Origin: an uncultured Verrucomicrobiota bacterium
Lineage (GTDB): Bacteria > Verrucomicrobiota > Verrucomicrobiia > Limisphaerales > JAEYXS01
Length of the DNA stretch: 32,962 nt
Reading direction: 5' to 3'
Assembly: GCA_964599715.1 (NCBI GenBank)
Contig: CAZRGY010000003.1
Span: 1-32,962 of the forward strand
Shown here: positions 1 through 32,962 of the stretch, one piece after another
How the letters are laid out: each line of letters opens with the position of its first letter
How positions within the stretch are numbered: the first letter of the stretch is position 1
The notes under the pieces: model-generated
What the model was told of the DNA's origin: nothing
What the model saw: the letters and a program-made list of their open reading frames with translations, nothing else
The model's database searches: none
Program-made: the position numbers and the translations under genes

Positions 1-72
1 TCAGTTCTAACGATTCCGCATGGAGCCAACTGAACTTGGTCGGTATCAGCAAAGTATCAGATTGGCTCTTGT

Positions 73-1275
73 TTACCGGAAGCGCTCCCACAGTTTGGTG
101 TAAGCTTTTACCAGTTCTGGCGTGGTACGAACGGATGTCTCGAGTTGCTTGTTCAAATGATCAAGCAGCTCTATGTCTTGATCCTTTATCTCTGTCCAAA
201 GCAACAAAGGCAATGTGTTCAAAAGCCTTTCACGCGGATACCGGAATGCGCCGCCCCCCTTGAATATCCCCTTCCGAAGGCGAATGAAGTTGATCGCCAA
301 GTTTTTCCACCATTTGGTTTCTGGACATTTATTCCGCTGGCAATACGCATATCCTCGGACCGTGCCAAAAGCGTCTCCCAAGCGGCGCCCTTCCAACCAA
401 AACCACACCTGCATGGCCAAATCTGAAAGCTCGATGAAGAGCGACTGACATTCCTTCTCGCTCATGTGATTTCGATGCGGATGCAGTTTGAACTCCACAC
501 CCAAAACATGATGCCGTTGGACCGCCGCCAGGCCCGGGAAGTCCGGAAGGGACAACAACTTCCTGACCCGCTCACCCCGCTCCACACAACTGCTATGATA
601 GCGCCCGCATACTGTCAGCAAGACATCCCCCAAGGCCAACTGCACTTTGGCCAGGTTTCGTTCTGCAAAATCAGTCTGCAGAGATCCCGATTGCAATCGC
701 TCCTTGATGAACAGCAACCCCGTGCAACGATTCATCAATAGACGCGTCGCTTCAGCCAATGGAATGCTTCCCGCGCTGAGATGATGTCGGCATTGGTTTA
801 ACAGATCCTCTTGACCGTAAAGCCATTTGTGCCCCACAGCCAGATCATGGTAAAACATGCTCGTCCCGCTCCGGCGAAACTTACCCAAGGACAGTATTTT
901 GAAATCGACATCGATACCGGCCCGTTCGCCCACCTCCACACCTAATCGTTGTAAAGCTACGCCATATTTTTCCTCATTGAGCCAGCTCACCCCGGAAAGA
1001 AAGATGTAAAATTCAAGATCGTTAAAAAGTGCATCGTGCCCCTTTTCATGCAAAACGCCTCCTTCTCCCCTTCCGTAACCACCGCCCAACAACACGGCCT
1101 GCAATTTCCCAGCCGGCACAAACTTGCCTAGCCCGGCCATGACCCATTGGCAGATTTGCCGGATTTGGTTTTCTATCTCTTTACTGCCATCCCTTGTGAA
1201 ATAATGTTCCGTCGATGAAACTGCCCCTTGAGTTTCGAACAATGGTTTGGTCAAGGATGAGTCTAAGGTTTCCAT
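73..1275 (-). CDS. Pol-beta-superfamily nucleotidyltransferase with GlnD/DUF294-like motif; target unknown
   Basis: 400-aa ORF. NTase signature LLGGGYGRGEGG ... FNDLEFYIF (hG[GS]...D-x-[DE]) with a further acidic residue in GIDVDF. The GGYGRGE string is the form I associate with GlnD/GlnE/DUF294-type protein nucleotidyltransferases. Its ATG (1275-1273) shares one base with the TAA (1277-1275) of the upstream GT2 gene (TAATG), implying translational coupling. Confidence 0.7.
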   Translation of the reverse strand: METLDSSLTKPLFETQGAVSSTEHYFTRDGSKEIENQIRQICQWVMAGLGKFVPAGKLQAVLLGGGYGRGEGGVLHEKGHDALFNDLEFYIFLSGVSWLNEEKYGVALQRLGVEVGERAGIDVDFKILSLGKFRRSGTSMFYHDLAVGHKWLYGQEDLLNQCRHHLSAGSIPLAEATRLLMNRCTGLLFIKERLQSGSLQTDFAERNLAKVQLALGDVLLTVCGRYHSSCVERGERVRKLLSLPDFPGLAAVQRHHVLGVEFKLHPHRNHMSEKECQSLFIELSDLAMQVWFWLEGRRLGDAFGTVRGYAYCQRNKCPETKWWKNLAINFIRLRKGIFKGGGAFRYPRERLLNTLPLLLWTEIKDQDIELLDHLNKQLETSVRTTPELVKAYTKLWERFR

Positions 1276-2195
1276 TATTTATTGGCACTTGGGATCGTGG
1301 TTGGATGACTGCCTCCATTATCCGCTCCATGATAGACCTGCCACCCTTCTCGAAACCCCGCATACTTAGCCTTGCGCTGCAGCCAACGGATACAGACTGC
1401 ATGCGGCCATTCAGCCAAGCGTCTCTGGCGTGCACAATAGGCAAGGTCTTTTCGGGCATCGTTAAGCCAGCCACCCAAAACTTTGACCGGCCAGCTGAAA
1501 TCACCGGCATTACCAGTCCAGACCCCGGCCAGCGCTTTCCCTTCACCGAAGCTCCGCTTGGAAGCTTGCGCCTCGGTATAGTTATGTGAATGCAACACCC
1601 TGGATTCAGGCACAAACATAACTCGATAACCTCGGGACTGACACCAACGTGTATATTCATCATCCTCCGAATACTGAAATCGGTCGCTGAAACCGCGCTG
1701 CAACCAGACATCTTTTCGGATGCCACTGCTCGCCATGCTAAAAAAATGGTCCCATCTGACTGCTTCACGTTGGGGACCAAAGCACCGTTCATAGTCATGC
1801 GCAAAAACTGCCTTGCAGTCTGCTCGAGGCGTCTGTCGCCCATAGACAGCCGCCACCTGCGGATTCTGCAATGCTTCAACCAGCGGACGCAGCCAACCAT
1901 TACCCTGGGGAGTGGCATCCGCATTGAGGAAAATGCCGAATTCTGATCGTGAGTTTTCCATGCCCCAATTCATTACTCGGGAAGGATTATAATCCTGAGG
2001 GAGTATTTGCCTTAATAACCTGGGATTAGCCTGCCGTAACAGGTCGATTGACCCATCGGTGGATCCAGAATCGATGACAATCAATTCCCAATTCCGATAC
2101 TCCTGCGCTCTCAATGCAGGTAAGGTATCCCGCAAAGCCCATGCCTCATTGAAGGATCGGATGATGATGGTGACCAACGGCGCATCCGTTTGCAT
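1275..2195 (-). CDS. Family 2 glycosyltransferase (GT-A fold)
   Basis: 306-aa ORF with ATG at 2195. N-terminal GT2 pattern PLVTIIIRSFNE ... YRNWELIVIDSGSTDGS and DxD-like FLNADA. Confidence 0.9.
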   Translation of the reverse strand: MQTDAPLVTIIIRSFNEAWALRDTLPALRAQEYRNWELIVIDSGSTDGSIDLLRQANPRLLRQILPQDYNPSRVMNWGMENSRSEFGIFLNADATPQGNGWLRPLVEALQNPQVAAVYGRQTPRADCKAVFAHDYERCFGPQREAVRWDHFFSMASSGIRKDVWLQRGFSDRFQYSEDDEYTRWCQSRGYRVMFVPESRVLHSHNYTEAQASKRSFGEGKALAGVWTGNAGDFSWPVKVLGGWLNDARKDLAYCARQRRLAEWPHAVCIRWLQRKAKYAGFREGWQVYHGADNGGSHPTTIPSANK

Positions 2196-2351
2196 GGGTT
2201 AATCTAACTTGCAAGTCGACTCCCCCTCTATGGGGTCTACTCCTGATCTCCCATGAGTAGTTAGCCCACTACCTCAAGGCTCCGTTTTTCTTTTACCTGT
2301 CTGAAGTTGATCATACAAAACCAAGAACCTCTCTGTGCCAATGAAGTAGCC
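2196..2351. promoter_or_regulatory. Divergent intergenic region between two GT2 genes, presumed bidirectional promoter
   Basis: 156-bp non-coding gap between divergently oriented genes (ATG 2195 on minus, ATG 2352 on plus). No confident -35/-10 identified by eye. Confidence 0.35.
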
Positions 2352-3485
2352 ATGCGAAATTACTCTCATCTGTCTATCGGCATCCTCGCATGGAACGAGG
2401 AAACGGCCATTGAGGACGCGCTGGAATCATTGTTCCAGCAATCGCTCTTTGAAAATCTGGCGGCTCGAAATATTACAGCAGAGATCATCTGTATCGCCAA
2501 TGCATGCACGGACCGCACAGCAGAAGTGGTTGACGCTTGTTTTCAAAGACAACAAAGCAACCATAAATTCAACCACACTTTCACGACTCTCACAGTAAGC
2601 ATACAGGAGCGAGGCAAGACAAACGCCTGGAACCTCTTCGTCCACAGGCTCTCAGGCAAACGGACAGCTTTCCTGTTCCTCATGGACGCCGACATCCTCA
2701 TCACCGGTCCGGACACTCTCTGGAACATGTACAAGACCCTACAGAACCACCCCGAAGCTTCTGTCTCCGTGGATCAACCAATCAAAGATATTGCCCTAAA
2801 GGAGGATCAAAATCTGTTCACCCGGATCTCTCTGGCCACTTCAAAAATGACTCAAGCCGGAGGGGCTCAACTGACTGGTCAGCTTTACTGCATACGATCC
2901 AGTATTGCTCGAAGCATTTTCCTGCCCCGCGACTTGATCATAGAGGATGGGTTCATCAAGAATTTGGTTTGCACTGATTTTTTGACTGCTCCCTCTAACC
3001 CGGCACGTTTGATCAAAACCCCGGATGCCGCTCATGTATTTGAGGCTTACATGTCACCTCTTGCCATCCTGCGCAACCAAAAGCGGCAGATGATTGGCCA
3101 AACTATACTTCATTTACTGGTCGATAAGGAATTGAAACACGTTGCCACCTATAGTACGCCAGATTTTTCAGCCTATCTTAAGGAGCGCGAGCAGAAAGAT
3201 CCTGATTGGCTCAAGAAACTGATTGGCGAACACATCAGTAAACTTAACTTCTTTTGGCAGATCTTTCCTGGCGTTCTCTCATTTCGGTTCAGCAGGCTTG
3301 GCGCACTTTCACCGTTAGCGAGATTGCGCGCGTTGCCAGCAGTCTTCATTGGTTTCCTAGTTACTTTGATTTCTTCATGGCAGGCCTATCACTTTCTCCG
3401 AAGAGGCTACACAACCTACTGGCCAGACACCCGCAACTTGGCGCTTAAAAAACTTCCTCAAACCAAAACATCTCAGGCAATTTGA
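2352..3485 (+). CDS. Family 2 glycosyltransferase with C-terminal membrane segment
   Basis: The track ORF starts at TTG 2307. The first in-frame ATG is 2352 (MRNYSHLSIGILAWNEE). GT2 motifs SIGILAWNEE, ICIANACTDRT, DxD in FLFLMDADI. Hydrophobic C-terminal stretch LPAVFIGFLVTLISSW. Confidence 0.85.
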   Translation: MRNYSHLSIGILAWNEETAIEDALESLFQQSLFENLAARNITAEIICIANACTDRTAEVVDACFQRQQSNHKFNHTFTTLTVSIQERGKTNAWNLFVHRLSGKRTAFLFLMDADILITGPDTLWNMYKTLQNHPEASVSVDQPIKDIALKEDQNLFTRISLATSKMTQAGGAQLTGQLYCIRSSIARSIFLPRDLIIEDGFIKNLVCTDFLTAPSNPARLIKTPDAAHVFEAYMSPLAILRNQKRQMIGQTILHLLVDKELKHVATYSTPDFSAYLKEREQKDPDWLKKLIGEHISKLNFFWQIFPGVLSFRFSRLGALSPLARLRALPAVFIGFLVTLISSWQAYHFLRRGYTTYWPDTRNLALKKLPQTKTSQAI

Positions 3486-3524
3486 AAAACTGCTAAGATT
3501 TAATCACAACATAAAGGATCAATT

Positions 3525-4154
3525 ATGCACGGCACTCTCACACAAAAAGTCAGCCGCCTCGTCTGCGATTTCGCCGCACACCCAAATCATATATCACGGT
3601 ATGTGACCAAAAGTATTCTACCGGGGAAATCACCGCTGGATATGGAAATCCCATGGTTTTCCTATGCAGCCATAGATTTTCTGGAAACTTATCTGACTAC
3701 CAATATGACGGTCTGTGAGTATGGCTCCGGCGGTTCAACTCTGTTTTTAGCCAGGCGGACAAAATCCGTTTTTTCAATCGAAAATGACGTCAAGTGGTCA
3801 AACTTGGTTCAATCAATTTTGCTGAAGAAAAACATCCACAATGCGACAATCAGCTTGCACCCATACGATTTCAAGAATCCGGTCGATTTTGAACAATCCG
3901 ATTACTTGAATGCCATTCCAGAAGAGAAATTTGACGTGATCGTGGTCGATGGCATGGAAGAATGGATTCCGGTCCGTCCCACCTGTTTTAATCACGCCGA
4001 AACCCGCATCAAACCCGGTGGCATCATCATAGTAGATGATTCCTGGCGTTATCTGGCACTCAGAAGCATAAACCATGCTCGTGATGTTAAGGTATTTGAA
4101 AGTGTAGGGCCTTGCCGACCAGGCGTCACCAGCACCGATATCTACTTCTATTGA
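3525..4154 (+). CDS. Class I SAM-dependent methyltransferase (putative polysaccharide methyltransferase)
   Basis: 209-aa ORF. SAM-binding motif I VCEYGSGGSTLFLARR and acidic post-beta-strand motif FDVIVVDG. AAGGA Shine-Dalgarno-like element about 8 nt upstream of the ATG. Confidence 0.75.
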   Translation: MHGTLTQKVSRLVCDFAAHPNHISRYVTKSILPGKSPLDMEIPWFSYAAIDFLETYLTTNMTVCEYGSGGSTLFLARRTKSVFSIENDVKWSNLVQSILLKKNIHNATISLHPYDFKNPVDFEQSDYLNAIPEEKFDVIVVDGMEEWIPVRPTCFNHAETRIKPGGIIIVDDSWRYLALRSINHARDVKVFESVGPCRPGVTSTDIYFY

Positions 4155-4160
4155 GAACCG

Positions 4161-5612
4161 ATGGAATCCAAGGATTTCATTGGGCTGGGCATTGCTTTTA
4201 TAGCTCTGCTGTTTGGCACCACGCTTTGCTGCGTGTCACGAAGAGCCCGTGAACTTGCCTTCTTTGGTCTGGCGGCTGGTACAGTCATCACAGACCGTGT
4301 GGACATCAACTTTCTCAGCCACTATTGGTATCGGGGCACCACCCGTGGCATTGAATTCTCTTTTCTGGATGTATTGGCCATCAGCCTGCTGATCGGCCAA
4401 CTCTTTTATCTTCTCACCACCAAGGCTCGCCTCTTTTGGCCGGCTAGCCTTGCTTTCATGTTGGCCTATTTTGCCTTTGCAGGCCTCTCCATCCTGTTCG
4501 CCGAACCCAAAATCTATGGATTATTTGAACTCTCAAAAATGTTCCGGTGCATTATTGTTTTCGTAGCGGCAGCCTTGTTTATCCGTGGCGAACGGGAACT
4601 TTCTATTCTCATATTGGCTTTGTGTTGCGTTGTCGGATTGGAAGTCATGCTTTCGCTCAAACAACGTTACTTCGACGGCATTCATCGAGTTGCTGGTACT
4701 TTGGAGCATCCCAATAGCCTGTCGATGTATCTATGTCTGGTCGGCCCAGTGCTGGTTGCGGCTTATACCTCCTCCCTATCCAAACACATCCGCGCTTGCT
4801 GTTTAGTTGCCATTGCGGGTGCAAGCATTGCCGTTCTGCTCACGCTTTCACGGGCGGGAATCCCCATCTTCATCTTCGTCATGCTAAGCACGCTGGCATT
4901 CTGTGCGTCATGGAAAATCACTATTCAAAAAACCGCAATCGGCATGATTGTCCTGTTGGGTCTTTCTATTCTGACTTATAAATCATGGGATACGATGCGG
5001 GCACGTTATGGAGAGGCCACCTTTCAGGAGGAATACCTGGATACCGAAAAAGAAGGTCGTGGCGTTTATCTTCGCATCGCTCGCTCCATCGTCACTGAAA
5101 AGCCATTCGGTGTTGGCCTCAACAACTGGTCTTATTGGGTAAGCAAACATTACGGTGAAAAGGAAGGTCTGGATTACGAAGATTATGACCGTTTGGAAGC
5201 TCAACCCGACAAAGCCAGCCTTGTAAGCTTCCACTATGCTGCACCTGCCCATAATCTGCTTGCCCTGACCATTGGTGAATTGGGCGTGTTCGGCGTATTC
5301 CTCTTCTTGTTGCTTTGGCTGCGGTGGTTCTATATGGGCCAGGCATTTCTTTGGCATAAGATCACCACCAATACTCAAAGACTATCTGTGGGAATTTTTT
5401 TGGGGTTGATCGGCGCCTTTTTGCAAAGCGTTACCGAATGGGTCTTTCGGCAGACAGCCATCGCCTTCACCTTTCATCTGTTGGTGGGAACGCTGGCCAG
5501 CCTCTATTATTGGAACCACTCCGCGCGAACACTTGGCATCAGTAAGCGCCACACTTCGGTTCATCACCAGACGGAAGAGCACGCGCTGATATCTGTCGAA
5601 AAAGGAATGTGA
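4161..5612 (+). CDS. O-antigen ligase/polymerase family (Wzy_C) integral membrane protein
   Basis: 483 aa with roughly 10-12 hydrophobic helices. Characteristic loop motifs GTLEHPNSLSMYL and YAAPAHNLLALTIGELGVFGVF. Only 6 nt after the methyltransferase stop. Confidence 0.85.
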   Translation: MESKDFIGLGIAFIALLFGTTLCCVSRRARELAFFGLAAGTVITDRVDINFLSHYWYRGTTRGIEFSFLDVLAISLLIGQLFYLLTTKARLFWPASLAFMLAYFAFAGLSILFAEPKIYGLFELSKMFRCIIVFVAAALFIRGERELSILILALCCVVGLEVMLSLKQRYFDGIHRVAGTLEHPNSLSMYLCLVGPVLVAAYTSSLSKHIRACCLVAIAGASIAVLLTLSRAGIPIFIFVMLSTLAFCASWKITIQKTAIGMIVLLGLSILTYKSWDTMRARYGEATFQEEYLDTEKEGRGVYLRIARSIVTEKPFGVGLNNWSYWVSKHYGEKEGLDYEDYDRLEAQPDKASLVSFHYAAPAHNLLALTIGELGVFGVFLFLLLWLRWFYMGQAFLWHKITTNTQRLSVGIFLGLIGAFLQSVTEWVFRQTAIAFTFHLLVGTLASLYYWNHSARTLGISKRHTSVHHQTEEHALISVEKGM

Positions 5613-5615
5613 CCT

Positions 5616-6866
5616 ATGCGCATAGCCCACGTCTTGCGAAAGTATAATCCAGCTGAATGGGGAGGCACTGAGACAGCGTTACAGAGACTTTTCAGCTCCC
5701 TACGCAATCATGAGATAAACTCAGTGGTTTACTGCCCGAAAATTGATGACGGACAACTTCCAGACCCTTTCAGAGAATCCGGTTGTGAAGTGAAACGTTT
5801 CCATGCCTGCGTGCCCGTCTGGGGACTCTCACATCAACGCCGTTCTCAACTTGTCTCCGTAGGTGGAAATCTCATGTCATTTGATTTGCCCGGTTGGCTT
5901 TGGATGGATCGAAGCATCTCGCTGGTTCACTCTCATAGTATGGGCCGTCTCGGAGGGATAGGCCGTATGGTGGCCAAGCGTCGAAAAATCCCATTTGTGA
6001 TCTCTATCCATGGAGGGCTTTTGGATTTACCAGACAGCCTCAAGGCTAGCTTTGGGCATCCACATAGCGATGGGGTCGAATGGGGCAAGGCTTTCGGATT
6101 CCTGCTTCGTACCAGGCAATTGATAGATGATGCCGATGCGATTGTTACCTGTAACTTACGCGAAGCGCAAATGTTGCAAGCGAAACATCCGAAGCAACGT
6201 TTCATCACCCAGCCACACGGCGTTTCTGCCGACCTGTTTCGTGTGAACCATCGCGACGCCGCCTTGAAGGCATTTCCTCAAATACAATTTAAAGAAGTTC
6301 TGCTCTGCATCGGTCGCATTGATCCTGTAAAAAACCAAGGGTGGCTGGTAAAAGAAGCTCCCACATTCTTCCAGCGCCATCCCAATTCCGTTCTGGTTTT
6401 ACTAGGCGCATGCACCGATGAAGCCTACGGCGAGGAACTCAGCCGCGACATCAAGCGACTTGGCCTGGAAGATCGCGTTTTACTTTTCGGCGGATTCCAG
6501 CCGCAAGACTCCCGGTTGATTGGGCTTTTGCAACTCTCTCAGGTTGTTATCGTTCCTTCTCTTTCTGAAACATTTGGCATCGTCATATTGGAAGCATGGG
6601 CTGCCGGAGCACCCGTGATCGCCAGTCGCACCACAGGTGCATTGGCTCTGATCAAGGAAGGACATAACGGTTGGCTGTTTGATCTTAATCAGCCCGCTCA
6701 ATTCCATGCCGCTTTAGATGAAGCACTTCAGAAACCTGAACTGGCTGGCCGGTATACCGCCAATGGAACCCGCATGGTGATTGAGACTTATGATGCCGAG
6801 GCACTCGCTTGTAAGATGAAGTCTTTCTACGAAACTTTAATTGAGGAAAAGAAATGCGCTACGTGA
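5616..6866 (+). CDS. Family 4 (GT-B) glycosyltransferase
   Basis: 416 aa. C-terminal GT4 signature PSLSETFGIVILEAWAAGAPVIASRTTG ... GHNGWLF. Starts 3 nt after the Wzy-family stop. Confidence 0.9.
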   Translation: MRIAHVLRKYNPAEWGGTETALQRLFSSLRNHEINSVVYCPKIDDGQLPDPFRESGCEVKRFHACVPVWGLSHQRRSQLVSVGGNLMSFDLPGWLWMDRSISLVHSHSMGRLGGIGRMVAKRRKIPFVISIHGGLLDLPDSLKASFGHPHSDGVEWGKAFGFLLRTRQLIDDADAIVTCNLREAQMLQAKHPKQRFITQPHGVSADLFRVNHRDAALKAFPQIQFKEVLLCIGRIDPVKNQGWLVKEAPTFFQRHPNSVLVLLGACTDEAYGEELSRDIKRLGLEDRVLLFGGFQPQDSRLIGLLQLSQVVIVPSLSETFGIVILEAWAAGAPVIASRTTGALALIKEGHNGWLFDLNQPAQFHAALDEALQKPELAGRYTANGTRMVIETYDAEALACKMKSFYETLIEEKKCAT

Positions 6867-7663
6867 TTATCCGCGACGACGATACCAATGCCTTCACGCC
6901 GGCTATTTGTCTGGAGAAACTTTATCGCCCTTTTCTGTCACGCGGTCTGCCGGTAAATCTAGCCGTGATACCTTCAGTCCGCAGCAATGTCACCATGCCG
7001 GATGGCAGGCTCGAAGGCTACCTGTTTGATAAACATGATGAGGCACCAGCATTTGCTCCGATAAACAGCAATCCCGATCTGGTTAACTACCTCCACAGCA
7101 ACGGTGGATTTAAAATAGTTCAGCACGGATGCCATCACGACGCTTGGGAATTTGATCGCCAGGATCGGAAAGAAATCAACCTGCGACTTGACCATGGTCG
7201 ACGCTGTTTGCAAGAAGCCGGCTTCGCCGTTCCAGACACTTTTGTCGCTCCGCATGATAAACTTTCGGCTGCCGCTTACCTGGAACTGGCAAAACGATTT
7301 TCCATCATTTCCACTGGTTGGTATGAGATTGGTCGCTTGCCTGTGAACTGGTGGCCACGCTTTTTTCTGAAAAAGCTGACCCGCAAACCACATTGGCAGA
7401 TCCAGCGCACTATTCTTCTCTCGCATCCAGGATGCTTACTATCATGCTACCGACCATATGAAAATATGTTGGCTTCGATTATCAAACAAATAGAAACCAG
7501 AGACGTAACTGTGTTGGTCACTCATTGGTGGGAATACTTCAGAAATCATGTCCCGAATCAGCGATTCATCGAAGTTTTGCACCAGACGGCTGCCTATCTG
7601 GCAAAGCGCAAAGATTTGAAAGTAATTTCGTTTAGTGAACTTGCAGCGAGCACACTGCGGTGA
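6854..7663 (+). CDS. Polysaccharide deacetylase-like protein (DUF2334/CE4-like)
   Basis: 269 aa. N-terminal MRYVIIRDDDTNAF and HGCHHD motifs resemble the Asp/His metal-binding motifs of predicted deacetylases. Overlaps the GT4 gene by 13 nt. Confidence 0.5.
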   Translation: MRYVIIRDDDTNAFTPAICLEKLYRPFLSRGLPVNLAVIPSVRSNVTMPDGRLEGYLFDKHDEAPAFAPINSNPDLVNYLHSNGGFKIVQHGCHHDAWEFDRQDRKEINLRLDHGRRCLQEAGFAVPDTFVAPHDKLSAAAYLELAKRFSIISTGWYEIGRLPVNWWPRFFLKKLTRKPHWQIQRTILLSHPGCLLSCYRPYENMLASIIKQIETRDVTVLVTHWWEYFRNHVPNQRFIEVLHQTAAYLAKRKDLKVISFSELAASTLR

Positions 7664-7677
7664 AACAGGACTTAATG

Positions 7678-7704
7678 CGTTTTGATTGGGTTTAGGTCAA
7701 AACG
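7678..7704. terminator. Weak hairpin between convergent genes (possible bidirectional terminator)
   Basis: CGTTTTGA (7678-7685) pairs with TCAAAACG (7697-7704) around an 11-nt loop. It lies in the 50-bp gap between the convergent stops at 7663 and 7714. AT-rich stem, no clean U-tract. Confidence 0.3.
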
Positions 7705-7713
7705 TGTAGCTGT

Positions 7714-8919
7714 CTAAGCCGGAACTGCTTCAGCCTGCAGCTCTAGATGCGCAGCTTGATTGGCAGCCTTCGCAGCTCGGGCATCGCGCTCCATCAACTG
7801 ATAAACATGTGGTATGGCACTTATTCCTTCGGGTAATTCAGGTTGATTCGTGAATATGGAAGCAAAACTGTGCTTGTCATCAGGATGGTAACCATGCATG
7901 GCTCGGATAGGCCGCTCACCCATGTGGCTAGGAACAATCAGCACCCCCTCTTGCAGCAAGAAAATCAGCTCTCCGAATTGCCGATCCGGGAAAAAAGTGC
8001 CCAATTCAATCAATTCCTCATCGGTCATGATTTTGCCTTGCCGTATTGCTGACAATGCATTGGTCACCGCCCGCTTGGCCTGCTGATTGAAGAACCAGAA
8101 CCGCGCCATAGTGGAATCATAAACCACGGCATAGTCCTCCCCTATCTTCAGCGGTAATTTCTTTATGACTGATTGCAAATCTAGAAGTTCGTCGCAATTG
8201 GCCATGCCGTGATCACTAAAAACATATAGCCTGACCTCATCGTAGTTATCCTTCGCTACCTTCATCAATTTCTCCATCCGCAACTCGTAGCCTCTTAACT
8301 TCTCAGGCACTTGTGGGGATCGGTTGCCCACACGATGCATGAGTCCATCCAAGTCCGGCCAATACAGAAAAGCGAAATCAATGCTTTGCTTTTGGATATC
8401 CGCCAGCAGGTCATCCAGGTTCTGTAGTTCCGTCTTTTGCGGGCTGCTGACGTGATAGGCTATGCTTTCCTTATCTAGCACATCGAATATGTTCTGACCT
8501 TGATTCATCCCACCTGGTTGCAACGGACTTTTTTTCTCAGTGAAATCAAACAGCGAAATATGCTCGAACGGAATGTTGTATAAATCAAAGTAACCCTTGT
8601 ATCCCAACCGAAACCGCACGTACTTGCTTAACCAACGACGAAAGATTCTCCTGCCAGTCAGTGCCTTTGGCAACCAGCTCAGCTTCCGCAGAAACCGAAA
8701 CGGCGAGTTCACGGGATCGTACACAAAGTAACACCAGTTCCTGTGGTGAGAAGGCCATTTCCCGGATAAAATCGAAGGGATGCACGCTGAACTGTAGCCA
8801 AACACCGAAGCAAGCTTGTTACGCGTTGGGGCCAGTAGCTGCATGAACGGATCGTTCTTTACTATTTCCCAGCCACACGCATCGATAAATACAAACAAGG
8901 GTAATATTTTTTTCTTCAT
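7714..8919 (-). CDS. Alkaline-phosphatase-superfamily enzyme (type I phosphodiesterase/nucleotide pyrophosphatase-like)
   Basis: 401 aa. Metal-ligand Asp right at the N-terminus (LFVFIDACGWE), nucleophile region GYSSACIPSILSGKWPSHH, distal metal site VFSDHGM and AMHGYHP. No obvious signal peptide. Confidence 0.7.
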   Translation of the reverse strand: MKKKILPLFVFIDACGWEIVKNDPFMQLLAPTRNKLASVFGYSSACIPSILSGKWPSHHRNWCYFVYDPVNSPFRFLRKLSWLPKALTGRRIFRRWLSKYVRFRLGYKGYFDLYNIPFEHISLFDFTEKKSPLQPGGMNQGQNIFDVLDKESIAYHVSSPQKTELQNLDDLLADIQKQSIDFAFLYWPDLDGLMHRVGNRSPQVPEKLRGYELRMEKLMKVAKDNYDEVRLYVFSDHGMANCDELLDLQSVIKKLPLKIGEDYAVVYDSTMARFWFFNQQAKRAVTNALSAIRQGKIMTDEELIELGTFFPDRQFGELIFLLQEGVLIVPSHMGERPIRAMHGYHPDDKHSFASIFTNQPELPEGISAIPHVYQLMERDARAAKAANQAAHLELQAEAVPA

Positions 8920-8945
8920 CTATCTCTCCTGATCAGATTAAAGAC

Positions 8946-9281
8946 TTAAACTAAGCCTTCGGCGGTATGCGCAGGACGTTTGACAATCTCAAAGATACGA
9001 TGCATACGAGTGAGCTCGATAACCTGCTGGACAGAAGTCTGCGGATTTAACAGTCGTAGCGGGACTTCGCCATGCCGGTTACATGCGGTCTTGTGCACGA
9101 GAAGCAAGGCACCAATCCCATGACTGTCCACGCGGTCAACCTCAGAAAAATCCACTTCGATTGCTTTCAACTCTGGCGACATCGCCGCCTGCACCTTCTC
9201 CCTAAAAAGACCGGCGTTAGCCGCGACAAGGTGTTTGACTTGGTTGACCGTTAGAATGCCATCTCGTTGTAGTATATTCAT
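8946..9281 (-). CDS. Single-domain STAS protein (anti-sigma-factor-antagonist-like, SpoIIAA/RsbV family)
   Basis: The track ORF extends to 9356 but would overlap the upstream gene by 61 nt. The internal ATG at 9281 (MNILQRDGILTV...) gives 111 aa. STAS pattern EVDFSEVDRVDSHGIGALLLV with Ser at the canonical phosphorylation position. Confidence 0.75.
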   Translation of the reverse strand: MNILQRDGILTVNQVKHLVAANAGLFREKVQAAMSPELKAIEVDFSEVDRVDSHGIGALLLVHKTACNRHGEVPLRLLNPQTSVQQVIELTRMHRIFEIVKRPAHTAEGLV

Positions 9282-9295
9282 ATCATCATGCTGTC

Positions 9296-10606
9296 CTAGC
9301 CCTGACCATCCAACTCTGGATACGGCTCCGGAACAGGAGCCTGAACTTTCATGCAAGAGCCTATTCCGTTAATAGACCGGATTATCACCACTTGGTAAAA
9401 AATAGAAAAATCGAGCTGCCAATCTCCCATCATTGAGTAATAGCAAGCATGTGCCCGCGCTCGATCGCCAAAAAGATCGATGCCTTTCTCAACATCTGCC
9501 AGTGATATCACTCCCATAGGCACTGCAAGCCATAGTTTCTCGTGCTCGTGCCCCAAATCTTCTACCTGTCGCGGTGTTAAAGGCCGATTTCCGATAAAGG
9601 CAAAGCGACCACAAACTGCTTCCCAAAGCTGTGGCCACCGCCTGACCCAGCCATAACGACTCGGCACCTCAAAATACCTCAGCACCCCGCCTGTTCGATC
9701 AAAACGCTTGGGACCTGGTATGACTGCGATTCTGGCATTCCAGTAAGGCCCGCCCTTGATAAGGGAATGAGCCATTGAAAAAAAGGCGAACGGCGCGATT
9801 CCGGTTAATATGAGGCCTGCCAAAATTCTTCCACCGATGGTTGCCGCCGGCCATTTATTTGCCGAATCATTCAAAGCGCTCAAAAGAAACTTATCGGCGA
9901 CTTTGACCGTAGCTCCATCAATCAGGCGTGTGAGTGTATCTGCCCACGCGATCGAGTCTTTGATATCCGTCCATTCACCGACCAAAGTTTCACTAAATAC
10001 GATGCTGTTACCAATCTCCGCACCTCGCTCAACACAAACGCGGTCTTCAATTATTGCCAGTGGCCCCACAACAGCATCCGCTTCAATCTTGACGTCATTG
10101 CCGATCCAACAAGGGGAAAGCAGTTTGACCGAAGCAGCCAAGGAAACATGCATACCTATCCAGACCCCCGGCGCCATCTCCTTCATCCCAACCCTAGCGG
10201 ATTCTGTCGCTTGCGACATCAATTGCAAAAGTGCTGCAAACCACGAGTTATAGTCTTCAAAAAGTTTACACCCAGGCAAAGAAGGCATGGAATCCATTAC
10301 TTCTACGCAATCCACTGGCCCAGCATTGGCGACAAACGATATGGCTTCTTCAATTCCCATCTCCCGGACAACTGGCCACACTTCAACCCTCACACCATAC
10401 TTTTGGCCCTCTACAACATAGGCTCGCACCATGTCCGGCCGGTCAGCAGCCAGGATCACAACCTCGGAAACTTTTCGGTCTGCCAAATGTTCCAGCCAAT
10501 AATCAATCAGAGGTTTTCCCAACATGGGCACCAAAACTAATGGCACGGAGTCATGGAGGCATGCCACCCCTAGACGTTCTCCCGGGCAGATCAAGATTGC
10601 CTTCAT
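9296..10606 (-). CDS. Fusion protein: NDP-sugar-pyrophosphorylase-like domain + left-handed beta-helix + membrane segment + degenerate (DE->RR) phosphoglycosyl-transferase-like domain
   Basis: ATG at 10606 (MKAILICPGERLG...), 1 nt after the upstream PGT stop. N-terminus is collinear with NTP_transferase (VPLVLVPMLGKPLIDYWLEHL...VVILAA). Hexapeptide-like repeats IGNDVKIEADAVVGPLAIIEDRVCVERGAEIGNSIV. Hydrophobic ILAGLILTGIAPFAFFSMA. C-terminus is collinear with bacterial sugar transferases (RRWPQLWEAVCGRFAFIGNRP versus DEFPQFYNVLLGDMSLVGPRP in the neighbour). Confidence 0.7.
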   Translation of the reverse strand: MKAILICPGERLGVACLHDSVPLVLVPMLGKPLIDYWLEHLADRKVSEVVILAADRPDMVRAYVVEGQKYGVRVEVWPVVREMGIEEAISFVANAGPVDCVEVMDSMPSLPGCKLFEDYNSWFAALLQLMSQATESARVGMKEMAPGVWIGMHVSLAASVKLLSPCWIGNDVKIEADAVVGPLAIIEDRVCVERGAEIGNSIVFSETLVGEWTDIKDSIAWADTLTRLIDGATVKVADKFLLSALNDSANKWPAATIGGRILAGLILTGIAPFAFFSMAHSLIKGGPYWNARIAVIPGPKRFDRTGGVLRYFEVPSRYGWVRRWPQLWEAVCGRFAFIGNRPLTPRQVEDLGHEHEKLWLAVPMGVISLADVEKGIDLFGDRARAHACYYSMMGDWQLDFSIFYQVVIIRSINGIGSCMKVQAPVPEPYPELDGQG

Positions 10607-10607
10607 T

Positions 10608-11321
10608 TCAGCAAGCTCCCTTTCTAAATAAAACCGCCGGGACAGTCTTGAACAGGATCTTGATGTCCCCCCAGAAACTCTGACTTTCGATATACTCCAC
10701 ATCCAACTTAACCTGCCCTTTGAAATCTATCTCACTTCTTCCTCCTATCTGCCAAAAACAAGTCAATCCGGGTTTGACGACCAGACGTCGCCGATCAGAG
10801 AACGTGTAGAGCATGACCTCTCTGGGCAAAGGCGGGCGCGGCCCAACCAAAGACATATCACCAAGTAAAACGTTGTAGAACTGGGGGAATTCATCGATCG
10901 AGAACATCCGCAACCACTTGCCAATTTTGGTCAACCGTGGATCATTTTTGAGCTTAAAAGTTACTCCCTCTTTATGCTGGTTACTTTCCAGAAGTGCCGT
11001 CAACCGGGCCTCGGCATCCAGGCACATAGAGCGGAATTTAAACAACTTGAACTCACGGCCATCTTTACCCACACGCGTTTGGCAGAAAAACACCGCCCCC
11101 CTGTCCTCCAGCATGATAAGCATTCCAACAATCAAGAAGAGAGGAGCCAAGAGTATCAACGCCATAAAGCTGATTACGACATCCAACAACCGCTTGCTTG
11201 CCTGCGGGCTATTAAGAAAATTCCGCCAGATTATTCGTCTCCACATGGCACAGAGTTTCGTGCGCCATCGGCCCAACGGATTCTGGGTCGCAGTAAATTG
11301 TTCAATCAGCATAGCGTTCAT
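10608..11321 (-). CDS. Polyprenyl-phosphate phosphoglycosyl transferase (bacterial sugar transferase family, initiating enzyme)
   Basis: 237 aa. N-terminal re-entrant/TM helix LLDVVISFMALILLAPLFLIVGMLIML. Canonical motifs GREFKLFKFRSM, SIDEFPQFYNVLLGDMSLVGPRP, KPGLTCFWQIGGRS, LDVEYI. Confidence 0.92.
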   Translation of the reverse strand: MNAMLIEQFTATQNPLGRWRTKLCAMWRRIIWRNFLNSPQASKRLLDVVISFMALILLAPLFLIVGMLIMLEDRGAVFFCQTRVGKDGREFKLFKFRSMCLDAEARLTALLESNQHKEGVTFKLKNDPRLTKIGKWLRMFSIDEFPQFYNVLLGDMSLVGPRPPLPREVMLYTFSDRRRLVVKPGLTCFWQIGGRSEIDFKGQVKLDVEYIESQSFWGDIKILFKTVPAVLFRKGAC

Positions 11322-11333
11322 AAGAGTTCAAAT

Positions 11334-12017
11334 TCAGTTGTTCCTGGCACAGGAGGATATCTTGCAAGCCACTTCTTTGCTCTTGATTCTGGCTTTCACT
11401 ATCGCTGCTAGTCGTAGTGCGTCTTGCTCGGTAACCGGGGATTGAATCAAGTGGTCTGCCCATTGGGTCTGTGGCTGAACATGGATCTCGTGCATGGGCA
11501 GAACGGTGGATGCAAATTGCGAAATGACTGCGCTTGGAGTACGTCCACGACTCATAACATCACGTTGCATGCGACGCCAGAAACGCAAATCAGCAGGACA
11601 GTCAATAAACACCTTCAAGTCGAAAAGTGAACGGAGTTCTGGGCGATGGAGCAACCAAAGCCCATCCACAACTACAATTGGTTTACAGCGCCAGACAGAG
11701 GATTTCTCAAACCGGCAGTGGGTCGTGAAATCATATCGTGGAATCTTAAGCGCCTCAGCGCCCTCCTGAAACTGTGTAAGCACCTGGGTTAACACCGGCC
11801 AATCAATCGCACTTGGGCTGTCAAAGTTGATCTGCGCCCGGTGTTCTGGCGCCAAGGGCGAAAGATCGCGATAAAAATCATCCAAGGAAAGGTTTGAAGC
11901 TTTTCTACCCAAGTTTGACCTTAACCGGTTCGCGAGCCAGGTTTTTCCAGAGCCGCTTCCACCAACAATCGCGACCACGCATACAGCCGAACTTTTTTTG
12001 ACGATAGTGTTCATCAT
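11334..12017 (-). CDS. udk: Uridine kinase homologue (PRK/uridine kinase family P-loop kinase)
   Basis: 227 aa, collinear with Udk as I remember it: P-loop VAIVGGSGSGKT, LSLDDFY, NFDSPSAID, IPRYDF..H.R, IVVVDGLWLL, VFIDCPADLRFWRRMQRDVMSRGRT, ISQFASTVLPMH. ATGA 4-nt overlap with the upstream GT4 stop (12014-12017). Confidence 0.7.
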   Translation of the reverse strand: MMNTIVKKSSAVCVVAIVGGSGSGKTWLANRLRSNLGRKASNLSLDDFYRDLSPLAPEHRAQINFDSPSAIDWPVLTQVLTQFQEGAEALKIPRYDFTTHCRFEKSSVWRCKPIVVVDGLWLLHRPELRSLFDLKVFIDCPADLRFWRRMQRDVMSRGRTPSAVISQFASTVLPMHEIHVQPQTQWADHLIQSPVTEQDALRLAAIVKARIKSKEVACKISSCARNN

Positions 12018-13192
12018 GCGTGGCTCTTGATGACACGGACAAACATGTCCTCCAAACCATCCACATAACTGGAAAAATTAAACCTTTCGTTCACCATCTT
12101 TCGCCCCGCCTCGCCCATCTTTTTTGCAAGGTTTTTATCATTCAGTAATTGATCCAATCTGGCGGCATAAAGCTCAGTATTCATCCAGGGGATCAGAAAT
12201 CCATTCTCTCCCTCCAGCAGCCATTCCTTAATGCCTCCAGCATCGAAAGCTACAACCGGCAGCGCGTGATGCATGCCTTCCAAGCCGGCTGCACCAAAAG
12301 GTTCCGCCCAGACCGAACTCATCATCATGATGCTGGCCTGTGCATAGTACGACTGTAATTCAGACTGACTGACATACCCCTTGAAAATGACGCGCTCACT
12401 CAATCCAAGTTTGCGGGAAAGAGCTTCACAATACTCTCTGTGACTACCATCACCAAAAATCAGGCATTTGAATGCGCTCTTAACTTTTTCCAACGCCAGC
12501 AACAACACATCCACACCTTTGCCTCGAATGATTTGCCCGCTGTAAATCAGCAGATTACTTTTCGCTGTTATTTGCTTCGCTGCATTTTCTGCCATCGGGG
12601 GAGTCGGTGCATGAATCTCGATTTGCCCCTCCTTAACATGATTACGCATCAATTCGTCCTTCATATAGTTTGTCGCTACAATAAGACGGTCGAACTGACG
12701 GTTGGTCCGTAATTCTTTGCGCCGCTTGAAGTAACTGATCCATTTAACGGGAAAACCTCCAGCTGAGTTGCGCCCAATGAATCCACCACAAGGAATGATA
12801 CAGAACGCAGACATCGGTCGGGTGCAAATCTTCCGGCTGAAGTGCCCATAGCGACAGCCTCGCAGGCAATAAGTCTCATGATCATGCACCATTCGCACCA
12901 CTGGTCGACGGGAAGCCAGCAGAGCTTCTAAAACCTCATTTTCTGCCATCTTGTGAATATAAACCACATCTGGCAGAAAGCGTTCGATTACCTTTGTGAC
13001 AGCCTTCCCCCCGTCCAGAACGAAGCGCTCTTGAAACAGATTCTGCCACTCCGCCTCAGCTTTGCCAGTCGAAGGGCCATGAACAATGCCTACTTCGTGA
13101 CCACGGCACTTCAACTCCGTTGCGGTGTGAAACATGTTAGATTCCGCACCTCCAAATGCGCCAAAGCATTCATGGATAAAAAGCAATTTCAT
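12014..13192 (-). CDS. Family 4 (GT-B) glycosyltransferase
   Basis: 392 aa. MKLLFIHECFGAFGGAE N-terminus and C-terminal GT4 signature SSVWAEPFGAAGLEGMHHALPVVAFDAGGIKEWL..GENGFL. Confidence 0.9.
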   Translation of the reverse strand: MKLLFIHECFGAFGGAESNMFHTATELKCRGHEVGIVHGPSTGKAEAEWQNLFQERFVLDGGKAVTKVIERFLPDVVYIHKMAENEVLEALLASRRPVVRMVHDHETYCLRGCRYGHFSRKICTRPMSAFCIIPCGGFIGRNSAGGFPVKWISYFKRRKELRTNRQFDRLIVATNYMKDELMRNHVKEGQIEIHAPTPPMAENAAKQITAKSNLLIYSGQIIRGKGVDVLLLALEKVKSAFKCLIFGDGSHREYCEALSRKLGLSERVIFKGYVSQSELQSYYAQASIMMMSSVWAEPFGAAGLEGMHHALPVVAFDAGGIKEWLLEGENGFLIPWMNTELYAARLDQLLNDKNLAKKMGEAGRKMVNERFNFSSYVDGLEDMFVRVIKSHA

Positions 13193-13450
13193 TATCGGGG
13201 TTGGCTAAGTTTCGCTGCGGAATTTGTTTCGATATTTTAACCTGATCGTCACTTGCTGCCGACATCCGCTACACCATTGAAAGTATTTCGGCCGTGCTGA
13301 TATTCAAAGTAGGTGAAACCCTAAAACAGCAGATTGATCGACCCTGCTCGATTTGAACTTCGTGGTTACTTGCGGATGGCTTTGGCAGGCCCGCTGTTTT
13401 GGTTCTTTCCCAAGAACTCAAAGCAGGGACTGAGGAACAGAAATTTAGCT

Positions 13451-16093
13451 TCACTTGAGTTTTAAACCGGTCACTGAATTGGTGATGCCGTATATCCGTC
13501 TGCCATCCGGTAAAACAGCTTCGACCTCAATCCAGGCAGGCATTGAAGCCCCCGGAGTCAATGAGAGTGCCGATCGAAATGAGATTCCAGTGTCTGGCGT
13601 CTCCCAAACCATCCGTGCTTCCTTAAGGTCCACCTCTGGCGTTACCAGACGGGCTGCCGCTATGCCCGTTACCTTGTCCTTCGATATCTGTATTTGTCCG
13701 GTCGCAGCTTTCCACGACTGTTCTTTTTTGGCTGTCTTGCTCATCAAGAACGCTGCCGCCGCCAACGCACGCGCTTGATTAACAATTACGAATTCCGTTT
13801 GAACATTGAAGCTGTCACCCCAGCGATCGTAGATGGGATATGGCTGATTTCCTGAACCATCCGGTGGAAAAGTCAAAGCTCCCAGCTCCTGCTTGTAGAA
13901 ATCCAGCCAGCCAAAGCCTCCTTGCAGATTGCCGACCGGAATACCGCTAGGCGGCAAAACGCGACGGTCATTCTGGGCGAAATGGTGAACGATCTCTTGC
14001 GGCCGCTTAAATCCAAGCCCCGTCACAAAGCAGACATTCACTGGATTGCATCCCAACTCATAGTTGAAGTTTGCAAGCAAGGCATCTAAGAATTTAGGGC
14101 GTAAGTCTCGATTTACAGGATAGTCCAACTGGCAGCCGACGGCCAGATCAAAGGCCGCACCCGAGGAGAAGTACCACCCCGCGCTGCGAACACGTTTTGT
14201 TTCCACGGGGAAGCTAGTTCCATAAGCGCTCTGCAGCGAACGCCGCAATTGATCTTCCGCACCTGCGGCGACTTCATTCTCGCAGCCGCGAACCATCAGT
14301 TCATCCAATTGTTTCCCTTGAAGCCGGCCACTTTTATGGGCGAATGCGTAACTTCTGGCCGCATTGCCATAGCCATCGTACAAGCGCCACCAGCCCCATT
14401 TGCGGGTCGCAGGGTCATCTGGATGATACCACTCGAGAAACCTCCCGTGATACTTTGCTTCTCCAGTGGCCAAAAACATCTCACATGCCGCCCAAGCCAG
14501 TTCGTCATCATGCATGAAGTCGTTCCCATAGTGGGTGATCTTTTGATAAGCACCATCCTTGCCGTGGAGCGCGATGGCCCGCTCAAGGAAAGCCCAGCCC
14601 GACCGCGCTTTCTGGAGGTATGCCTTGGCTTCTTCTGGGAACTGTTTCTGAAAGAGTGGTGAGGAACTGATCTGGGCCAGCGCCGCGACTGCGGCAGCGG
14701 TGGCGGCAGTTGTTTTCGGCCACACGATCTGGGTGTCGCCAAAGTCGGGCAGCACATTGTGTTCGTAGCGGCGTTCACGCGGGTATACGAGAAAATAGAA
14801 ACCGCCATCGTCATCCTGCATTTTGGCGAGGAATTCCGCTTCCCAGTTCGCCTTCTGCAAGAGATCGCTCAGTTTGTCACCACTCTCCGGCAGGCCCAGA
14901 TTGTCCAACTCACCTGCGCCGGGAAACACATCAACAGCAAAAACAAGATGGTGAATGAAGGCGGCACTGTTGATGGTGTATTTGCTATAATCCCCTGCAT
15001 CATGGTGACCTTTCGAAACATCAATGCTGCCATGTTTAACAAATGGATACAGGCTTGAGGCGAAATCTTTCATCACCGGTGCGGTATGGCGCTGGTTTTT
15101 AGTAGCGTCCGCCGACTCTTCTCGCAGGAACTTCTGTGTATTGGTGAAGAAAGCGGTGGGAATCTCAGCCAACGCCTGATGACAGACCGCATGGGTGAAG
15201 CGTGTAAACGGTAGCGCATTGCTGTCACCACAACGCTGGTGATAAATACCCAGTGCGTAAGTCCGAGCGAGCAACGCCGGATACCCTTCGTTGATGAAGA
15301 ATGGATATGAAACTCCCAATCCATCCACCGCCAGGCGATACTCCCCAGTTTTTGTGAAACTTGAAAAATCCGCTTCGAATACTTGTTGGTAACAAGGAAA
15401 GGGAAAGCCTTGATCCCGGTGAAAGGTCATTTGACTCTCGAAGACTACCGTTTTGCAATCAGCTGATAGCAACTTGAATTTCCCCTCAGGCGGCAAATTA
15501 AGTTCCCCCATACTCCCAAGATAGAATCCCACCATGGCTTTTTTTGACAATTGAGGAGCATAGCCCGCTTGATTCACATGAATCGCTTCACTCAGCCGGA
15601 AAGGGTCGTTTGTGACAAAAAGAAACTGCTCTTTCTTCCATAGGGTCGCGGGGATACTCTTAACCTCAATGACTTGTCCGCTTTCGACAGTTTTCTCCAG
15701 TTGCAAATAGAGATAGTTGCCAATTCGCAGGTCACGCACCTTGAGGGGGGCAAAAAGCACGCGCCGTTTGAAGCCAACTCCGGTGATGCCAGCTGATTGC
15801 CCATCGGCCAGCACCACGAAATCGGTCACCACTGGCAATCGTAGCATCCCCGAAGTATCGACCAAGTCCCAGTCTGGCAACGGCAAATTGAGTTCTTTCG
15901 AGTTGACATAACTGAGCTCCAGCAAATTGGACGAAACTAACTGGAGTGAATAATCTCCTATGACTGGCAACCGGTAATGGTCATCACGAACCCCTTCGGC
16001 AGACAACGACAAGACCAGCCATAGAAGGCTAAAACTGGCAATAAGACTTGAATTCACCGACCTTGCATAACACGCAAGCCAGTGTTCGCCCAT
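13451..16093 (-). CDS. Secreted Ig-like (CelD_N-type) + divergent glycoside hydrolase family 9 protein
   Basis: The track ORF starts at TTG 16171. The first ATG is 16093 (MGEHWLACYARSVNSSLIASFSLLWLVLSLSAEG, signal-peptide-like) and gives 880 aa. GH9 hallmark HHDAGDYSKY at 14990-15007. (alpha/alpha)6-type strings HDDELAWAA, WGWWRLY. Candidate acid Glu in FNVQTEFVIVNQA. Paralogous to aa ~915-1757 of the giant protein. Confidence 0.8.
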   Translation of the reverse strand: MGEHWLACYARSVNSSLIASFSLLWLVLSLSAEGVRDDHYRLPVIGDYSLQLVSSNLLELSYVNSKELNLPLPDWDLVDTSGMLRLPVVTDFVVLADGQSAGITGVGFKRRVLFAPLKVRDLRIGNYLYLQLEKTVESGQVIEVKSIPATLWKKEQFLFVTNDPFRLSEAIHVNQAGYAPQLSKKAMVGFYLGSMGELNLPPEGKFKLLSADCKTVVFESQMTFHRDQGFPFPCYQQVFEADFSSFTKTGEYRLAVDGLGVSYPFFINEGYPALLARTYALGIYHQRCGDSNALPFTRFTHAVCHQALAEIPTAFFTNTQKFLREESADATKNQRHTAPVMKDFASSLYPFVKHGSIDVSKGHHDAGDYSKYTINSAAFIHHLVFAVDVFPGAGELDNLGLPESGDKLSDLLQKANWEAEFLAKMQDDDGGFYFLVYPRERRYEHNVLPDFGDTQIVWPKTTAATAAAVAALAQISSSPLFQKQFPEEAKAYLQKARSGWAFLERAIALHGKDGAYQKITHYGNDFMHDDELAWAACEMFLATGEAKYHGRFLEWYHPDDPATRKWGWWRLYDGYGNAARSYAFAHKSGRLQGKQLDELMVRGCENEVAAGAEDQLRRSLQSAYGTSFPVETKRVRSAGWYFSSGAAFDLAVGCQLDYPVNRDLRPKFLDALLANFNYELGCNPVNVCFVTGLGFKRPQEIVHHFAQNDRRVLPPSGIPVGNLQGGFGWLDFYKQELGALTFPPDGSGNQPYPIYDRWGDSFNVQTEFVIVNQARALAAAAFLMSKTAKKEQSWKAATGQIQISKDKVTGIAAARLVTPEVDLKEARMVWETPDTGISFRSALSLTPGASMPAWIEVEAVLPDGRRIYGITNSVTGLKLK

Positions 16094-16179
16094 GAGGGTA
16101 TCACCCCAGATAGGTTCTGTATTTGTGCGGGCGGTAGCTTGATTTGAACGATGGTCGCGCCATGCAACCAAGGCGCTGG

Positions 16180-16227
16180 AAAAAAAAGATCGCGCGGAGT
16201 CGGCTTACGCCAAGGACTTCCGCGCGA
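16180..16227 (-). terminator. Rho-independent terminator downstream of the 2063-aa gene
   Basis: Minus-strand RNA reads UCGCGCGGA-A-GUC [13-nt loop] GAC-UCCGCGCGA followed by UC-U8. This is a 9-bp GC-rich stem plus 3 more bp across a 1-nt bulge (plus-strand arms 16190-16201 and 16215-27), then a run of eight U (A-run 16180-16187 on plus). It lies 25 nt after the TAA at 16252. Confidence 0.8.
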
Positions 16228-16251
16228 CCCAACCACAGGAATGACCTGCGG

Positions 16252-19200
16252 TTAAATGGTCATGTATACTAAGTAGAAGCGCTGCGCAAAATAGCTTGCA
16301 TCATTGTCCAGCCAGCTTGTGGTCGTACCTGTGGCCTGAATATCATCGCTCAATTGGACCCAATCTGCGTCTGTCAGATTACTTTTACCAAGCACACGGT
16401 AGGTCTTTCCAGCAACACTGCTCCAGGCGATGCGCTGTGCGCTTCCCTCGGGTCGAACGGTAGTGCTGGAAACCGCGTTCCCTGTTATTGCGATATCGGC
16501 ATTGCCAGAAGTGCCAACAGTATATGCTGCTTCGACCATCAAGGACATCGTCGCGGTCCTAATGCCGGTAATACCGGCAACCGCAGCCGGGATCAAAGTG
16601 ACTGTGGCCGAGGCACTGCCAACCGGAATCGTCACTGTGGCCGGTAGCAAGCCGTAGTCTGTGCCGTTCACTGCGGTACCACCATAGGTCACGTTCACCG
16701 TAAGAGCCGCAATGGTGCTCCCGGTCCGGGTGAGGGTAAAGACACCCGGATCCGCCCCTGCTTGCGAAGCAGTAGGATCGGTCGCGATTACGCTAACCGA
16801 GGGTAGAGCAATAGCATTGTCGTTGTCATAGAGATAAACGGTGGCGGTGTTCTCTGAGCCGAGGTTGTAGGTCGCATCTGCCTGGATGGTCAGAATGGCC
16901 GTCTCAGTGACTTCCTCCTCGGCATCATCCACGGCATAGATGGTTAGTGTAACCGTCTGGGCACCCGCCGGAATGATGATAGATTCCGGCATATCACCTT
17001 GCGCACGGCGGAAATCACTCCATTTACCGGCGGTTCCACTGAACTTGTAGTTTACGGTCAGTGCCGAACTCGTGTTACCCGTGCGCGTGAAGGTGTAGTA
17101 GGCGGTATCTTCGCCTTCGGTGGCGCCAGGATCAGTCGCGACAACACTAACGGTCGGCAGGCTGTTCGTGGCGAAGAAGCTTATCGCAGCCACGGCCCGG
17201 CGGCCATCGGGCCATTGCGCTTCGGCTTCCACCCATTGGTCACCGTAGCTGACCGGGTGGAAGGTGAAGGTGCTGCCGTATGCAGGTTCTTGATCGCGGG
17301 CTTCCCAGGCTATGCGAGCACCGTTCAGATCAAGGCCATCTACCTGCATGGTAGCGGTGATGAGGCCATTCGTGCCGATTTCCGTGGGCACACCGATGAT
17401 CCGAGCGGTAGTGGACTTCCATGGCTGCGTCTTCGTGGCTGTCAACGTGGCGAGGTAGGCGATGCTGGCGATGCCGCGAGCCTGGGCAACGGCCACGAAC
17501 TCGGTGGTCACGTTGAAGTTATCCGCCCAACGGTCATAGAAGGGGTAGGGAGCCGTGCCGGCATCGTCGGAAGGGAAGGTCAGGGCGGTCAGCTCAGAAC
17601 CGTAGTTCTCAGAGTAGTTGAAACCACCCTGGATATTCCCAATCGGAATACCAGCGGGCGGCATGACGCGGCGGTCGCTCTGCGCATATTGATGAACGAT
17701 CTCGCGCTGGCGTTTCCAGCCCATGCCCGTCAGATAGCTGACGTTGACCGGGTTGTTGCCCGCTTCATAGTTCAGGTTGGCGAGGATGGCATCCAGATAC
17801 TCGGCTCTGGGCGTGATCTGCTGGGCCACCGCGATATCGAAGGCCTGTTCGTTGGAGAAGTACCAGCCTGCGCCGCGAACGCGTTTGGTCGCATCCGGGA
17901 AGCTGCTGCCATAGGCGCCTTGATTCGACCAGAGGAGCGCGTCGTTACCGCCGGCGATGATCTGGGCTTCACATTTGGCGAGATAAGCGGCGTTCAACTG
18001 GCCCGAGGTCAGGCGACCACTACGGGCGGCAAAGGCGTAACTACGGATGGCGTGGCCATAGGAGCCATACAAACGCCACCAGCCCCAGCGGAAGGTCGCG
18101 GCGTTGCTAGGGTCGGGGAACCATTCGGCCAGCTTTTGCTGATATTGGCTTTCACCGGTGGCGGCGAACATCTCGGCTGCGGCCCAGGCCAGTTCGTCAT
18201 CATGGCGATAGTCGTCACCGTAGTGGGTGATTTTCTGGTAGGCGCCGTCTTTGCCGTAGCGGGCAATGGCAGTCGTGAGGAATTGCCAGCCCAGCCTGGC
18301 TTGCTGCAAGTAGGCGGCAGCGGCCACAGGGTACGCCTGCTTGAAGCGCGGTGATGAAGCAGTTTGGGCGAGGGCGGCCACGGCGGCCGCCGTAGAGGCG
18401 GTGGTCTTGGGCCAGACCACCTGGGCATCACCATGGTCCGGTTGCGTGCCGCTCTCGTACTCGCGCTCGCGGGGGTAAACGAGGAAGTAGAAACCCCCAT
18501 CAGTGTCCTGGAGCTTGGCCACATAGTCAGCTTCCCATTTGGCCGCTTGCATCAGATCGCTGATGCCGTCACTGCTTTCGGGGACACCGAGGTTATCCAA
18601 GGCAGCCACACCCGGGATGGAATCCACGGCGAACATCAGGTAATGGATCAGATTGGCGCTGTTGATCGTGTATTTGCTGTAGTCACCGGCATCATGATGA
18701 CCGCCCGAAAGGTCCAAGGCTCCCGTTTTCACGAACGGATAGAGCTGGGCAGCCGGACTGGTCAGCAAAGGAGCTGTTTGCGCCGGATTATCCACGTTCG
18801 CTTTCATGGCGTAGTTGGAGATCGTGGTCCAGGTGAACTGGAACGAGGATGAAGGCATCGGCACACTGACCAGTGCATGATGGCAGTTTTCATGGGTATG
18901 ACGGGTGAAGGGCATGACATTGTTGGTGCCGCAGCGCTGGTGATACAAGCCCAGGGCATAAGCGCGGGTGAAGCCCATCGCGACGCCCTCATCGATCATA
19001 AATGGCAGCGAGGCACCAAGACCGGGAACCATCAATTGATATTCACCGGGAGTGGTAAAGCTGGTGAAGTCCGCTTCCAAGACCTTCTGGTAAGGTGTCG
19101 GGCTGTAGGAATAACCGACATCGGCGCGGACTTTGAGGGTCCCTTGATACACGGAGACACCACTATGGATGTTCACGAGGGAGAAGCCCAAGGAACTGGC

Positions 19201-22200
19201 GATATTCATCTCACCCAAGCTGCCGAGGTAGTAGCCGACCATCGCCTTTTTCGGCAGAGCGGGCACATAGCCTTCTTGATTAACATGGATGGCGGGGCTG
19301 TAGCGCAGGGGTTCGGCCTTGGCGGTGAACTGCATGGTGGAAGACCAAAGCAAACCGCTGGGGTTTTTCACTTCGACCACCTGATTACTGCCCACCGCGG
19401 TGGCAAGTTGCAGGTAGAGTGAGTTGTCGATGCGCAGATCGCGGGGCGACAGGGGCGCATAGAGCGGGCGGCGTTTGAAGCCGACCGATTGGACCGCCAC
19501 TGGCTGGCCGTCCACCGTCACAACGAACTCGCCAAGTGCGGGCGCGGTGAAGGTGCCGGAATTCACAAAATTCCAGATCGTTGGGGTGCCATTCATCGGC
19601 TTCGTGCCGATGGCGTGCAGTTCGAGCAGGGTGGGTGACAGAATATTGAGGCCGCTGTCGCCGACTTTAGGCAGGGTCATGTCCACGTAATTGACCACAC
19701 TTACGGAGGCGGCAGTAAGGTTTGTGACTACCACATTCGTCGAGGGAGGCACTGCAGTCACACTAACGAGGTTGAGCGTAAGTACATTGGTCGTTGCCAC
19801 TGTATAGAACGCATTCGTCGCCAAGGTAAGGGTCATCGTTGCCGGATTTGCCGCCGTCACATTCGCGACTGCCATTATGGTGAGATTGGCTGAGGCTGCC
19901 CCGGCGGGAATTGTGATCGTCACAGGCATATCGCCTTCTGGGCGACGATAATCCACCCATTTCACCGCAGATCCGCCCAAGGTGAAATTGATGACCAAAG
20001 AGTTACTCGTAGCACCCGTTCGGGAGAAGGTGAATACCCCATTGTCATTGGTGCCGATGGTAGCAATTCCATCAACTACCGTAGCTGAAACCTCGGGCAA
20101 TACTGGAATCTCTGGAGCAAAGTCGCCGGAGAATTTACCGGCGTAATCCCAAGTGGCACGCCCATTGTATGTGGTGAAGGCCATGCCATTGAGTTTCTTC
20201 CCTTCCAGCCCCACGGCACTGGCCGGAACTTCGAGGCGGATCCACTGACCAGTCACCGGCAAGGCACCTGCATAGTAACGGCTGGCAGTGCCACTAGCCC
20301 CATAGGTGATCAGATTGGCCCCCCAATAGGCGCGATGTTCCCATGATCCATCAGTCCATTGCAGCATCAGTTCAGACGGCGGGTTCGCAGGATCAAGATA
20401 GACGTAGGTAAAGAGTTTATCACCAGCATTCACACTCAATGTGGTCGTAGCGGAAACGAAATAGTGCTGGTGAAGTCCGGTGGCAATCCCCGATTGATGA
20501 GCGACATTGCCCGCGAAAGGAGCCGGGCCGGTATTCACCCATTTCCAAGCATCCCCGCCATCAGCCGAAAGGGAAGCGCCGCCCGGTGCCGCATCATCAA
20601 CCCAAACGGTTGTGCTGCCGTTTGCAGGAGGGACCGTCGGGGTATCAATGACAGGCACAACCACACCGGTGATGGTCCAGAACTGCCCCTGGCTGGCGTT
20701 ATAGTAAGTGCCGCTCGGGGTGTTCTCCAATTTGACCGCCCGTACCATGTAGGTATTCGTGCCGTTAAGCGGAGCGGTATCGAGGAATGATGCAGTGGTC
20801 ACCAAAGAGCTGTTCAAACGCGTAAATGGTCCGGTCAAAGTGGCCGAACGATAAACGTGATACCCAATGATATTATCGGGCGAGGCCGTCCAAGCCAGAC
20901 TCACCCCTGTGACAAGCGAGGTGCCGCTGACATTGCTGACCGGCGAAACAGGGTGCATGCGCAAGGTAGGATCGCCCATGAGCGCCACATGGATTCCACC
21001 CGCGCCGTTGTTCATTTGGTTCTTGTATAGGCCTGTATTGTTCTGCGTGAGACGAGTACTGTAACCGATAGTCTCGCCCAAACCCATGTGCTGAAAAAAC
21101 CAGTGAGGACGCCCCGACCAGCAACTGGTCAAACCGAAATCTTTCGTCGCCAGAACGGAACGCAGGAGGTTGTCTTCCGAATCCCAATCCCCCAGCCAGC
21201 TACCAAAGAGCATGGTAAACACAGACCGGATATTAGCGTCGACCAGGTCAGTGGAATACATCTCATTGTACAATCCTGAGTCGCCCAAGCCACTTATGCT
21301 GGAATATGTGCCCGGACCGCATCCATAAGCCCAAAGATAGTCATTGGCAGACAGCGTTGGCAGCCAGACACCTTTAAGATCGTTGAAGGCCAAATTGAGG
21401 TTTGCCGTATTGGCTGCACTGAAAAACGGGGCGAAGTTCCGGTAACCGTTGGCGGCAAAGGCTTCACCATTACTCGTGCCGAAATAATCACCCACAATCC
21501 CCCGGCGTTGGGCTGCGGTCAGGTTGTGTCGAAAATTATGGTCTTTGTTCAGGTATTGGCGCAGCAGTTCCAGTTCGCTGGGAAAAGTTGCCGGACCGCC
21601 CCAAATCTTGCGACCGGGCATATTCGCCAGGTCCACACGCCCCACTTGCAATTTCACCACAGCAGGAGGTGTGGATTGATCGAACTTACCGTCACCCGGA
21701 ACGTTACGATTACGAGCGTCGCTAGCACCTGAATTATTGACCGTGTTGTCGGTCCATACTCCATCCATGTCACCGTAAAAAACGTCGGCTGGCCACGCAC
21801 CAAAGTGCTCAGGGCTATGACCGTCCGGAACAACATTGCCAGAGTAAGCTACGGGCACATGCCCGAAGAGAAATACCGCCTTAGTGTTGGCCGGATCATT
21901 GGTGTAATCCTCCCTGATGAGATTTTTAACGCTGTTGGGAGTATCATCACGAGCGACGTCGTGGCGAATCACTGTCCAGCCATCGCCAAGCAGATCCTGC
22001 TGTAACCGGGTTAACTCCACCGTCAATTGATTGGCATACGTGTTATCCACAATCAGGATCACTTTGCCGCGACTTTCGACCAGCGGCACATTCACACCCG
22101 CGTAGATGTAGCCATAGCCAGTGTAGGACGAAGCGGACTTCACTACCTGATATTCATAAGCCTTACCGGCGAGAATGGTGGCATCCGTAAAATTAGTAGA

Positions 22201-22443
22201 TGCCCCAGTCAAGGTTATGCCATTGCCCCAAGCAGTATCCTCGGCGGCTTTCCGATAGACGGTGTAACTCGATGGTGTCCCAAGGGAATCCTGGGGCCAG
22301 TTGAGGATGACCTTGGGAGGTGAAGCTTGCACGTTTGCACTGACCTGCACGGAGAACTCCCAGACAGGTTCAACGGCTACGGAGGTCAATGACCACAGCG
22401 CAGCGATAGCTAGCGTAGCGGCGGCCTTGAATTGCTTTTTCAT
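16252..22443 (-). CDS. Giant secreted multidomain protein: FN3 / gingipain(C25)-like / FN3 / uncharacterised module / Calx-beta / Ig+GH9 / beta module / 2x Calx-beta / C-terminal tail
   Basis: Uninterrupted 2063-codon ORF. Signal peptide MKKQFKAAATLAIAALWSLTSVA. Approximate domains in aa: FN3 38-115; C25-like 125-495 (KVILIVDN..LQQDLLGDGWTV..VKNLIREDY..AVFLFGHVPV..VFYGDMDG..LQVGRV); FN3 498-590; W-rich module 610-772 (LMLQWTDGSWEHRAYWG); Calx-beta 784-890; Ig+GH9 915-1668 (HHDAGD at 18682-18699); beta module 1670-1757; Calx-beta 1763-1875 and 1880-1988; tail 1993-2063 ending RFYLVYMTI. Confidence 0.9.
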   Translation of the reverse strand: MKKQFKAAATLAIAALWSLTSVAVEPVWEFSVQVSANVQASPPKVILNWPQDSLGTPSSYTVYRKAAEDTAWGNGITLTGASTNFTDATILAGKAYEYQVVKSASSYTGYGYIYAGVNVPLVESRGKVILIVDNTYANQLTVELTRLQQDLLGDGWTVIRHDVARDDTPNSVKNLIREDYTNDPANTKAVFLFGHVPVAYSGNVVPDGHSPEHFGAWPADVFYGDMDGVWTDNTVNNSGASDARNRNVPGDGKFDQSTPPAVVKLQVGRVDLANMPGRKIWGGPATFPSELELLRQYLNKDHNFRHNLTAAQRRGIVGDYFGTSNGEAFAANGYRNFAPFFSAANTANLNLAFNDLKGVWLPTLSANDYLWAYGCGPGTYSSISGLGDSGLYNEMYSTDLVDANIRSVFTMLFGSWLGDWDSEDNLLRSVLATKDFGLTSCWSGRPHWFFQHMGLGETIGYSTRLTQNNTGLYKNQMNNGAGGIHVALMGDPTLRMHPVSPVSNVSGTSLVTGVSLAWTASPDNIIGYHVYRSATLTGPFTRLNSSLVTTASFLDTAPLNGTNTYMVRAVKLENTPSGTYYNASQGQFWTITGVVVPVIDTPTVPPANGSTTVWVDDAAPGGASLSADGGDAWKWVNTGPAPFAGNVAHQSGIATGLHQHYFVSATTTLSVNAGDKLFTYVYLDPANPPSELMLQWTDGSWEHRAYWGANLITYGASGTASRYYAGALPVTGQWIRLEVPASAVGLEGKKLNGMAFTTYNGRATWDYAGKFSGDFAPEIPVLPEVSATVVDGIATIGTNDNGVFTFSRTGATSNSLVINFTLGGSAVKWVDYRRPEGDMPVTITIPAGAASANLTIMAVANVTAANPATMTLTLATNAFYTVATTNVLTLNLVSVTAVPPSTNVVVTNLTAASVSVVNYVDMTLPKVGDSGLNILSPTLLELHAIGTKPMNGTPTIWNFVNSGTFTAPALGEFVVTVDGQPVAVQSVGFKRRPLYAPLSPRDLRIDNSLYLQLATAVGSNQVVEVKNPSGLLWSSTMQFTAKAEPLRYSPAIHVNQEGYVPALPKKAMVGYYLGSLGEMNIASSLGFSLVNIHSGVSVYQGTLKVRADVGYSYSPTPYQKVLEADFTSFTTPGEYQLMVPGLGASLPFMIDEGVAMGFTRAYALGLYHQRCGTNNVMPFTRHTHENCHHALVSVPMPSSSFQFTWTTISNYAMKANVDNPAQTAPLLTSPAAQLYPFVKTGALDLSGGHHDAGDYSKYTINSANLIHYLMFAVDSIPGVAALDNLGVPESSDGISDLMQAAKWEADYVAKLQDTDGGFYFLVYPREREYESGTQPDHGDAQVVWPKTTASTAAAVAALAQTASSPRFKQAYPVAAAAYLQQARLGWQFLTTAIARYGKDGAYQKITHYGDDYRHDDELAWAAAEMFAATGESQYQQKLAEWFPDPSNAATFRWGWWRLYGSYGHAIRSYAFAARSGRLTSGQLNAAYLAKCEAQIIAGGNDALLWSNQGAYGSSFPDATKRVRGAGWYFSNEQAFDIAVAQQITPRAEYLDAILANLNYEAGNNPVNVSYLTGMGWKRQREIVHQYAQSDRRVMPPAGIPIGNIQGGFNYSENYGSELTALTFPSDDAGTAPYPFYDRWADNFNVTTEFVAVAQARGIASIAYLATLTATKTQPWKSTTARIIGVPTEIGTNGLITATMQVDGLDLNGARIAWEARDQEPAYGSTFTFHPVSYGDQWVEAEAQWPDGRRAVAAISFFATNSLPTVSVVATDPGATEGEDTAYYTFTRTGNTSSALTVNYKFSGTAGKWSDFRRAQGDMPESIIIPAGAQTVTLTIYAVDDAEEEVTETAILTIQADATYNLGSENTATVYLYDNDNAIALPSVSVIATDPTASQAGADPGVFTLTRTGSTIAALTVNVTYGGTAVNGTDYGLLPATVTIPVGSASATVTLIPAAVAGITGIRTATMSLMVEAAYTVGTSGNADIAITGNAVSSTTVRPEGSAQRIAWSSVAGKTYRVLGKSNLTDADWVQLSDDIQATGTTTSWLDNDASYFAQRFYLVYMTI
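16480..17157 (-). repeat. Two tandem Calx-beta-like coding repeats (aa 1763-1988 of the giant protein)
   Basis: Repeated pattern V(S/A)V(V/I)ATDP..(S/T)E......(Y/F)T(F/L)TRTG.T..ALTVN......GTA...(D/S)(Y/F)........(I/V)IP(A/V)G......T(L/I). The first copy ends with the Calx-type ATVYLYDND. Confidence 0.65.
19774..20094 (-). repeat. Third (N-proximal) Calx-beta-like coding repeat (aa 784-890)
   Basis: VSATVVDGIATIGTNDNGVFTFSRTGATSNSLVINFTLGGSAVKWVDYRRPEGDMPVTITIPAGAASANLTIMAV matches the same pattern. The string KW(V/S)D(Y/F)RR..GDMP is shared with the repeat at aa 1763-1875. Confidence 0.6.
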
Positions 22444-22820
22444 GCCACCAGCCTGCGCGACTCATCATTCCTCCGTAATCAGCGGAACACTGATTGCAGT
22501 GTAGTGTTTCGGGATATTCTCCTGTCAGTGTCTCCCCTACAAAAGCCGGCTTATCATGCTGTCCACGCAACAGAAACGCTGCAACCAAGTCGCGACAAGC
22601 TCTGCTTGTTTCATGGTTCCATTGAGAAAAGCTTATTGAAAACGGGATTTATGCCAAAAAAACTGACGGAGAATGGCGCAAGAAAACTAAAAAAGGAACC
22701 GGGGGAAGTGATACCTAGTCTGAGACAGAAGAGGACAGCCTAACAGAGCACAGCAGACTTTACCCAAGAAAGCTGTGCCCGCTGATTTAATTCAGGTCAG
22801 ATACCAAGAAATAAATCAAA
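22444..22820 (-). promoter_or_regulatory. 377-bp non-coding leader/promoter region upstream of the giant gene
   Basis: Largest intergenic gap in the locus, between the Wza-like stop (22821) and ATG 22443. Contains a 7-bp hairpin GCACAGC/GCTGTGC (22748-22778) just after the Wza-like stop, and two overlapping 6-bp hairpins at 22477-22502. Confidence 0.4.
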
Positions 22821-23930
22821 TCAGAAGGTAACTGGCACGTTGACGCCTATGACAGTGTTGCCATCGGAGACCGCCCGGGCTCCTTCGTTGGCTCCGACAG
22901 TACGAACAAACGTATTCACAATCAGATCCAGATAACGAGTGAGGGTACGATATGGCGTATACGGCACGTACACGATATCTTGCGATTCCAAGGCGACATC
23001 AGGAGCCCGGCCTTTGACAATATCCCAGTAATTGACGATGGCGATCTTTGGCTCCGTCAAAGAACCACGCACAATCGCGACATGGGAAAGGTAAGCGTTT
23101 TTGATGGAACCTCCGGCTTTCGCGACGGCTGAAACCAGTGTTACCTGCTCCCCATAACTGATAGCACCAGGCAATGCTACGGCTCCAATCACATGGATTC
23201 CACGCGTAGAAGCAGCGGGTAGAAAAATGAAGTCATCCGGCTGCAGATAGAGATTTTGTGTCAAATCGCCCTCGCGTAAAAGCTTCTGGAAGTTGACGGG
23301 CAGCATCTTGCCCTGACGAATGATAAAGCTGCGTTGCAAATCGGCAGCTTCCTGTCGGCTGCTGGGAGTACCGGCGCCAGCTCCCGTAGCAAGTCCTGCC
23401 ACAGGGCTGGGTAACGCAGGTCCACCCGCACGAGAAATCGCTTCCAGCAATGTCACCGGTGTGGCCAAGGAGTAAATGCCCGGTCCATTGACCCGGCCAA
23501 GCATCCAAAAGCGTTTGCTCTCCACGCTCCGCAAGGTGAGAGAGATTTGAGGTGGTTCACGAAAGTATTCTACCAATTGGGATTCAAGCCGTGCCTTCGT
23601 TTCAGTAAGAGTCAAGCCCCACACATCCAATCCTGGCAGGAGGTAGTAATAGATTTTCCCATCTGGCCCCACGAGCGCTGTGCTCTTAGTTGCCATGTCG
23701 CCAGGTATCTGGATATCGAGGCGGTCACCCGGTCCCAGAGTAAAGGTGTTCGTCGGCATCAAAAGGCATTGGGGATCCAAAGTGTTGGTGATGGTGACGA
23801 GGTCAATGTTGGTGCTCGCTACGGAATTGGTACCACCGGTTTGACGGACGTCAAACTGCGGCCCGGTGCTGCGACATCCGAGAAGGATAAGGGCGCACAG
23901 AACAGCAGCGAGCAATGCTTTGAAATTCAT
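22821..23930 (-). CDS. Outer-membrane polysaccharide export lipoprotein (OPX, Wza-like: Poly_export + SLBB)
   Basis: ATG at 23930 (MNFKALLAAVLCALILLGCRS, lipobox LLGC) gives 369 aa. The track extension to 24044 overlaps the upstream gene. Poly_export motif TLGPGDRLDIQIPGD..., SLBB-like V.V.GAV..PG... repeats. Ends in ...VNVPVTF. Confidence 0.85.
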   Translation of the reverse strand: MNFKALLAAVLCALILLGCRSTGPQFDVRQTGGTNSVASTNIDLVTITNTLDPQCLLMPTNTFTLGPGDRLDIQIPGDMATKSTALVGPDGKIYYYLLPGLDVWGLTLTETKARLESQLVEYFREPPQISLTLRSVESKRFWMLGRVNGPGIYSLATPVTLLEAISRAGGPALPSPVAGLATGAGAGTPSSRQEAADLQRSFIIRQGKMLPVNFQKLLREGDLTQNLYLQPDDFIFLPAASTRGIHVIGAVALPGAISYGEQVTLVSAVAKAGGSIKNAYLSHVAIVRGSLTEPKIAIVNYWDIVKGRAPDVALESQDIVYVPYTPYRTLTRYLDLIVNTFVRTVGANEGARAVSDGNTVIGVNVPVTF

Positions 23931-23941
23931 AAACCTTACGA

Positions 23942-25462
23942 TTATTTGATGATTGATCCGATGTTGCCACCGGTCCAGGTGATGACGGCAGCTTGGACAA
24001 ACGCCGAGGCGAGCACATCCAGCAATTCCTCCGCTTTGACCCATGGGCGGCTGTTCACATAAATGATGTCGCGCGGCTGCAATTTGAAGTCTGGCGTATT
24101 GGCGGAAAGAATTCCCGTGACATCAATGACGAAGGTTTCCGGGTGGTTGAGCGATCCTCTTACCACGAGGACCTTGCCCTTCCACGCCTTCTCGGTGAAA
24201 CCACCACGCTGCGCGATAGCCCCGATCGTGGAAGCGCCCTTCGAATAGCTGACGGCACCGGGATATTTGACTTCACCCAGCACATAAAACTCGCGGATAT
24301 CGGTGGCTGGAAAATAAAGATAATCGTCTGGTTCCAAAGGAATGTTCTGAGAGAGATCACCGGCCAGAAAAAGCTTCTCAAAATCAACAGGCACACGCTG
24401 CCCACGCCGGGCGATAAAGCTATGAGACAGGTCGGCCAGTTCAACCACGTTCCTTTCCGACATACCGGTCTCGAAGCCTCGAGCCCGGGCGATCGCCTCA
24501 ATGACTGTGATCGGCCGGTCCAAAGTGAATACACCTTTCTGCGCTACACGCCCCAGCATGTAGTATTTTTTGCTCTGCAAAGCCACCGGGGAGATCATTG
24601 TACGGGGAGAACGTCGGTATTTACCAAGCTCGTCGTCGAATTTCTGACGCAACTCATCCACCGTCAATCCGGTGGCCATCAAGCCTTGCGCCTCCAAATA
24701 GCTGATCCGGCCGTCAGGACCTATGAACACTTCCTTAACAGTCAGCTCTGGTTCTCCATAAAGAGAAAAGTTGAGCACATCCCCTGCCCCTAATGTCAGG
24801 TGTTCCTGCCAAGGCGCACGCTTCACATTGCTCAGTGCAGAAAAAGATCCTTCCATAACGGAGGGTGGCGCTACTGCTGCTTGAGTCCCGATTTGCGTTT
24901 CTTCCAGCTCGCTAGCGGGCGCAATCCCAGCCGATTGCACTTCGATTGGGGACTCAGCCCCAACCAGTTCAGACGACACAGCATCCCGACGCTGATTGCC
25001 CCAGGAGATAGGTCTGGTAAAGGTAGCCGTGCCTAAGAGGTATTTGCTGATCGGATGGAAGAATTGCACTCTGATCCGGTCTGTAAACATAGGTTCAGGC
25101 TCGCGTAAATAGGTAACCTTGATACTTACAGAACCATCCCCTGTCGCAACCTGAACGGTCTCAATCTGAAAATATGATGACGACTTTGCATCCCCTTTCT
25201 TATCGACCAATGTCACCAACTGGATAGGCGGCTTGCCAAGCCCGCTGTAGTGATAGTCTAAAGTGATCACTTTCGCAGAGGATGTGTTGGGCGTGACTTT
25301 CAAGTTTGAGATTTTGCAGCCTGAAATGGTGAATTCTTGCTGTTCGTTAGTAGTAAGAATCTCACCAAACACCATCAAACCAGAGCAACAAGCCGACAGG
25401 ATGCCCAATACAAGCATTGATATCTGCCTGGCTGAACGGATGAAAATAGATGCGTTTATCAT
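23942..25462 (-). CDS. Second OPX (Wza-like) lipoprotein with about 200-aa N-terminal extension
   Basis: The track start 25477 is TTG. ATG 25462 gives MINASIFIRSARQISMLVLGILSACCSG (lipobox LSAC). Poly_export motif LTLGAGDVLNFSLYGEPEL, then SLBB-like FYVLGEVKYPGAVSY. aa ~30-200 has no motif I recognise. Confidence 0.8.
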   Translation of the reverse strand: MINASIFIRSARQISMLVLGILSACCSGLMVFGEILTTNEQQEFTISGCKISNLKVTPNTSSAKVITLDYHYSGLGKPPIQLVTLVDKKGDAKSSSYFQIETVQVATGDGSVSIKVTYLREPEPMFTDRIRVQFFHPISKYLLGTATFTRPISWGNQRRDAVSSELVGAESPIEVQSAGIAPASELEETQIGTQAAVAPPSVMEGSFSALSNVKRAPWQEHLTLGAGDVLNFSLYGEPELTVKEVFIGPDGRISYLEAQGLMATGLTVDELRQKFDDELGKYRRSPRTMISPVALQSKKYYMLGRVAQKGVFTLDRPITVIEAIARARGFETGMSERNVVELADLSHSFIARRGQRVPVDFEKLFLAGDLSQNIPLEPDDYLYFPATDIREFYVLGEVKYPGAVSYSKGASTIGAIAQRGGFTEKAWKGKVLVVRGSLNHPETFVIDVTGILSANTPDFKLQPRDIIYVNSRPWVKAEELLDVLASAFVQAAVITWTGGNIGSIIK

Positions 25463-25473
25463 GGAAATAGTTC

Positions 25474-27534
25474 TCAAGATGCAACAGGTTCAACCCAACG
25501 TGAGAAATGTGTGTTGAACGCTTTGGAAGAATCATCCGTCAACACGGCTCCCACAATATTACAGCAGGCATTGCGAAGTGTATCAAGCTGGGCGCGGGTC
25601 TCGGTAGCGCTTGCCTTGCCGCTTTCAGACAGCCAGATGAGATTAGGCAGGTTTTCCGCCAACAAGACCGCCTCGGATGAAGAGGCTGGCGGCAGCTCGA
25701 CCAAGATCACCACATTATCGATTTGTTGCCATTGCTCCAAAGCCGCTTTCCATTGTTTGCGCCTTTCCAGATTCCAGACCCAACCGGGCAAAGGGATATG
25801 CACTAGGGGCTGTGCGTCCTCACCTGTCAGCCGTTGGGAAACGACGGAAGGACTGGCTAAAACATTGGGCGTCTGCAGCGCCGTCTCTGAACTCTCTAAT
25901 GTCTCATTCAGCGCAGTGTGCGCGTCCAATTCCGAAGGCCGCGGCGTTTGAACCTCATTCTGGCCAGCAGCTTCCTTGGTAGAGATCGTCAACACTTTGA
26001 ATCCGCACTGGCTGGCTGCTTGGGCCAGCAGATTCAAACATACAGAACGTTCCTCACCGGAGGTTGAGGCCGTGAACCCGCAAACCAACCCTTGATTAGG
26101 ATTCATGCCGATGCGGTTCTGCAGCCTAGTCCAAGCACGAAAGGCCCAGTCTCGGCGTTCTCTCGACGACATGCACTCGAAATTGTCCAACCGAGCCAAA
26201 ACCGGCAATTTAGTGACTCGCTTAACGTCCTCCGCAGTTTTGATGCGATCATCAAAAAGCTCACGCAAAGCCAGGATGAGTGCGGCCAAAATGCCACCTG
26301 AAACCGCACCAAACGCAGTCAAGAAAGCTACTTTAATGGCAGGATCATGCACAATTATTCCGGCCATCGTCGCTGGCAAAAGAATGCGGTAAATACCGGG
26401 AGAACTCTTCTCGAATAACTCCAAAGTATTCTGCCGATTTAGCAGTGTAATTCTGCTCTCCTCCAGCGAGGTGAGTTTTGTACGGATGATGTCCAAATCA
26501 GTCGCAGGCTCTGCGGATAGTCCGGCATCAACAGGCAATAACAGGGGGGGCACAGCTATGTTGTTTGAAGCGGGAGGAACAGGAACAGCAACGTCAGCGG
26601 ATCCAAATAGAAGCATCTGTTTTTCAATGGCACCAATTTTTGATTGCTGAGCCTGCACTAAAGGATGTAGCTCCGTATAGCGGGTAAGCAGATCAAACAA
26701 TTCATCGCGAGCTTGGTCTAGTTTCTTGGAGAGCTGAAGCGTTCGTGTTGGCTTTCCCGCTGGCTCGATTGCTTCAACTACGACAGGCCTAGCCAGTAAA
26801 GCGGCTGCGGAGGCCAACTTGCTACTTGTCCGCCATTGAAGGTTCAACGAGAGGATTTCCCGATTGATCTGCGATAATTGATTCTGAATGTAACGGCTTA
26901 TCTCATTGGCCGATTCCCCTTGCATCTCTTTCGTGTAGTCCACGGCTTCGGAAGCATAGAGATTTGCAGTTTTTAGCGCTTCATCCGCAGTCTTGGCATT
27001 CATCGCCACGGTCAGTATCTCACTGTTTCTTTCCGGCACAATTCGGATGTTTTCACCTAGTTGTGCCTGAGCAGCATACTCCAGCTTACTGCTCACACGT
27101 TCGATGAGATCAGGGGAACGTAACAAGCCGGCAAACGTCTGTGCGGTTACTTGCCGATCTCCGATGATGCTGGCCGTATTGGCTGATTCCTGTCGAACCA
27201 ACTGAGCTGTAGCGGTGTAGCTCTTCTCCCATAGTTCGAGTCCGACCATCAGTCCGAGAACACTCGCACACAAGCAACCCAAAACAATCCAGAGCCACTG
27301 CCTGACAACTAGTCCGGCTAAAGAAAGAAAGTCGAAAGGATACGCAATTGCATTGTTTTGCCCTCCATAAAAACCACCCTCATCGCCAAATTCTTCCCCA
27401 CTTTTATGGTGTACACGGTTGCCAGTTCGCTCATGCGGATAAGCATTTAACACATTCTGATGTGAATCCGTATTCTTCATAAAAACTCTTTTGGCAACTT
27501 TAGCTTTGCAATTCGCCCCTATCATCCACCCCAT
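25474..27534 (-). CDS. Polysaccharide co-polymerase (PCP-2/Wzc-GumC-like chain-length determinant) with degenerate C-terminal P-loop module
   Basis: 686 aa. ATG 27534 is preceded by GGAGGT with a 12-nt spacer. Two hydrophobic helices (aa ~76-100 and ~400-425) flank a long coiled-coil-like periplasmic region. The C-terminal region is collinear with BY-kinase (LVCGFTASTSGEERSVCLNLLAQAASQCGFKVLTIS; NVVILVELPP). Confidence 0.8.
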   Translation of the reverse strand: MGWMIGANCKAKVAKRVFMKNTDSHQNVLNAYPHERTGNRVHHKSGEEFGDEGGFYGGQNNAIAYPFDFLSLAGLVVRQWLWIVLGCLCASVLGLMVGLELWEKSYTATAQLVRQESANTASIIGDRQVTAQTFAGLLRSPDLIERVSSKLEYAAQAQLGENIRIVPERNSEILTVAMNAKTADEALKTANLYASEAVDYTKEMQGESANEISRYIQNQLSQINREILSLNLQWRTSSKLASAAALLARPVVVEAIEPAGKPTRTLQLSKKLDQARDELFDLLTRYTELHPLVQAQQSKIGAIEKQMLLFGSADVAVPVPPASNNIAVPPLLLPVDAGLSAEPATDLDIIRTKLTSLEESRITLLNRQNTLELFEKSSPGIYRILLPATMAGIIVHDPAIKVAFLTAFGAVSGGILAALILALRELFDDRIKTAEDVKRVTKLPVLARLDNFECMSSRERRDWAFRAWTRLQNRIGMNPNQGLVCGFTASTSGEERSVCLNLLAQAASQCGFKVLTISTKEAAGQNEVQTPRPSELDAHTALNETLESSETALQTPNVLASPSVVSQRLTGEDAQPLVHIPLPGWVWNLERRKQWKAALEQWQQIDNVVILVELPPASSSEAVLLAENLPNLIWLSESGKASATETRAQLDTLRNACCNIVGAVLTDDSSKAFNTHFSRWVEPVAS

Positions 27535-27626
27535 AGCAATTTTCTTACCTCCACAGAATAACTCGATTATCTGACTGCACGAAGTAGGTGAAGACCGTAA
27601 GTAGGCAGTCTACAAACCCCAAAAAA

Positions 27627-28256
27627 CTAGGGAACAAGCCCGTTATGAATCGCATAATGGATCAGTTCCGCGCTAGTCTTGAGGCACATCTTCTCCAACA
27701 AGCGCGCACGATATGTACTCACGGTCTTGTCACTCAATGAGAGCTCACGGGCGATTTCCCGCACTGTTTTCCCTTCTCCAATCAAACGCAGCACCTGAAA
27801 TTCGCGGTCTGAAAGAGATTCATGTGGCTGCTTTTGCGGATCGACATCCAGATAAAGCACTAACTTTTCTGCCAATTCCGCGCTCACATAACGCCCTCCT
27901 CCAAGAATCTTTTTAACCGCGCCAACCAACTCCTCAGGAGCACATTCTTTAGTCATGTATCCAGCAGCACCTGAACGTATGACCCTAATGGCGAACTGAT
28001 CCTCCGGGTGCATACTAAGCACAAGGACAGGGAGTTTTGGCCGGGATGCTTTAATATCTTTTAAAACTTCCATTCCACCTCTTCCAGGCATGTTGATATC
28101 GAGTATTACGAGATCCCACCCCTCATTTGTGATCATGCCCAACGCCGAATGTGATGATCCAGCCTCACCAAATACCGCCTTCCGAAATGATTCATTTAAG
28201 ATTTGCTTAAGCCCGCGTCTTACCACGGCGTGGTCATCAACTATGAGTATTCGCAT
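27627..28256 (-). CDS. NarL/FixJ-family response regulator (REC + LuxR-type HTH)
   Basis: 209 aa. MRILIVDDHAVVRRGL, phospho-acceptor context DLVILDINMPGRGG, PVLVLSMH, HTH LSDREFQVLRLIGEGKTVREIARELSLSDKTVSTYRARLLEKM. Confidence 0.92.
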   Translation of the reverse strand: MRILIVDDHAVVRRGLKQILNESFRKAVFGEAGSSHSALGMITNEGWDLVILDINMPGRGGMEVLKDIKASRPKLPVLVLSMHPEDQFAIRVIRSGAAGYMTKECAPEELVGAVKKILGGGRYVSAELAEKLVLYLDVDPQKQPHESLSDREFQVLRLIGEGKTVREIARELSLSDKTVSTYRARLLEKMCLKTSAELIHYAIHNGLVP

Positions 28257-28309
28257 AGTTGTAGGCCTCAGAGAAGATCGCCTGCTGACACTGCACTGCT
28301 AAGGACGGC

Positions 28310-29983
28310 TTATGCAAACCACCTGCTCTCCAAGGGCGAAATACTTGCTGTAGCAAGTTCGGCGAACTGGGGTTCATTGTCGAGCCGGCCATAGTCCAGC
28401 TTTAATAACCGATCCGCCAGGTGGAAATATTTGTCATCATGGGTGATGACTAGGACAGTCTTACCTTTGCTTCTCAACTCTGGCAGCAATTGTTCATAGA
28501 ACAGTTGCTTGAAAAGGGGATCCTGATCAGAAGCCCATTCATCAAACATGTAGAAAGGACGATCCTCAAGATACGCCGTCAGCAGAGCCAAGCGCTTTCG
28601 TTGTCCTTGAGACAAAGCAATCGTAGAGAGTTTACCGTTGTGGATCTTAACTTTGTGCGCCAGATGCAGATGCTCCAAGTAATGACGTGCCTGCTCATCC
28701 AGACCACCAGATTTCAATCCGAGCAGACTTTCAAACACATGAAAGTCAGAAAAAACAGCTGAGAATATCTGACGATAATCATCGCGGCTTTGTTCTGTCA
28801 CCGGTTTGCCGTTCCAGAGTATGCGACCATTCTCGGGTGGATAAAGACCCGTAATCAATTTGGCCAAGGTGGATTTACCGCTACCATTACCCCCTACAAG
28901 ATAGATTATCTCGCCCGGTTGAAAACGCAGATTTATGGGACCAAGGATGAACTTCTCATCTTCCTTTTCGCGATGATAGGAATGGGTTATGTTTTCCAGT
29001 TCCAAACTGAGAAACGGAATCTGTTCAGCCTTCTCACCAGTAGGCTTGATAGATTCTTCCTCTGCAACCAAGGAAGCCCCCATTGCTTCAATCTTTCCAA
29101 AGGAGATATTACCACGGCTAAAGGCCGAGATGCTTCCAAGAACACCCGCCAAAGGTCCCATCAGATACAGAGTCGTCACAACATAGCCAGTGAGTGTGGC
29201 AGAACTCATGGCCTCCATTTGTGGCAATCCAAAGAGGATCACTCCCACCAACATAAAGAAAAGGACCTGAGTCCACGTATGCGCGATGATAAAGCGGATC
29301 TCCGCTGAAATATTGTTTTGCGAGAACCTTTCTGTAATCGCCTGAATATCAGTCATGAACTCAGTGCGTCGTTCACGATGCAGTTTCAATTCCTTGATGC
29401 CCTCAGTTAAGCCACGAAAACCGGCGAATAAATGATCCTCTCCCTCTCTCGCTTGAGCCAGGTGACTGAATCCCGCCACAATGAGCAAACGATACGCCAC
29501 CGTGCCCAATAGTATAAATAGAGCCATACTCAAAGCCACTTTCCACGAAAGCCAGCCAAGGTACATGGCGCCACCAAAAAGGATTGCAACATTCACGGCA
29601 AAAGTCGGGATCATGAGCAAAGCTTGTGTCACATGTGAAATGTCTTCGCTAAGAGTGACCATGATTCTGGCCGCGCCAATCTCCTCCAATCGTCTAAGCG
29701 GGACAGCAAGAATTCGTTTCACGAGATTACATCGAAGATTGGCAATGGTTTGCTGTGAAAACCGTATCAACATCACTTGCGCAGCGAAAGAAGACACCAG
29801 TTTTCCCATAGCCAGTGCGATGAACCCGAAAAGCAGCTTATAAGTCAAACCGGCATCCTGGTTCAGAACGAAAGTGATCAGCGCTATCAAAGCGGCATTA
29901 CATATTCCTCCAAGCGCAGCGATGATGAAGGTAAAAACCATCAACTTACGCCCTGTCCCCAACAAATATTGGATCATTTTCAT
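28310..29983 (-). CDS. ABC half-transporter (TMD-NBD fusion), cyclic-peptide-exporter-like family
   Basis: The track start 29986 is TTG. ATG at 29983. Six hydrophobic helices, then NBD: Walker A LVGGNGSGKST, signature LSQGQRKRL, Walker B FYMFDEWASDQDP, then FKQLFYEQLLPELRSKGKTVLVITHDDKYF. Confidence 0.85.
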   Translation of the reverse strand: MKMIQYLLGTGRKLMVFTFIIAALGGICNAALIALITFVLNQDAGLTYKLLFGFIALAMGKLVSSFAAQVMLIRFSQQTIANLRCNLVKRILAVPLRRLEEIGAARIMVTLSEDISHVTQALLMIPTFAVNVAILFGGAMYLGWLSWKVALSMALFILLGTVAYRLLIVAGFSHLAQAREGEDHLFAGFRGLTEGIKELKLHRERRTEFMTDIQAITERFSQNNISAEIRFIIAHTWTQVLFFMLVGVILFGLPQMEAMSSATLTGYVVTTLYLMGPLAGVLGSISAFSRGNISFGKIEAMGASLVAEEESIKPTGEKAEQIPFLSLELENITHSYHREKEDEKFILGPINLRFQPGEIIYLVGGNGSGKSTLAKLITGLYPPENGRILWNGKPVTEQSRDDYRQIFSAVFSDFHVFESLLGLKSGGLDEQARHYLEHLHLAHKVKIHNGKLSTIALSQGQRKRLALLTAYLEDRPFYMFDEWASDQDPLFKQLFYEQLLPELRSKGKTVLVITHDDKYFHLADRLLKLDYGRLDNEPQFAELATASISPLESRWFA

Positions 29984-30254
29984 CAAAGTCTCTGAGCTCT
30001 TTTTATTTCCTTTAACCTCTCCGGAATTGGCACCAGCCGAACTAGAGTAGAATCACAGAAGCTTGCACTCACAGTAGGTGATGACCTCACACTTAGTTAA
30101 AATGCACCGCAGCTTTTCAATCTCCTCGCACTCAACCCGCAATTTCGGCGGGTAAAGGCCTGATAACAGTTCAATCCGCGTTGACGCATCCTGAGACACG
30201 CTAGTCTGGCGGATTTCAGACGAGTCTATTGTAAAGCTTAATTTATTGAACACT
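29984..30254. promoter_or_regulatory. Divergent intergenic region (ABC/regulator/export train versus GT26-STAS operon)
   Basis: 271 bp between divergent ATGs 29983 (minus) and 30255 (plus). Contains a GC-rich 6-bp hairpin ACCCGC/GCGGGT at 30135-30153 and a questionable 74-codon ORF (30053-30277, minus). Confidence 0.4.
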
Positions 30255-31412
30255 ATGGCCAGGTTTCCTTTTGTCATTTGTGGCGTTCCCTTTGATCAGG
30301 TAACGATGGATGAATCTGTGGCCATAGTTCAGCAGATGATCGCCTCAAAGCGCCCCCATCACGTTGTCACTGCAAATGTCGATTTCCTCGTTCAATCTCT
30401 TGCCGACAGGGATCTCCACCGAATTTTTCTTCATGCACATCTTCTCCTTTGTGATGGCACCCCGCTTATTTGGGCTTCACGTTTCTTAGGGAATCCACTG
30501 CCGGAAAGAGTGGCAGGAGCTGACCTTGCACCTAAGCTGATCAAACTGGCGGAAGAAAAGAAATACCGGATCTACTTACTCGGTGGCAGCTACGAATCAA
30601 ATACTGCCGCAGTAAGAAAGCTGAAGCAGGACCATCCAAACCTGATCATAGCTGGAAATCATTCCCCTCCCTTCGCACCACTGTCCAGCATGGATCATGC
30701 AGACATTTGTAAACGCATACGACTGGCCAAGCCTGATATCCTGCTGGTTTCATTCGGGTGCCCAAAACAAGAAAAATGGATTGCCAGGCACCATCGAACA
30801 TTGGGAGTACCTGTTTCGATCGGAGTCGGTGCTGTCATAGATTTCTTCGCCCAGAGGGTAAAAAGAGCTCCAGTGTGGATGCAACGGTCCGGGACAGAGT
30901 GGATATTCCGTCTCTTACAAGAACCGAAGCGTCTATTCCGGCGTTATTTAGTCGACCTTTATTGTATCAGTTTCGCGATAATATCAGAACAATGGCATAT
31001 CATTACCAGAACCTCTCCGCCGATTGATCCGTTGCAAGAACTGTTGATCGAAAAAGAACTTCAGTGGCACCGGGTACAAACCCCAAATCGATTGGATTCC
31101 AACTCGATTCAAACTAATTCAGCTATCTGGCACAACATACGTGGGCGTAATTATGTGCTAGACTTGGAAAATGTCGGTTTCATTGATGGCGTAGGCGTAG
31201 GGTTGTTAATCCGATTGCACCACCGATTAAAACAGGAAGGCCACATGCTCCTGCTTTCACGAGCCTCAAAAGTGGTCTGTGCAACACTTAACAGAAGACG
31301 GCTAAATGAGCATTTCAACATGGTTCAAAATGATTTTGAGGCCAGTCAAGCAATTGCAAATCACCGTCGTGGACAGAATCTCCCCTCAATAGAGACCCCA
31401 GAATTGAACTGA
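30255..31412 (+). CDS. WecB/TagA/CpsF-family (GT26) glycosyltransferase fused to a C-terminal STAS domain
   Basis: The track start 30246 is TTG. ATG at 30255 (MARFPFVICGVPFD). GT26 motifs HVVTANVDFLVQ, LLLCDGTPLIWASRFLG, YLLGG, ILLVSFGCPKQEKWI, GVGAVIDFFAQRVKRAPVWMQRSGTEWIFRLLQEPKRL. STAS-like tail at about 31038-31361 (NYVLDLENVGFIDGVGVGLLIRLHHRLKQEGHMLLLS). Confidence 0.8.
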   Translation: MARFPFVICGVPFDQVTMDESVAIVQQMIASKRPHHVVTANVDFLVQSLADRDLHRIFLHAHLLLCDGTPLIWASRFLGNPLPERVAGADLAPKLIKLAEEKKYRIYLLGGSYESNTAAVRKLKQDHPNLIIAGNHSPPFAPLSSMDHADICKRIRLAKPDILLVSFGCPKQEKWIARHHRTLGVPVSIGVGAVIDFFAQRVKRAPVWMQRSGTEWIFRLLQEPKRLFRRYLVDLYCISFAIISEQWHIITRTSPPIDPLQELLIEKELQWHRVQTPNRLDSNSIQTNSAIWHNIRGRNYVLDLENVGFIDGVGVGLLIRLHHRLKQEGHMLLLSRASKVVCATLNRRRLNEHFNMVQNDFEASQAIANHRRGQNLPSIETPELN

Positions 31413-31413
31413 A

Positions 31414-32559
31414 ATGAATATCGGCATTTCCACTTCAGTTGTGCAGCGTGGTAAAACAGGGGTGGGGCAATATATTCTGGCTCTCGTACGAGCGCTCATT
31501 GCAGCAAAATCACCACACCGATTCATTCTATTTGTATTAGAAGATGATCTACCACTGTTCGCCTTCGCCCGAGAGGACATGACGCTGGTCTCTGTACCTG
31601 AACGCCACCGCTCACCGTTGCTTAACATCATCTGGCACCAAATCACGCTACCCAAGCTTGTCCGCCAGCACAAAATTGACGTCCTTCATATCCCGAGTTA
31701 CCGCCGGATGCTGTGGCGGCACCCGTGTCCACTTGTGGCCACAATCCACGATCTGGCACCACTATGCGTCAAAGGAAAATATGATTTGCTGAGGACATTC
31801 TATGCCAGGTGGGTCGTCAAACATCTCGCGAAAAGACAGGACCAGATTATCGCGGTCAGCAATAACACGGCTCAAGATATAAAACATTTTTTCCTTACAC
31901 CCTCATCCAAACTCAATGTAGTGCATAACGGGGTTGATCATAGCCACTATTATTCAGAAAATGTCGATTGTTCAAAGGCATTGATCACTCAGCGATATGG
32001 CCTCACTTCGCCATTCTTCCTTTATGTTTCCCGACTGGAGCATCCCGGGAAAAACCACATCCGCCTCATCAAAGCATTTGAAATGCTCCATAAAAGCCAT
32101 CCTGACTGGCGTCTTGTCTTCGCTGGCAGCGATTGGGACGGAGCTGAAATCATTCACGAAGCAGTGAGCAAATCAAATTGCAAAAACTCTATTCGCTCGC
32201 TCGGATTTGTACCAAGTGAAGTGTTGCCTGATTTAATGCGAGCCGCAGAAGTCTTTGTTTATCCATCACTCTATGAGGGATTCGGGCTTCCTATCGCTGA
32301 AGCTATGGCTTGCGGCTGCCCTGTGATTTGCTCCAATTGCAACAGTATGTTGGAAGTCGCAGGCGACGCCGCAGCGACAGCTAACCCTGAGAATGTGCTA
32401 GCATGGAAAACTCAATTGAAGCGTTTGGCAAGTAATCCACATCTGCGCAGAAAGCATGCATTGGCTGGATTGCAACGTGCGCGTAGTTTTGATTGGAAAC
32501 ATACAGCCTCCGCATCGATCAAGGTATTTGAAGCCGCTGGGGGTTTGGGGCAGACTTAA
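31414..32559 (+). CDS. Family 4 (GT-B) glycosyltransferase
   Basis: 381 aa. Starts 1 nt after the GT26-STAS stop. C-terminal signature [26 protein letters not shown]. Confidence 0.9.
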
Positions 32560-32843
32560 ACCCATGGCATTCCATATGACGTAATTGTAATACCCCCTAT
32601 GCCGATCATCAAAATTAGATACCCGTCATGCAGATGCCAAGGAGGTGCCCCAGAGGATAGGGACTGAAGAAACATTCCACATGACGAATATAAAATTCAA
32701 ATCCACTTACTTTTTCGAAATAAGACAGCAAGACATTTTTAAATCGATTCTGGTTGCGATTCAGTGAAGCCATTTTTCACAAAAAACTACCGTATGGGTT
32801 GTGCTTACTAAAACTGTGCTTACATGATTCCGCCTAAATGAAA

Positions 32844-32960
32844 TCACAGTATCTTGTTCTTCCTTGACTCTTTTTTAATATCCGCTTGCTTCGGAGGCTT
32901 AGCATCTGGCGTGGAGGCTTCATCGATGGTGCAGATGTCTTCTGCGCCGGCCTGCTCGAA
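32844..32960 (-). CDS. Possible 3' end of a minus-strand gene running off the window (38 codons + TGA)
   Basis: Open frame from the window edge: FEQAGAEDICTIDEASTPDAKPPKQADIKKESRKNKIL*. GC content rises sharply from about 32880 to the edge relative to the AT-rich spacer. A second frame is also open, so both frame and reality are uncertain. Confidence 0.25.
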   Translation of the reverse strand, partial: FEQAGAEDICTIDEASTPDAKPPKQADIKKESRKNKIL

Positions 32961-32962
32961 AA

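What the first reader, a model, noticed from the sequence alone, without database searches (positions are those of the whole stretch)
9296..10606. Catalytically dead phosphoglycosyl-transferase copy fused to a sugar-nucleotide-binding-like module, next to the real initiating PGT
The protein strings together three modules that are normally separate.
(i) An NDP-sugar pyrophosphorylase fold (KAILICPGERLG...VPLVLVPMLGKPLIDYWLEHL...VVILAA), where the canonical G-x-G-T-R-L loop reads CPGERLG.
(ii) A hexapeptide left-handed beta-helix.
(iii) A hydrophobic segment followed by a region collinear with the neighbouring bona fide PGT: LRYFEV versus FKFRSM, RRWPQLWEAVCGRFAFIGNRP versus DEFPQFYNVLLGDMSLVGPRP, PMGVISL versus PGLTCFW.
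In monotopic PGTs such as PglC, the Asp-Glu of the DE(L/F)PQ motif is the catalytic dyad. Here it is Arg-Arg (codons at about 9629-9643), and the KFRSM motif is lost.
The gene starts 1 nt after the real PGT stop and ends 14 nt before a free STAS gene.
This looks like a pseudo-enzyme that could sense an NDP-sugar or sugar-phosphate pool and dock onto or gate the active PGT, that is, a dedicated regulator of the committed step. I know of no characterised example of this architecture.
Basis: partly seen in the sequence, partly recalled or inferred. Interest (0 to 1): 0.78.

Follow-up and report, generated by a model that had tools for sequence, protein, structure and literature searches.

The report
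Dead enzyme fusion beside sugar-chain starter
This gene encodes a membrane-anchored protein built from three enzyme-like modules that have all lost their catalytic residues; it is always encoded next to the enzyme that starts exopolysaccharide synthesis and to a phospho-switch (STAS) protein, so it is most likely the uncharacterised adaptor through which a partner-switching signal turns polysaccharide initiation on or off.

Summary
Window 9296-10606 (-) encodes a 436-aa protein with three modules:
- a truncated NDP-sugar-pyrophosphorylase-like domain (aa 1-140);
- a left-handed beta-helix (aa 141-245);
- a complete but degenerate monotopic phosphoglycosyl-transferase (PGT) domain (aa 254-420).

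The re-entrant helix and its proline kink are kept. KFRSM and the DPRxT segment are lost. Arg-Arg sits where Asp-Glu should be. None of 309 relatives or 80 species-level loci has Asp-Glu. No acidic residue is invariant in the PGT-like domain.

The pseudo-enzyme status and the tie to the true PGT are strong. A PGT lies directly upstream in 65 of 72 loci, with a 1-nt gap here. NDP-sugar sensing is not supported for this shortened N-domain.

- A STAS gene with a conserved phospho-serine follows in 69 of 78 loci.
- An RsbW-type kinase/PP2C phosphatase gene follows in 53 of 69 loci.
- In Rubritalea marina and three metagenomic relatives, STAS is fused to this protein.
- The same gene set, plus WecG-STAS, recurs in Chloroflexota, including a Chloroflexus aurantiacus-type locus.

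About 990 clusters at 50% identity match; I found no study of the family.

Best reading: a catalytically inert adaptor that couples STAS phosphorylation to the initiating PGT.

The parts
9296..10606 (-). Whole gene: 436-aa pseudo-NTase / LbH / pseudo-PGT fusion protein (P0001)
   Evidence: ORF. The start is fixed by the homologue alignment and by the junction sequence. AF2 model mean pLDDT is 84.2.
10187..10606 (-). aa 1-140: truncated, degenerate sugar-nucleotidyltransferase-like Rossmann domain. The signature loop reads CPGERL, Leu23 replaces the catalytic Lys, and a conserved G-x-R-W-G motif is present.
   Evidence: NCBIfam Arch_glmU 2e-15 over aa 1-94. Alignments to tlr0611 and ST0452, with about 110 fewer residues than tlr0611 between the N-terminal block and the beta-helix. 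Invariant residues. Secondary structure from the model. Fold matches to GMPPA/B, eIF2B epsilon/gamma and MurU.
9872..10186 (-). aa 141-245: left-handed beta-helix (hexapeptide repeats) of the GMPPB_C / eIF2B-LbH type. No His appears among its conserved residues.
   Evidence: Hexapep 1e-7 and LbH_EIF2B 2.6e-4. Beta-strand ladder with pLDDT 91-97. Invariant and nearly invariant residues listed.
9758..9847 (-). aa 254-283: hydrophobic helix-break-helix, a re-entrant membrane helix with conserved Pro272 that corresponds to the Ser23-Pro24 kink of PglC.
   Evidence: HMMER aligns the family consensus 'LlltlPll' to PglC 'LILTSPII'. Model helices H257-269 and H271-283. P272 is nearly invariant.
9347..9847 (-). 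aa 254-420: complete but catalytically degenerate monotopic PGT (Bac_transf) domain
   Evidence: PDB profile hits: WbaP 1e-17 and PglC 9e-17 over PglC residues 10-187. hhalign against 74 true PGTs: probability 98.7%. Foldseek match to PglC 8e37_A with TM-score 0.59.
9638..9643 (-). Codons for Arg322-Arg323, which sit where the catalytic Asp-Glu dyad lies in true PGTs
   Evidence: Translation. HMMER alignment to PglC D93-E94. Family survey: no Asp-Glu in 309 proteins or 80 loci. At least 68 of 74 neighbouring PGTs carry DE(L/F/V)PQ.
10608..11321 (-). Bona fide small monotopic PGT (237 aa; KFRSM and DEFPQ intact), 1 nt upstream and probably translationally coupled
   Evidence: Bac_transf 2.8e-66. 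EPS_sugtrans 2.9e-83. A PGT is adjacent in 65 of 72 loci.
8946..9281 (-). Single-domain STAS protein (111 aa), 14 nt downstream. Its phospho-acceptor Ser53 lies in VDSHGIG (codon 9123-9125).
   Evidence: STAS 3.5e-12. ant_ant_sig 9e-11. The Ser is conserved in 92 of 94 STAS homologues. A STAS gene is adjacent in 69 of 78 loci. Natural fusions to the pseudo-enzyme are shown.
7714..8919 (-). Cytoplasmic type I phosphodiesterase / nucleotide pyrophosphatase family protein, a conserved downstream member of the operon
   Evidence: Phosphodiest 6.4e-17. Present downstream in 45 of 60 loci.
11334..12017 (-). PRK / uridine-kinase family P-loop kinase, a conserved upstream member of the operon
   Evidence: PRK 1.3e-33. 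Present upstream in 51 of 67 loci.
30246..31412 (+). WecG/TagA-family glycosyltransferase with a C-terminal STAS domain. The equivalent gene lies next to the pseudo-enzyme in the Chloroflexota and Rubritalea loci.
   Evidence: Glyco_tran_WecG 1.7e-63 plus STAS 1.6e-7. Contexts L086, L088 and L089. tblastn hits.

Best explanation
The protein is a catalytically inert, membrane-anchored adaptor. It descends from a sugar-nucleotidyltransferase/LbH protein fused to a duplicated monotopic PGT.

Proposed mechanism:
- Its re-entrant helix places it on the cytoplasmic face of the membrane beside the small PGT. The two are co-translated (1-nt gap).
- Its soluble part is the docking surface for the neighbouring STAS protein.
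- The phosphorylation state of STAS Ser53 is set by an RsbW-type Ser kinase and a PP2C (SpoIIE) phosphatase. In this genome these must be encoded outside the window.
- That state decides whether STAS is bound, and binding switches the initiating PGT step on or off after translation. The WecG-type second step may be switched as well.
- By analogy with SypA and All4160, I predict that unphosphorylated STAS means polysaccharide synthesis is ON.

Shown here:
- domain homologies;
- family-wide loss of catalytic residues in both enzyme-like domains;
- retention of the membrane helix;
- conserved operon structure across two phyla;
- natural STAS fusions;
- the conserved phospho-Ser.

Inferred:
- physical binding to STAS and to the PGT;
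- the direction of regulation;
- oligomerisation through the beta-helix.
For: (1) Pseudo-enzyme status.
- Arg-Arg, or (K/Q/S/H/Y)-Arg, sits at the dyad site in all 309 family proteins and all 80 species loci. Asp-Glu never occurs.
- The KF(R/K)(S/T)M motif and the DPRxT...LR segment, about 25-37 aa, are deleted.
- Across short and long forms, the invariant residues of the PGT-like domain are only Leu, Gly and Pro, with no acidic residue.
- The N-domain has lost its glycine loop, its catalytic Lys and about 110 residues.
- No His is among the invariant or nearly invariant residues of the LbH.

(2) Membrane anchoring.
- The proline-kinked re-entrant helix is retained.

(3) Coupling to the PGT.
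- A true PGT ends 0-30 nt upstream in nearly all of the 65 of 72 loci that have one adjacent, and 1 nt upstream here.

(4) Coupling to STAS and the partner switch.
- STAS is adjacent in 69 of 78 loci, and a HATPase_c_2-GAF-SpoIIE gene in 53 of 69.
- The phospho-Ser is conserved in 92 of 94 STAS homologues.
- STAS is fused in-frame to the C-terminus in P0055, P0064, P0091 and P0097.
- In Rubritalea marina the fused form takes the place of the free STAS gene in the same operon.

(5) Cross-phylum conservation.
- The set PGT, WecG-STAS, pseudo-enzyme, STAS, SpoIIE, HATPase_c_2 and REC recurs in Chloroflexota.

(6) Precedents.
- The STAS-PGT fusion All4160 is switched by a kinase and the phosphatase HenR (PMC13555669).
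- SypA, a STAS protein, controls Syp polysaccharide production at an unknown level (PMC11112999).
- EpsW activates the PGT EpsZ by direct interaction (PMC12802240).
- The non-catalytic pyrophosphorylase paralogue GMPPA regulates GMPPB (PMC11228364). GMPPA/B and eIF2B epsilon/gamma are among the top fold matches.
Against: - I could run no interaction test. The session's structure tool predicts single chains only and returns no coordinates.
- The 33-kb window holds no HATPase_c_2 kinase or SpoIIE phosphatase, so in this genome the switch enzymes are only assumed to lie elsewhere.
- Short forms lack the pseudo-PGT domain yet occupy the same operon slot. The pseudo-PGT part is therefore dispensable in some lineages, which weakens the idea that it heterodimerises with the PGT.
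- One subclade has no adjacent PGT and carries a glycogen phosphorylase instead.
- Gene adjacency and fusion show a functional link, not its sign or mechanism.
- The conserved variant signature ATGE(T/S)xKL(R/Q)P in the long Chloroflexota forms leaves room for ligand binding there.
Confidence: 0.55

Rival explanations
1. One reading: a metabolite-sensing pseudo-enzyme. The N-terminal pyrophosphorylase-like domain still binds an NDP-sugar, NTP or sugar-1-phosphate. It passes the state of the pool allosterically to the PGT, as GMPPA does for GMPPB. STAS is secondary.
For: - The fold resembles GMPPA/GMPPB and other NTase-LbH proteins.
- Arg11, the G-x-R-W-G motif and Asp105 are conserved in the N-domain.
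- Long Chloroflexota forms keep a full-length NTP_transferase domain with a conserved variant signature.
- Nucleotide- and sugar-phosphate-handling genes are conserved neighbours: the PRK-family kinase, the Phosphodiest gene and, in one subclade, glycogen phosphorylase.
Against: - In this protein the domain is only about 140 aa. The glycine loop is two residues shorter, the catalytic Lys is Leu, and the sugar-binding lobe is absent.
- A conserved acidic residue in the loop would disfavour phosphate binding. This is inference.
- The model does not explain the STAS fusions or the conserved kinase/phosphatase.
Confidence: 0.17
2. A purely structural scaffold or assembly factor. The inert protein organises the PGT, the WecG-type transferase and later enzymes into a membrane complex, possibly oligomerising through the beta-helix, without acting as a switch. 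STAS domains serve only as attachment modules.
For: - Tight operon coupling with the PGT.
- STAS domains are appended to WecG and sometimes to this protein.
- The window's WecG-STAS has Gly at the phospho-Ser position, FIDGVGVG, so at least that STAS cannot be phospho-regulated.
- No kinase or phosphatase lies in this window.
Against: - The phospho-Ser of the free STAS is conserved in 92 of 94 homologues.
- A dedicated kinase/phosphatase gene is present in 53 of 69 loci. Both argue for a regulated interaction rather than a static one.
Confidence: 0.2
3. A still-active enzyme with non-canonical chemistry, for example a PGT that uses another nucleophile or an acyl- or nucleotidyl-transferase acting on the lipid-linked sugar. 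This would be analogous to known bifunctional PGT fusions.
For: - NCBI annotates relatives as 'sugar transferase' or 'nucleotidyl transferase'.
- Strong purifying selection acts on GNRP, WPQLW and E356 within Verrucomicrobiota.
Against: - No acidic residue is invariant in the PGT-like domain once long forms are included.
- The Asp-Glu dyad, the KFRSM motif and the DPRxT segment are all missing.
- No His is among the conserved residues of the LbH.
- A separate intact PGT is almost always encoded next door.
Confidence: 0.05

Closest known systems
All4160 / HenR / Alr3423 of Anabaena PCC 7120, and XssP of Synechocystis: STAS-domain PGTs controlled by a partner-switching-like module (PMC13555669)
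   Same: - A STAS domain with a phosphorylatable Ser, an RsbW-type Ser kinase and a SpoIIE-type phosphatase act on the Bac_transf step of a polysaccharide pathway.
- STAS is physically joined to a Bac_transf-fold domain. The STAS-fused relatives P0055, P0064, P0091 and P0097 mirror this arrangement.
   Different: - In cyanobacteria STAS is fused N-terminally to an active PGT.
- Here the Bac_transf-fold partner is catalytically dead and carries an extra pseudo-NTase plus LbH module. The active PGT is a separate small protein. STAS is usually free, or fused at the C-terminus.
- The authors state that STAS + Bac_transf proteins are rare outside cyanobacteria.
SypA / SypE of Vibrio fischeri (a STAS-only protein and a bifunctional kinase/phosphatase in the syp polysaccharide locus)
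   Same: - A free STAS gene and a single bifunctional RsbW-kinase/PP2C protein are encoded inside a polysaccharide locus. SypE carries a central REC domain; the protein here carries GAF.
- Regulation acts below the level of transcription.
   Different: - How SypA acts is still unknown.
- From my own recollection of its gene content, the syp locus contains no pseudo-NTase/pseudo-PGT protein. I did not test this here.
GMPPA (non-catalytic paralogue that regulates GMPPB) and the eIF2B gamma/epsilon subunits
   Same: - An NTase-like Rossmann domain followed by a short left-handed beta-helix, used as a non-catalytic regulatory or scaffolding subunit.
- These are among the top structural matches.
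   Different: - They are eukaryotic, soluble and full-length NTase folds. GMPPA still binds GDP-mannose (PMC11228364).
- Here the fold is truncated, and it is fused to a membrane-embedded pseudo-PGT.
PglC / WbaP monotopic phosphoglycosyl transferases (PF02397)
   Same: - The whole fold, including the proline-kinked re-entrant membrane helix, the (W/L)PQ(L/F) helix and the G-x-R-P motif.
- Profile E-values of 1e-17 to 9e-17.
   Different: - No Asp-Glu dyad, no KFRSM motif, and the DPRxT...LR segment is deleted.
- The single-sequence score is below Pfam's gathering cut-off.
EpsW-EpsZ of Myxococcus xanthus (PMC12802240)
   Same: A small phospho-regulated signalling protein controls exopolysaccharide output by acting directly on the initiating monotopic PGT.
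   Different: - The regulator is a single-domain response regulator.
- The PGT is a large WbaP-type enzyme.
- No pseudo-enzyme adaptor is involved.

Membership tests
Monotopic phosphoglycosyl transferase (Bac_transf, PF02397; PglC/WbaP) | Sequence or profile homology to the catalytic domain over its full length | tested here: met
   - Family profile against the PDB: WbaP 1e-17 and PglC 9e-17, covering PglC residues 10-187.
- hhalign against 74 true PGTs: probability 98.7%.
- Foldseek match to PglC with TM-score 0.59.
- The single sequence alone scores 24.1 bits, below Pfam's gathering score of 27.
Monotopic phosphoglycosyl transferase (Bac_transf, PF02397; PglC/WbaP) | Re-entrant membrane helix with a Ser/Thr-Pro kink | tested here: met
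   - The family consensus 'LTxP' aligns to PglC 'LTSP'.
- P272 is nearly invariant.
- The model shows helix 257-269, a break, then helix 271-283.
Monotopic phosphoglycosyl transferase (Bac_transf, PF02397; PglC/WbaP) | Catalytic Asp-Glu dyad immediately before the (L/F)PQ helix | tested here: not met
   - This protein has Arg322-Arg323 there.
- No Asp-Glu occurs in 309 relatives or 80 loci.
- hhalign scores the dyad as deleted.
- Neighbouring true PGTs carry DE(L/F/V)PQ in at least 68 of 74 cases.
Monotopic phosphoglycosyl transferase (Bac_transf, PF02397; PglC/WbaP) | KF(R/K)(S/T)M motif and the DPRxT...G..LR segment | tested here: not met
   Both alignments show a 24-37 residue gap in the family at this position, and no KFRSM-like motif is present.
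Monotopic phosphoglycosyl transferase (Bac_transf, PF02397; PglC/WbaP) | Phospho-sugar transfer to polyprenol phosphate | not testable with these tools
   Needs a biochemical assay.
Sugar-1-phosphate nucleotidyltransferase (NTP_transferase, PF00483) | G-x-G-(T/E)-R-(L/M) glycine-rich signature loop | tested here: not met
   The family consensus I-C-P-(A/G)-(E/D)-R is two residues shorter than LAAGSGER or LAAGKGTR in the aligned active enzymes. Only the Arg is retained.
Sugar-1-phosphate nucleotidyltransferase (NTP_transferase, PF00483) | Catalytic Lys about 10 residues after the loop (the ...PK... motif) | tested here: not met
   Nearly invariant Leu23 aligns with that Lys in tlr0611 and ST0452.
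Sugar-1-phosphate nucleotidyltransferase (NTP_transferase, PF00483) | Full-length fold of about 230-250 aa, including the sugar-binding lobe | tested here: not met
   - Query positions 76-125 span what is residues 96-255 in tlr0611, so about 110 residues are missing.
- In the model the LbH begins at residue 141.
- The Pfam score is 19.0, below the cut-off of 21.2.
Left-handed beta-helix / hexapeptide-repeat proteins (PF00132) | Hexapeptide repeats forming an LbH | tested here: met
   - Hexapep scores 31.8 bits, above the cut-off of 27.
- The model shows a regular short-strand ladder over residues 141-245 with pLDDT 91-97.
Left-handed beta-helix / hexapeptide-repeat proteins (PF00132) | Acyltransferase catalytic His | tested here: inconclusive
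   No His is among the invariant or nearly invariant LbH residues. No structure-based active-site comparison was possible.
Partner-switching system (STAS + RsbW-type kinase + PP2C phosphatase) | STAS protein with the conserved phospho-acceptor Ser | tested here: met
   - The window STAS gene 8946-9281 carries VDS53HGIG.
- The Ser is conserved in 92 of 94 homologues.
Partner-switching system (STAS + RsbW-type kinase + PP2C phosphatase) | Cognate HATPase_c_2 kinase and SpoIIE phosphatase | tested here: inconclusive
   - None is found in this 33-kb window.
- One is present directly downstream in 53 of 69 related loci, and in the Chloroflexota and Rubritalea loci.
Partner-switching system (STAS + RsbW-type kinase + PP2C phosphatase) | Phosphorylation-dependent exchange of binding partners, with this protein as a partner | not testable with these tools
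   Only indirect evidence is available: in-frame STAS fusions.

The most novel reading that the evidence does not exclude
A previously unrecognised protein family conserved across two phyla, with about a thousand clusters at 50% identity. Both enzyme-derived domains are dead. The family would be the output subunit of a partner-switching system acting directly on the first membrane steps of polysaccharide assembly, the PGT and the WecG-type transferase. This would be the first dedicated regulatory subunit of a monotopic PGT derived from a PGT duplicate. It would also be a concrete example of what STAS-only proteins bind when they control polysaccharide output without sigma factors.
Probability: 0.4. 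Interest if true: 0.8.

Novelty: new variant of a known kind. Interest (0 to 1): 0.68.

Why it matters
How bacteria throttle the committed, lipid-carrier-consuming first step of polysaccharide synthesis after transcription is largely open. The only examples I found are very recent: EpsW-EpsZ (2025) and All4160/HenR (2026). For STAS-only regulators such as SypA, the level at which they act is still unknown.

This family offers a testable candidate for the missing link in two large phyla. It is an inert, PGT-derived membrane adaptor that nature sometimes fuses to STAS.

It also flags a systematic annotation error. Hundreds of these proteins are labelled 'sugar transferase' or 'nucleotidyl transferase', yet they lack the catalytic residues of both. 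That can mislead pathway reconstruction and PGT substrate-prediction networks.

Cultured carriers make genetics and biochemistry feasible: Rubritalea marina, Haloferula sargassicola, Oscillochloris and a Chloroflexus aurantiacus-type organism.

Tried and rejected
- **Alternative start at 10702.** I rejected it. It would overlap the PGT by 95 nt, and all homologues begin at MKA(I/L)LICP.
- **Search for relatives with an intact dyad.** I looked for any relative that keeps Asp-Glu, which would suggest an active ancestor or a local mutation. None turned up among 190 + 119 proteins and 80 genome loci. A few long forms have Asp at the first position (DR, DH, DQ) but never Glu at the second.
- **Decaying pseudogene.** I rejected this. 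The gene is conserved at 33-55% identity in 80 species-level genomes, with 30 invariant residues.
- **Loci without a neighbouring PGT.** I checked whether the fusion in these loci (L039, L053, L057, L074) regains the dyad. It does not; the sequence is KRWPEL.
- **Literature.** Searches for a described pseudo-PGT or an NTase-PGT fusion found nothing.
- **Residue mapping.** HMMER and hhalign disagree on whether Arg-Arg substitutes for Asp-Glu or Asp-Glu is deleted. I report both readings.
- **Structure prediction of a natural STAS-fused form.** I did not do this. The tool returns no coordinates or PAE, so a docking site could not be read.
- **PRK-family kinase and Phosphodiest genes.** I did not pursue their functions.
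Full report
**1. What is at the coordinates**

The minus-strand ORF 9296-10702 contains the gene described. All 31 aligned homologues begin at MKA(I/L)LICP, which fixes the start at 10606 and the length at 436 aa.

The upstream gene 10608-11321 ends ...TTG C TGA. One base follows, and then the ATG. The stop TAG is followed by 14 nt and then the ATG of a 111-aa STAS gene. Codons 9638-9643 read Arg-Arg within GWVRRWPQLWEAVCG.

**2. Are the three modules real?**

Single-sequence scans already show all three:
- Hexapep at 1e-7, above the cut-off.
- Bac_transf at 2.9e-5, covering only HMM positions 91-174 and scoring below the cut-off.
- NTP_transferase at 1e-3, below the cut-off.
- NCBIfam Arch_glmU at 2e-15 over aa 1-94.

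Family profiles make the result decisive. A profile of the C-terminal domain, built from 23 sequences that include distant relatives (A2), hits WbaP (8t53) at 1e-17 and PglC (8e37) at 9e-17. The match covers PglC residues 10-187, essentially the whole enzyme. Profile-profile alignment against 74 true PGTs taken from neighbouring genes gives probability 98.7%, E 2.9e-16 and 155 aligned columns.

The AlphaFold2 model has mean pLDDT 84. It shows three parts:
- a small alpha/beta domain (aa 1-135);
- a beta-helix (aa 141-245);
- a helix-break-helix (aa 257-283) followed by an alpha/beta domain.

Foldseek matches the N-terminal two-thirds to a cyanobacterial UDP-glucose-pyrophosphorylase-like protein (8x7s), to GMPPA/GMPPB, to VTC1 and to eIF2B epsilon/gamma. 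It matches the C-terminal third to PglC with a TM-score of 0.59 normalised to the target.

**3. Is it catalytically dead?**

*PGT-like domain.*
- HMMER aligns the family consensus l-R-R-l-P-Q-L-w-n-v to PglC L-D-E-L-P-Q-L-F-N-V. This places Arg-Arg on the Asp93-Glu94 dyad.
- hhalign instead pairs Arg-Arg with the preceding LR(K/M) and scores xSxDE as a five-residue deletion. Under either alignment no acidic pair precedes the (W/L)PQ helix.
- Both alignments also show that the KF(R/K)(S/T)M motif and the following DPRxT...G..LR segment, 24-37 residues, are missing.
- The proline-kinked re-entrant membrane helix is retained. The family reads LTxP and PglC reads LTSP, and Pro272 is nearly invariant.
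- The G-(N/P)-R-P motif is also retained.
- None of 190 relatives, 119 long-form relatives or 80 species-level genomic loci has Asp-Glu at this site. Verrucomicrobial forms have (R/K/Q/S/A)-R there. Chloroflexota forms have mostly H-R or Y-R.
- Once long forms are included, the invariant residues of the domain are only Leu, Gly and Pro. No alternative conserved carboxylate exists.
- The neighbouring true PGTs carry DE(L/F/V)PQ in at least 68 of 74 cases.

*N-terminal domain.*
- Against active enzymes (tlr0611 reads LAAGKGTR; ST0452 reads LAAGSGER), the family loop I-C-P-(A/G)-(E/D)-R is two residues shorter.
- The catalytic Lys is the nearly invariant Leu23.
- Only about 50 residues span what is about 160 residues in tlr0611, so the sugar-binding lobe is absent.

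*Beta-helix.* No His is among its invariant or nearly invariant residues.

I conclude that the protein is a double pseudo-enzyme with a retained membrane anchor.

**4. Family and distribution**

A word-indexed search found about 40 relatives, all from Verrucomicrobiota MAGs. The exhaustive profile search found 990 clusters at 50% identity with E<=1e-30.

A scan of GTDB species representatives returned 83 loci. Nearly all come from Verrucomicrobiota: Pedosphaera, Opitutaceae, Limisphaerales, Chthoniobacter, Prosthecobacter and the cultured Haloferula sargassicola.

A second, longer form (460-600 aa, with a full-size NTP_transferase domain) is abundant in Chloroflexota. It occurs in Anaerolineae, Ardenticatenaceae, Caldilineaceae, Oscillochloris and a Chloroflexus aurantiacus-type protein.

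Sources label these proteins 'sugar transferase', 'nucleotidyl transferase', 'NDP-sugar pyrophosphorylase family protein', 'STAS domain-containing protein' or 'hypothetical'. No NCBIfam or Pfam model covers the family as such. Literature searches found no description of it.

**5. Genomic context: the key result**

The window is a Wzx/Wzy-type exopolysaccharide locus. It contains:
- two GT2 genes, a methyltransferase, Wzy, several GT4 genes and DUF2334;
- two GH9 genes, two Wza-like genes and a Wzz-like gene;
- a LuxR-type response regulator and an ABC transporter;
- a WecG-STAS fusion.

Around the target, the order GT4, PRK-family kinase, PGT, target, STAS, Phosphodiest is conserved.

Counts over the 80 species loci:

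| Neighbour | Position relative to the target | Loci |
|---|---|---|
| True PGT | ends within 100 nt upstream, same strand (mostly 0-30 nt) | 65 of 72 |
| STAS gene | within 350 nt downstream | 69 of 78 |
| ~630-aa HATPase_c_2-GAF-SpoIIE protein | downstream of STAS | 53 of 69 |
| PRK-family kinase | upstream | 51 of 67 |
| Phosphodiest | downstream | 45 of 60 |

The HATPase_c_2-GAF-SpoIIE protein combines an RsbW-type Ser kinase with a PP2C phosphatase. The STAS phospho-acceptor Ser, in the motif DS[SCH]GLG, is kept in 92 of 94 homologues. In the window it is Ser53.

Four relatives carry the STAS domain fused in-frame to the C-terminus of the pseudo-enzyme (P0055, P0064, P0091, P0097). In the cultured Rubritalea marina the operon reads PGT, pseudo-enzyme-STAS fusion, HATPase_c_2-SpoIIE, REC, Phosphodiest. 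There is no free STAS gene, and a WecG-STAS gene lies divergently upstream. This is a classic Rosetta-stone indication that STAS and the pseudo-enzyme work together physically.

In Chloroflexota the long form sits in the order PGT, WecG-STAS-STAS, pseudo-enzyme, STAS, GAF-SpoIIE, HATPase_c_2, REC. The association therefore spans two phyla.

There are exceptions:
- Short forms lack the pseudo-PGT domain but occupy the same operon slot.
- One subclade reads PRK, pseudo-enzyme, glycogen phosphorylase, STAS, STAS, with no adjacent PGT.
- This window itself carries no kinase or phosphatase gene.

**6. Mechanism**

The best-supported reading is an inert, membrane-anchored adaptor that links a STAS-based phospho-switch to the initiating PGT, and perhaps also to the WecG-type second transferase.

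Shown: homology, loss of catalytic residues, a retained membrane helix, conserved operon structure, natural STAS fusions and a conserved phospho-Ser.

Inferred: direct binding to STAS and the PGT, oligomerisation through the beta-helix, and the sign of the switch. For the sign, I predict that unphosphorylated STAS means ON, by analogy with All4160 (PMC13555669).

Several precedents make this plausible:
- All4160 is a STAS-PGT fusion switched by the kinase Alr3423 and the phosphatase HenR.
- EpsW activates the PGT EpsZ by direct interaction.
- GMPPA is a non-catalytic pyrophosphorylase paralogue that regulates GMPPB.
- SypA is a STAS-only protein that controls Syp polysaccharide production at an unknown level.

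It lacks support for this truncated N-domain and is more plausible for the long Chloroflexota forms.

**7. Novelty and verdict**

Partner-switching-like control of a PGT was first shown in 2026 for cyanobacterial STAS-PGT fusions. Its authors considered that architecture rare outside cyanobacteria.

The present family is a different solution. The active PGT is separate, and a PGT-derived pseudo-enzyme fused to a pseudo-pyrophosphorylase accompanies STAS. I class it as a new variant of a known kind of system, built around a component with no characterised precedent.

The functional model still needs interaction and activity tests. Interest: 0.68.

Noticed in passing
window 30246-31412 (+): A WecG/TagA-family glycosyltransferase carries a C-terminal STAS domain. 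Here the phospho-acceptor position is Gly (FIDGVGVG). Orthologues in L057, L086, L088 and L089 keep Ser (FIDSTG or FLDSSA), and the Chloroflexota versions carry two STAS domains.
   Followed up: partly
window 11334-12017 (-) and 7714-8919 (-): A PRK/uridine-kinase-family P-loop kinase and a cytoplasmic type I phosphodiesterase/nucleotide-pyrophosphatase flank the PGT, pseudo-enzyme and STAS core. They are conserved in 51 of 67 and 45 of 60 loci respectively. Their role is unknown; candidates are UMP/UDP-sugar turnover or polymer modification.
   Followed up: partly
window 13451-16171 (-) and 16252-22443 (-): Two GH9 (CelD_N + Glyco_hydro_9) proteins, one of them 2063 aa, lie inside the polysaccharide biosynthesis locus. 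GH9 genes recur next to the module in many related loci, which hints at a beta-glucan-like polymer or a processing glycanase.
   Followed up: no
window 22821-24044 (-) and 23942-25477 (-): Two tandem Wza-like genes (Poly_export + SLBB) have ORFs that overlap by about 100 nt. The start of the downstream gene is probably further in than the listed ATG.
   Followed up: no
window 73-1275 (-): A 400-aa ORF at the edge of the locus has no Pfam match at E<=1e-4.
   Followed up: no
L039, L053, L057, L074, L076, L081: In one subclade the pseudo-enzyme follows the PRK-family kinase directly, with no PGT adjacent. It is followed by a glycogen/carbohydrate phosphorylase (831 aa) and two STAS genes. This suggests the adaptor can be wired to a different sugar-phosphate enzyme.
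   Followed up: partly
L004 8001-8861; L005 8001-8897: Short forms (284-298 aa) keep the pseudo-NTase and LbH modules but lack the pseudo-PGT domain entirely. They still sit between the PGT and the STAS or Phosphodiest gene.
   Followed up: partly
L006 and L008 (same MAG, CALRJY02); L046, L052, L009, L018: The closest genome carries two paralogous copies of the whole PGT, pseudo-enzyme, STAS and Phosphodiest cassette. Several MAGs that carry this Verrucomicrobia-type locus are labelled 'Chitinophaga pinensis', 'Akkermansia muciniphila', 'Cyanophyceae' or 'Candidatus Acidoferrum'. These labels are probably taxonomic mislabelling or bin contamination.
   Followed up: no
many loci, e.g. L043, L051, L052, L055, L056: Two STAS genes in tandem follow the pseudo-enzyme, one with DSSG and one with DS(E/D)G at the phospho-site. 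This suggests two antagonist-type proteins in the switch.
   Followed up: no

What the first reader, a model, noticed from the sequence alone, without database searches (positions are those of the whole stretch)
16252..22443. 2063-aa secreted mosaic protein joining a gingipain-like module to a GH9 module, set as its own transcription unit inside the export gene train
One uninterrupted ORF encodes: signal peptide, FN3, a ~370-aa module with the strand/loop pattern of C25 gingipain-type domains, FN3, a ~160-aa W-rich module I cannot name (LMLQWTDGSWEHRAYWG...WIRLEVP), Calx-beta, Ig-like + GH9, a beta module, two Calx-beta, and a ~70-aa tail (RIAWSSVAGKTYRV...RFYLVYMTI).
A protease-fold module and a glycoside hydrolase in one surface or secreted protein is unusual.
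The gene sits between the OPX genes and a stand-alone GH9 paralogue. It has a 377-bp upstream gap and a strong intrinsic terminator.
Possible roles are EPS trimming or remodelling, matrix anchoring (Calx-beta domains typically bind Ca2+), or attack on foreign polymers. None of these can be read from the sequence.
Basis: partly seen in the sequence, partly recalled or inferred. Interest (0 to 1): 0.75.

Follow-up and report, generated by a model that had tools for sequence, protein, structure and literature searches.

The report
Giant secreted GH9 glycanase, gingipain-fold head
The 2063-residue gene is real and encodes a secreted enzyme that cuts beta-1,4-linked sugar chains, carrying at its front a domain with the shape of a gingipain protease but without that protease's catalytic residues; it is one member of an uncharacterised family of over 1000 proteins in Verrucomicrobiota, often encoded next to slime-polysaccharide export genes.

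Summary

- **Domains confirmed:** signal peptide, FN3, gingipain (C25)-fold module, FN3, one W-rich module (now a CBM-like beta-jelly-roll), three Calx-beta-like modules, CelD_N plus GH9 with intact catalytic motifs, and a strictly C-terminal ~65-aa tail.
a ~135-aa module before CelD_N.
- **Transcription signals:** the 377-bp upstream gap and the hairpin plus U8 terminator are real.

The architecture is not a one-off. More than 1000 homologues exist. In 116-119 of the top 120, all from Verrucomicrobiota, the core FN3-C25-FN3-W-lnk-Ig-GH9-beta is conserved.

The FN3-C25fold-FN3 head is also a widespread N-terminal cassette in its own right. It gives 3332 clusters across at least five phyla, with many different C-terminal partners.

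The canonical His-Cys dyad of clan CD peptidases is absent. An invariant Ser sits at the likely nucleophile position, and no His lies where one is needed. A gingipain-type protease reading is therefore unlikely.

Best reading: a secreted GH9 beta-1,4-glycanase, paired with a shorter paralogue, that processes the cluster's own exopolysaccharide. The role of the head domain is unknown. The family is uncharacterised and of moderate interest.

The parts
16252..22443 (-). Whole gene, 2063 aa
   Evidence: ORF list and translation. More than 1000 homologues of 2000-2700 aa.
22375..22443 (-). Sec-type signal peptide (aa 1-23, MKKQFK + hydrophobic core + SVA|VEP)
   Evidence: Read from the translation by inspection. 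No predictor was run.
22090..22371 (-). FN3 domain a (aa 25-118)
   Evidence: All-beta in the model. FN3 structures match at prob 1.0. It is related to FN3b by local jackhmmer.
20950..22083 (-). Gingipain (C25)-fold module, aa 121-498. It lacks the canonical dyad: C375 sits at the inferred His position and the invariant S415 at the inferred Cys position.
   Evidence: Pfam Peptidase_C25 30.6 bits on the isolated segment. Foldseek to RgpB 1cvr E 3.6e-11. Residue conservation. His and Cys inventory.
20656..20943 (-). FN3 domain b (aa 501-596), in the place of the Ig-like domain that follows the gingipain catalytic domain
20125..20610 (-). W-rich module (aa 612-773): a CBM-like beta-jelly-roll. 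One copy here, 1-5 copies in homologues.
   Evidence: Model pLDDT 95. Foldseek hits to GH85 accessory domains, CBM61/11/22/8 and Kgp K1-K3 adhesin domains, E 1e-6 to 1e-3, TM about 0.5. Copy numbers.
19768..20100 (-). Calx-beta-like module 1 (aa 782-892); acidic Ca-binding motifs lost
   Evidence: Repeat family. Profile hit to NCX1 CBD1/2 at E 8e-7. Alignment.
19324..19728 (-). Unnamed conserved module 'lnk' (aa 906-1040), also present in the paralogue
   Evidence: Found in 120 of 120 homologues. Aligned to the paralogue. No family assigned.
19015..19302 (-). CelD_N Ig-like domain (aa 1048-1143)
   Evidence: Pfam E 1.5e-14.
17494..18948 (-). GH9 catalytic domain (aa 1166-1650). Carries D1251/D1254 in HHDAGD, E1648 in TTEFV, and a CelD-like Cys/His cluster (C1171, C1187, H1188).
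   Evidence: Pfam E 1.8e-37. PDB relatives 3x17, CelD, BoGH9A and CbhA. Motif positions. Near-invariance in homologues.
17173..17493 (-). Post-GH9 beta module (aa 1651-1757), shared with the paralogue
   Evidence: Found in 120 of 120 homologues. Aligned to the paralogue.
16819..17160 (-). Calx-beta-like module 2 (aa 1762-1875). It is the only copy that keeps the acidic motifs (DDAEEE 1839-1844, DNDN 1873-1876).
16477..16806 (-). Calx-beta-like module 3 (aa 1880-1989); acidic motifs lost
16255..16458 (-). C-terminal tail domain (aa 1996-2063; W..Y.V...W...D...RFY.V)
   Evidence: Present in 59 of 120 homologues. Always 2-5 residues from the C-terminus, also on unrelated ORFs. Only a weak FN3-like match, E 0.3.
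16180..16229 (-). Intrinsic terminator: 14-pair GC-rich hairpin followed by U8
   Evidence: Sequence. Folded together with a neighbouring hairpin at -44.3 kcal/mol, z -5.75, 0 of 200 shuffles as good.
22444..22820 (-). 377-bp intergenic region upstream. A hairpin follows the Wza stop at 22743-22782.
   Evidence: No Rfam family. The overall fold is not unusual (z -0.37). No sigma-70-like site was found.
13451..16093 (-). Partner gene: 880-aa GH9 paralogue (lnk, CelD_N, GH9, beta) with an N-terminal hydrophobic anchor or signal
   Evidence: Pfam. 53% identity to aa 924-1749 of the giant. The pairing recurs in L001-L004 and L041.
22821..27534 (-). Upstream Wzz (PCP) gene and two Wza (OPX) genes on the same strand
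   Evidence: Pfam. The same order, Wzz-Wza-Wza-giant, occurs in L001, L009, L010, L016 and L041.

Best explanation
**What it is.** The gene encodes a Sec-exported multidomain enzyme. Its working part is a CelD-type GH9 endo-beta-1,4-glycanase (Ig-like CelD_N plus an (alpha/alpha)6 catalytic domain). The general-base pair D1251/D1254 and the acid E1648 are all present.

**What it acts on.** Together with the shorter, probably membrane-anchored GH9 paralogue next door, it most likely cuts the beta-1,4-linked backbone of the polysaccharide made by the surrounding Wzx/Wzy-type cluster. That cluster encodes Bac_transf priming, GT2 and GT4 transferases, Wzy, Wzz and two Wza. The enzyme would set chain length or release polymer at or beyond the outer membrane. 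BcsZ, KORRIGAN, PslG and ExoK do this for their own polymers.

**Accessory modules.** The CBM-like W module would hold the enzyme on the glycan. The FN3 and Calx-beta modules would act as spacers, with one possibly Ca-binding copy. The C-terminal tail may retain the protein at the cell surface.

**The N-terminal head.** The gingipain-fold domain is not a gingipain-type cysteine protease. It is a separately conserved N-terminal cassette with an invariant Ser, His and Asp set, and its activity is unknown.

**Shown versus inferred.** Shown: the domain identities, the conservation, the synteny and the lack of a dyad. Inferred: the substrate, the location and the role of the head.
For: **GH9 module.**
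- GH9 and CelD_N score above the Pfam thresholds.
- The closest solved relatives are endoglucanases: 3x17 (E 5e-32), CelD and BoGH9A.
- HHDAGD and TTEFV are present and nearly invariant across 88 homologues.

**Position in the cluster.**
- The gene lies on the same strand between Wzz-Wza-Wza and the run paralogue-GT4-PRK-Bac_transf.
- Wzz-Wza-Wza sits directly upstream in Pedosphaera parvula (L001), L009, L010, an Opitutus MAG (L016) and an Opitutaceae chromosome (L041). These span two classes of the phylum.
- The nearest relative (L002) keeps paralogue-GT4-PRK-Bac_transf downstream.
- A GH9 paralogue lies within 3-9 kb in every locus that has 10 kb of downstream sequence.
- No sugar transporter or other catabolic GH is adjacent.

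**Precedent.** GH9 enzymes are known to cut decorated beta-1,4-glucan exopolysaccharide backbones, for example the xanthanases PspXan9 and MiXen (PMC10881899).

**Accessory and head modules.**
- The W module has a CBM-like fold.
- The head lacks the dyad.
- The head and the GH9 part are separate adjacent genes in L041 and L026. They are therefore separable but linked.
Against: **Synteny is partial.**
- Only 5 of about 19 related loci with at least 3 kb of upstream sequence show Wza or Wzz next to the gene.
- In L003 and L004 the GH9 pair sits among stress genes, not EPS genes.

**The substrate is not established.**
- Nothing in the sequence identifies it.
- The EPS structure is unknown.
- The closest characterised GH9 enzymes degrade plant glucans.
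- CBM-bearing GH9 enzymes are typical foraging cellulases.

**Transcription.** The gene's own terminator and long 5' gap show it is not strictly co-transcribed with the export genes.

**The head domain.** Its strict conservation (S415 in 143 of 143) argues that it does something specific. This explanation leaves that open.
Confidence: 0.45

Rival explanations
1. It is a foraging enzyme. A secreted cellulase or xyloglucanase releases oligosaccharides from plant or algal beta-1,4-glucans for growth. Its position near EPS genes is incidental.
For: The best solved relatives are cellulases and a xyloglucanase. The CBM-like module and the multidomain build are typical of such enzymes. Most related loci lack adjacent OPX genes.
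Against: No transporter, beta-glucosidase or other catabolic GH is adjacent in any locus examined. Wzz-Wza-Wza-giant synteny is kept across two classes of the phylum. The recurring neighbours are a GH9 paralogue, a GerE-type response regulator and partner-switching or stress genes.
Confidence: 0.25
2. It is a bifunctional protease-glycanase. The gingipain-like module is an active peptidase working beside the GH9 module, on matrix proteins or on foreign cell walls.
For: The C25 fold is confirmed. In the window protein a Cys (C375) sits in a GCG motif at a strand end. A weak profile-profile alignment puts it opposite Cys244 of RgpB (E 0.042, probability 1.2%). The module is highly conserved.
Against: There is no His between 307 and 446, so no His precedes C375 on a neighbouring strand. 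C375 is replaced by A, G or S in 46 of 143 family representatives and in 9 of 88 close homologues. Matching of secondary-structure elements and of spacing places C375 at the His position and the invariant S415 at the Cys position. There is no sequence-level match to any gingipain in the PDB.
Confidence: 0.07
3. The head is a new serine-dependent hydrolase or transpeptidase on a caspase/gingipain scaffold. It would process the attached cargo or tether it covalently to the envelope or the EPS. Alternatively it would remove acyl or peptide substituents from the polymer so that the GH9 domain can cut.
For: S415 is invariant in 143 of 143 representatives and 88 of 88 homologues, at the strand end where clan CD enzymes carry the nucleophile. 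H209, H302, D207, D220, D251, D255, D271 and D491 are also invariant or nearly so. The cassette is nearly always N-terminal and carries many different C-terminal cargos. PorU, a C25-fold sortase, is a precedent for cargo attachment (established knowledge, not tested here).
Against: No coordinates were available, so no Ser-His geometry was checked. The invariant Asp and His residues lie mostly in low-confidence loops and could simply bind Ca2+. No biochemical precedent for a Ser nucleophile in this fold was found.
Confidence: 0.15
4. It is mainly a structural surface or matrix protein, an adhesin or scaffold, in which the enzyme-like modules serve as binding domains.
For: It is large and carries FN3, Calx-beta and CBM-like repeats whose numbers vary between homologues. 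The head lacks the protease dyad.
Against: The GH9 catalytic residues and the surrounding motifs are nearly invariant across the family, as expected of an active enzyme.
Confidence: 0.08

Closest known systems
Gingipains RgpB and Kgp (MEROPS family C25, clan CD) of Porphyromonas gingivalis
   Same: The fold of the ~380-aa module is the same (Foldseek to 1cvr and 4ief, E 1e-9 to 1e-11). There is a partial Pfam C25 match. The C-terminal GDP(S/T)L strand is shared. The catalytic-fold module is followed by an Ig/FN3-like domain and then a beta-jelly-roll that resembles the Kgp K1-K3 cleaved-adhesin domains.
   Different: There is no His-Cys dyad. There is no detectable sequence similarity over the active-site half. 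No pro-domain or T9SS C-terminal domain was detected by Pfam. The host phylum is Verrucomicrobiota. The module is preceded by an FN3 domain and fused to a GH9 enzyme.
CelD / CbhA-type GH9 enzymes with an N-terminal Ig-like domain (Clostridium thermocellum CelD 1clc, CbhA 1ut9; metagenomic 3x17; BoGH9A 6dht)
   Same: The CelD_N plus GH9 pair, the DAGD motif, a C-terminal catalytic Glu motif and a Cys/His cluster like the CelD zinc site are all present.
   Different: The GH9 domain is embedded in a 2063-aa protein, with extra conserved modules before it (lnk) and after it (beta). There is no dockerin and no classical CBM family. The genomic setting is EPS export and synthesis, not a cellulosome or a PUL.
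Glycanases encoded inside polysaccharide synthesis loci: BcsZ (GH8, bacterial cellulose), KORRIGAN (plant GH9), PslG, ExoK/ExsH (succinoglycan)
   Same: A hydrolase gene for the polymer's backbone linkage sits among the synthesis and export genes. The product is exported. A membrane-anchored form (the paralogue) accompanies a free form.
   Different: Family and size differ. The protein has a protease-fold head and many accessory modules. The link to the cluster's polymer rests on synteny only. Comparison with these systems rests on established knowledge, not on a test here.
GH9 endo-xanthanases PspXan9 (6FHN) and MiXen
   Same: These are GH9 enzymes that cut the beta-1,4-glucan backbone of a branched bacterial exopolysaccharide. 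They are large multidomain secreted proteins with glycan-binding modules (PMC10881899).
   Different: They are catabolic enzymes of other organisms that act on a foreign EPS. They were not among the sequence relatives found in the PDB search.

Membership tests
Glycoside hydrolase family 9 | Sequence match to the GH9 catalytic domain above the curated threshold | tested here: met
   PF00759, 130.1 bits against a cut-off of 27.7, aa 1166-1614. PDB GH9 relatives reach E 5e-32.
Glycoside hydrolase family 9 | Two catalytic-base Asp residues in a DAGD motif | tested here: met
   HHD1251AGD1254. It aligns to the DAGD of 3x17 and CelD and is nearly invariant in homologues.
Glycoside hydrolase family 9 | Catalytic-acid Glu in the C-terminal NEVA-like motif | tested here: inconclusive
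   E1648 in NVTTEFVAV is nearly invariant in homologues. However, the Pfam and PDB alignments stop before it, so the equivalence rests on motif resemblance.
Glycoside hydrolase family 9 | Hydrolysis of beta-1,4-glycosidic bonds | not testable with these tools
   Needs an enzyme assay.
Peptidase family C25 (gingipains) | Caspase/gingipain alpha-beta fold of the catalytic domain | tested here: met
   The Foldseek top hits are RgpB 1cvr and 4ief, E 3.6e-11, prob 1.0, TM (target) 0.57, on a model with pLDDT 83.
Peptidase family C25 (gingipains) | Sequence match to PF01364 above the curated threshold | tested here: inconclusive
   30.6 bits against a cut-off of 23, but only when the segment is scanned alone, and covering profile positions 44-119 of 374. 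It is not reported for the whole protein. Only 3 of 120 homologues carry it in the precomputed tables.
Peptidase family C25 (gingipains) | Catalytic His followed by catalytic Cys at the ends of adjacent strands (RgpB His211/Cys244) | tested here: not met
   No His occurs at 307-446 and the only Cys residues are 375 and 441. C375 is conserved in 79 of 88 and 97 of 143 sequences, and C441 in 18 of 143. Element-by-element topology and spacing place C375 at the His site and the invariant S415 at the Cys site. Residue equivalence is inferred, because no 3D superposition could be output.
Peptidase family C25 (gingipains) | T9SS C-terminal sorting domain and N-terminal pro-domain | tested here: not met
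   No such Pfam domain appears in the protein or its segments. The N-terminus is a signal peptide plus an FN3 domain.
Calx-beta domain | Sequence relationship to the Calx-beta (NCX CBD) fold family | tested here: met
   A profile of the repeat (15 sequences, including the three window copies) hits NCX1 CBD1/CBD2 at E 8.3e-7 to 4e-5. Homologues carry PF03160. The window copies alone give no Pfam hit.
Calx-beta domain | Acidic Ca2+-binding residues | tested here: inconclusive
   Only copy 2 keeps DDAEEE and a terminal DNDN. Copies 1 and 3 have lost them. Binding itself cannot be tested here.
Fibronectin type III | FN3 beta-sandwich fold | tested here: met
   Many FN3 structures match at prob 1.0, TM (target) 0.6-0.8. 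Pfam fn3 is not detected on the window copies but is detected at the same positions in family representatives.
Carbohydrate-binding module (for the W module) | Membership of a defined CBM family by sequence, and glycan binding | tested here: inconclusive
   Only fold-level likeness to CBM61, CBM11, CBM22 and CBM8 is seen, with TM about 0.5. There is no Pfam or PDB sequence match. Binding cannot be tested here.
Self-EPS processing glycanase (BcsZ / PslG / ExoK-like role) | Gene embedded in the polysaccharide synthesis and export locus, with conserved synteny | tested here: inconclusive
   It is embedded in the window and in L001, L002, L009, L010, L016 and L041. Adjacent EPS genes are absent in most other loci.
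Self-EPS processing glycanase (BcsZ / PslG / ExoK-like role) | Cleaves the polymer made by its own locus | not testable with these tools
   Needs the native EPS and an enzyme assay.

The most novel reading that the evidence does not exclude
The FN3-C25fold-FN3 head defines a large uncharacterised enzyme family: 3332 clusters at 50% identity in at least five phyla. In this family the clan CD cysteine-protease scaffold would have been converted to a serine-dependent catalyst, using the invariant S415 with invariant His and Asp partners. Placed at the N-terminus of many different secreted cargos, it would process or covalently anchor them. In this protein it would tether or activate a GH9 glycanase at the exopolysaccharide export site.
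Probability: 0.15. Interest if true: 0.8.

Novelty: new variant of a known kind. Interest (0 to 1): 0.5.

Why it matters
Verrucomicrobiota are abundant in soil and water, but their envelope and matrix biology is almost unstudied. This protein family is among their largest conserved secreted proteins. It pairs a probably active GH9 glycanase with polysaccharide export genes in several lineages. It is therefore a concrete handle on how these bacteria shape their exopolysaccharide, or on which beta-1,4-glycan they attack.

The head domain matters separately. It is a very widespread, strongly conserved gingipain-fold cassette without the protease dyad. Automatic annotation as 'peptidase C25' would mislead. 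Working out what it does could reveal either a new catalytic use of the caspase/gingipain fold or a common anchoring device for secreted proteins.

Tried and rejected
- **Direct sequence links from the head to gingipains failed.**
  - phmmer and a 10-sequence profile against all PDB chains found nothing.
  - hmmsearch and hhalign against RgpB 208-352 aligned only the GDP(S/T)L strand.
  - A BLOSUM62 pairwise alignment was no better than shuffles (z 0.09).
  - Local hhalign of a 143-sequence head profile against a 20-sequence canonical C25 profile gave E 0.042 and probability 1.2%. Its register (C375 opposite Cys244) conflicts with the topology-based one.
  - I therefore rest the 'no dyad' verdict on facts that hold in both registers: no His at 307-446, and C375 not conserved.
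- **Oversized inputs.** The first structure job was too large. Both were redone with fewer sequences.
- **Pfam.** It gave no fn3 or Calx-beta hit on any window segment. These calls were rescued only by structure search and by a profile.
- **Tail.** The profile found only a non-significant FN3-like match (E 0.3).
- **Scans.** The consensus terminator scan missed the real hairpin. No sigma-70-like promoter was found in the 377-bp gap.
- **5' region.** It has no Rfam family. Its fold is unremarkable.
- **Neighbours of stand-alone cassettes.** Clustering the neighbours of stand-alone cassette genes in other phyla gave no conserved partner beyond response regulators.
- **Names and literature.** Cluster look-ups gave no informative names. 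Six literature searches found nothing on this architecture.
- **Rejected idea.** I considered that the protein is a one-off recent mosaic. The core architecture is conserved across the phylum.

Full report
**Observation**

The window holds one uninterrupted ORF at 16252..22443 on the minus strand, 2063 aa, starting at an ATG. The N-terminus (MKKQFK, a hydrophobic stretch, SVA|VEP) reads as a Sec signal peptide by inspection.

The upstream intergenic gap is exactly 377 bp (22444-22820). Downstream, a 14-pair GC-rich hairpin followed by eight U (16180-16229) starts about 20 nt after the stop codon. Folded with a neighbouring hairpin it reaches -44.3 kcal/mol, z -5.75, and none of 200 shuffles folds as well. 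The consensus terminator scan missed it.

The next gene probably starts at the ATG at 16093, not at the TTG the ORF finder reports. The signs of a separate transcription unit are therefore present. No promoter was identified, and no RNA family or unusual fold lies in the 5' gap.

**Domain calls**

- **GH9 and CelD_N.** Pfam on the whole protein returns only Glyco_hydro_9 (aa 1166-1614, E 1.8e-37) and CelD_N (aa 1048-1143, E 1.5e-14).
- **C25-like module.** Scanned in pieces, aa 115-505 matches Peptidase_C25 at 30.6 bits (cut-off 23), over profile positions 44-119 only. No piece matches fn3 or Calx-beta.
- **FN3, C25 fold, FN3.** An AlphaFold2 model of aa 24-605, built with 35 homologues, has pLDDT 83 and pTM 0.88. 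Its best PDB matches are RgpB gingipain (1cvr and 4ief, E 3.6e-11 to 2.5e-9, prob 1.0). FN3 domains fill most of the rest of the list.
- **W-rich module (aa 612-773).** It models at pLDDT 95 as a beta-jelly-roll. It resembles the accessory domains of GH85 enzymes, CBM61, CBM11, CBM22 and CBM8, and the K1-K3 cleaved-adhesin domains of Kgp, at E 1e-6 to 1e-3 and TM about 0.5. It has no sequence match in the PDB.
- **Calx-beta modules.** The three are one repeat family. Their profile hits the Calx-beta domains of NCX1 at E 8.3e-7. Only the second copy keeps acidic motifs of the Ca-binding type (DDAEEE, DNDN).
A conserved ~135-aa module (aa 906-1040) precedes CelD_N. Like the post-GH9 beta module, it is present in all 120 homologues and in the paralogue.
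- **Tail (aa 1996-2063).** It matches only weakly to an FN3-like protein (E 0.3).

**GH9 module**

The closest solved relatives are endoglucanases with an N-terminal Ig-like domain: 3x17 at E 5e-32, CelD, J30 CCH, BoGH9A and CbhA.

The base pair D1251/D1254 in HHDAGD aligns with theirs. E1648 in NVTTEFVAV fits the C-terminal acid motif, but it lies beyond the reported alignments. Both motifs are nearly invariant in 88 homologues. I see no sign of inactivation.

The neighbouring 880-aa protein (13451-16093) is 53% identical to aa 924-1749. It has the same lnk, CelD_N, GH9, beta core behind a hydrophobic N-terminus.

**Not a one-off**

A search of 5.8 billion proteins gave 1045 hits at E <= 1e-5 among the candidates scored. 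The best 120 are all 1958-2736 aa and 51-73% identical. Where named, they come from Verrucomicrobiota: Pedosphaera parvula, Opitutaceae, Lacunisphaera and Limisphaerales. Sources call them 'glycoside hydrolase family 9 protein' or 'hypothetical protein'.

A module-by-module BLAST map shows two zones:
- FN3a, C25, FN3b, W, lnk, Ig, GH9 and beta are each present in 116-120 of 120.
- The C-terminal part varies: Calx modules in 67-85 of 120, and the tail in 48 of 120.

The W module occurs 1-5 times per protein, and the window protein has a single copy.

**The head is a cassette of its own**

A scan of one genome per species with the C25-module profile found at least 584 genomes that encode a relative. 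They belong to Verrucomicrobiota, Bacteroidota, Acidobacteriota (Thermoanaerobaculia), Planctomycetota and Omnitrophota, at 48-74% identity.

All 80 loci kept carry FN3a, C25 and FN3b together. GH9 is fused only in Verrucomicrobiota. Elsewhere the cassette heads proteins of about 600-1300 aa.

Against 1.84 billion cluster representatives, the profile finds 3332 proteins at E <= 1e-3 and 1992 at E <= 1e-30. The module almost always starts near residue 110-150. The C-terminal partners include Calx-beta, fn3, DUF1349, PKD, He_PIG, Ig and RCC1 repeats. Sources give these proteins no informative name.

In an Opitutaceae chromosome (L041) the cassette is a separate 615-aa gene. It lies after Wza and is followed by a 249-aa ORF, a 1439-aa W-W-lnk-Ig-GH9-beta-W gene and a GH9 paralogue. 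In L026 a GH9 gene directly precedes a 624-aa cassette gene. The two parts are therefore separable yet stay linked.

**Is the head a protease?**

Clan CD peptidases carry a His and then a Cys at the ends of adjacent strands. The RgpB segment 208-352 was checked against the PDB. It has H211 in YTGHG, C244 in DVACVNG, W284 in NQSW, and a terminal GDPSL.

The window's head has no His between 307 and 446, and its only Cys residues are 375 and 441. Conservation is as follows:

| Residue | 88 close homologues | 143 family representatives |
|---|---|---|
| C375 | 79 | 97 |
| C441 | not counted | 18 |
| S415 | 88 | 143 |
| H209 | 88 | 142 |
| D220, D271, D491 | 88 (D220, D271); D491 not counted | 143 |
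| H302 | 86 | 140 |

I then matched the model's secondary-structure elements to canonical C25 sequences collected with the RgpB segment.
- **Elements.** Both show the same series after the conserved VGR motif: helix, strand, helix, strand, helix, strand, then helix, strand, helix, strand, helices and the GDP strand.
- **Assignment.** This puts YLWAYGC375G at the His strand and VFTMLFGS415 at the Cys strand.
- **Spacings.** Here they are 106, 40 and 76 residues. In a canonical sequence they are 93, 33 and 97. The totals are 222 and 223.

My knowledge of which RgpB strands carry which elements is from memory of the published structure. No 3D superposition could be exported. This mapping is therefore an inference.

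A weak profile-profile alignment (E 0.042, probability 1.2%) prefers another register, with C375 opposite Cys244. In that register the His position holds a variable Thr.

Either way the canonical dyad is absent. A gingipain-type cysteine protease is unlikely. The invariant Ser, His and Asp set argues that the head has a specific function, which remains unknown.

**Genomic setting**

Genes from 7714 to 29986 lie on the minus strand. In order of decreasing coordinate they are:
1. ABC exporter
2. GerE-type response regulator
3. Wzz
4. Wza
5. Wza
6. the giant gene
7. the GH9 paralogue
8. GT4
9. a PRK-family kinase
10. Bac_transf
11. a hexapeptide transferase
12. STAS
13. a phosphodiesterase

The plus strand at 2307-7663 adds GT2, a methyltransferase, Wzy, GT4 and DUF2334.

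The order Wzz-Wza-Wza-giant recurs in Pedosphaera parvula (L001), L009, L010, an Opitutus MAG (L016) and the Opitutaceae chromosome (L041). The closest relative (L002) has the giant gene, then GerE regulator, kinase, SpoIIE, anti-sigma-like kinase, STAS, STAS, paralogue, GT4, PRK and Bac_transf.

Only 5 of about 19 related loci with at least 3 kb of upstream sequence show OPX genes by tblastn. In L003 and L004 the GH9 pair sits among BON, DUF883 and holin-like stress genes.

The constant companions are the paralogue and a GerE-type regulator. No transporter or catabolic GH is adjacent anywhere.

**Best explanation and rivals**

I favour, at 0.45, a secreted GH9 beta-1,4-glycanase that trims or releases the locus's own exopolysaccharide together with the anchored paralogue. 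In this reading the W module binds glycan, FN3 and Calx-beta act as spacers, and the tail may act as a retention signal. GH9 enzymes do cut branched bacterial EPS backbones, as the xanthanases PspXan9 and MiXen show (PMC10881899).

The rivals are:
- a foraging cellulase or xyloglucanase (0.25);
- a head that is a new serine-type catalyst or cargo-anchoring device (0.15; compatible with the main reading of the GH9 part);
- a mainly structural adhesin (0.08);
- a true cysteine protease plus glycanase (0.07).

**Novelty and score**

I found no paper on this architecture. The window's protein is an ordinary member of a large family that no one has characterised. As a system it is a new variant of the 'glycanase inside a polysaccharide locus' theme. 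It carries an unexplained and very widespread gingipain-fold head. Interest 0.5.

Noticed in passing
window 16255-16458 (-); also L032 14134-16851 (-), L056 12984-15878 (-), L080 13129-18927 (+): The ~65-aa tail domain (W..Y.V...W...D...RFY.V) always ends 2-5 residues before the stop codon. It also closes unrelated ORFs of 906, 965 and 1933 aa, and stand-alone cassette proteins. It looks like a C-terminal sorting or retention domain of Verrucomicrobiota.
   Followed up: partly
window 17173-19728 versus 19729-22443 (-): Third-position GC jumps inside the gene. It is about 0.57 over the first 900 codons and about 0.72 over lnk-Ig-GH9-beta. Every other gene in the window has GC3 of 0.46-0.59. The nearest relative comes from a 58% GC genome (GC3 0.75-0.83) and is 86% identical in the GH9 part but 73% in the head. 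This suggests the GH9 core was exchanged with a higher-GC relative.
   Followed up: partly
L041 9641-20254; L026 25-4412: These are natural split versions. In an Opitutaceae chromosome the FN3-C25fold-FN3 cassette is its own 615-aa gene, next to a 1439-aa GH9 gene and a GH9 paralogue. In L026 a GH9 gene is followed by a 624-aa cassette gene. I did not check whether the L041 split is an assembly frameshift.
   Followed up: partly
L001 22130-25106; L002 17838-21921; window 8946-9356, 27627-28256, 30246-31412: The GH9 pair travels with a GerE-type response regulator. In two genomes it also travels with an RsbU_N-HisKA_3 kinase, a SpoIIE phosphatase, an anti-sigma-type kinase and STAS proteins. 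In others it sits with BON, DUF883 and holin-like stress genes. In the window a STAS domain is fused to the WecG glycosyltransferase. This hints at partner-switching or stress control of the polysaccharide genes.
   Followed up: no
window 22821-24044 and 23942-25477 (-): There are two tandem Wza-type OPX genes. Their ORF calls overlap by 103 bp, so the true start of the downstream gene probably lies further in. The doublet is conserved in L001, L009, L010, L016 and L041.
   Followed up: no
window 9296-10702 (-): This 468-aa ORF combines hexapeptide-repeat transferase motifs with a weak, partial Bac_transf match (below threshold). It overlaps the start of the full Bac_transf gene at 10608-11321.
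   Followed up: no
window 22743-22782 (-): A GC-rich hairpin lies just after the stop codon of the downstream Wza gene. It could end the export-gene transcript before the giant gene, but its U tract is poor.
   Followed up: no
L002 and L005 (assembly GCA_943367715, contigs CALRJY020000004 and ...006): This MAG is titled 'Chitinophaga pinensis', yet it carries the closest relatives of this Verrucomicrobiota-type gene. One copy is fused to GH9. The second is a 1070-aa cassette protein with the tail. The taxonomic label is probably wrong.
   Followed up: no
P0121 (3383 aa): One family representative matches the head profile in six separate stretches. Tandem repeats of the cassette therefore exist.
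   Followed up: no

What the first reader, a model, noticed from the sequence alone, without database searches (positions are those of the whole stretch)
31038..31361. GT26 (WecB/TagA/CpsF) glycosyltransferase carries a C-terminal STAS domain whose phospho-Ser position is Gly
The last ~110 aa of the GT26 enzyme read as a STAS fold (NYVLDLENVGFIDGVGVGLLIRLHHRLKQEGHMLLLSRASKVVCATL..L.EHF). The canonical D-S-S-G is D-G-V-G, so it cannot be switched by Ser phosphorylation.
With the free, Ser-containing STAS protein 21 kb away, the locus has two STAS modules, one switchable and one fixed. This is the layout expected if STAS-STAS or STAS-partner competition controls a committed glycosyl transfer.
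A STAS domain fused directly to a polysaccharide glycosyltransferase is not a described regulatory arrangement as far as I know.
Basis: partly seen in the sequence, partly recalled or inferred. Interest (0 to 1): 0.66.

Follow-up and report, generated by a model that had tools for sequence, protein, structure and literature searches.

The report
Sugar transferase with fixed STAS switch
A polysaccharide-building enzyme carries a regulatory STAS domain that has lost its phosphorylation site; it is a reduced member of a large, unstudied family in Verrucomicrobia whose normal members have two phosphorylatable STAS domains and sit near their own kinase/phosphatase.

Summary
The ORF at 30246/30255..31412 (+) encodes a TagA-like GT26 glycosyltransferase with intact catalytic residues. 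A complete STAS domain follows (residues 263-375, nt 31041..31379). Gly312 sits at the canonical phospho-Ser position, and the next residue is Val.

The fusion is not rare. All 120 best homologues and all 80 best genome loci carry GT26+STAS, essentially all in Verrucomicrobiota, including cultured Prosthecobacter and Rubritalea. The usual form is GT26-STAS-STAS with D-S-[ST]-G in both STAS domains. A GT4 gene follows. The genes lie in EPS clusters that often also encode a free STAS, an RsbW-like kinase (often fused to a PP2C phosphatase) and a phosphodiesterase.

The window's small clade is a reduced derivative. STAS2 is deleted, the STAS1 Ser is Gly or Ala, and the kinase slot between the free STAS and the phosphodiesterase is empty.

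The most likely reading is an enzyme uncoupled from phospho-control and fixed in the unphosphorylated, probably active, state. This rests on analogy with Anabaena All4160 S74A and with SypA S56A.

A STAS fused to a polysaccharide transferase is already described: All4160, a STAS-PGT fusion, was published in 2026. I found no paper on GT26-STAS. I class it as a new variant of a known kind, of moderate interest.

The parts
30255..31412 (+). GT26-STAS coding sequence (385 aa from ATG 30255; the ORF opens at TTG 30246; stop at 31410..31412)
   Evidence: ORF list. Pfam PF03808 plus PF01740. Homologues start MA(T/N)FPFV. Sequence read.
30255..31007 (+). GT26 (TagA-like) catalytic domain with its C-terminal appendage, residues 1-251. 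T39, D67, R85, R219, R226 and R229 correspond to TagA T37, D65, R83, R214, R221 and R224.
   Evidence: phmmer alignment to T. italicus TagA 7mpk over residues 8-238. Foldseek target TM 0.91-0.94. Residue roles from PMC6493773. These columns are invariant or nearly so in 61 homologues.
31008..31040 (+). Variable linker, residues 252-262
   Evidence: pLDDT dips to 72-79 here. Identity within the clade is only 9-27%.
31041..31379 (+). STAS domain (the family's STAS1), residues 263-375
   Evidence: Pfam. AF2 secondary structure. Foldseek matches to SpoIIAA, RsbV, RsbS and TM1442.
31185..31196 (+). D311-G312-V313-G314 loop. G312 occupies the canonical phospho-Ser position; the family consensus is D-S-T-G.
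   Evidence: Alignment to SpoIIAA and TM1442. Codons gat ggc gta ggc. Across 87 related loci the site is Ser in 77, Gly in 6 and Ala in 4.
31414..32559 (+). GT4 glycosyltransferase, the conserved downstream partner of the GT26-STAS gene
   Evidence: Pfam. A homologue is present in 83 of 87 related loci, usually directly downstream.
8946..9281 (-). Free single-domain STAS protein with D-S-H-G (Ser retained)
   Evidence: Pfam PF01740 at E 4.8e-12. Sequence. Orthologues in relatives sit directly upstream of the kinase or kinase-PP2C gene.
8920..8945 (.). 26-bp gap between the free STAS and the phosphodiesterase gene. Many relatives carry an RsbW-like kinase or kinase-PP2C gene at this place.
   Evidence: kinase present in relatives. 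(slot empty across the window clade). No kinase or PP2C homologue among window ORFs of 50 aa or more or in the Pfam scans.
7714..8919 (-). Type I phosphodiesterase / AlkP-superfamily gene, the conserved last gene of the STAS operon
   Evidence: Pfam. 63-67% identity to genes in 19 related loci. 75-79% identity in the window clade.
9296..10606 (-). Nucleotidyltransferase-like + LbH + C-terminal half of a Bac_transf domain ("pseudo-PGT"), always just upstream of the free STAS. The likely start is ATG 10606 (436 aa).
   Evidence: Pfam. 436-aa orthologues. Fused to the STAS in Rubritalea marina, L083 7492..9027.
10608..11321 (-). Complete Bac_transf phosphoglycosyl transferase, the initiating enzyme of the pathway
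   Evidence: Pfam PF02397 at E 2.8e-66.
27627..28256 (-). REC + LuxR-type response regulator, a conserved transcription-level regulator of the cluster
   Evidence: Pfam. 66-68% identity in 20 related loci.

Best explanation
The gene encodes a catalytically competent GT26 (TagA/WecG-type) enzyme. Such enzymes add the second sugar to an undecaprenyl-pyrophosphate-linked primer of an exopolysaccharide. A complete STAS domain follows its C-terminal appendage.

It belongs to a family spread across Verrucomicrobiota. The standard form is GT26-STAS1-STAS2 with the canonical Ser in both STAS domains. That form is co-encoded with a GT4 partner, and often with a free STAS plus an RsbW-type serine kinase fused to, or next to, a PP2C phosphatase. 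Together these look like a partner-switching-like phospho-switch acting directly on the enzyme.

The window's lineage is a reduced derivative. STAS2 is deleted. The Ser and Thr of the STAS1 loop are Gly and Val. The kinase/phosphatase gene is absent from its usual slot between the free STAS and the phosphodiesterase. The enzyme here is therefore most likely uncoupled from serine phosphorylation, with its STAS fixed in the unphosphorylated state. By analogy with All4160 S74A and SypA S56A, that is the active state.

The domain is probably kept because it is structurally integrated with the GT26 C-terminal appendage, the element that completes the active site and binds the membrane in TagA. It may also serve as a docking surface.

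Shown here: architecture, fold, intact catalytic residues, Gly at the site, the family pattern and the synteny. Inferred: that the family's STAS domains are kinase substrates, that phosphorylation is inhibitory, and that the window enzyme is constitutively on.
For: Fold and architecture:
- establish both domains.
- pTM 0.89 for a two-domain protein implies a confidently predicted domain arrangement.
- The catalytic residues are conserved (with PMC6493773 read).
- Gly sits at the Ser58-equivalent position.

Family pattern:
- All top 120 homologues carry PF03808+PF01740.
- Three sampled ~500-aa homologues each give two STAS stretches in Pfam.
- STAS1 has Ser in 55 of 61 aligned proteins and in 77 of 87 loci.
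- The window clade is the only group in the sample in which no STAS of the protein keeps the Ser.

Synteny with signalling genes:
- L004 and L015 have free STAS, then a HATPase_c_2 kinase, then the phosphodiesterase, then GT26-STAS-STAS and GT4.
- L037, L040, L081 and L083 carry HATPase_c_2-(GAF)-SpoIIE fusions.
- Seven further loci have the PP2C end cut off at the locus edge, just upstream of the phosphodiesterase.
- L040 reads hybrid histidine kinase, an ORF with no Pfam match, STAS, kinase-PP2C, REC, GT26-STAS-STAS, GT4 on one strand.
- 11 of 48 genome loci with at least 9 kb of upstream flank hold a kinase or PP2C within 10 kb.

Window clade:
- STAS is directly followed by the phosphodiesterase in the window and in the contigs of its closest relatives: seen directly in L088-L091 and the P0273 contig, and consistent with L092, where only a 41-aa cut ORF lies upstream.
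- The STAS domain is still conserved within the clade, at 39-53% identity. Its dN is 0.40-0.56 while dS is saturated.

Precedents:
- All4160 is inactivated by Ser74 phosphorylation, and its S74A variant is constitutively functional (PMC13555669).
- SypA S56A is active regardless of SypE (PMC10120452).
Against: - No experiment on any GT26-STAS protein was found.
- Only 33 kb of the genome is visible, so a kinase or phosphatase may be encoded elsewhere. The free STAS keeps its Ser throughout the clade, which suggests one exists.
- The joint loss is not a strict rule. L036 also lacks a kinase between STAS and the phosphodiesterase, yet its GT26 keeps Ser in both STAS domains.
- An Opitutaceae group lost the STAS1 Ser but kept STAS2.
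- The direction of the switch (phosphorylation turns the enzyme off) is borrowed from unrelated enzymes.
- Phosphorylation at a non-canonical site, or by Hanks-type kinases, cannot be excluded.
- I could not inspect the model's coordinates, so contact between the STAS and the appendage is inferred from pTM alone.
Confidence: 0.55

Rival explanations
1. The fixed, fused STAS and the switchable free STAS compete for one common partner, such as a kinase-like anti-factor or the pseudo-PGT/PGT complex. The phosphorylation state of the free STAS then decides indirectly whether the GT26 is engaged. A non-phosphorylatable STAS would bind an RsbW-type kinase stably and act as a sink or anchor.
For: The free STAS keeps D-S-H-G and is highly conserved across the clade, so some switch probably persists. 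The free STAS and GT26-STAS are co-clustered across the phylum. In the BACTH assay for All4160, the S74A STAS bound its kinases more strongly than the wild-type STAS (PMC13555669). In Rubritalea the free STAS is fused to the pseudo-PGT, which shows that STAS-enzyme docking is used in this system.
Against: No common partner is visible in the window, which has neither a kinase nor a PP2C. No interaction evidence exists. The ancestral form has Ser in all three STAS domains, which points to parallel substrates rather than a fixed/switchable pair.
Confidence: 0.2
2. The STAS tail is a vestige. Once the lineage lost phospho-control (kinase gone, STAS2 deleted, Ser lost), the remaining STAS1 has no function and is decaying slowly.
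For: STAS2 is already deleted and both hydroxyl residues of the loop are lost. STAS1 identity in the clade is somewhat lower than in Ser-containing pairs of equal GT26 divergence: 0.47 against 0.55 at about 0.80 GT26 identity.
Against: The domain is intact in the window and its four distinct relatives from independent assemblies (clade P0002-P0005; loci L005-L009), with no frameshift or truncation. The hydrophobic core, D311 and G314 remain invariant. AF2 confidence over the domain is 92-97. STAS1 evolves faster than GT26 across the whole family, so the difference is small and within range.
Confidence: 0.12
3. The STAS domain is a ligand or membrane sensor rather than a protein-protein switch. 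It might bind a nucleotide, a nucleotide-sugar or a lipid, and gate the GT26 appendage allosterically without any kinase.
For: The D-x-x-G loop at the N-terminus of helix alpha2 is invariant even where the Ser is lost. GTP binding has been reported for SpoIIAA (cited in PMC8256260). Many STAS domains, as in SLC26/SulP transporters, work without phosphorylation (PMC8256260, and my own knowledge).
Against: There is no evidence for a ligand here. The strong conservation of Ser (77 of 87) and the co-clustered kinase-PP2C genes in relatives argue that the family's ancestral mode is phosphorylation.
Confidence: 0.08

Closest known systems
All4160 of Anabaena sp. PCC 7120 (also All2285 and Synechocystis XssP): STAS fused to a Bac_transf phosphoglycosyl transferase
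   Same: A STAS domain is covalently fused to a lipid-carrier-dependent polysaccharide biosynthesis enzyme. An RsbW-type kinase (Alr3423) and a SpoIIE-type phosphatase (HenR) act directly on the enzyme rather than on a sigma factor. The non-phosphorylatable S74A form is functional without the phosphatase (PMC13555669).
   Different: In All4160 the STAS is N-terminal and single, the enzyme is a PGT (step 1), and the lineage is cyanobacterial. Here the STAS is C-terminal and ancestrally tandem, the enzyme is GT26 (step 2), and the lineage is Verrucomicrobiota. The window protein naturally lacks the Ser.
SypA / SypE of the Vibrio fischeri syp polysaccharide locus
   Same: A free STAS protein and a bifunctional RsbW-like kinase / PP2C phosphatase are encoded inside an EPS locus and act below the level of transcription. 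Unphosphorylated STAS is the active form, and its target is unknown (PMC10120452, PMC8256260).
   Different: No syp enzyme carries a fused STAS. SypE has a central REC domain, whereas the verrucomicrobial fusions have a GAF domain or nothing there. The window itself has no SypE-like gene.
TagA/TarA and WecG (GT26, WecB/TagA/CpsF family)
   Same: The fold is the same (target TM 0.91-0.94). The catalytic Thr and Asp, the Arg residues and the C-terminal appendage are all present (PMC6493773).
   Different: TagA and WecG are stand-alone proteins of about 245 aa with no STAS. They serve wall teichoic acid or ECA synthesis rather than a Wzx/Wzy-type EPS cluster.
SpoIIAA / RsbV anti-anti-sigma factors
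   Same: STAS fold and the D-x-x-G loop.
   Different: They are free proteins, depend on phospho-Ser, and signal to a sigma factor. The window domain has Gly at the site and is fused to an enzyme.
Non-phosphorylated STAS modules such as the SLC26/SulP C-terminal STAS and MlaB
   Same: A STAS without a phospho-switch serves as a fixed structural or regulatory appendage of a membrane-associated machine (my own knowledge, and PMC8256260).
   Different: The partner is a transporter, not a glycosyltransferase. There is no evolutionary link to a kinase-controlled ancestor.

Membership tests
GT26 (WecB/TagA/CpsF glycosyltransferases) | Match to PF03808 / TIGR00696 above the curated cut-off | tested here: met
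   PF03808 at 213.8 bits against a cut-off of 27.4. TIGR00696 at 147.4 bits against 69.
GT26 (WecB/TagA/CpsF glycosyltransferases) | TagA-type (GT-E) fold | tested here: met
   Foldseek to 7mpk, 5wb4 and 5wfg: E 1e-16, target TM 0.91-0.94, rmsd 1.6-2.1.
GT26 (WecB/TagA/CpsF glycosyltransferases) | Catalytic Thr37 and Asp65, plus the C-terminal appendage arginines (R214, R221, R224 in TagA) | tested here: met
   T39, D67, R219, R226 and R229 align to them. Residue roles are from PMC6493773.
GT26 (WecB/TagA/CpsF glycosyltransferases) | Transfer of a sugar from a UDP-sugar to a polyprenyl-PP-sugar acceptor | not testable with these tools
   Needs an enzyme assay. The donor and acceptor sugars are unknown.
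STAS domain (PF01740) | Profile match above the gathering score | tested here: met
   31.5 bits against 22.6, but only profile positions 41-100. PF13466 is below its cut-off.
STAS domain (PF01740) | Complete SpoIIAA-like alpha/beta fold | tested here: met
   AF2 elements at residues 264-375. Full-length structural matches to 4hyl, 1vc1, 6m36, 1til and RsbS.
Phospho-switchable anti-anti-sigma type STAS (SpoIIAA, RsbV, SypA, All4160) | Ser/Thr at the canonical position of the D-S-x-G loop | tested here: not met
   D-G-V-G. The family consensus is D-S-T-G.
Partner-switching system | RsbW/SpoIIAB-type kinase (HATPase_c_2) encoded with the STAS | tested here: not met
   None in the 33-kb window. 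Present in relatives. The rest of the genome is not visible.
Partner-switching system | PP2C/SpoIIE phosphatase encoded with the STAS | tested here: not met
   None in the window. Present as kinase-PP2C fusions in relatives.
All4160/XssP-type STAS-PGT fusions | N-terminal STAS followed by a Bac_transf (PF02397) domain | tested here: not met
   The architecture here is GT26 then STAS. The window's Bac_transf gene at 10608..11321 has no STAS.
Verrucomicrobial GT26-STAS(-STAS) family (defined here) | GT26 followed by STAS1, full-length homology, and a GT4 gene directly downstream | tested here: met
   47-68% identity over at least 88% of the query to 119 homologues. The GT4 neighbour is conserved.
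Verrucomicrobial GT26-STAS(-STAS) family (defined here) | A second STAS domain, and Ser in the STAS loops | tested here: not met
   Only 69 residues follow the STAS1 motif, with no STAS2, and the GT4 gene starts 2 nt after the stop codon. Gly is at the site.

The most novel reading that the evidence does not exclude
Verrucomicrobial EPS clusters may encode a multi-STAS partner-switching circuit. One SypE-like kinase/phosphatase would directly gate two successive lipid-linked assembly steps. The first is the PGT step, through a free STAS that docks on (and in Rubritalea is fused to) a pseudo-PGT. The second is the GT26 step, through its fused tandem STAS domains. The window's lineage would be a natural hard-wired version that lost the kinase, one STAS and the phosphosite. 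If so, direct STAS control of polysaccharide enzymes is not specific to cyanobacteria. The fusions would also act as a Rosetta stone for the long-unknown type of target of SypA-like STAS proteins.
Probability: 0.3. Interest if true: 0.7.

Novelty: new variant of a known kind. Interest (0 to 1): 0.47.

Why it matters
Direct post-translational control of polysaccharide-assembly enzymes by STAS partner-switching modules has only just been demonstrated. It was shown for one cyanobacterial STAS-PGT fusion, and the authors called it lineage-specific (PMC13555669). The family found here shows the same logic built independently on a different enzyme (GT26, the second step). The domain order differs and the STAS is ancestrally duplicated. 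It occurs in at least the 80 verrucomicrobial species genomes examined and probably several hundred (594 GT26 matches in the scan), including cultured strains.

The family offers natural genetic variants: Ser in both STAS domains, Ser lost in STAS1 only, a single STAS with Ser, and a single STAS without Ser. These map onto the mutants one would otherwise construct.

The fusions also suggest what kind of protein free EPS-locus STAS regulators such as SypA act on. That target has been unknown for more than a decade. The window's own protein is the least switchable member, so its individual importance is modest.

Tried and rejected
- **dN/dS by domain within the window clade.** dS is saturated (above 1.5, or undefined), so only dN and identity could be used.
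- **Relaxed constraint on the clade's STAS.** The clade shows 0.47 identity against 0.55 for comparably diverged Ser-containing pairs. This lies within the range of the others, so I do not claim relaxation.
- **NJ tree to order the events.** I asked whether P0006 (Gly in STAS1 but STAS2 retained) is sister to the window clade. The clade of five is recovered, but midpoint rooting places it on one side of the root. The order of events stays unresolved.
- **Strict co-loss of kinase and phosphosite.** Rejected as a rule. L036 has STAS directly followed by the phosphodiesterase, with Ser kept in both fused STAS domains. L059 lacks both the free STAS and the kinase.
- **The module next to the collinear cluster in L090.** It is a stressosome-type set (RsbRD_N+STAS, STAS, HATPase, SpoIIE), not the SypE-like fusion. 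I do not count it as the missing kinase.
- **Literature searches.** Searches for STAS+GT26, for anti-sigma factor antagonist + glycosyltransferase + Verrucomicrobia, and for partner-switching + polysaccharide returned nothing on GT26-STAS.
- **STAS tail against 1.8 billion representatives.** This gave 199 clusters at E up to 0.001. Lengths and match positions of many hits fit the GT26-STAS-STAS architecture, but the library has no annotation, so the result gives only a rough size.
Full report
**1. What is at the coordinates**

The ORF 30246..31412 (+) encodes 388 aa from a TTG. Homologues begin MA(T/N)FPFV, so ATG 30255 (385 aa) is the likely start. The gene caller's 368-aa version (P0001) cuts off a conserved N-terminal strand. 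I use the numbering from ATG 30255 below.

- Pfam gives Glyco_tran_WecG (PF03808) at E 1.7e-63 and STAS (PF01740) at 31.5 bits. The STAS score is above the gathering score of 22.6 but covers only profile positions 41-100. NCBIfam agrees.
- AlphaFold2 on a 61-sequence alignment gave pLDDT 92 and pTM 0.89. It shows a complete STAS topology at residues 264-375, after a long helix (224-251) and a short, less confident linker.
- Foldseek against the PDB returned TagA/TarA first (target TM 0.91-0.94). Full-length STAS proteins came next: 4hyl, TM1442, RsbV, SpoIIAA and RsbS, with target TM 0.73-0.84 and probability 1.0.
- phmmer against PDB sequences aligns FIDGVGVG with SpoIIAA FMDSSGLG. Gly312 (ggc, 31188..31190) therefore sits at the Ser58 position, and Val313 replaces the following Ser/Thr.

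**2. The enzyme part looks active**

The GT26 region aligns to T. italicus TagA over residues 8-238. T39, D67, R85, R219, R226 and R229 correspond to TagA T37, D65, R83, R214, R221 and R224. In TagA, T37, D65 and R221 are the catalytically important residues and R214 and R224 are conserved active-site arginines; R83 co-varies with the appendage. The three arginines lie in the C-terminal appendage, which completes the active site and binds the membrane (PMC6493773). Most of these columns are invariant in 61 homologues. The STAS starts about 12 residues after that appendage.

**3. The fusion is a large family, and the window protein is its reduced form**

- A search of 5.8 billion proteins returned thousands of hits. 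Every one of the best 120 carries PF03808+PF01740. Source names include [quoted passage not shown].
- Most homologues are about 500 aa. Three that I scanned each contain two STAS stretches.
- A scan of one genome per GTDB species found 594 GT26 matches. The best 80 loci were kept, and all but one (L085, where the match ends after the GT26 part and the tail could not be aligned) are GT26-STAS or GT26-STAS-STAS. Almost all are labelled Verrucomicrobiota: Pedosphaera, Limisphaerales, Opitutaceae, Akkermansiaceae, Prosthecobacter fluviatilis KACC 12649 and Rubritalea marina DSM 17716.
- At the STAS1 phosphosite, 55 of 61 aligned proteins and 77 of 87 loci have Ser, with consensus D-S-T-G. STAS2 usually has D-S-[ST]-G.
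- Exceptions at STAS1 fall into two groups. One is an Opitutaceae group (L039, L044, L045, L067) that keeps Thr at +1 and keeps STAS2. The other is the window clade (window, P0002-P0005, L005-L009), which has Gly or Ala at the site and no STAS2.
- Single-STAS forms with Ser also exist, in Akkermansiaceae and Rubritalea.
- The window clade is thus the only group sampled in which no STAS of the protein keeps the canonical Ser.
- The STAS2 deletion is clean. The GT4 gene starts 2 nt after the stop codon, as it does in independent assemblies of relatives.

**4. Genomic context links the family to a partner-switching module**

- The GT26-STAS and GT4 pair is conserved almost everywhere.
- Most other genes of the window have orthologues near GT26-STAS genes in other Verrucomicrobiota. 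These include GT2, an unknown 400-aa protein, Wzy, GT4, DUF2334, the phosphodiesterase, the free STAS, the pseudo-PGT, the PGT, Wza/Wzc-like genes and the REC-LuxR regulator.
- In relatives, the free STAS is followed by an RsbW-like HATPase_c_2 kinase (L004, L015) or by a HATPase_c_2-(GAF)-SpoIIE fusion (L037, L040, L081, L083). The phosphodiesterase comes next.
- Seven more loci show the PP2C end cut off by the 10-kb flank, just upstream of the phosphodiesterase.
- Of 48 genome loci with at least 9 kb of upstream flank, 11 hold such a gene and 18 hold the phosphodiesterase.
- In L040 the signalling genes abut the enzyme on one strand: hybrid histidine kinase, an ORF with no Pfam match, STAS, kinase-PP2C, REC, GT26-STAS-STAS, GT4.
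- In Rubritalea the free STAS is fused to the nucleotidyltransferase/LbH "pseudo-PGT" that precedes it elsewhere.

**5. The window clade lacks the kinase in its slot**

In the window, the free STAS (8946..9281, D-S-H-G) is separated from the phosphodiesterase (7714..8919) by only 26 bp. No HATPase_c_2 or SpoIIE homologue occurs anywhere in the 33 kb.

The closest phosphodiesterase homologues (75-79% identity) come from the same samples as the closest GT26-STAS genes. They show the same direct STAS-to-phosphodiesterase arrangement in L088-L091 and in the P0273 contig. L092, from a further sample, is consistent: only a 41-aa cut ORF lies upstream of its phosphodiesterase.

L090 is collinear with window 73..16171. 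The free STAS keeps its Ser and is strongly conserved in the clade, so a kinase may exist elsewhere in the genome. The module beside L090 is a stressosome-type set and not the SypE-like fusion.

The association between kinase loss and Ser loss is suggestive but not strict. L036 lacks the adjacent kinase and keeps both Ser residues.

**6. Is the remaining STAS still functional?**

Within the clade the GT26 part is 73-83% identical and the STAS 39-53%. dN is 0.13-0.19 against 0.40-0.56, and dS is saturated. STAS1 evolves faster than the catalytic domain across the whole family. The clade's values (0.47 at 0.80 GT26 identity) are only slightly below those of Ser-containing pairs (0.55) and within their range.

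The core residues, D311 and G314 are invariant, and the fold is predicted with high confidence. I conclude that the domain is maintained and is not a pseudodomain.

**7. Mechanism**

The best-supported reading follows.

- The family's STAS domains are the handle by which a cluster-encoded RsbW-type kinase and PP2C phosphatase switch the GT26 step. This is analogous to Anabaena All4160. There, Alr3423 phosphorylates Ser74 of the fused STAS and inactivates the enzyme, HenR reverses this, and S74A is constitutively functional (PMC13555669).
- It is also analogous to SypA/SypE. There, unphosphorylated STAS promotes polysaccharide production below the level of transcription through an unknown target (PMC10120452, PMC8256260).
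- The STAS sits immediately after the TagA-type appendage that must fold over the active site at the membrane (PMC6493773). It is therefore well placed to gate that step.
- In the window protein the phosphosite is absent, so the enzyme should be insensitive to such a kinase and fixed in the unphosphorylated state. Control would then rest on transcription (the conserved REC-LuxR regulator at 27627..28256) and perhaps on the free STAS.

These mechanistic steps are inferences. Only the anatomy, the family pattern and the synteny are shown here.

**8. Comparison with known systems, and novelty**

A STAS fused to a polysaccharide transferase is already described (All4160 and XssP, both STAS-PGT fusions).

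GT26-STAS(-STAS) differs in enzyme family, domain order, STAS number and phylum. I found no paper on it. The All4160 authors regard such control as lineage-specific to cyanobacteria, and the present family argues otherwise.

I class the finding as a new variant of a known kind. The window's own protein is the degenerate, least switchable member of that variant. Interest is moderate, at 0.47. The value lies mainly in the family and its natural allelic series, and in the hint it gives about the targets of SypA-like regulators.

Noticed in passing
window 9296..10702 (-), likely start ATG 10606: This "pseudo-PGT" has a nucleotidyltransferase-like N-terminus, an LbH/hexapeptide region, and only the C-terminal half of a Bac_transf domain (profile 91-174). 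It always lies between the real PGT (10608..11321) and the free STAS. In Rubritalea marina DSM 17716 it is fused to that STAS (L083 7492..9027, 511 aa).
   Followed up: partly
window 16252..22443 (-): A 2063-aa protein with CelD_N + GH9 domains has no homologue in any of the related loci. It lies in the stretch with the highest GC of the window (0.57-0.58 against 0.47-0.52). In the collinear relative L090 the cluster is bordered on this side, beyond the 871-aa GH9 gene, by a stressosome-like module (RsbR-, RsbS- and RsbT-like genes plus SpoIIE). This may be an insertion or a replacement.
   Followed up: partly
window 13451..16171 (-): A second GH9 (CelD_N + Glyco_hydro_9) protein of 906 aa sits inside the EPS cluster. 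It is conserved in L090 (871 aa) and L070. It hints at a beta-glucan-like polymer or a processing glycanase.
   Followed up: no
window 22821..24044 and 23942..25477 (-), with 25474..27534 (-): Two Poly_export/SLBB ORFs overlap by about 100 nt. In several relatives a single ORF of about 1000 aa matches both the 511-aa ORF and the Wzz-like ORF. This may be a gene fusion, a split, or a mis-set start.
   Followed up: no
L040 4915..12576 (uncultured Verrucomicrobia subdivision 3): One tight same-strand block reads hybrid histidine kinase, an ORF with no Pfam match, free STAS, HATPase_c_2-SpoIIE fusion, single REC, GT26-STAS-STAS, GT4. It is the clearest case of the signalling module abutting the enzyme.
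   Followed up: yes
L088/L090 and L008 (GCA_943367715.1): This MAG is titled "Chitinophaga pinensis". It carries PSCyt2/PSD1 genes and the verrucomicrobial EPS cluster, so the taxonomic label is probably wrong. It also has two paralogous copies of the GT4-PRK-PGT-pseudoPGT-STAS-phosphodiesterase operon.
   Followed up: partly
window 27627..28256 (-): A REC + LuxR-type response regulator is conserved at 66-68% identity in 20 related loci near GT26-STAS genes. It is a likely transcription-level regulator of the cluster.
   Followed up: partly
window 11334..12017 (-) and 7714..8919 (-): A PRK/uridine-kinase family gene and a type I phosphodiesterase (AlkP superfamily) gene are conserved members of the EPS operon. 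Their role in the pathway is unexplained.
   Followed up: no
window 73..1275 (-): A 400-aa protein with no Pfam match is conserved at 45-49% identity in 25 related loci, next to a GT2 gene.
   Followed up: no
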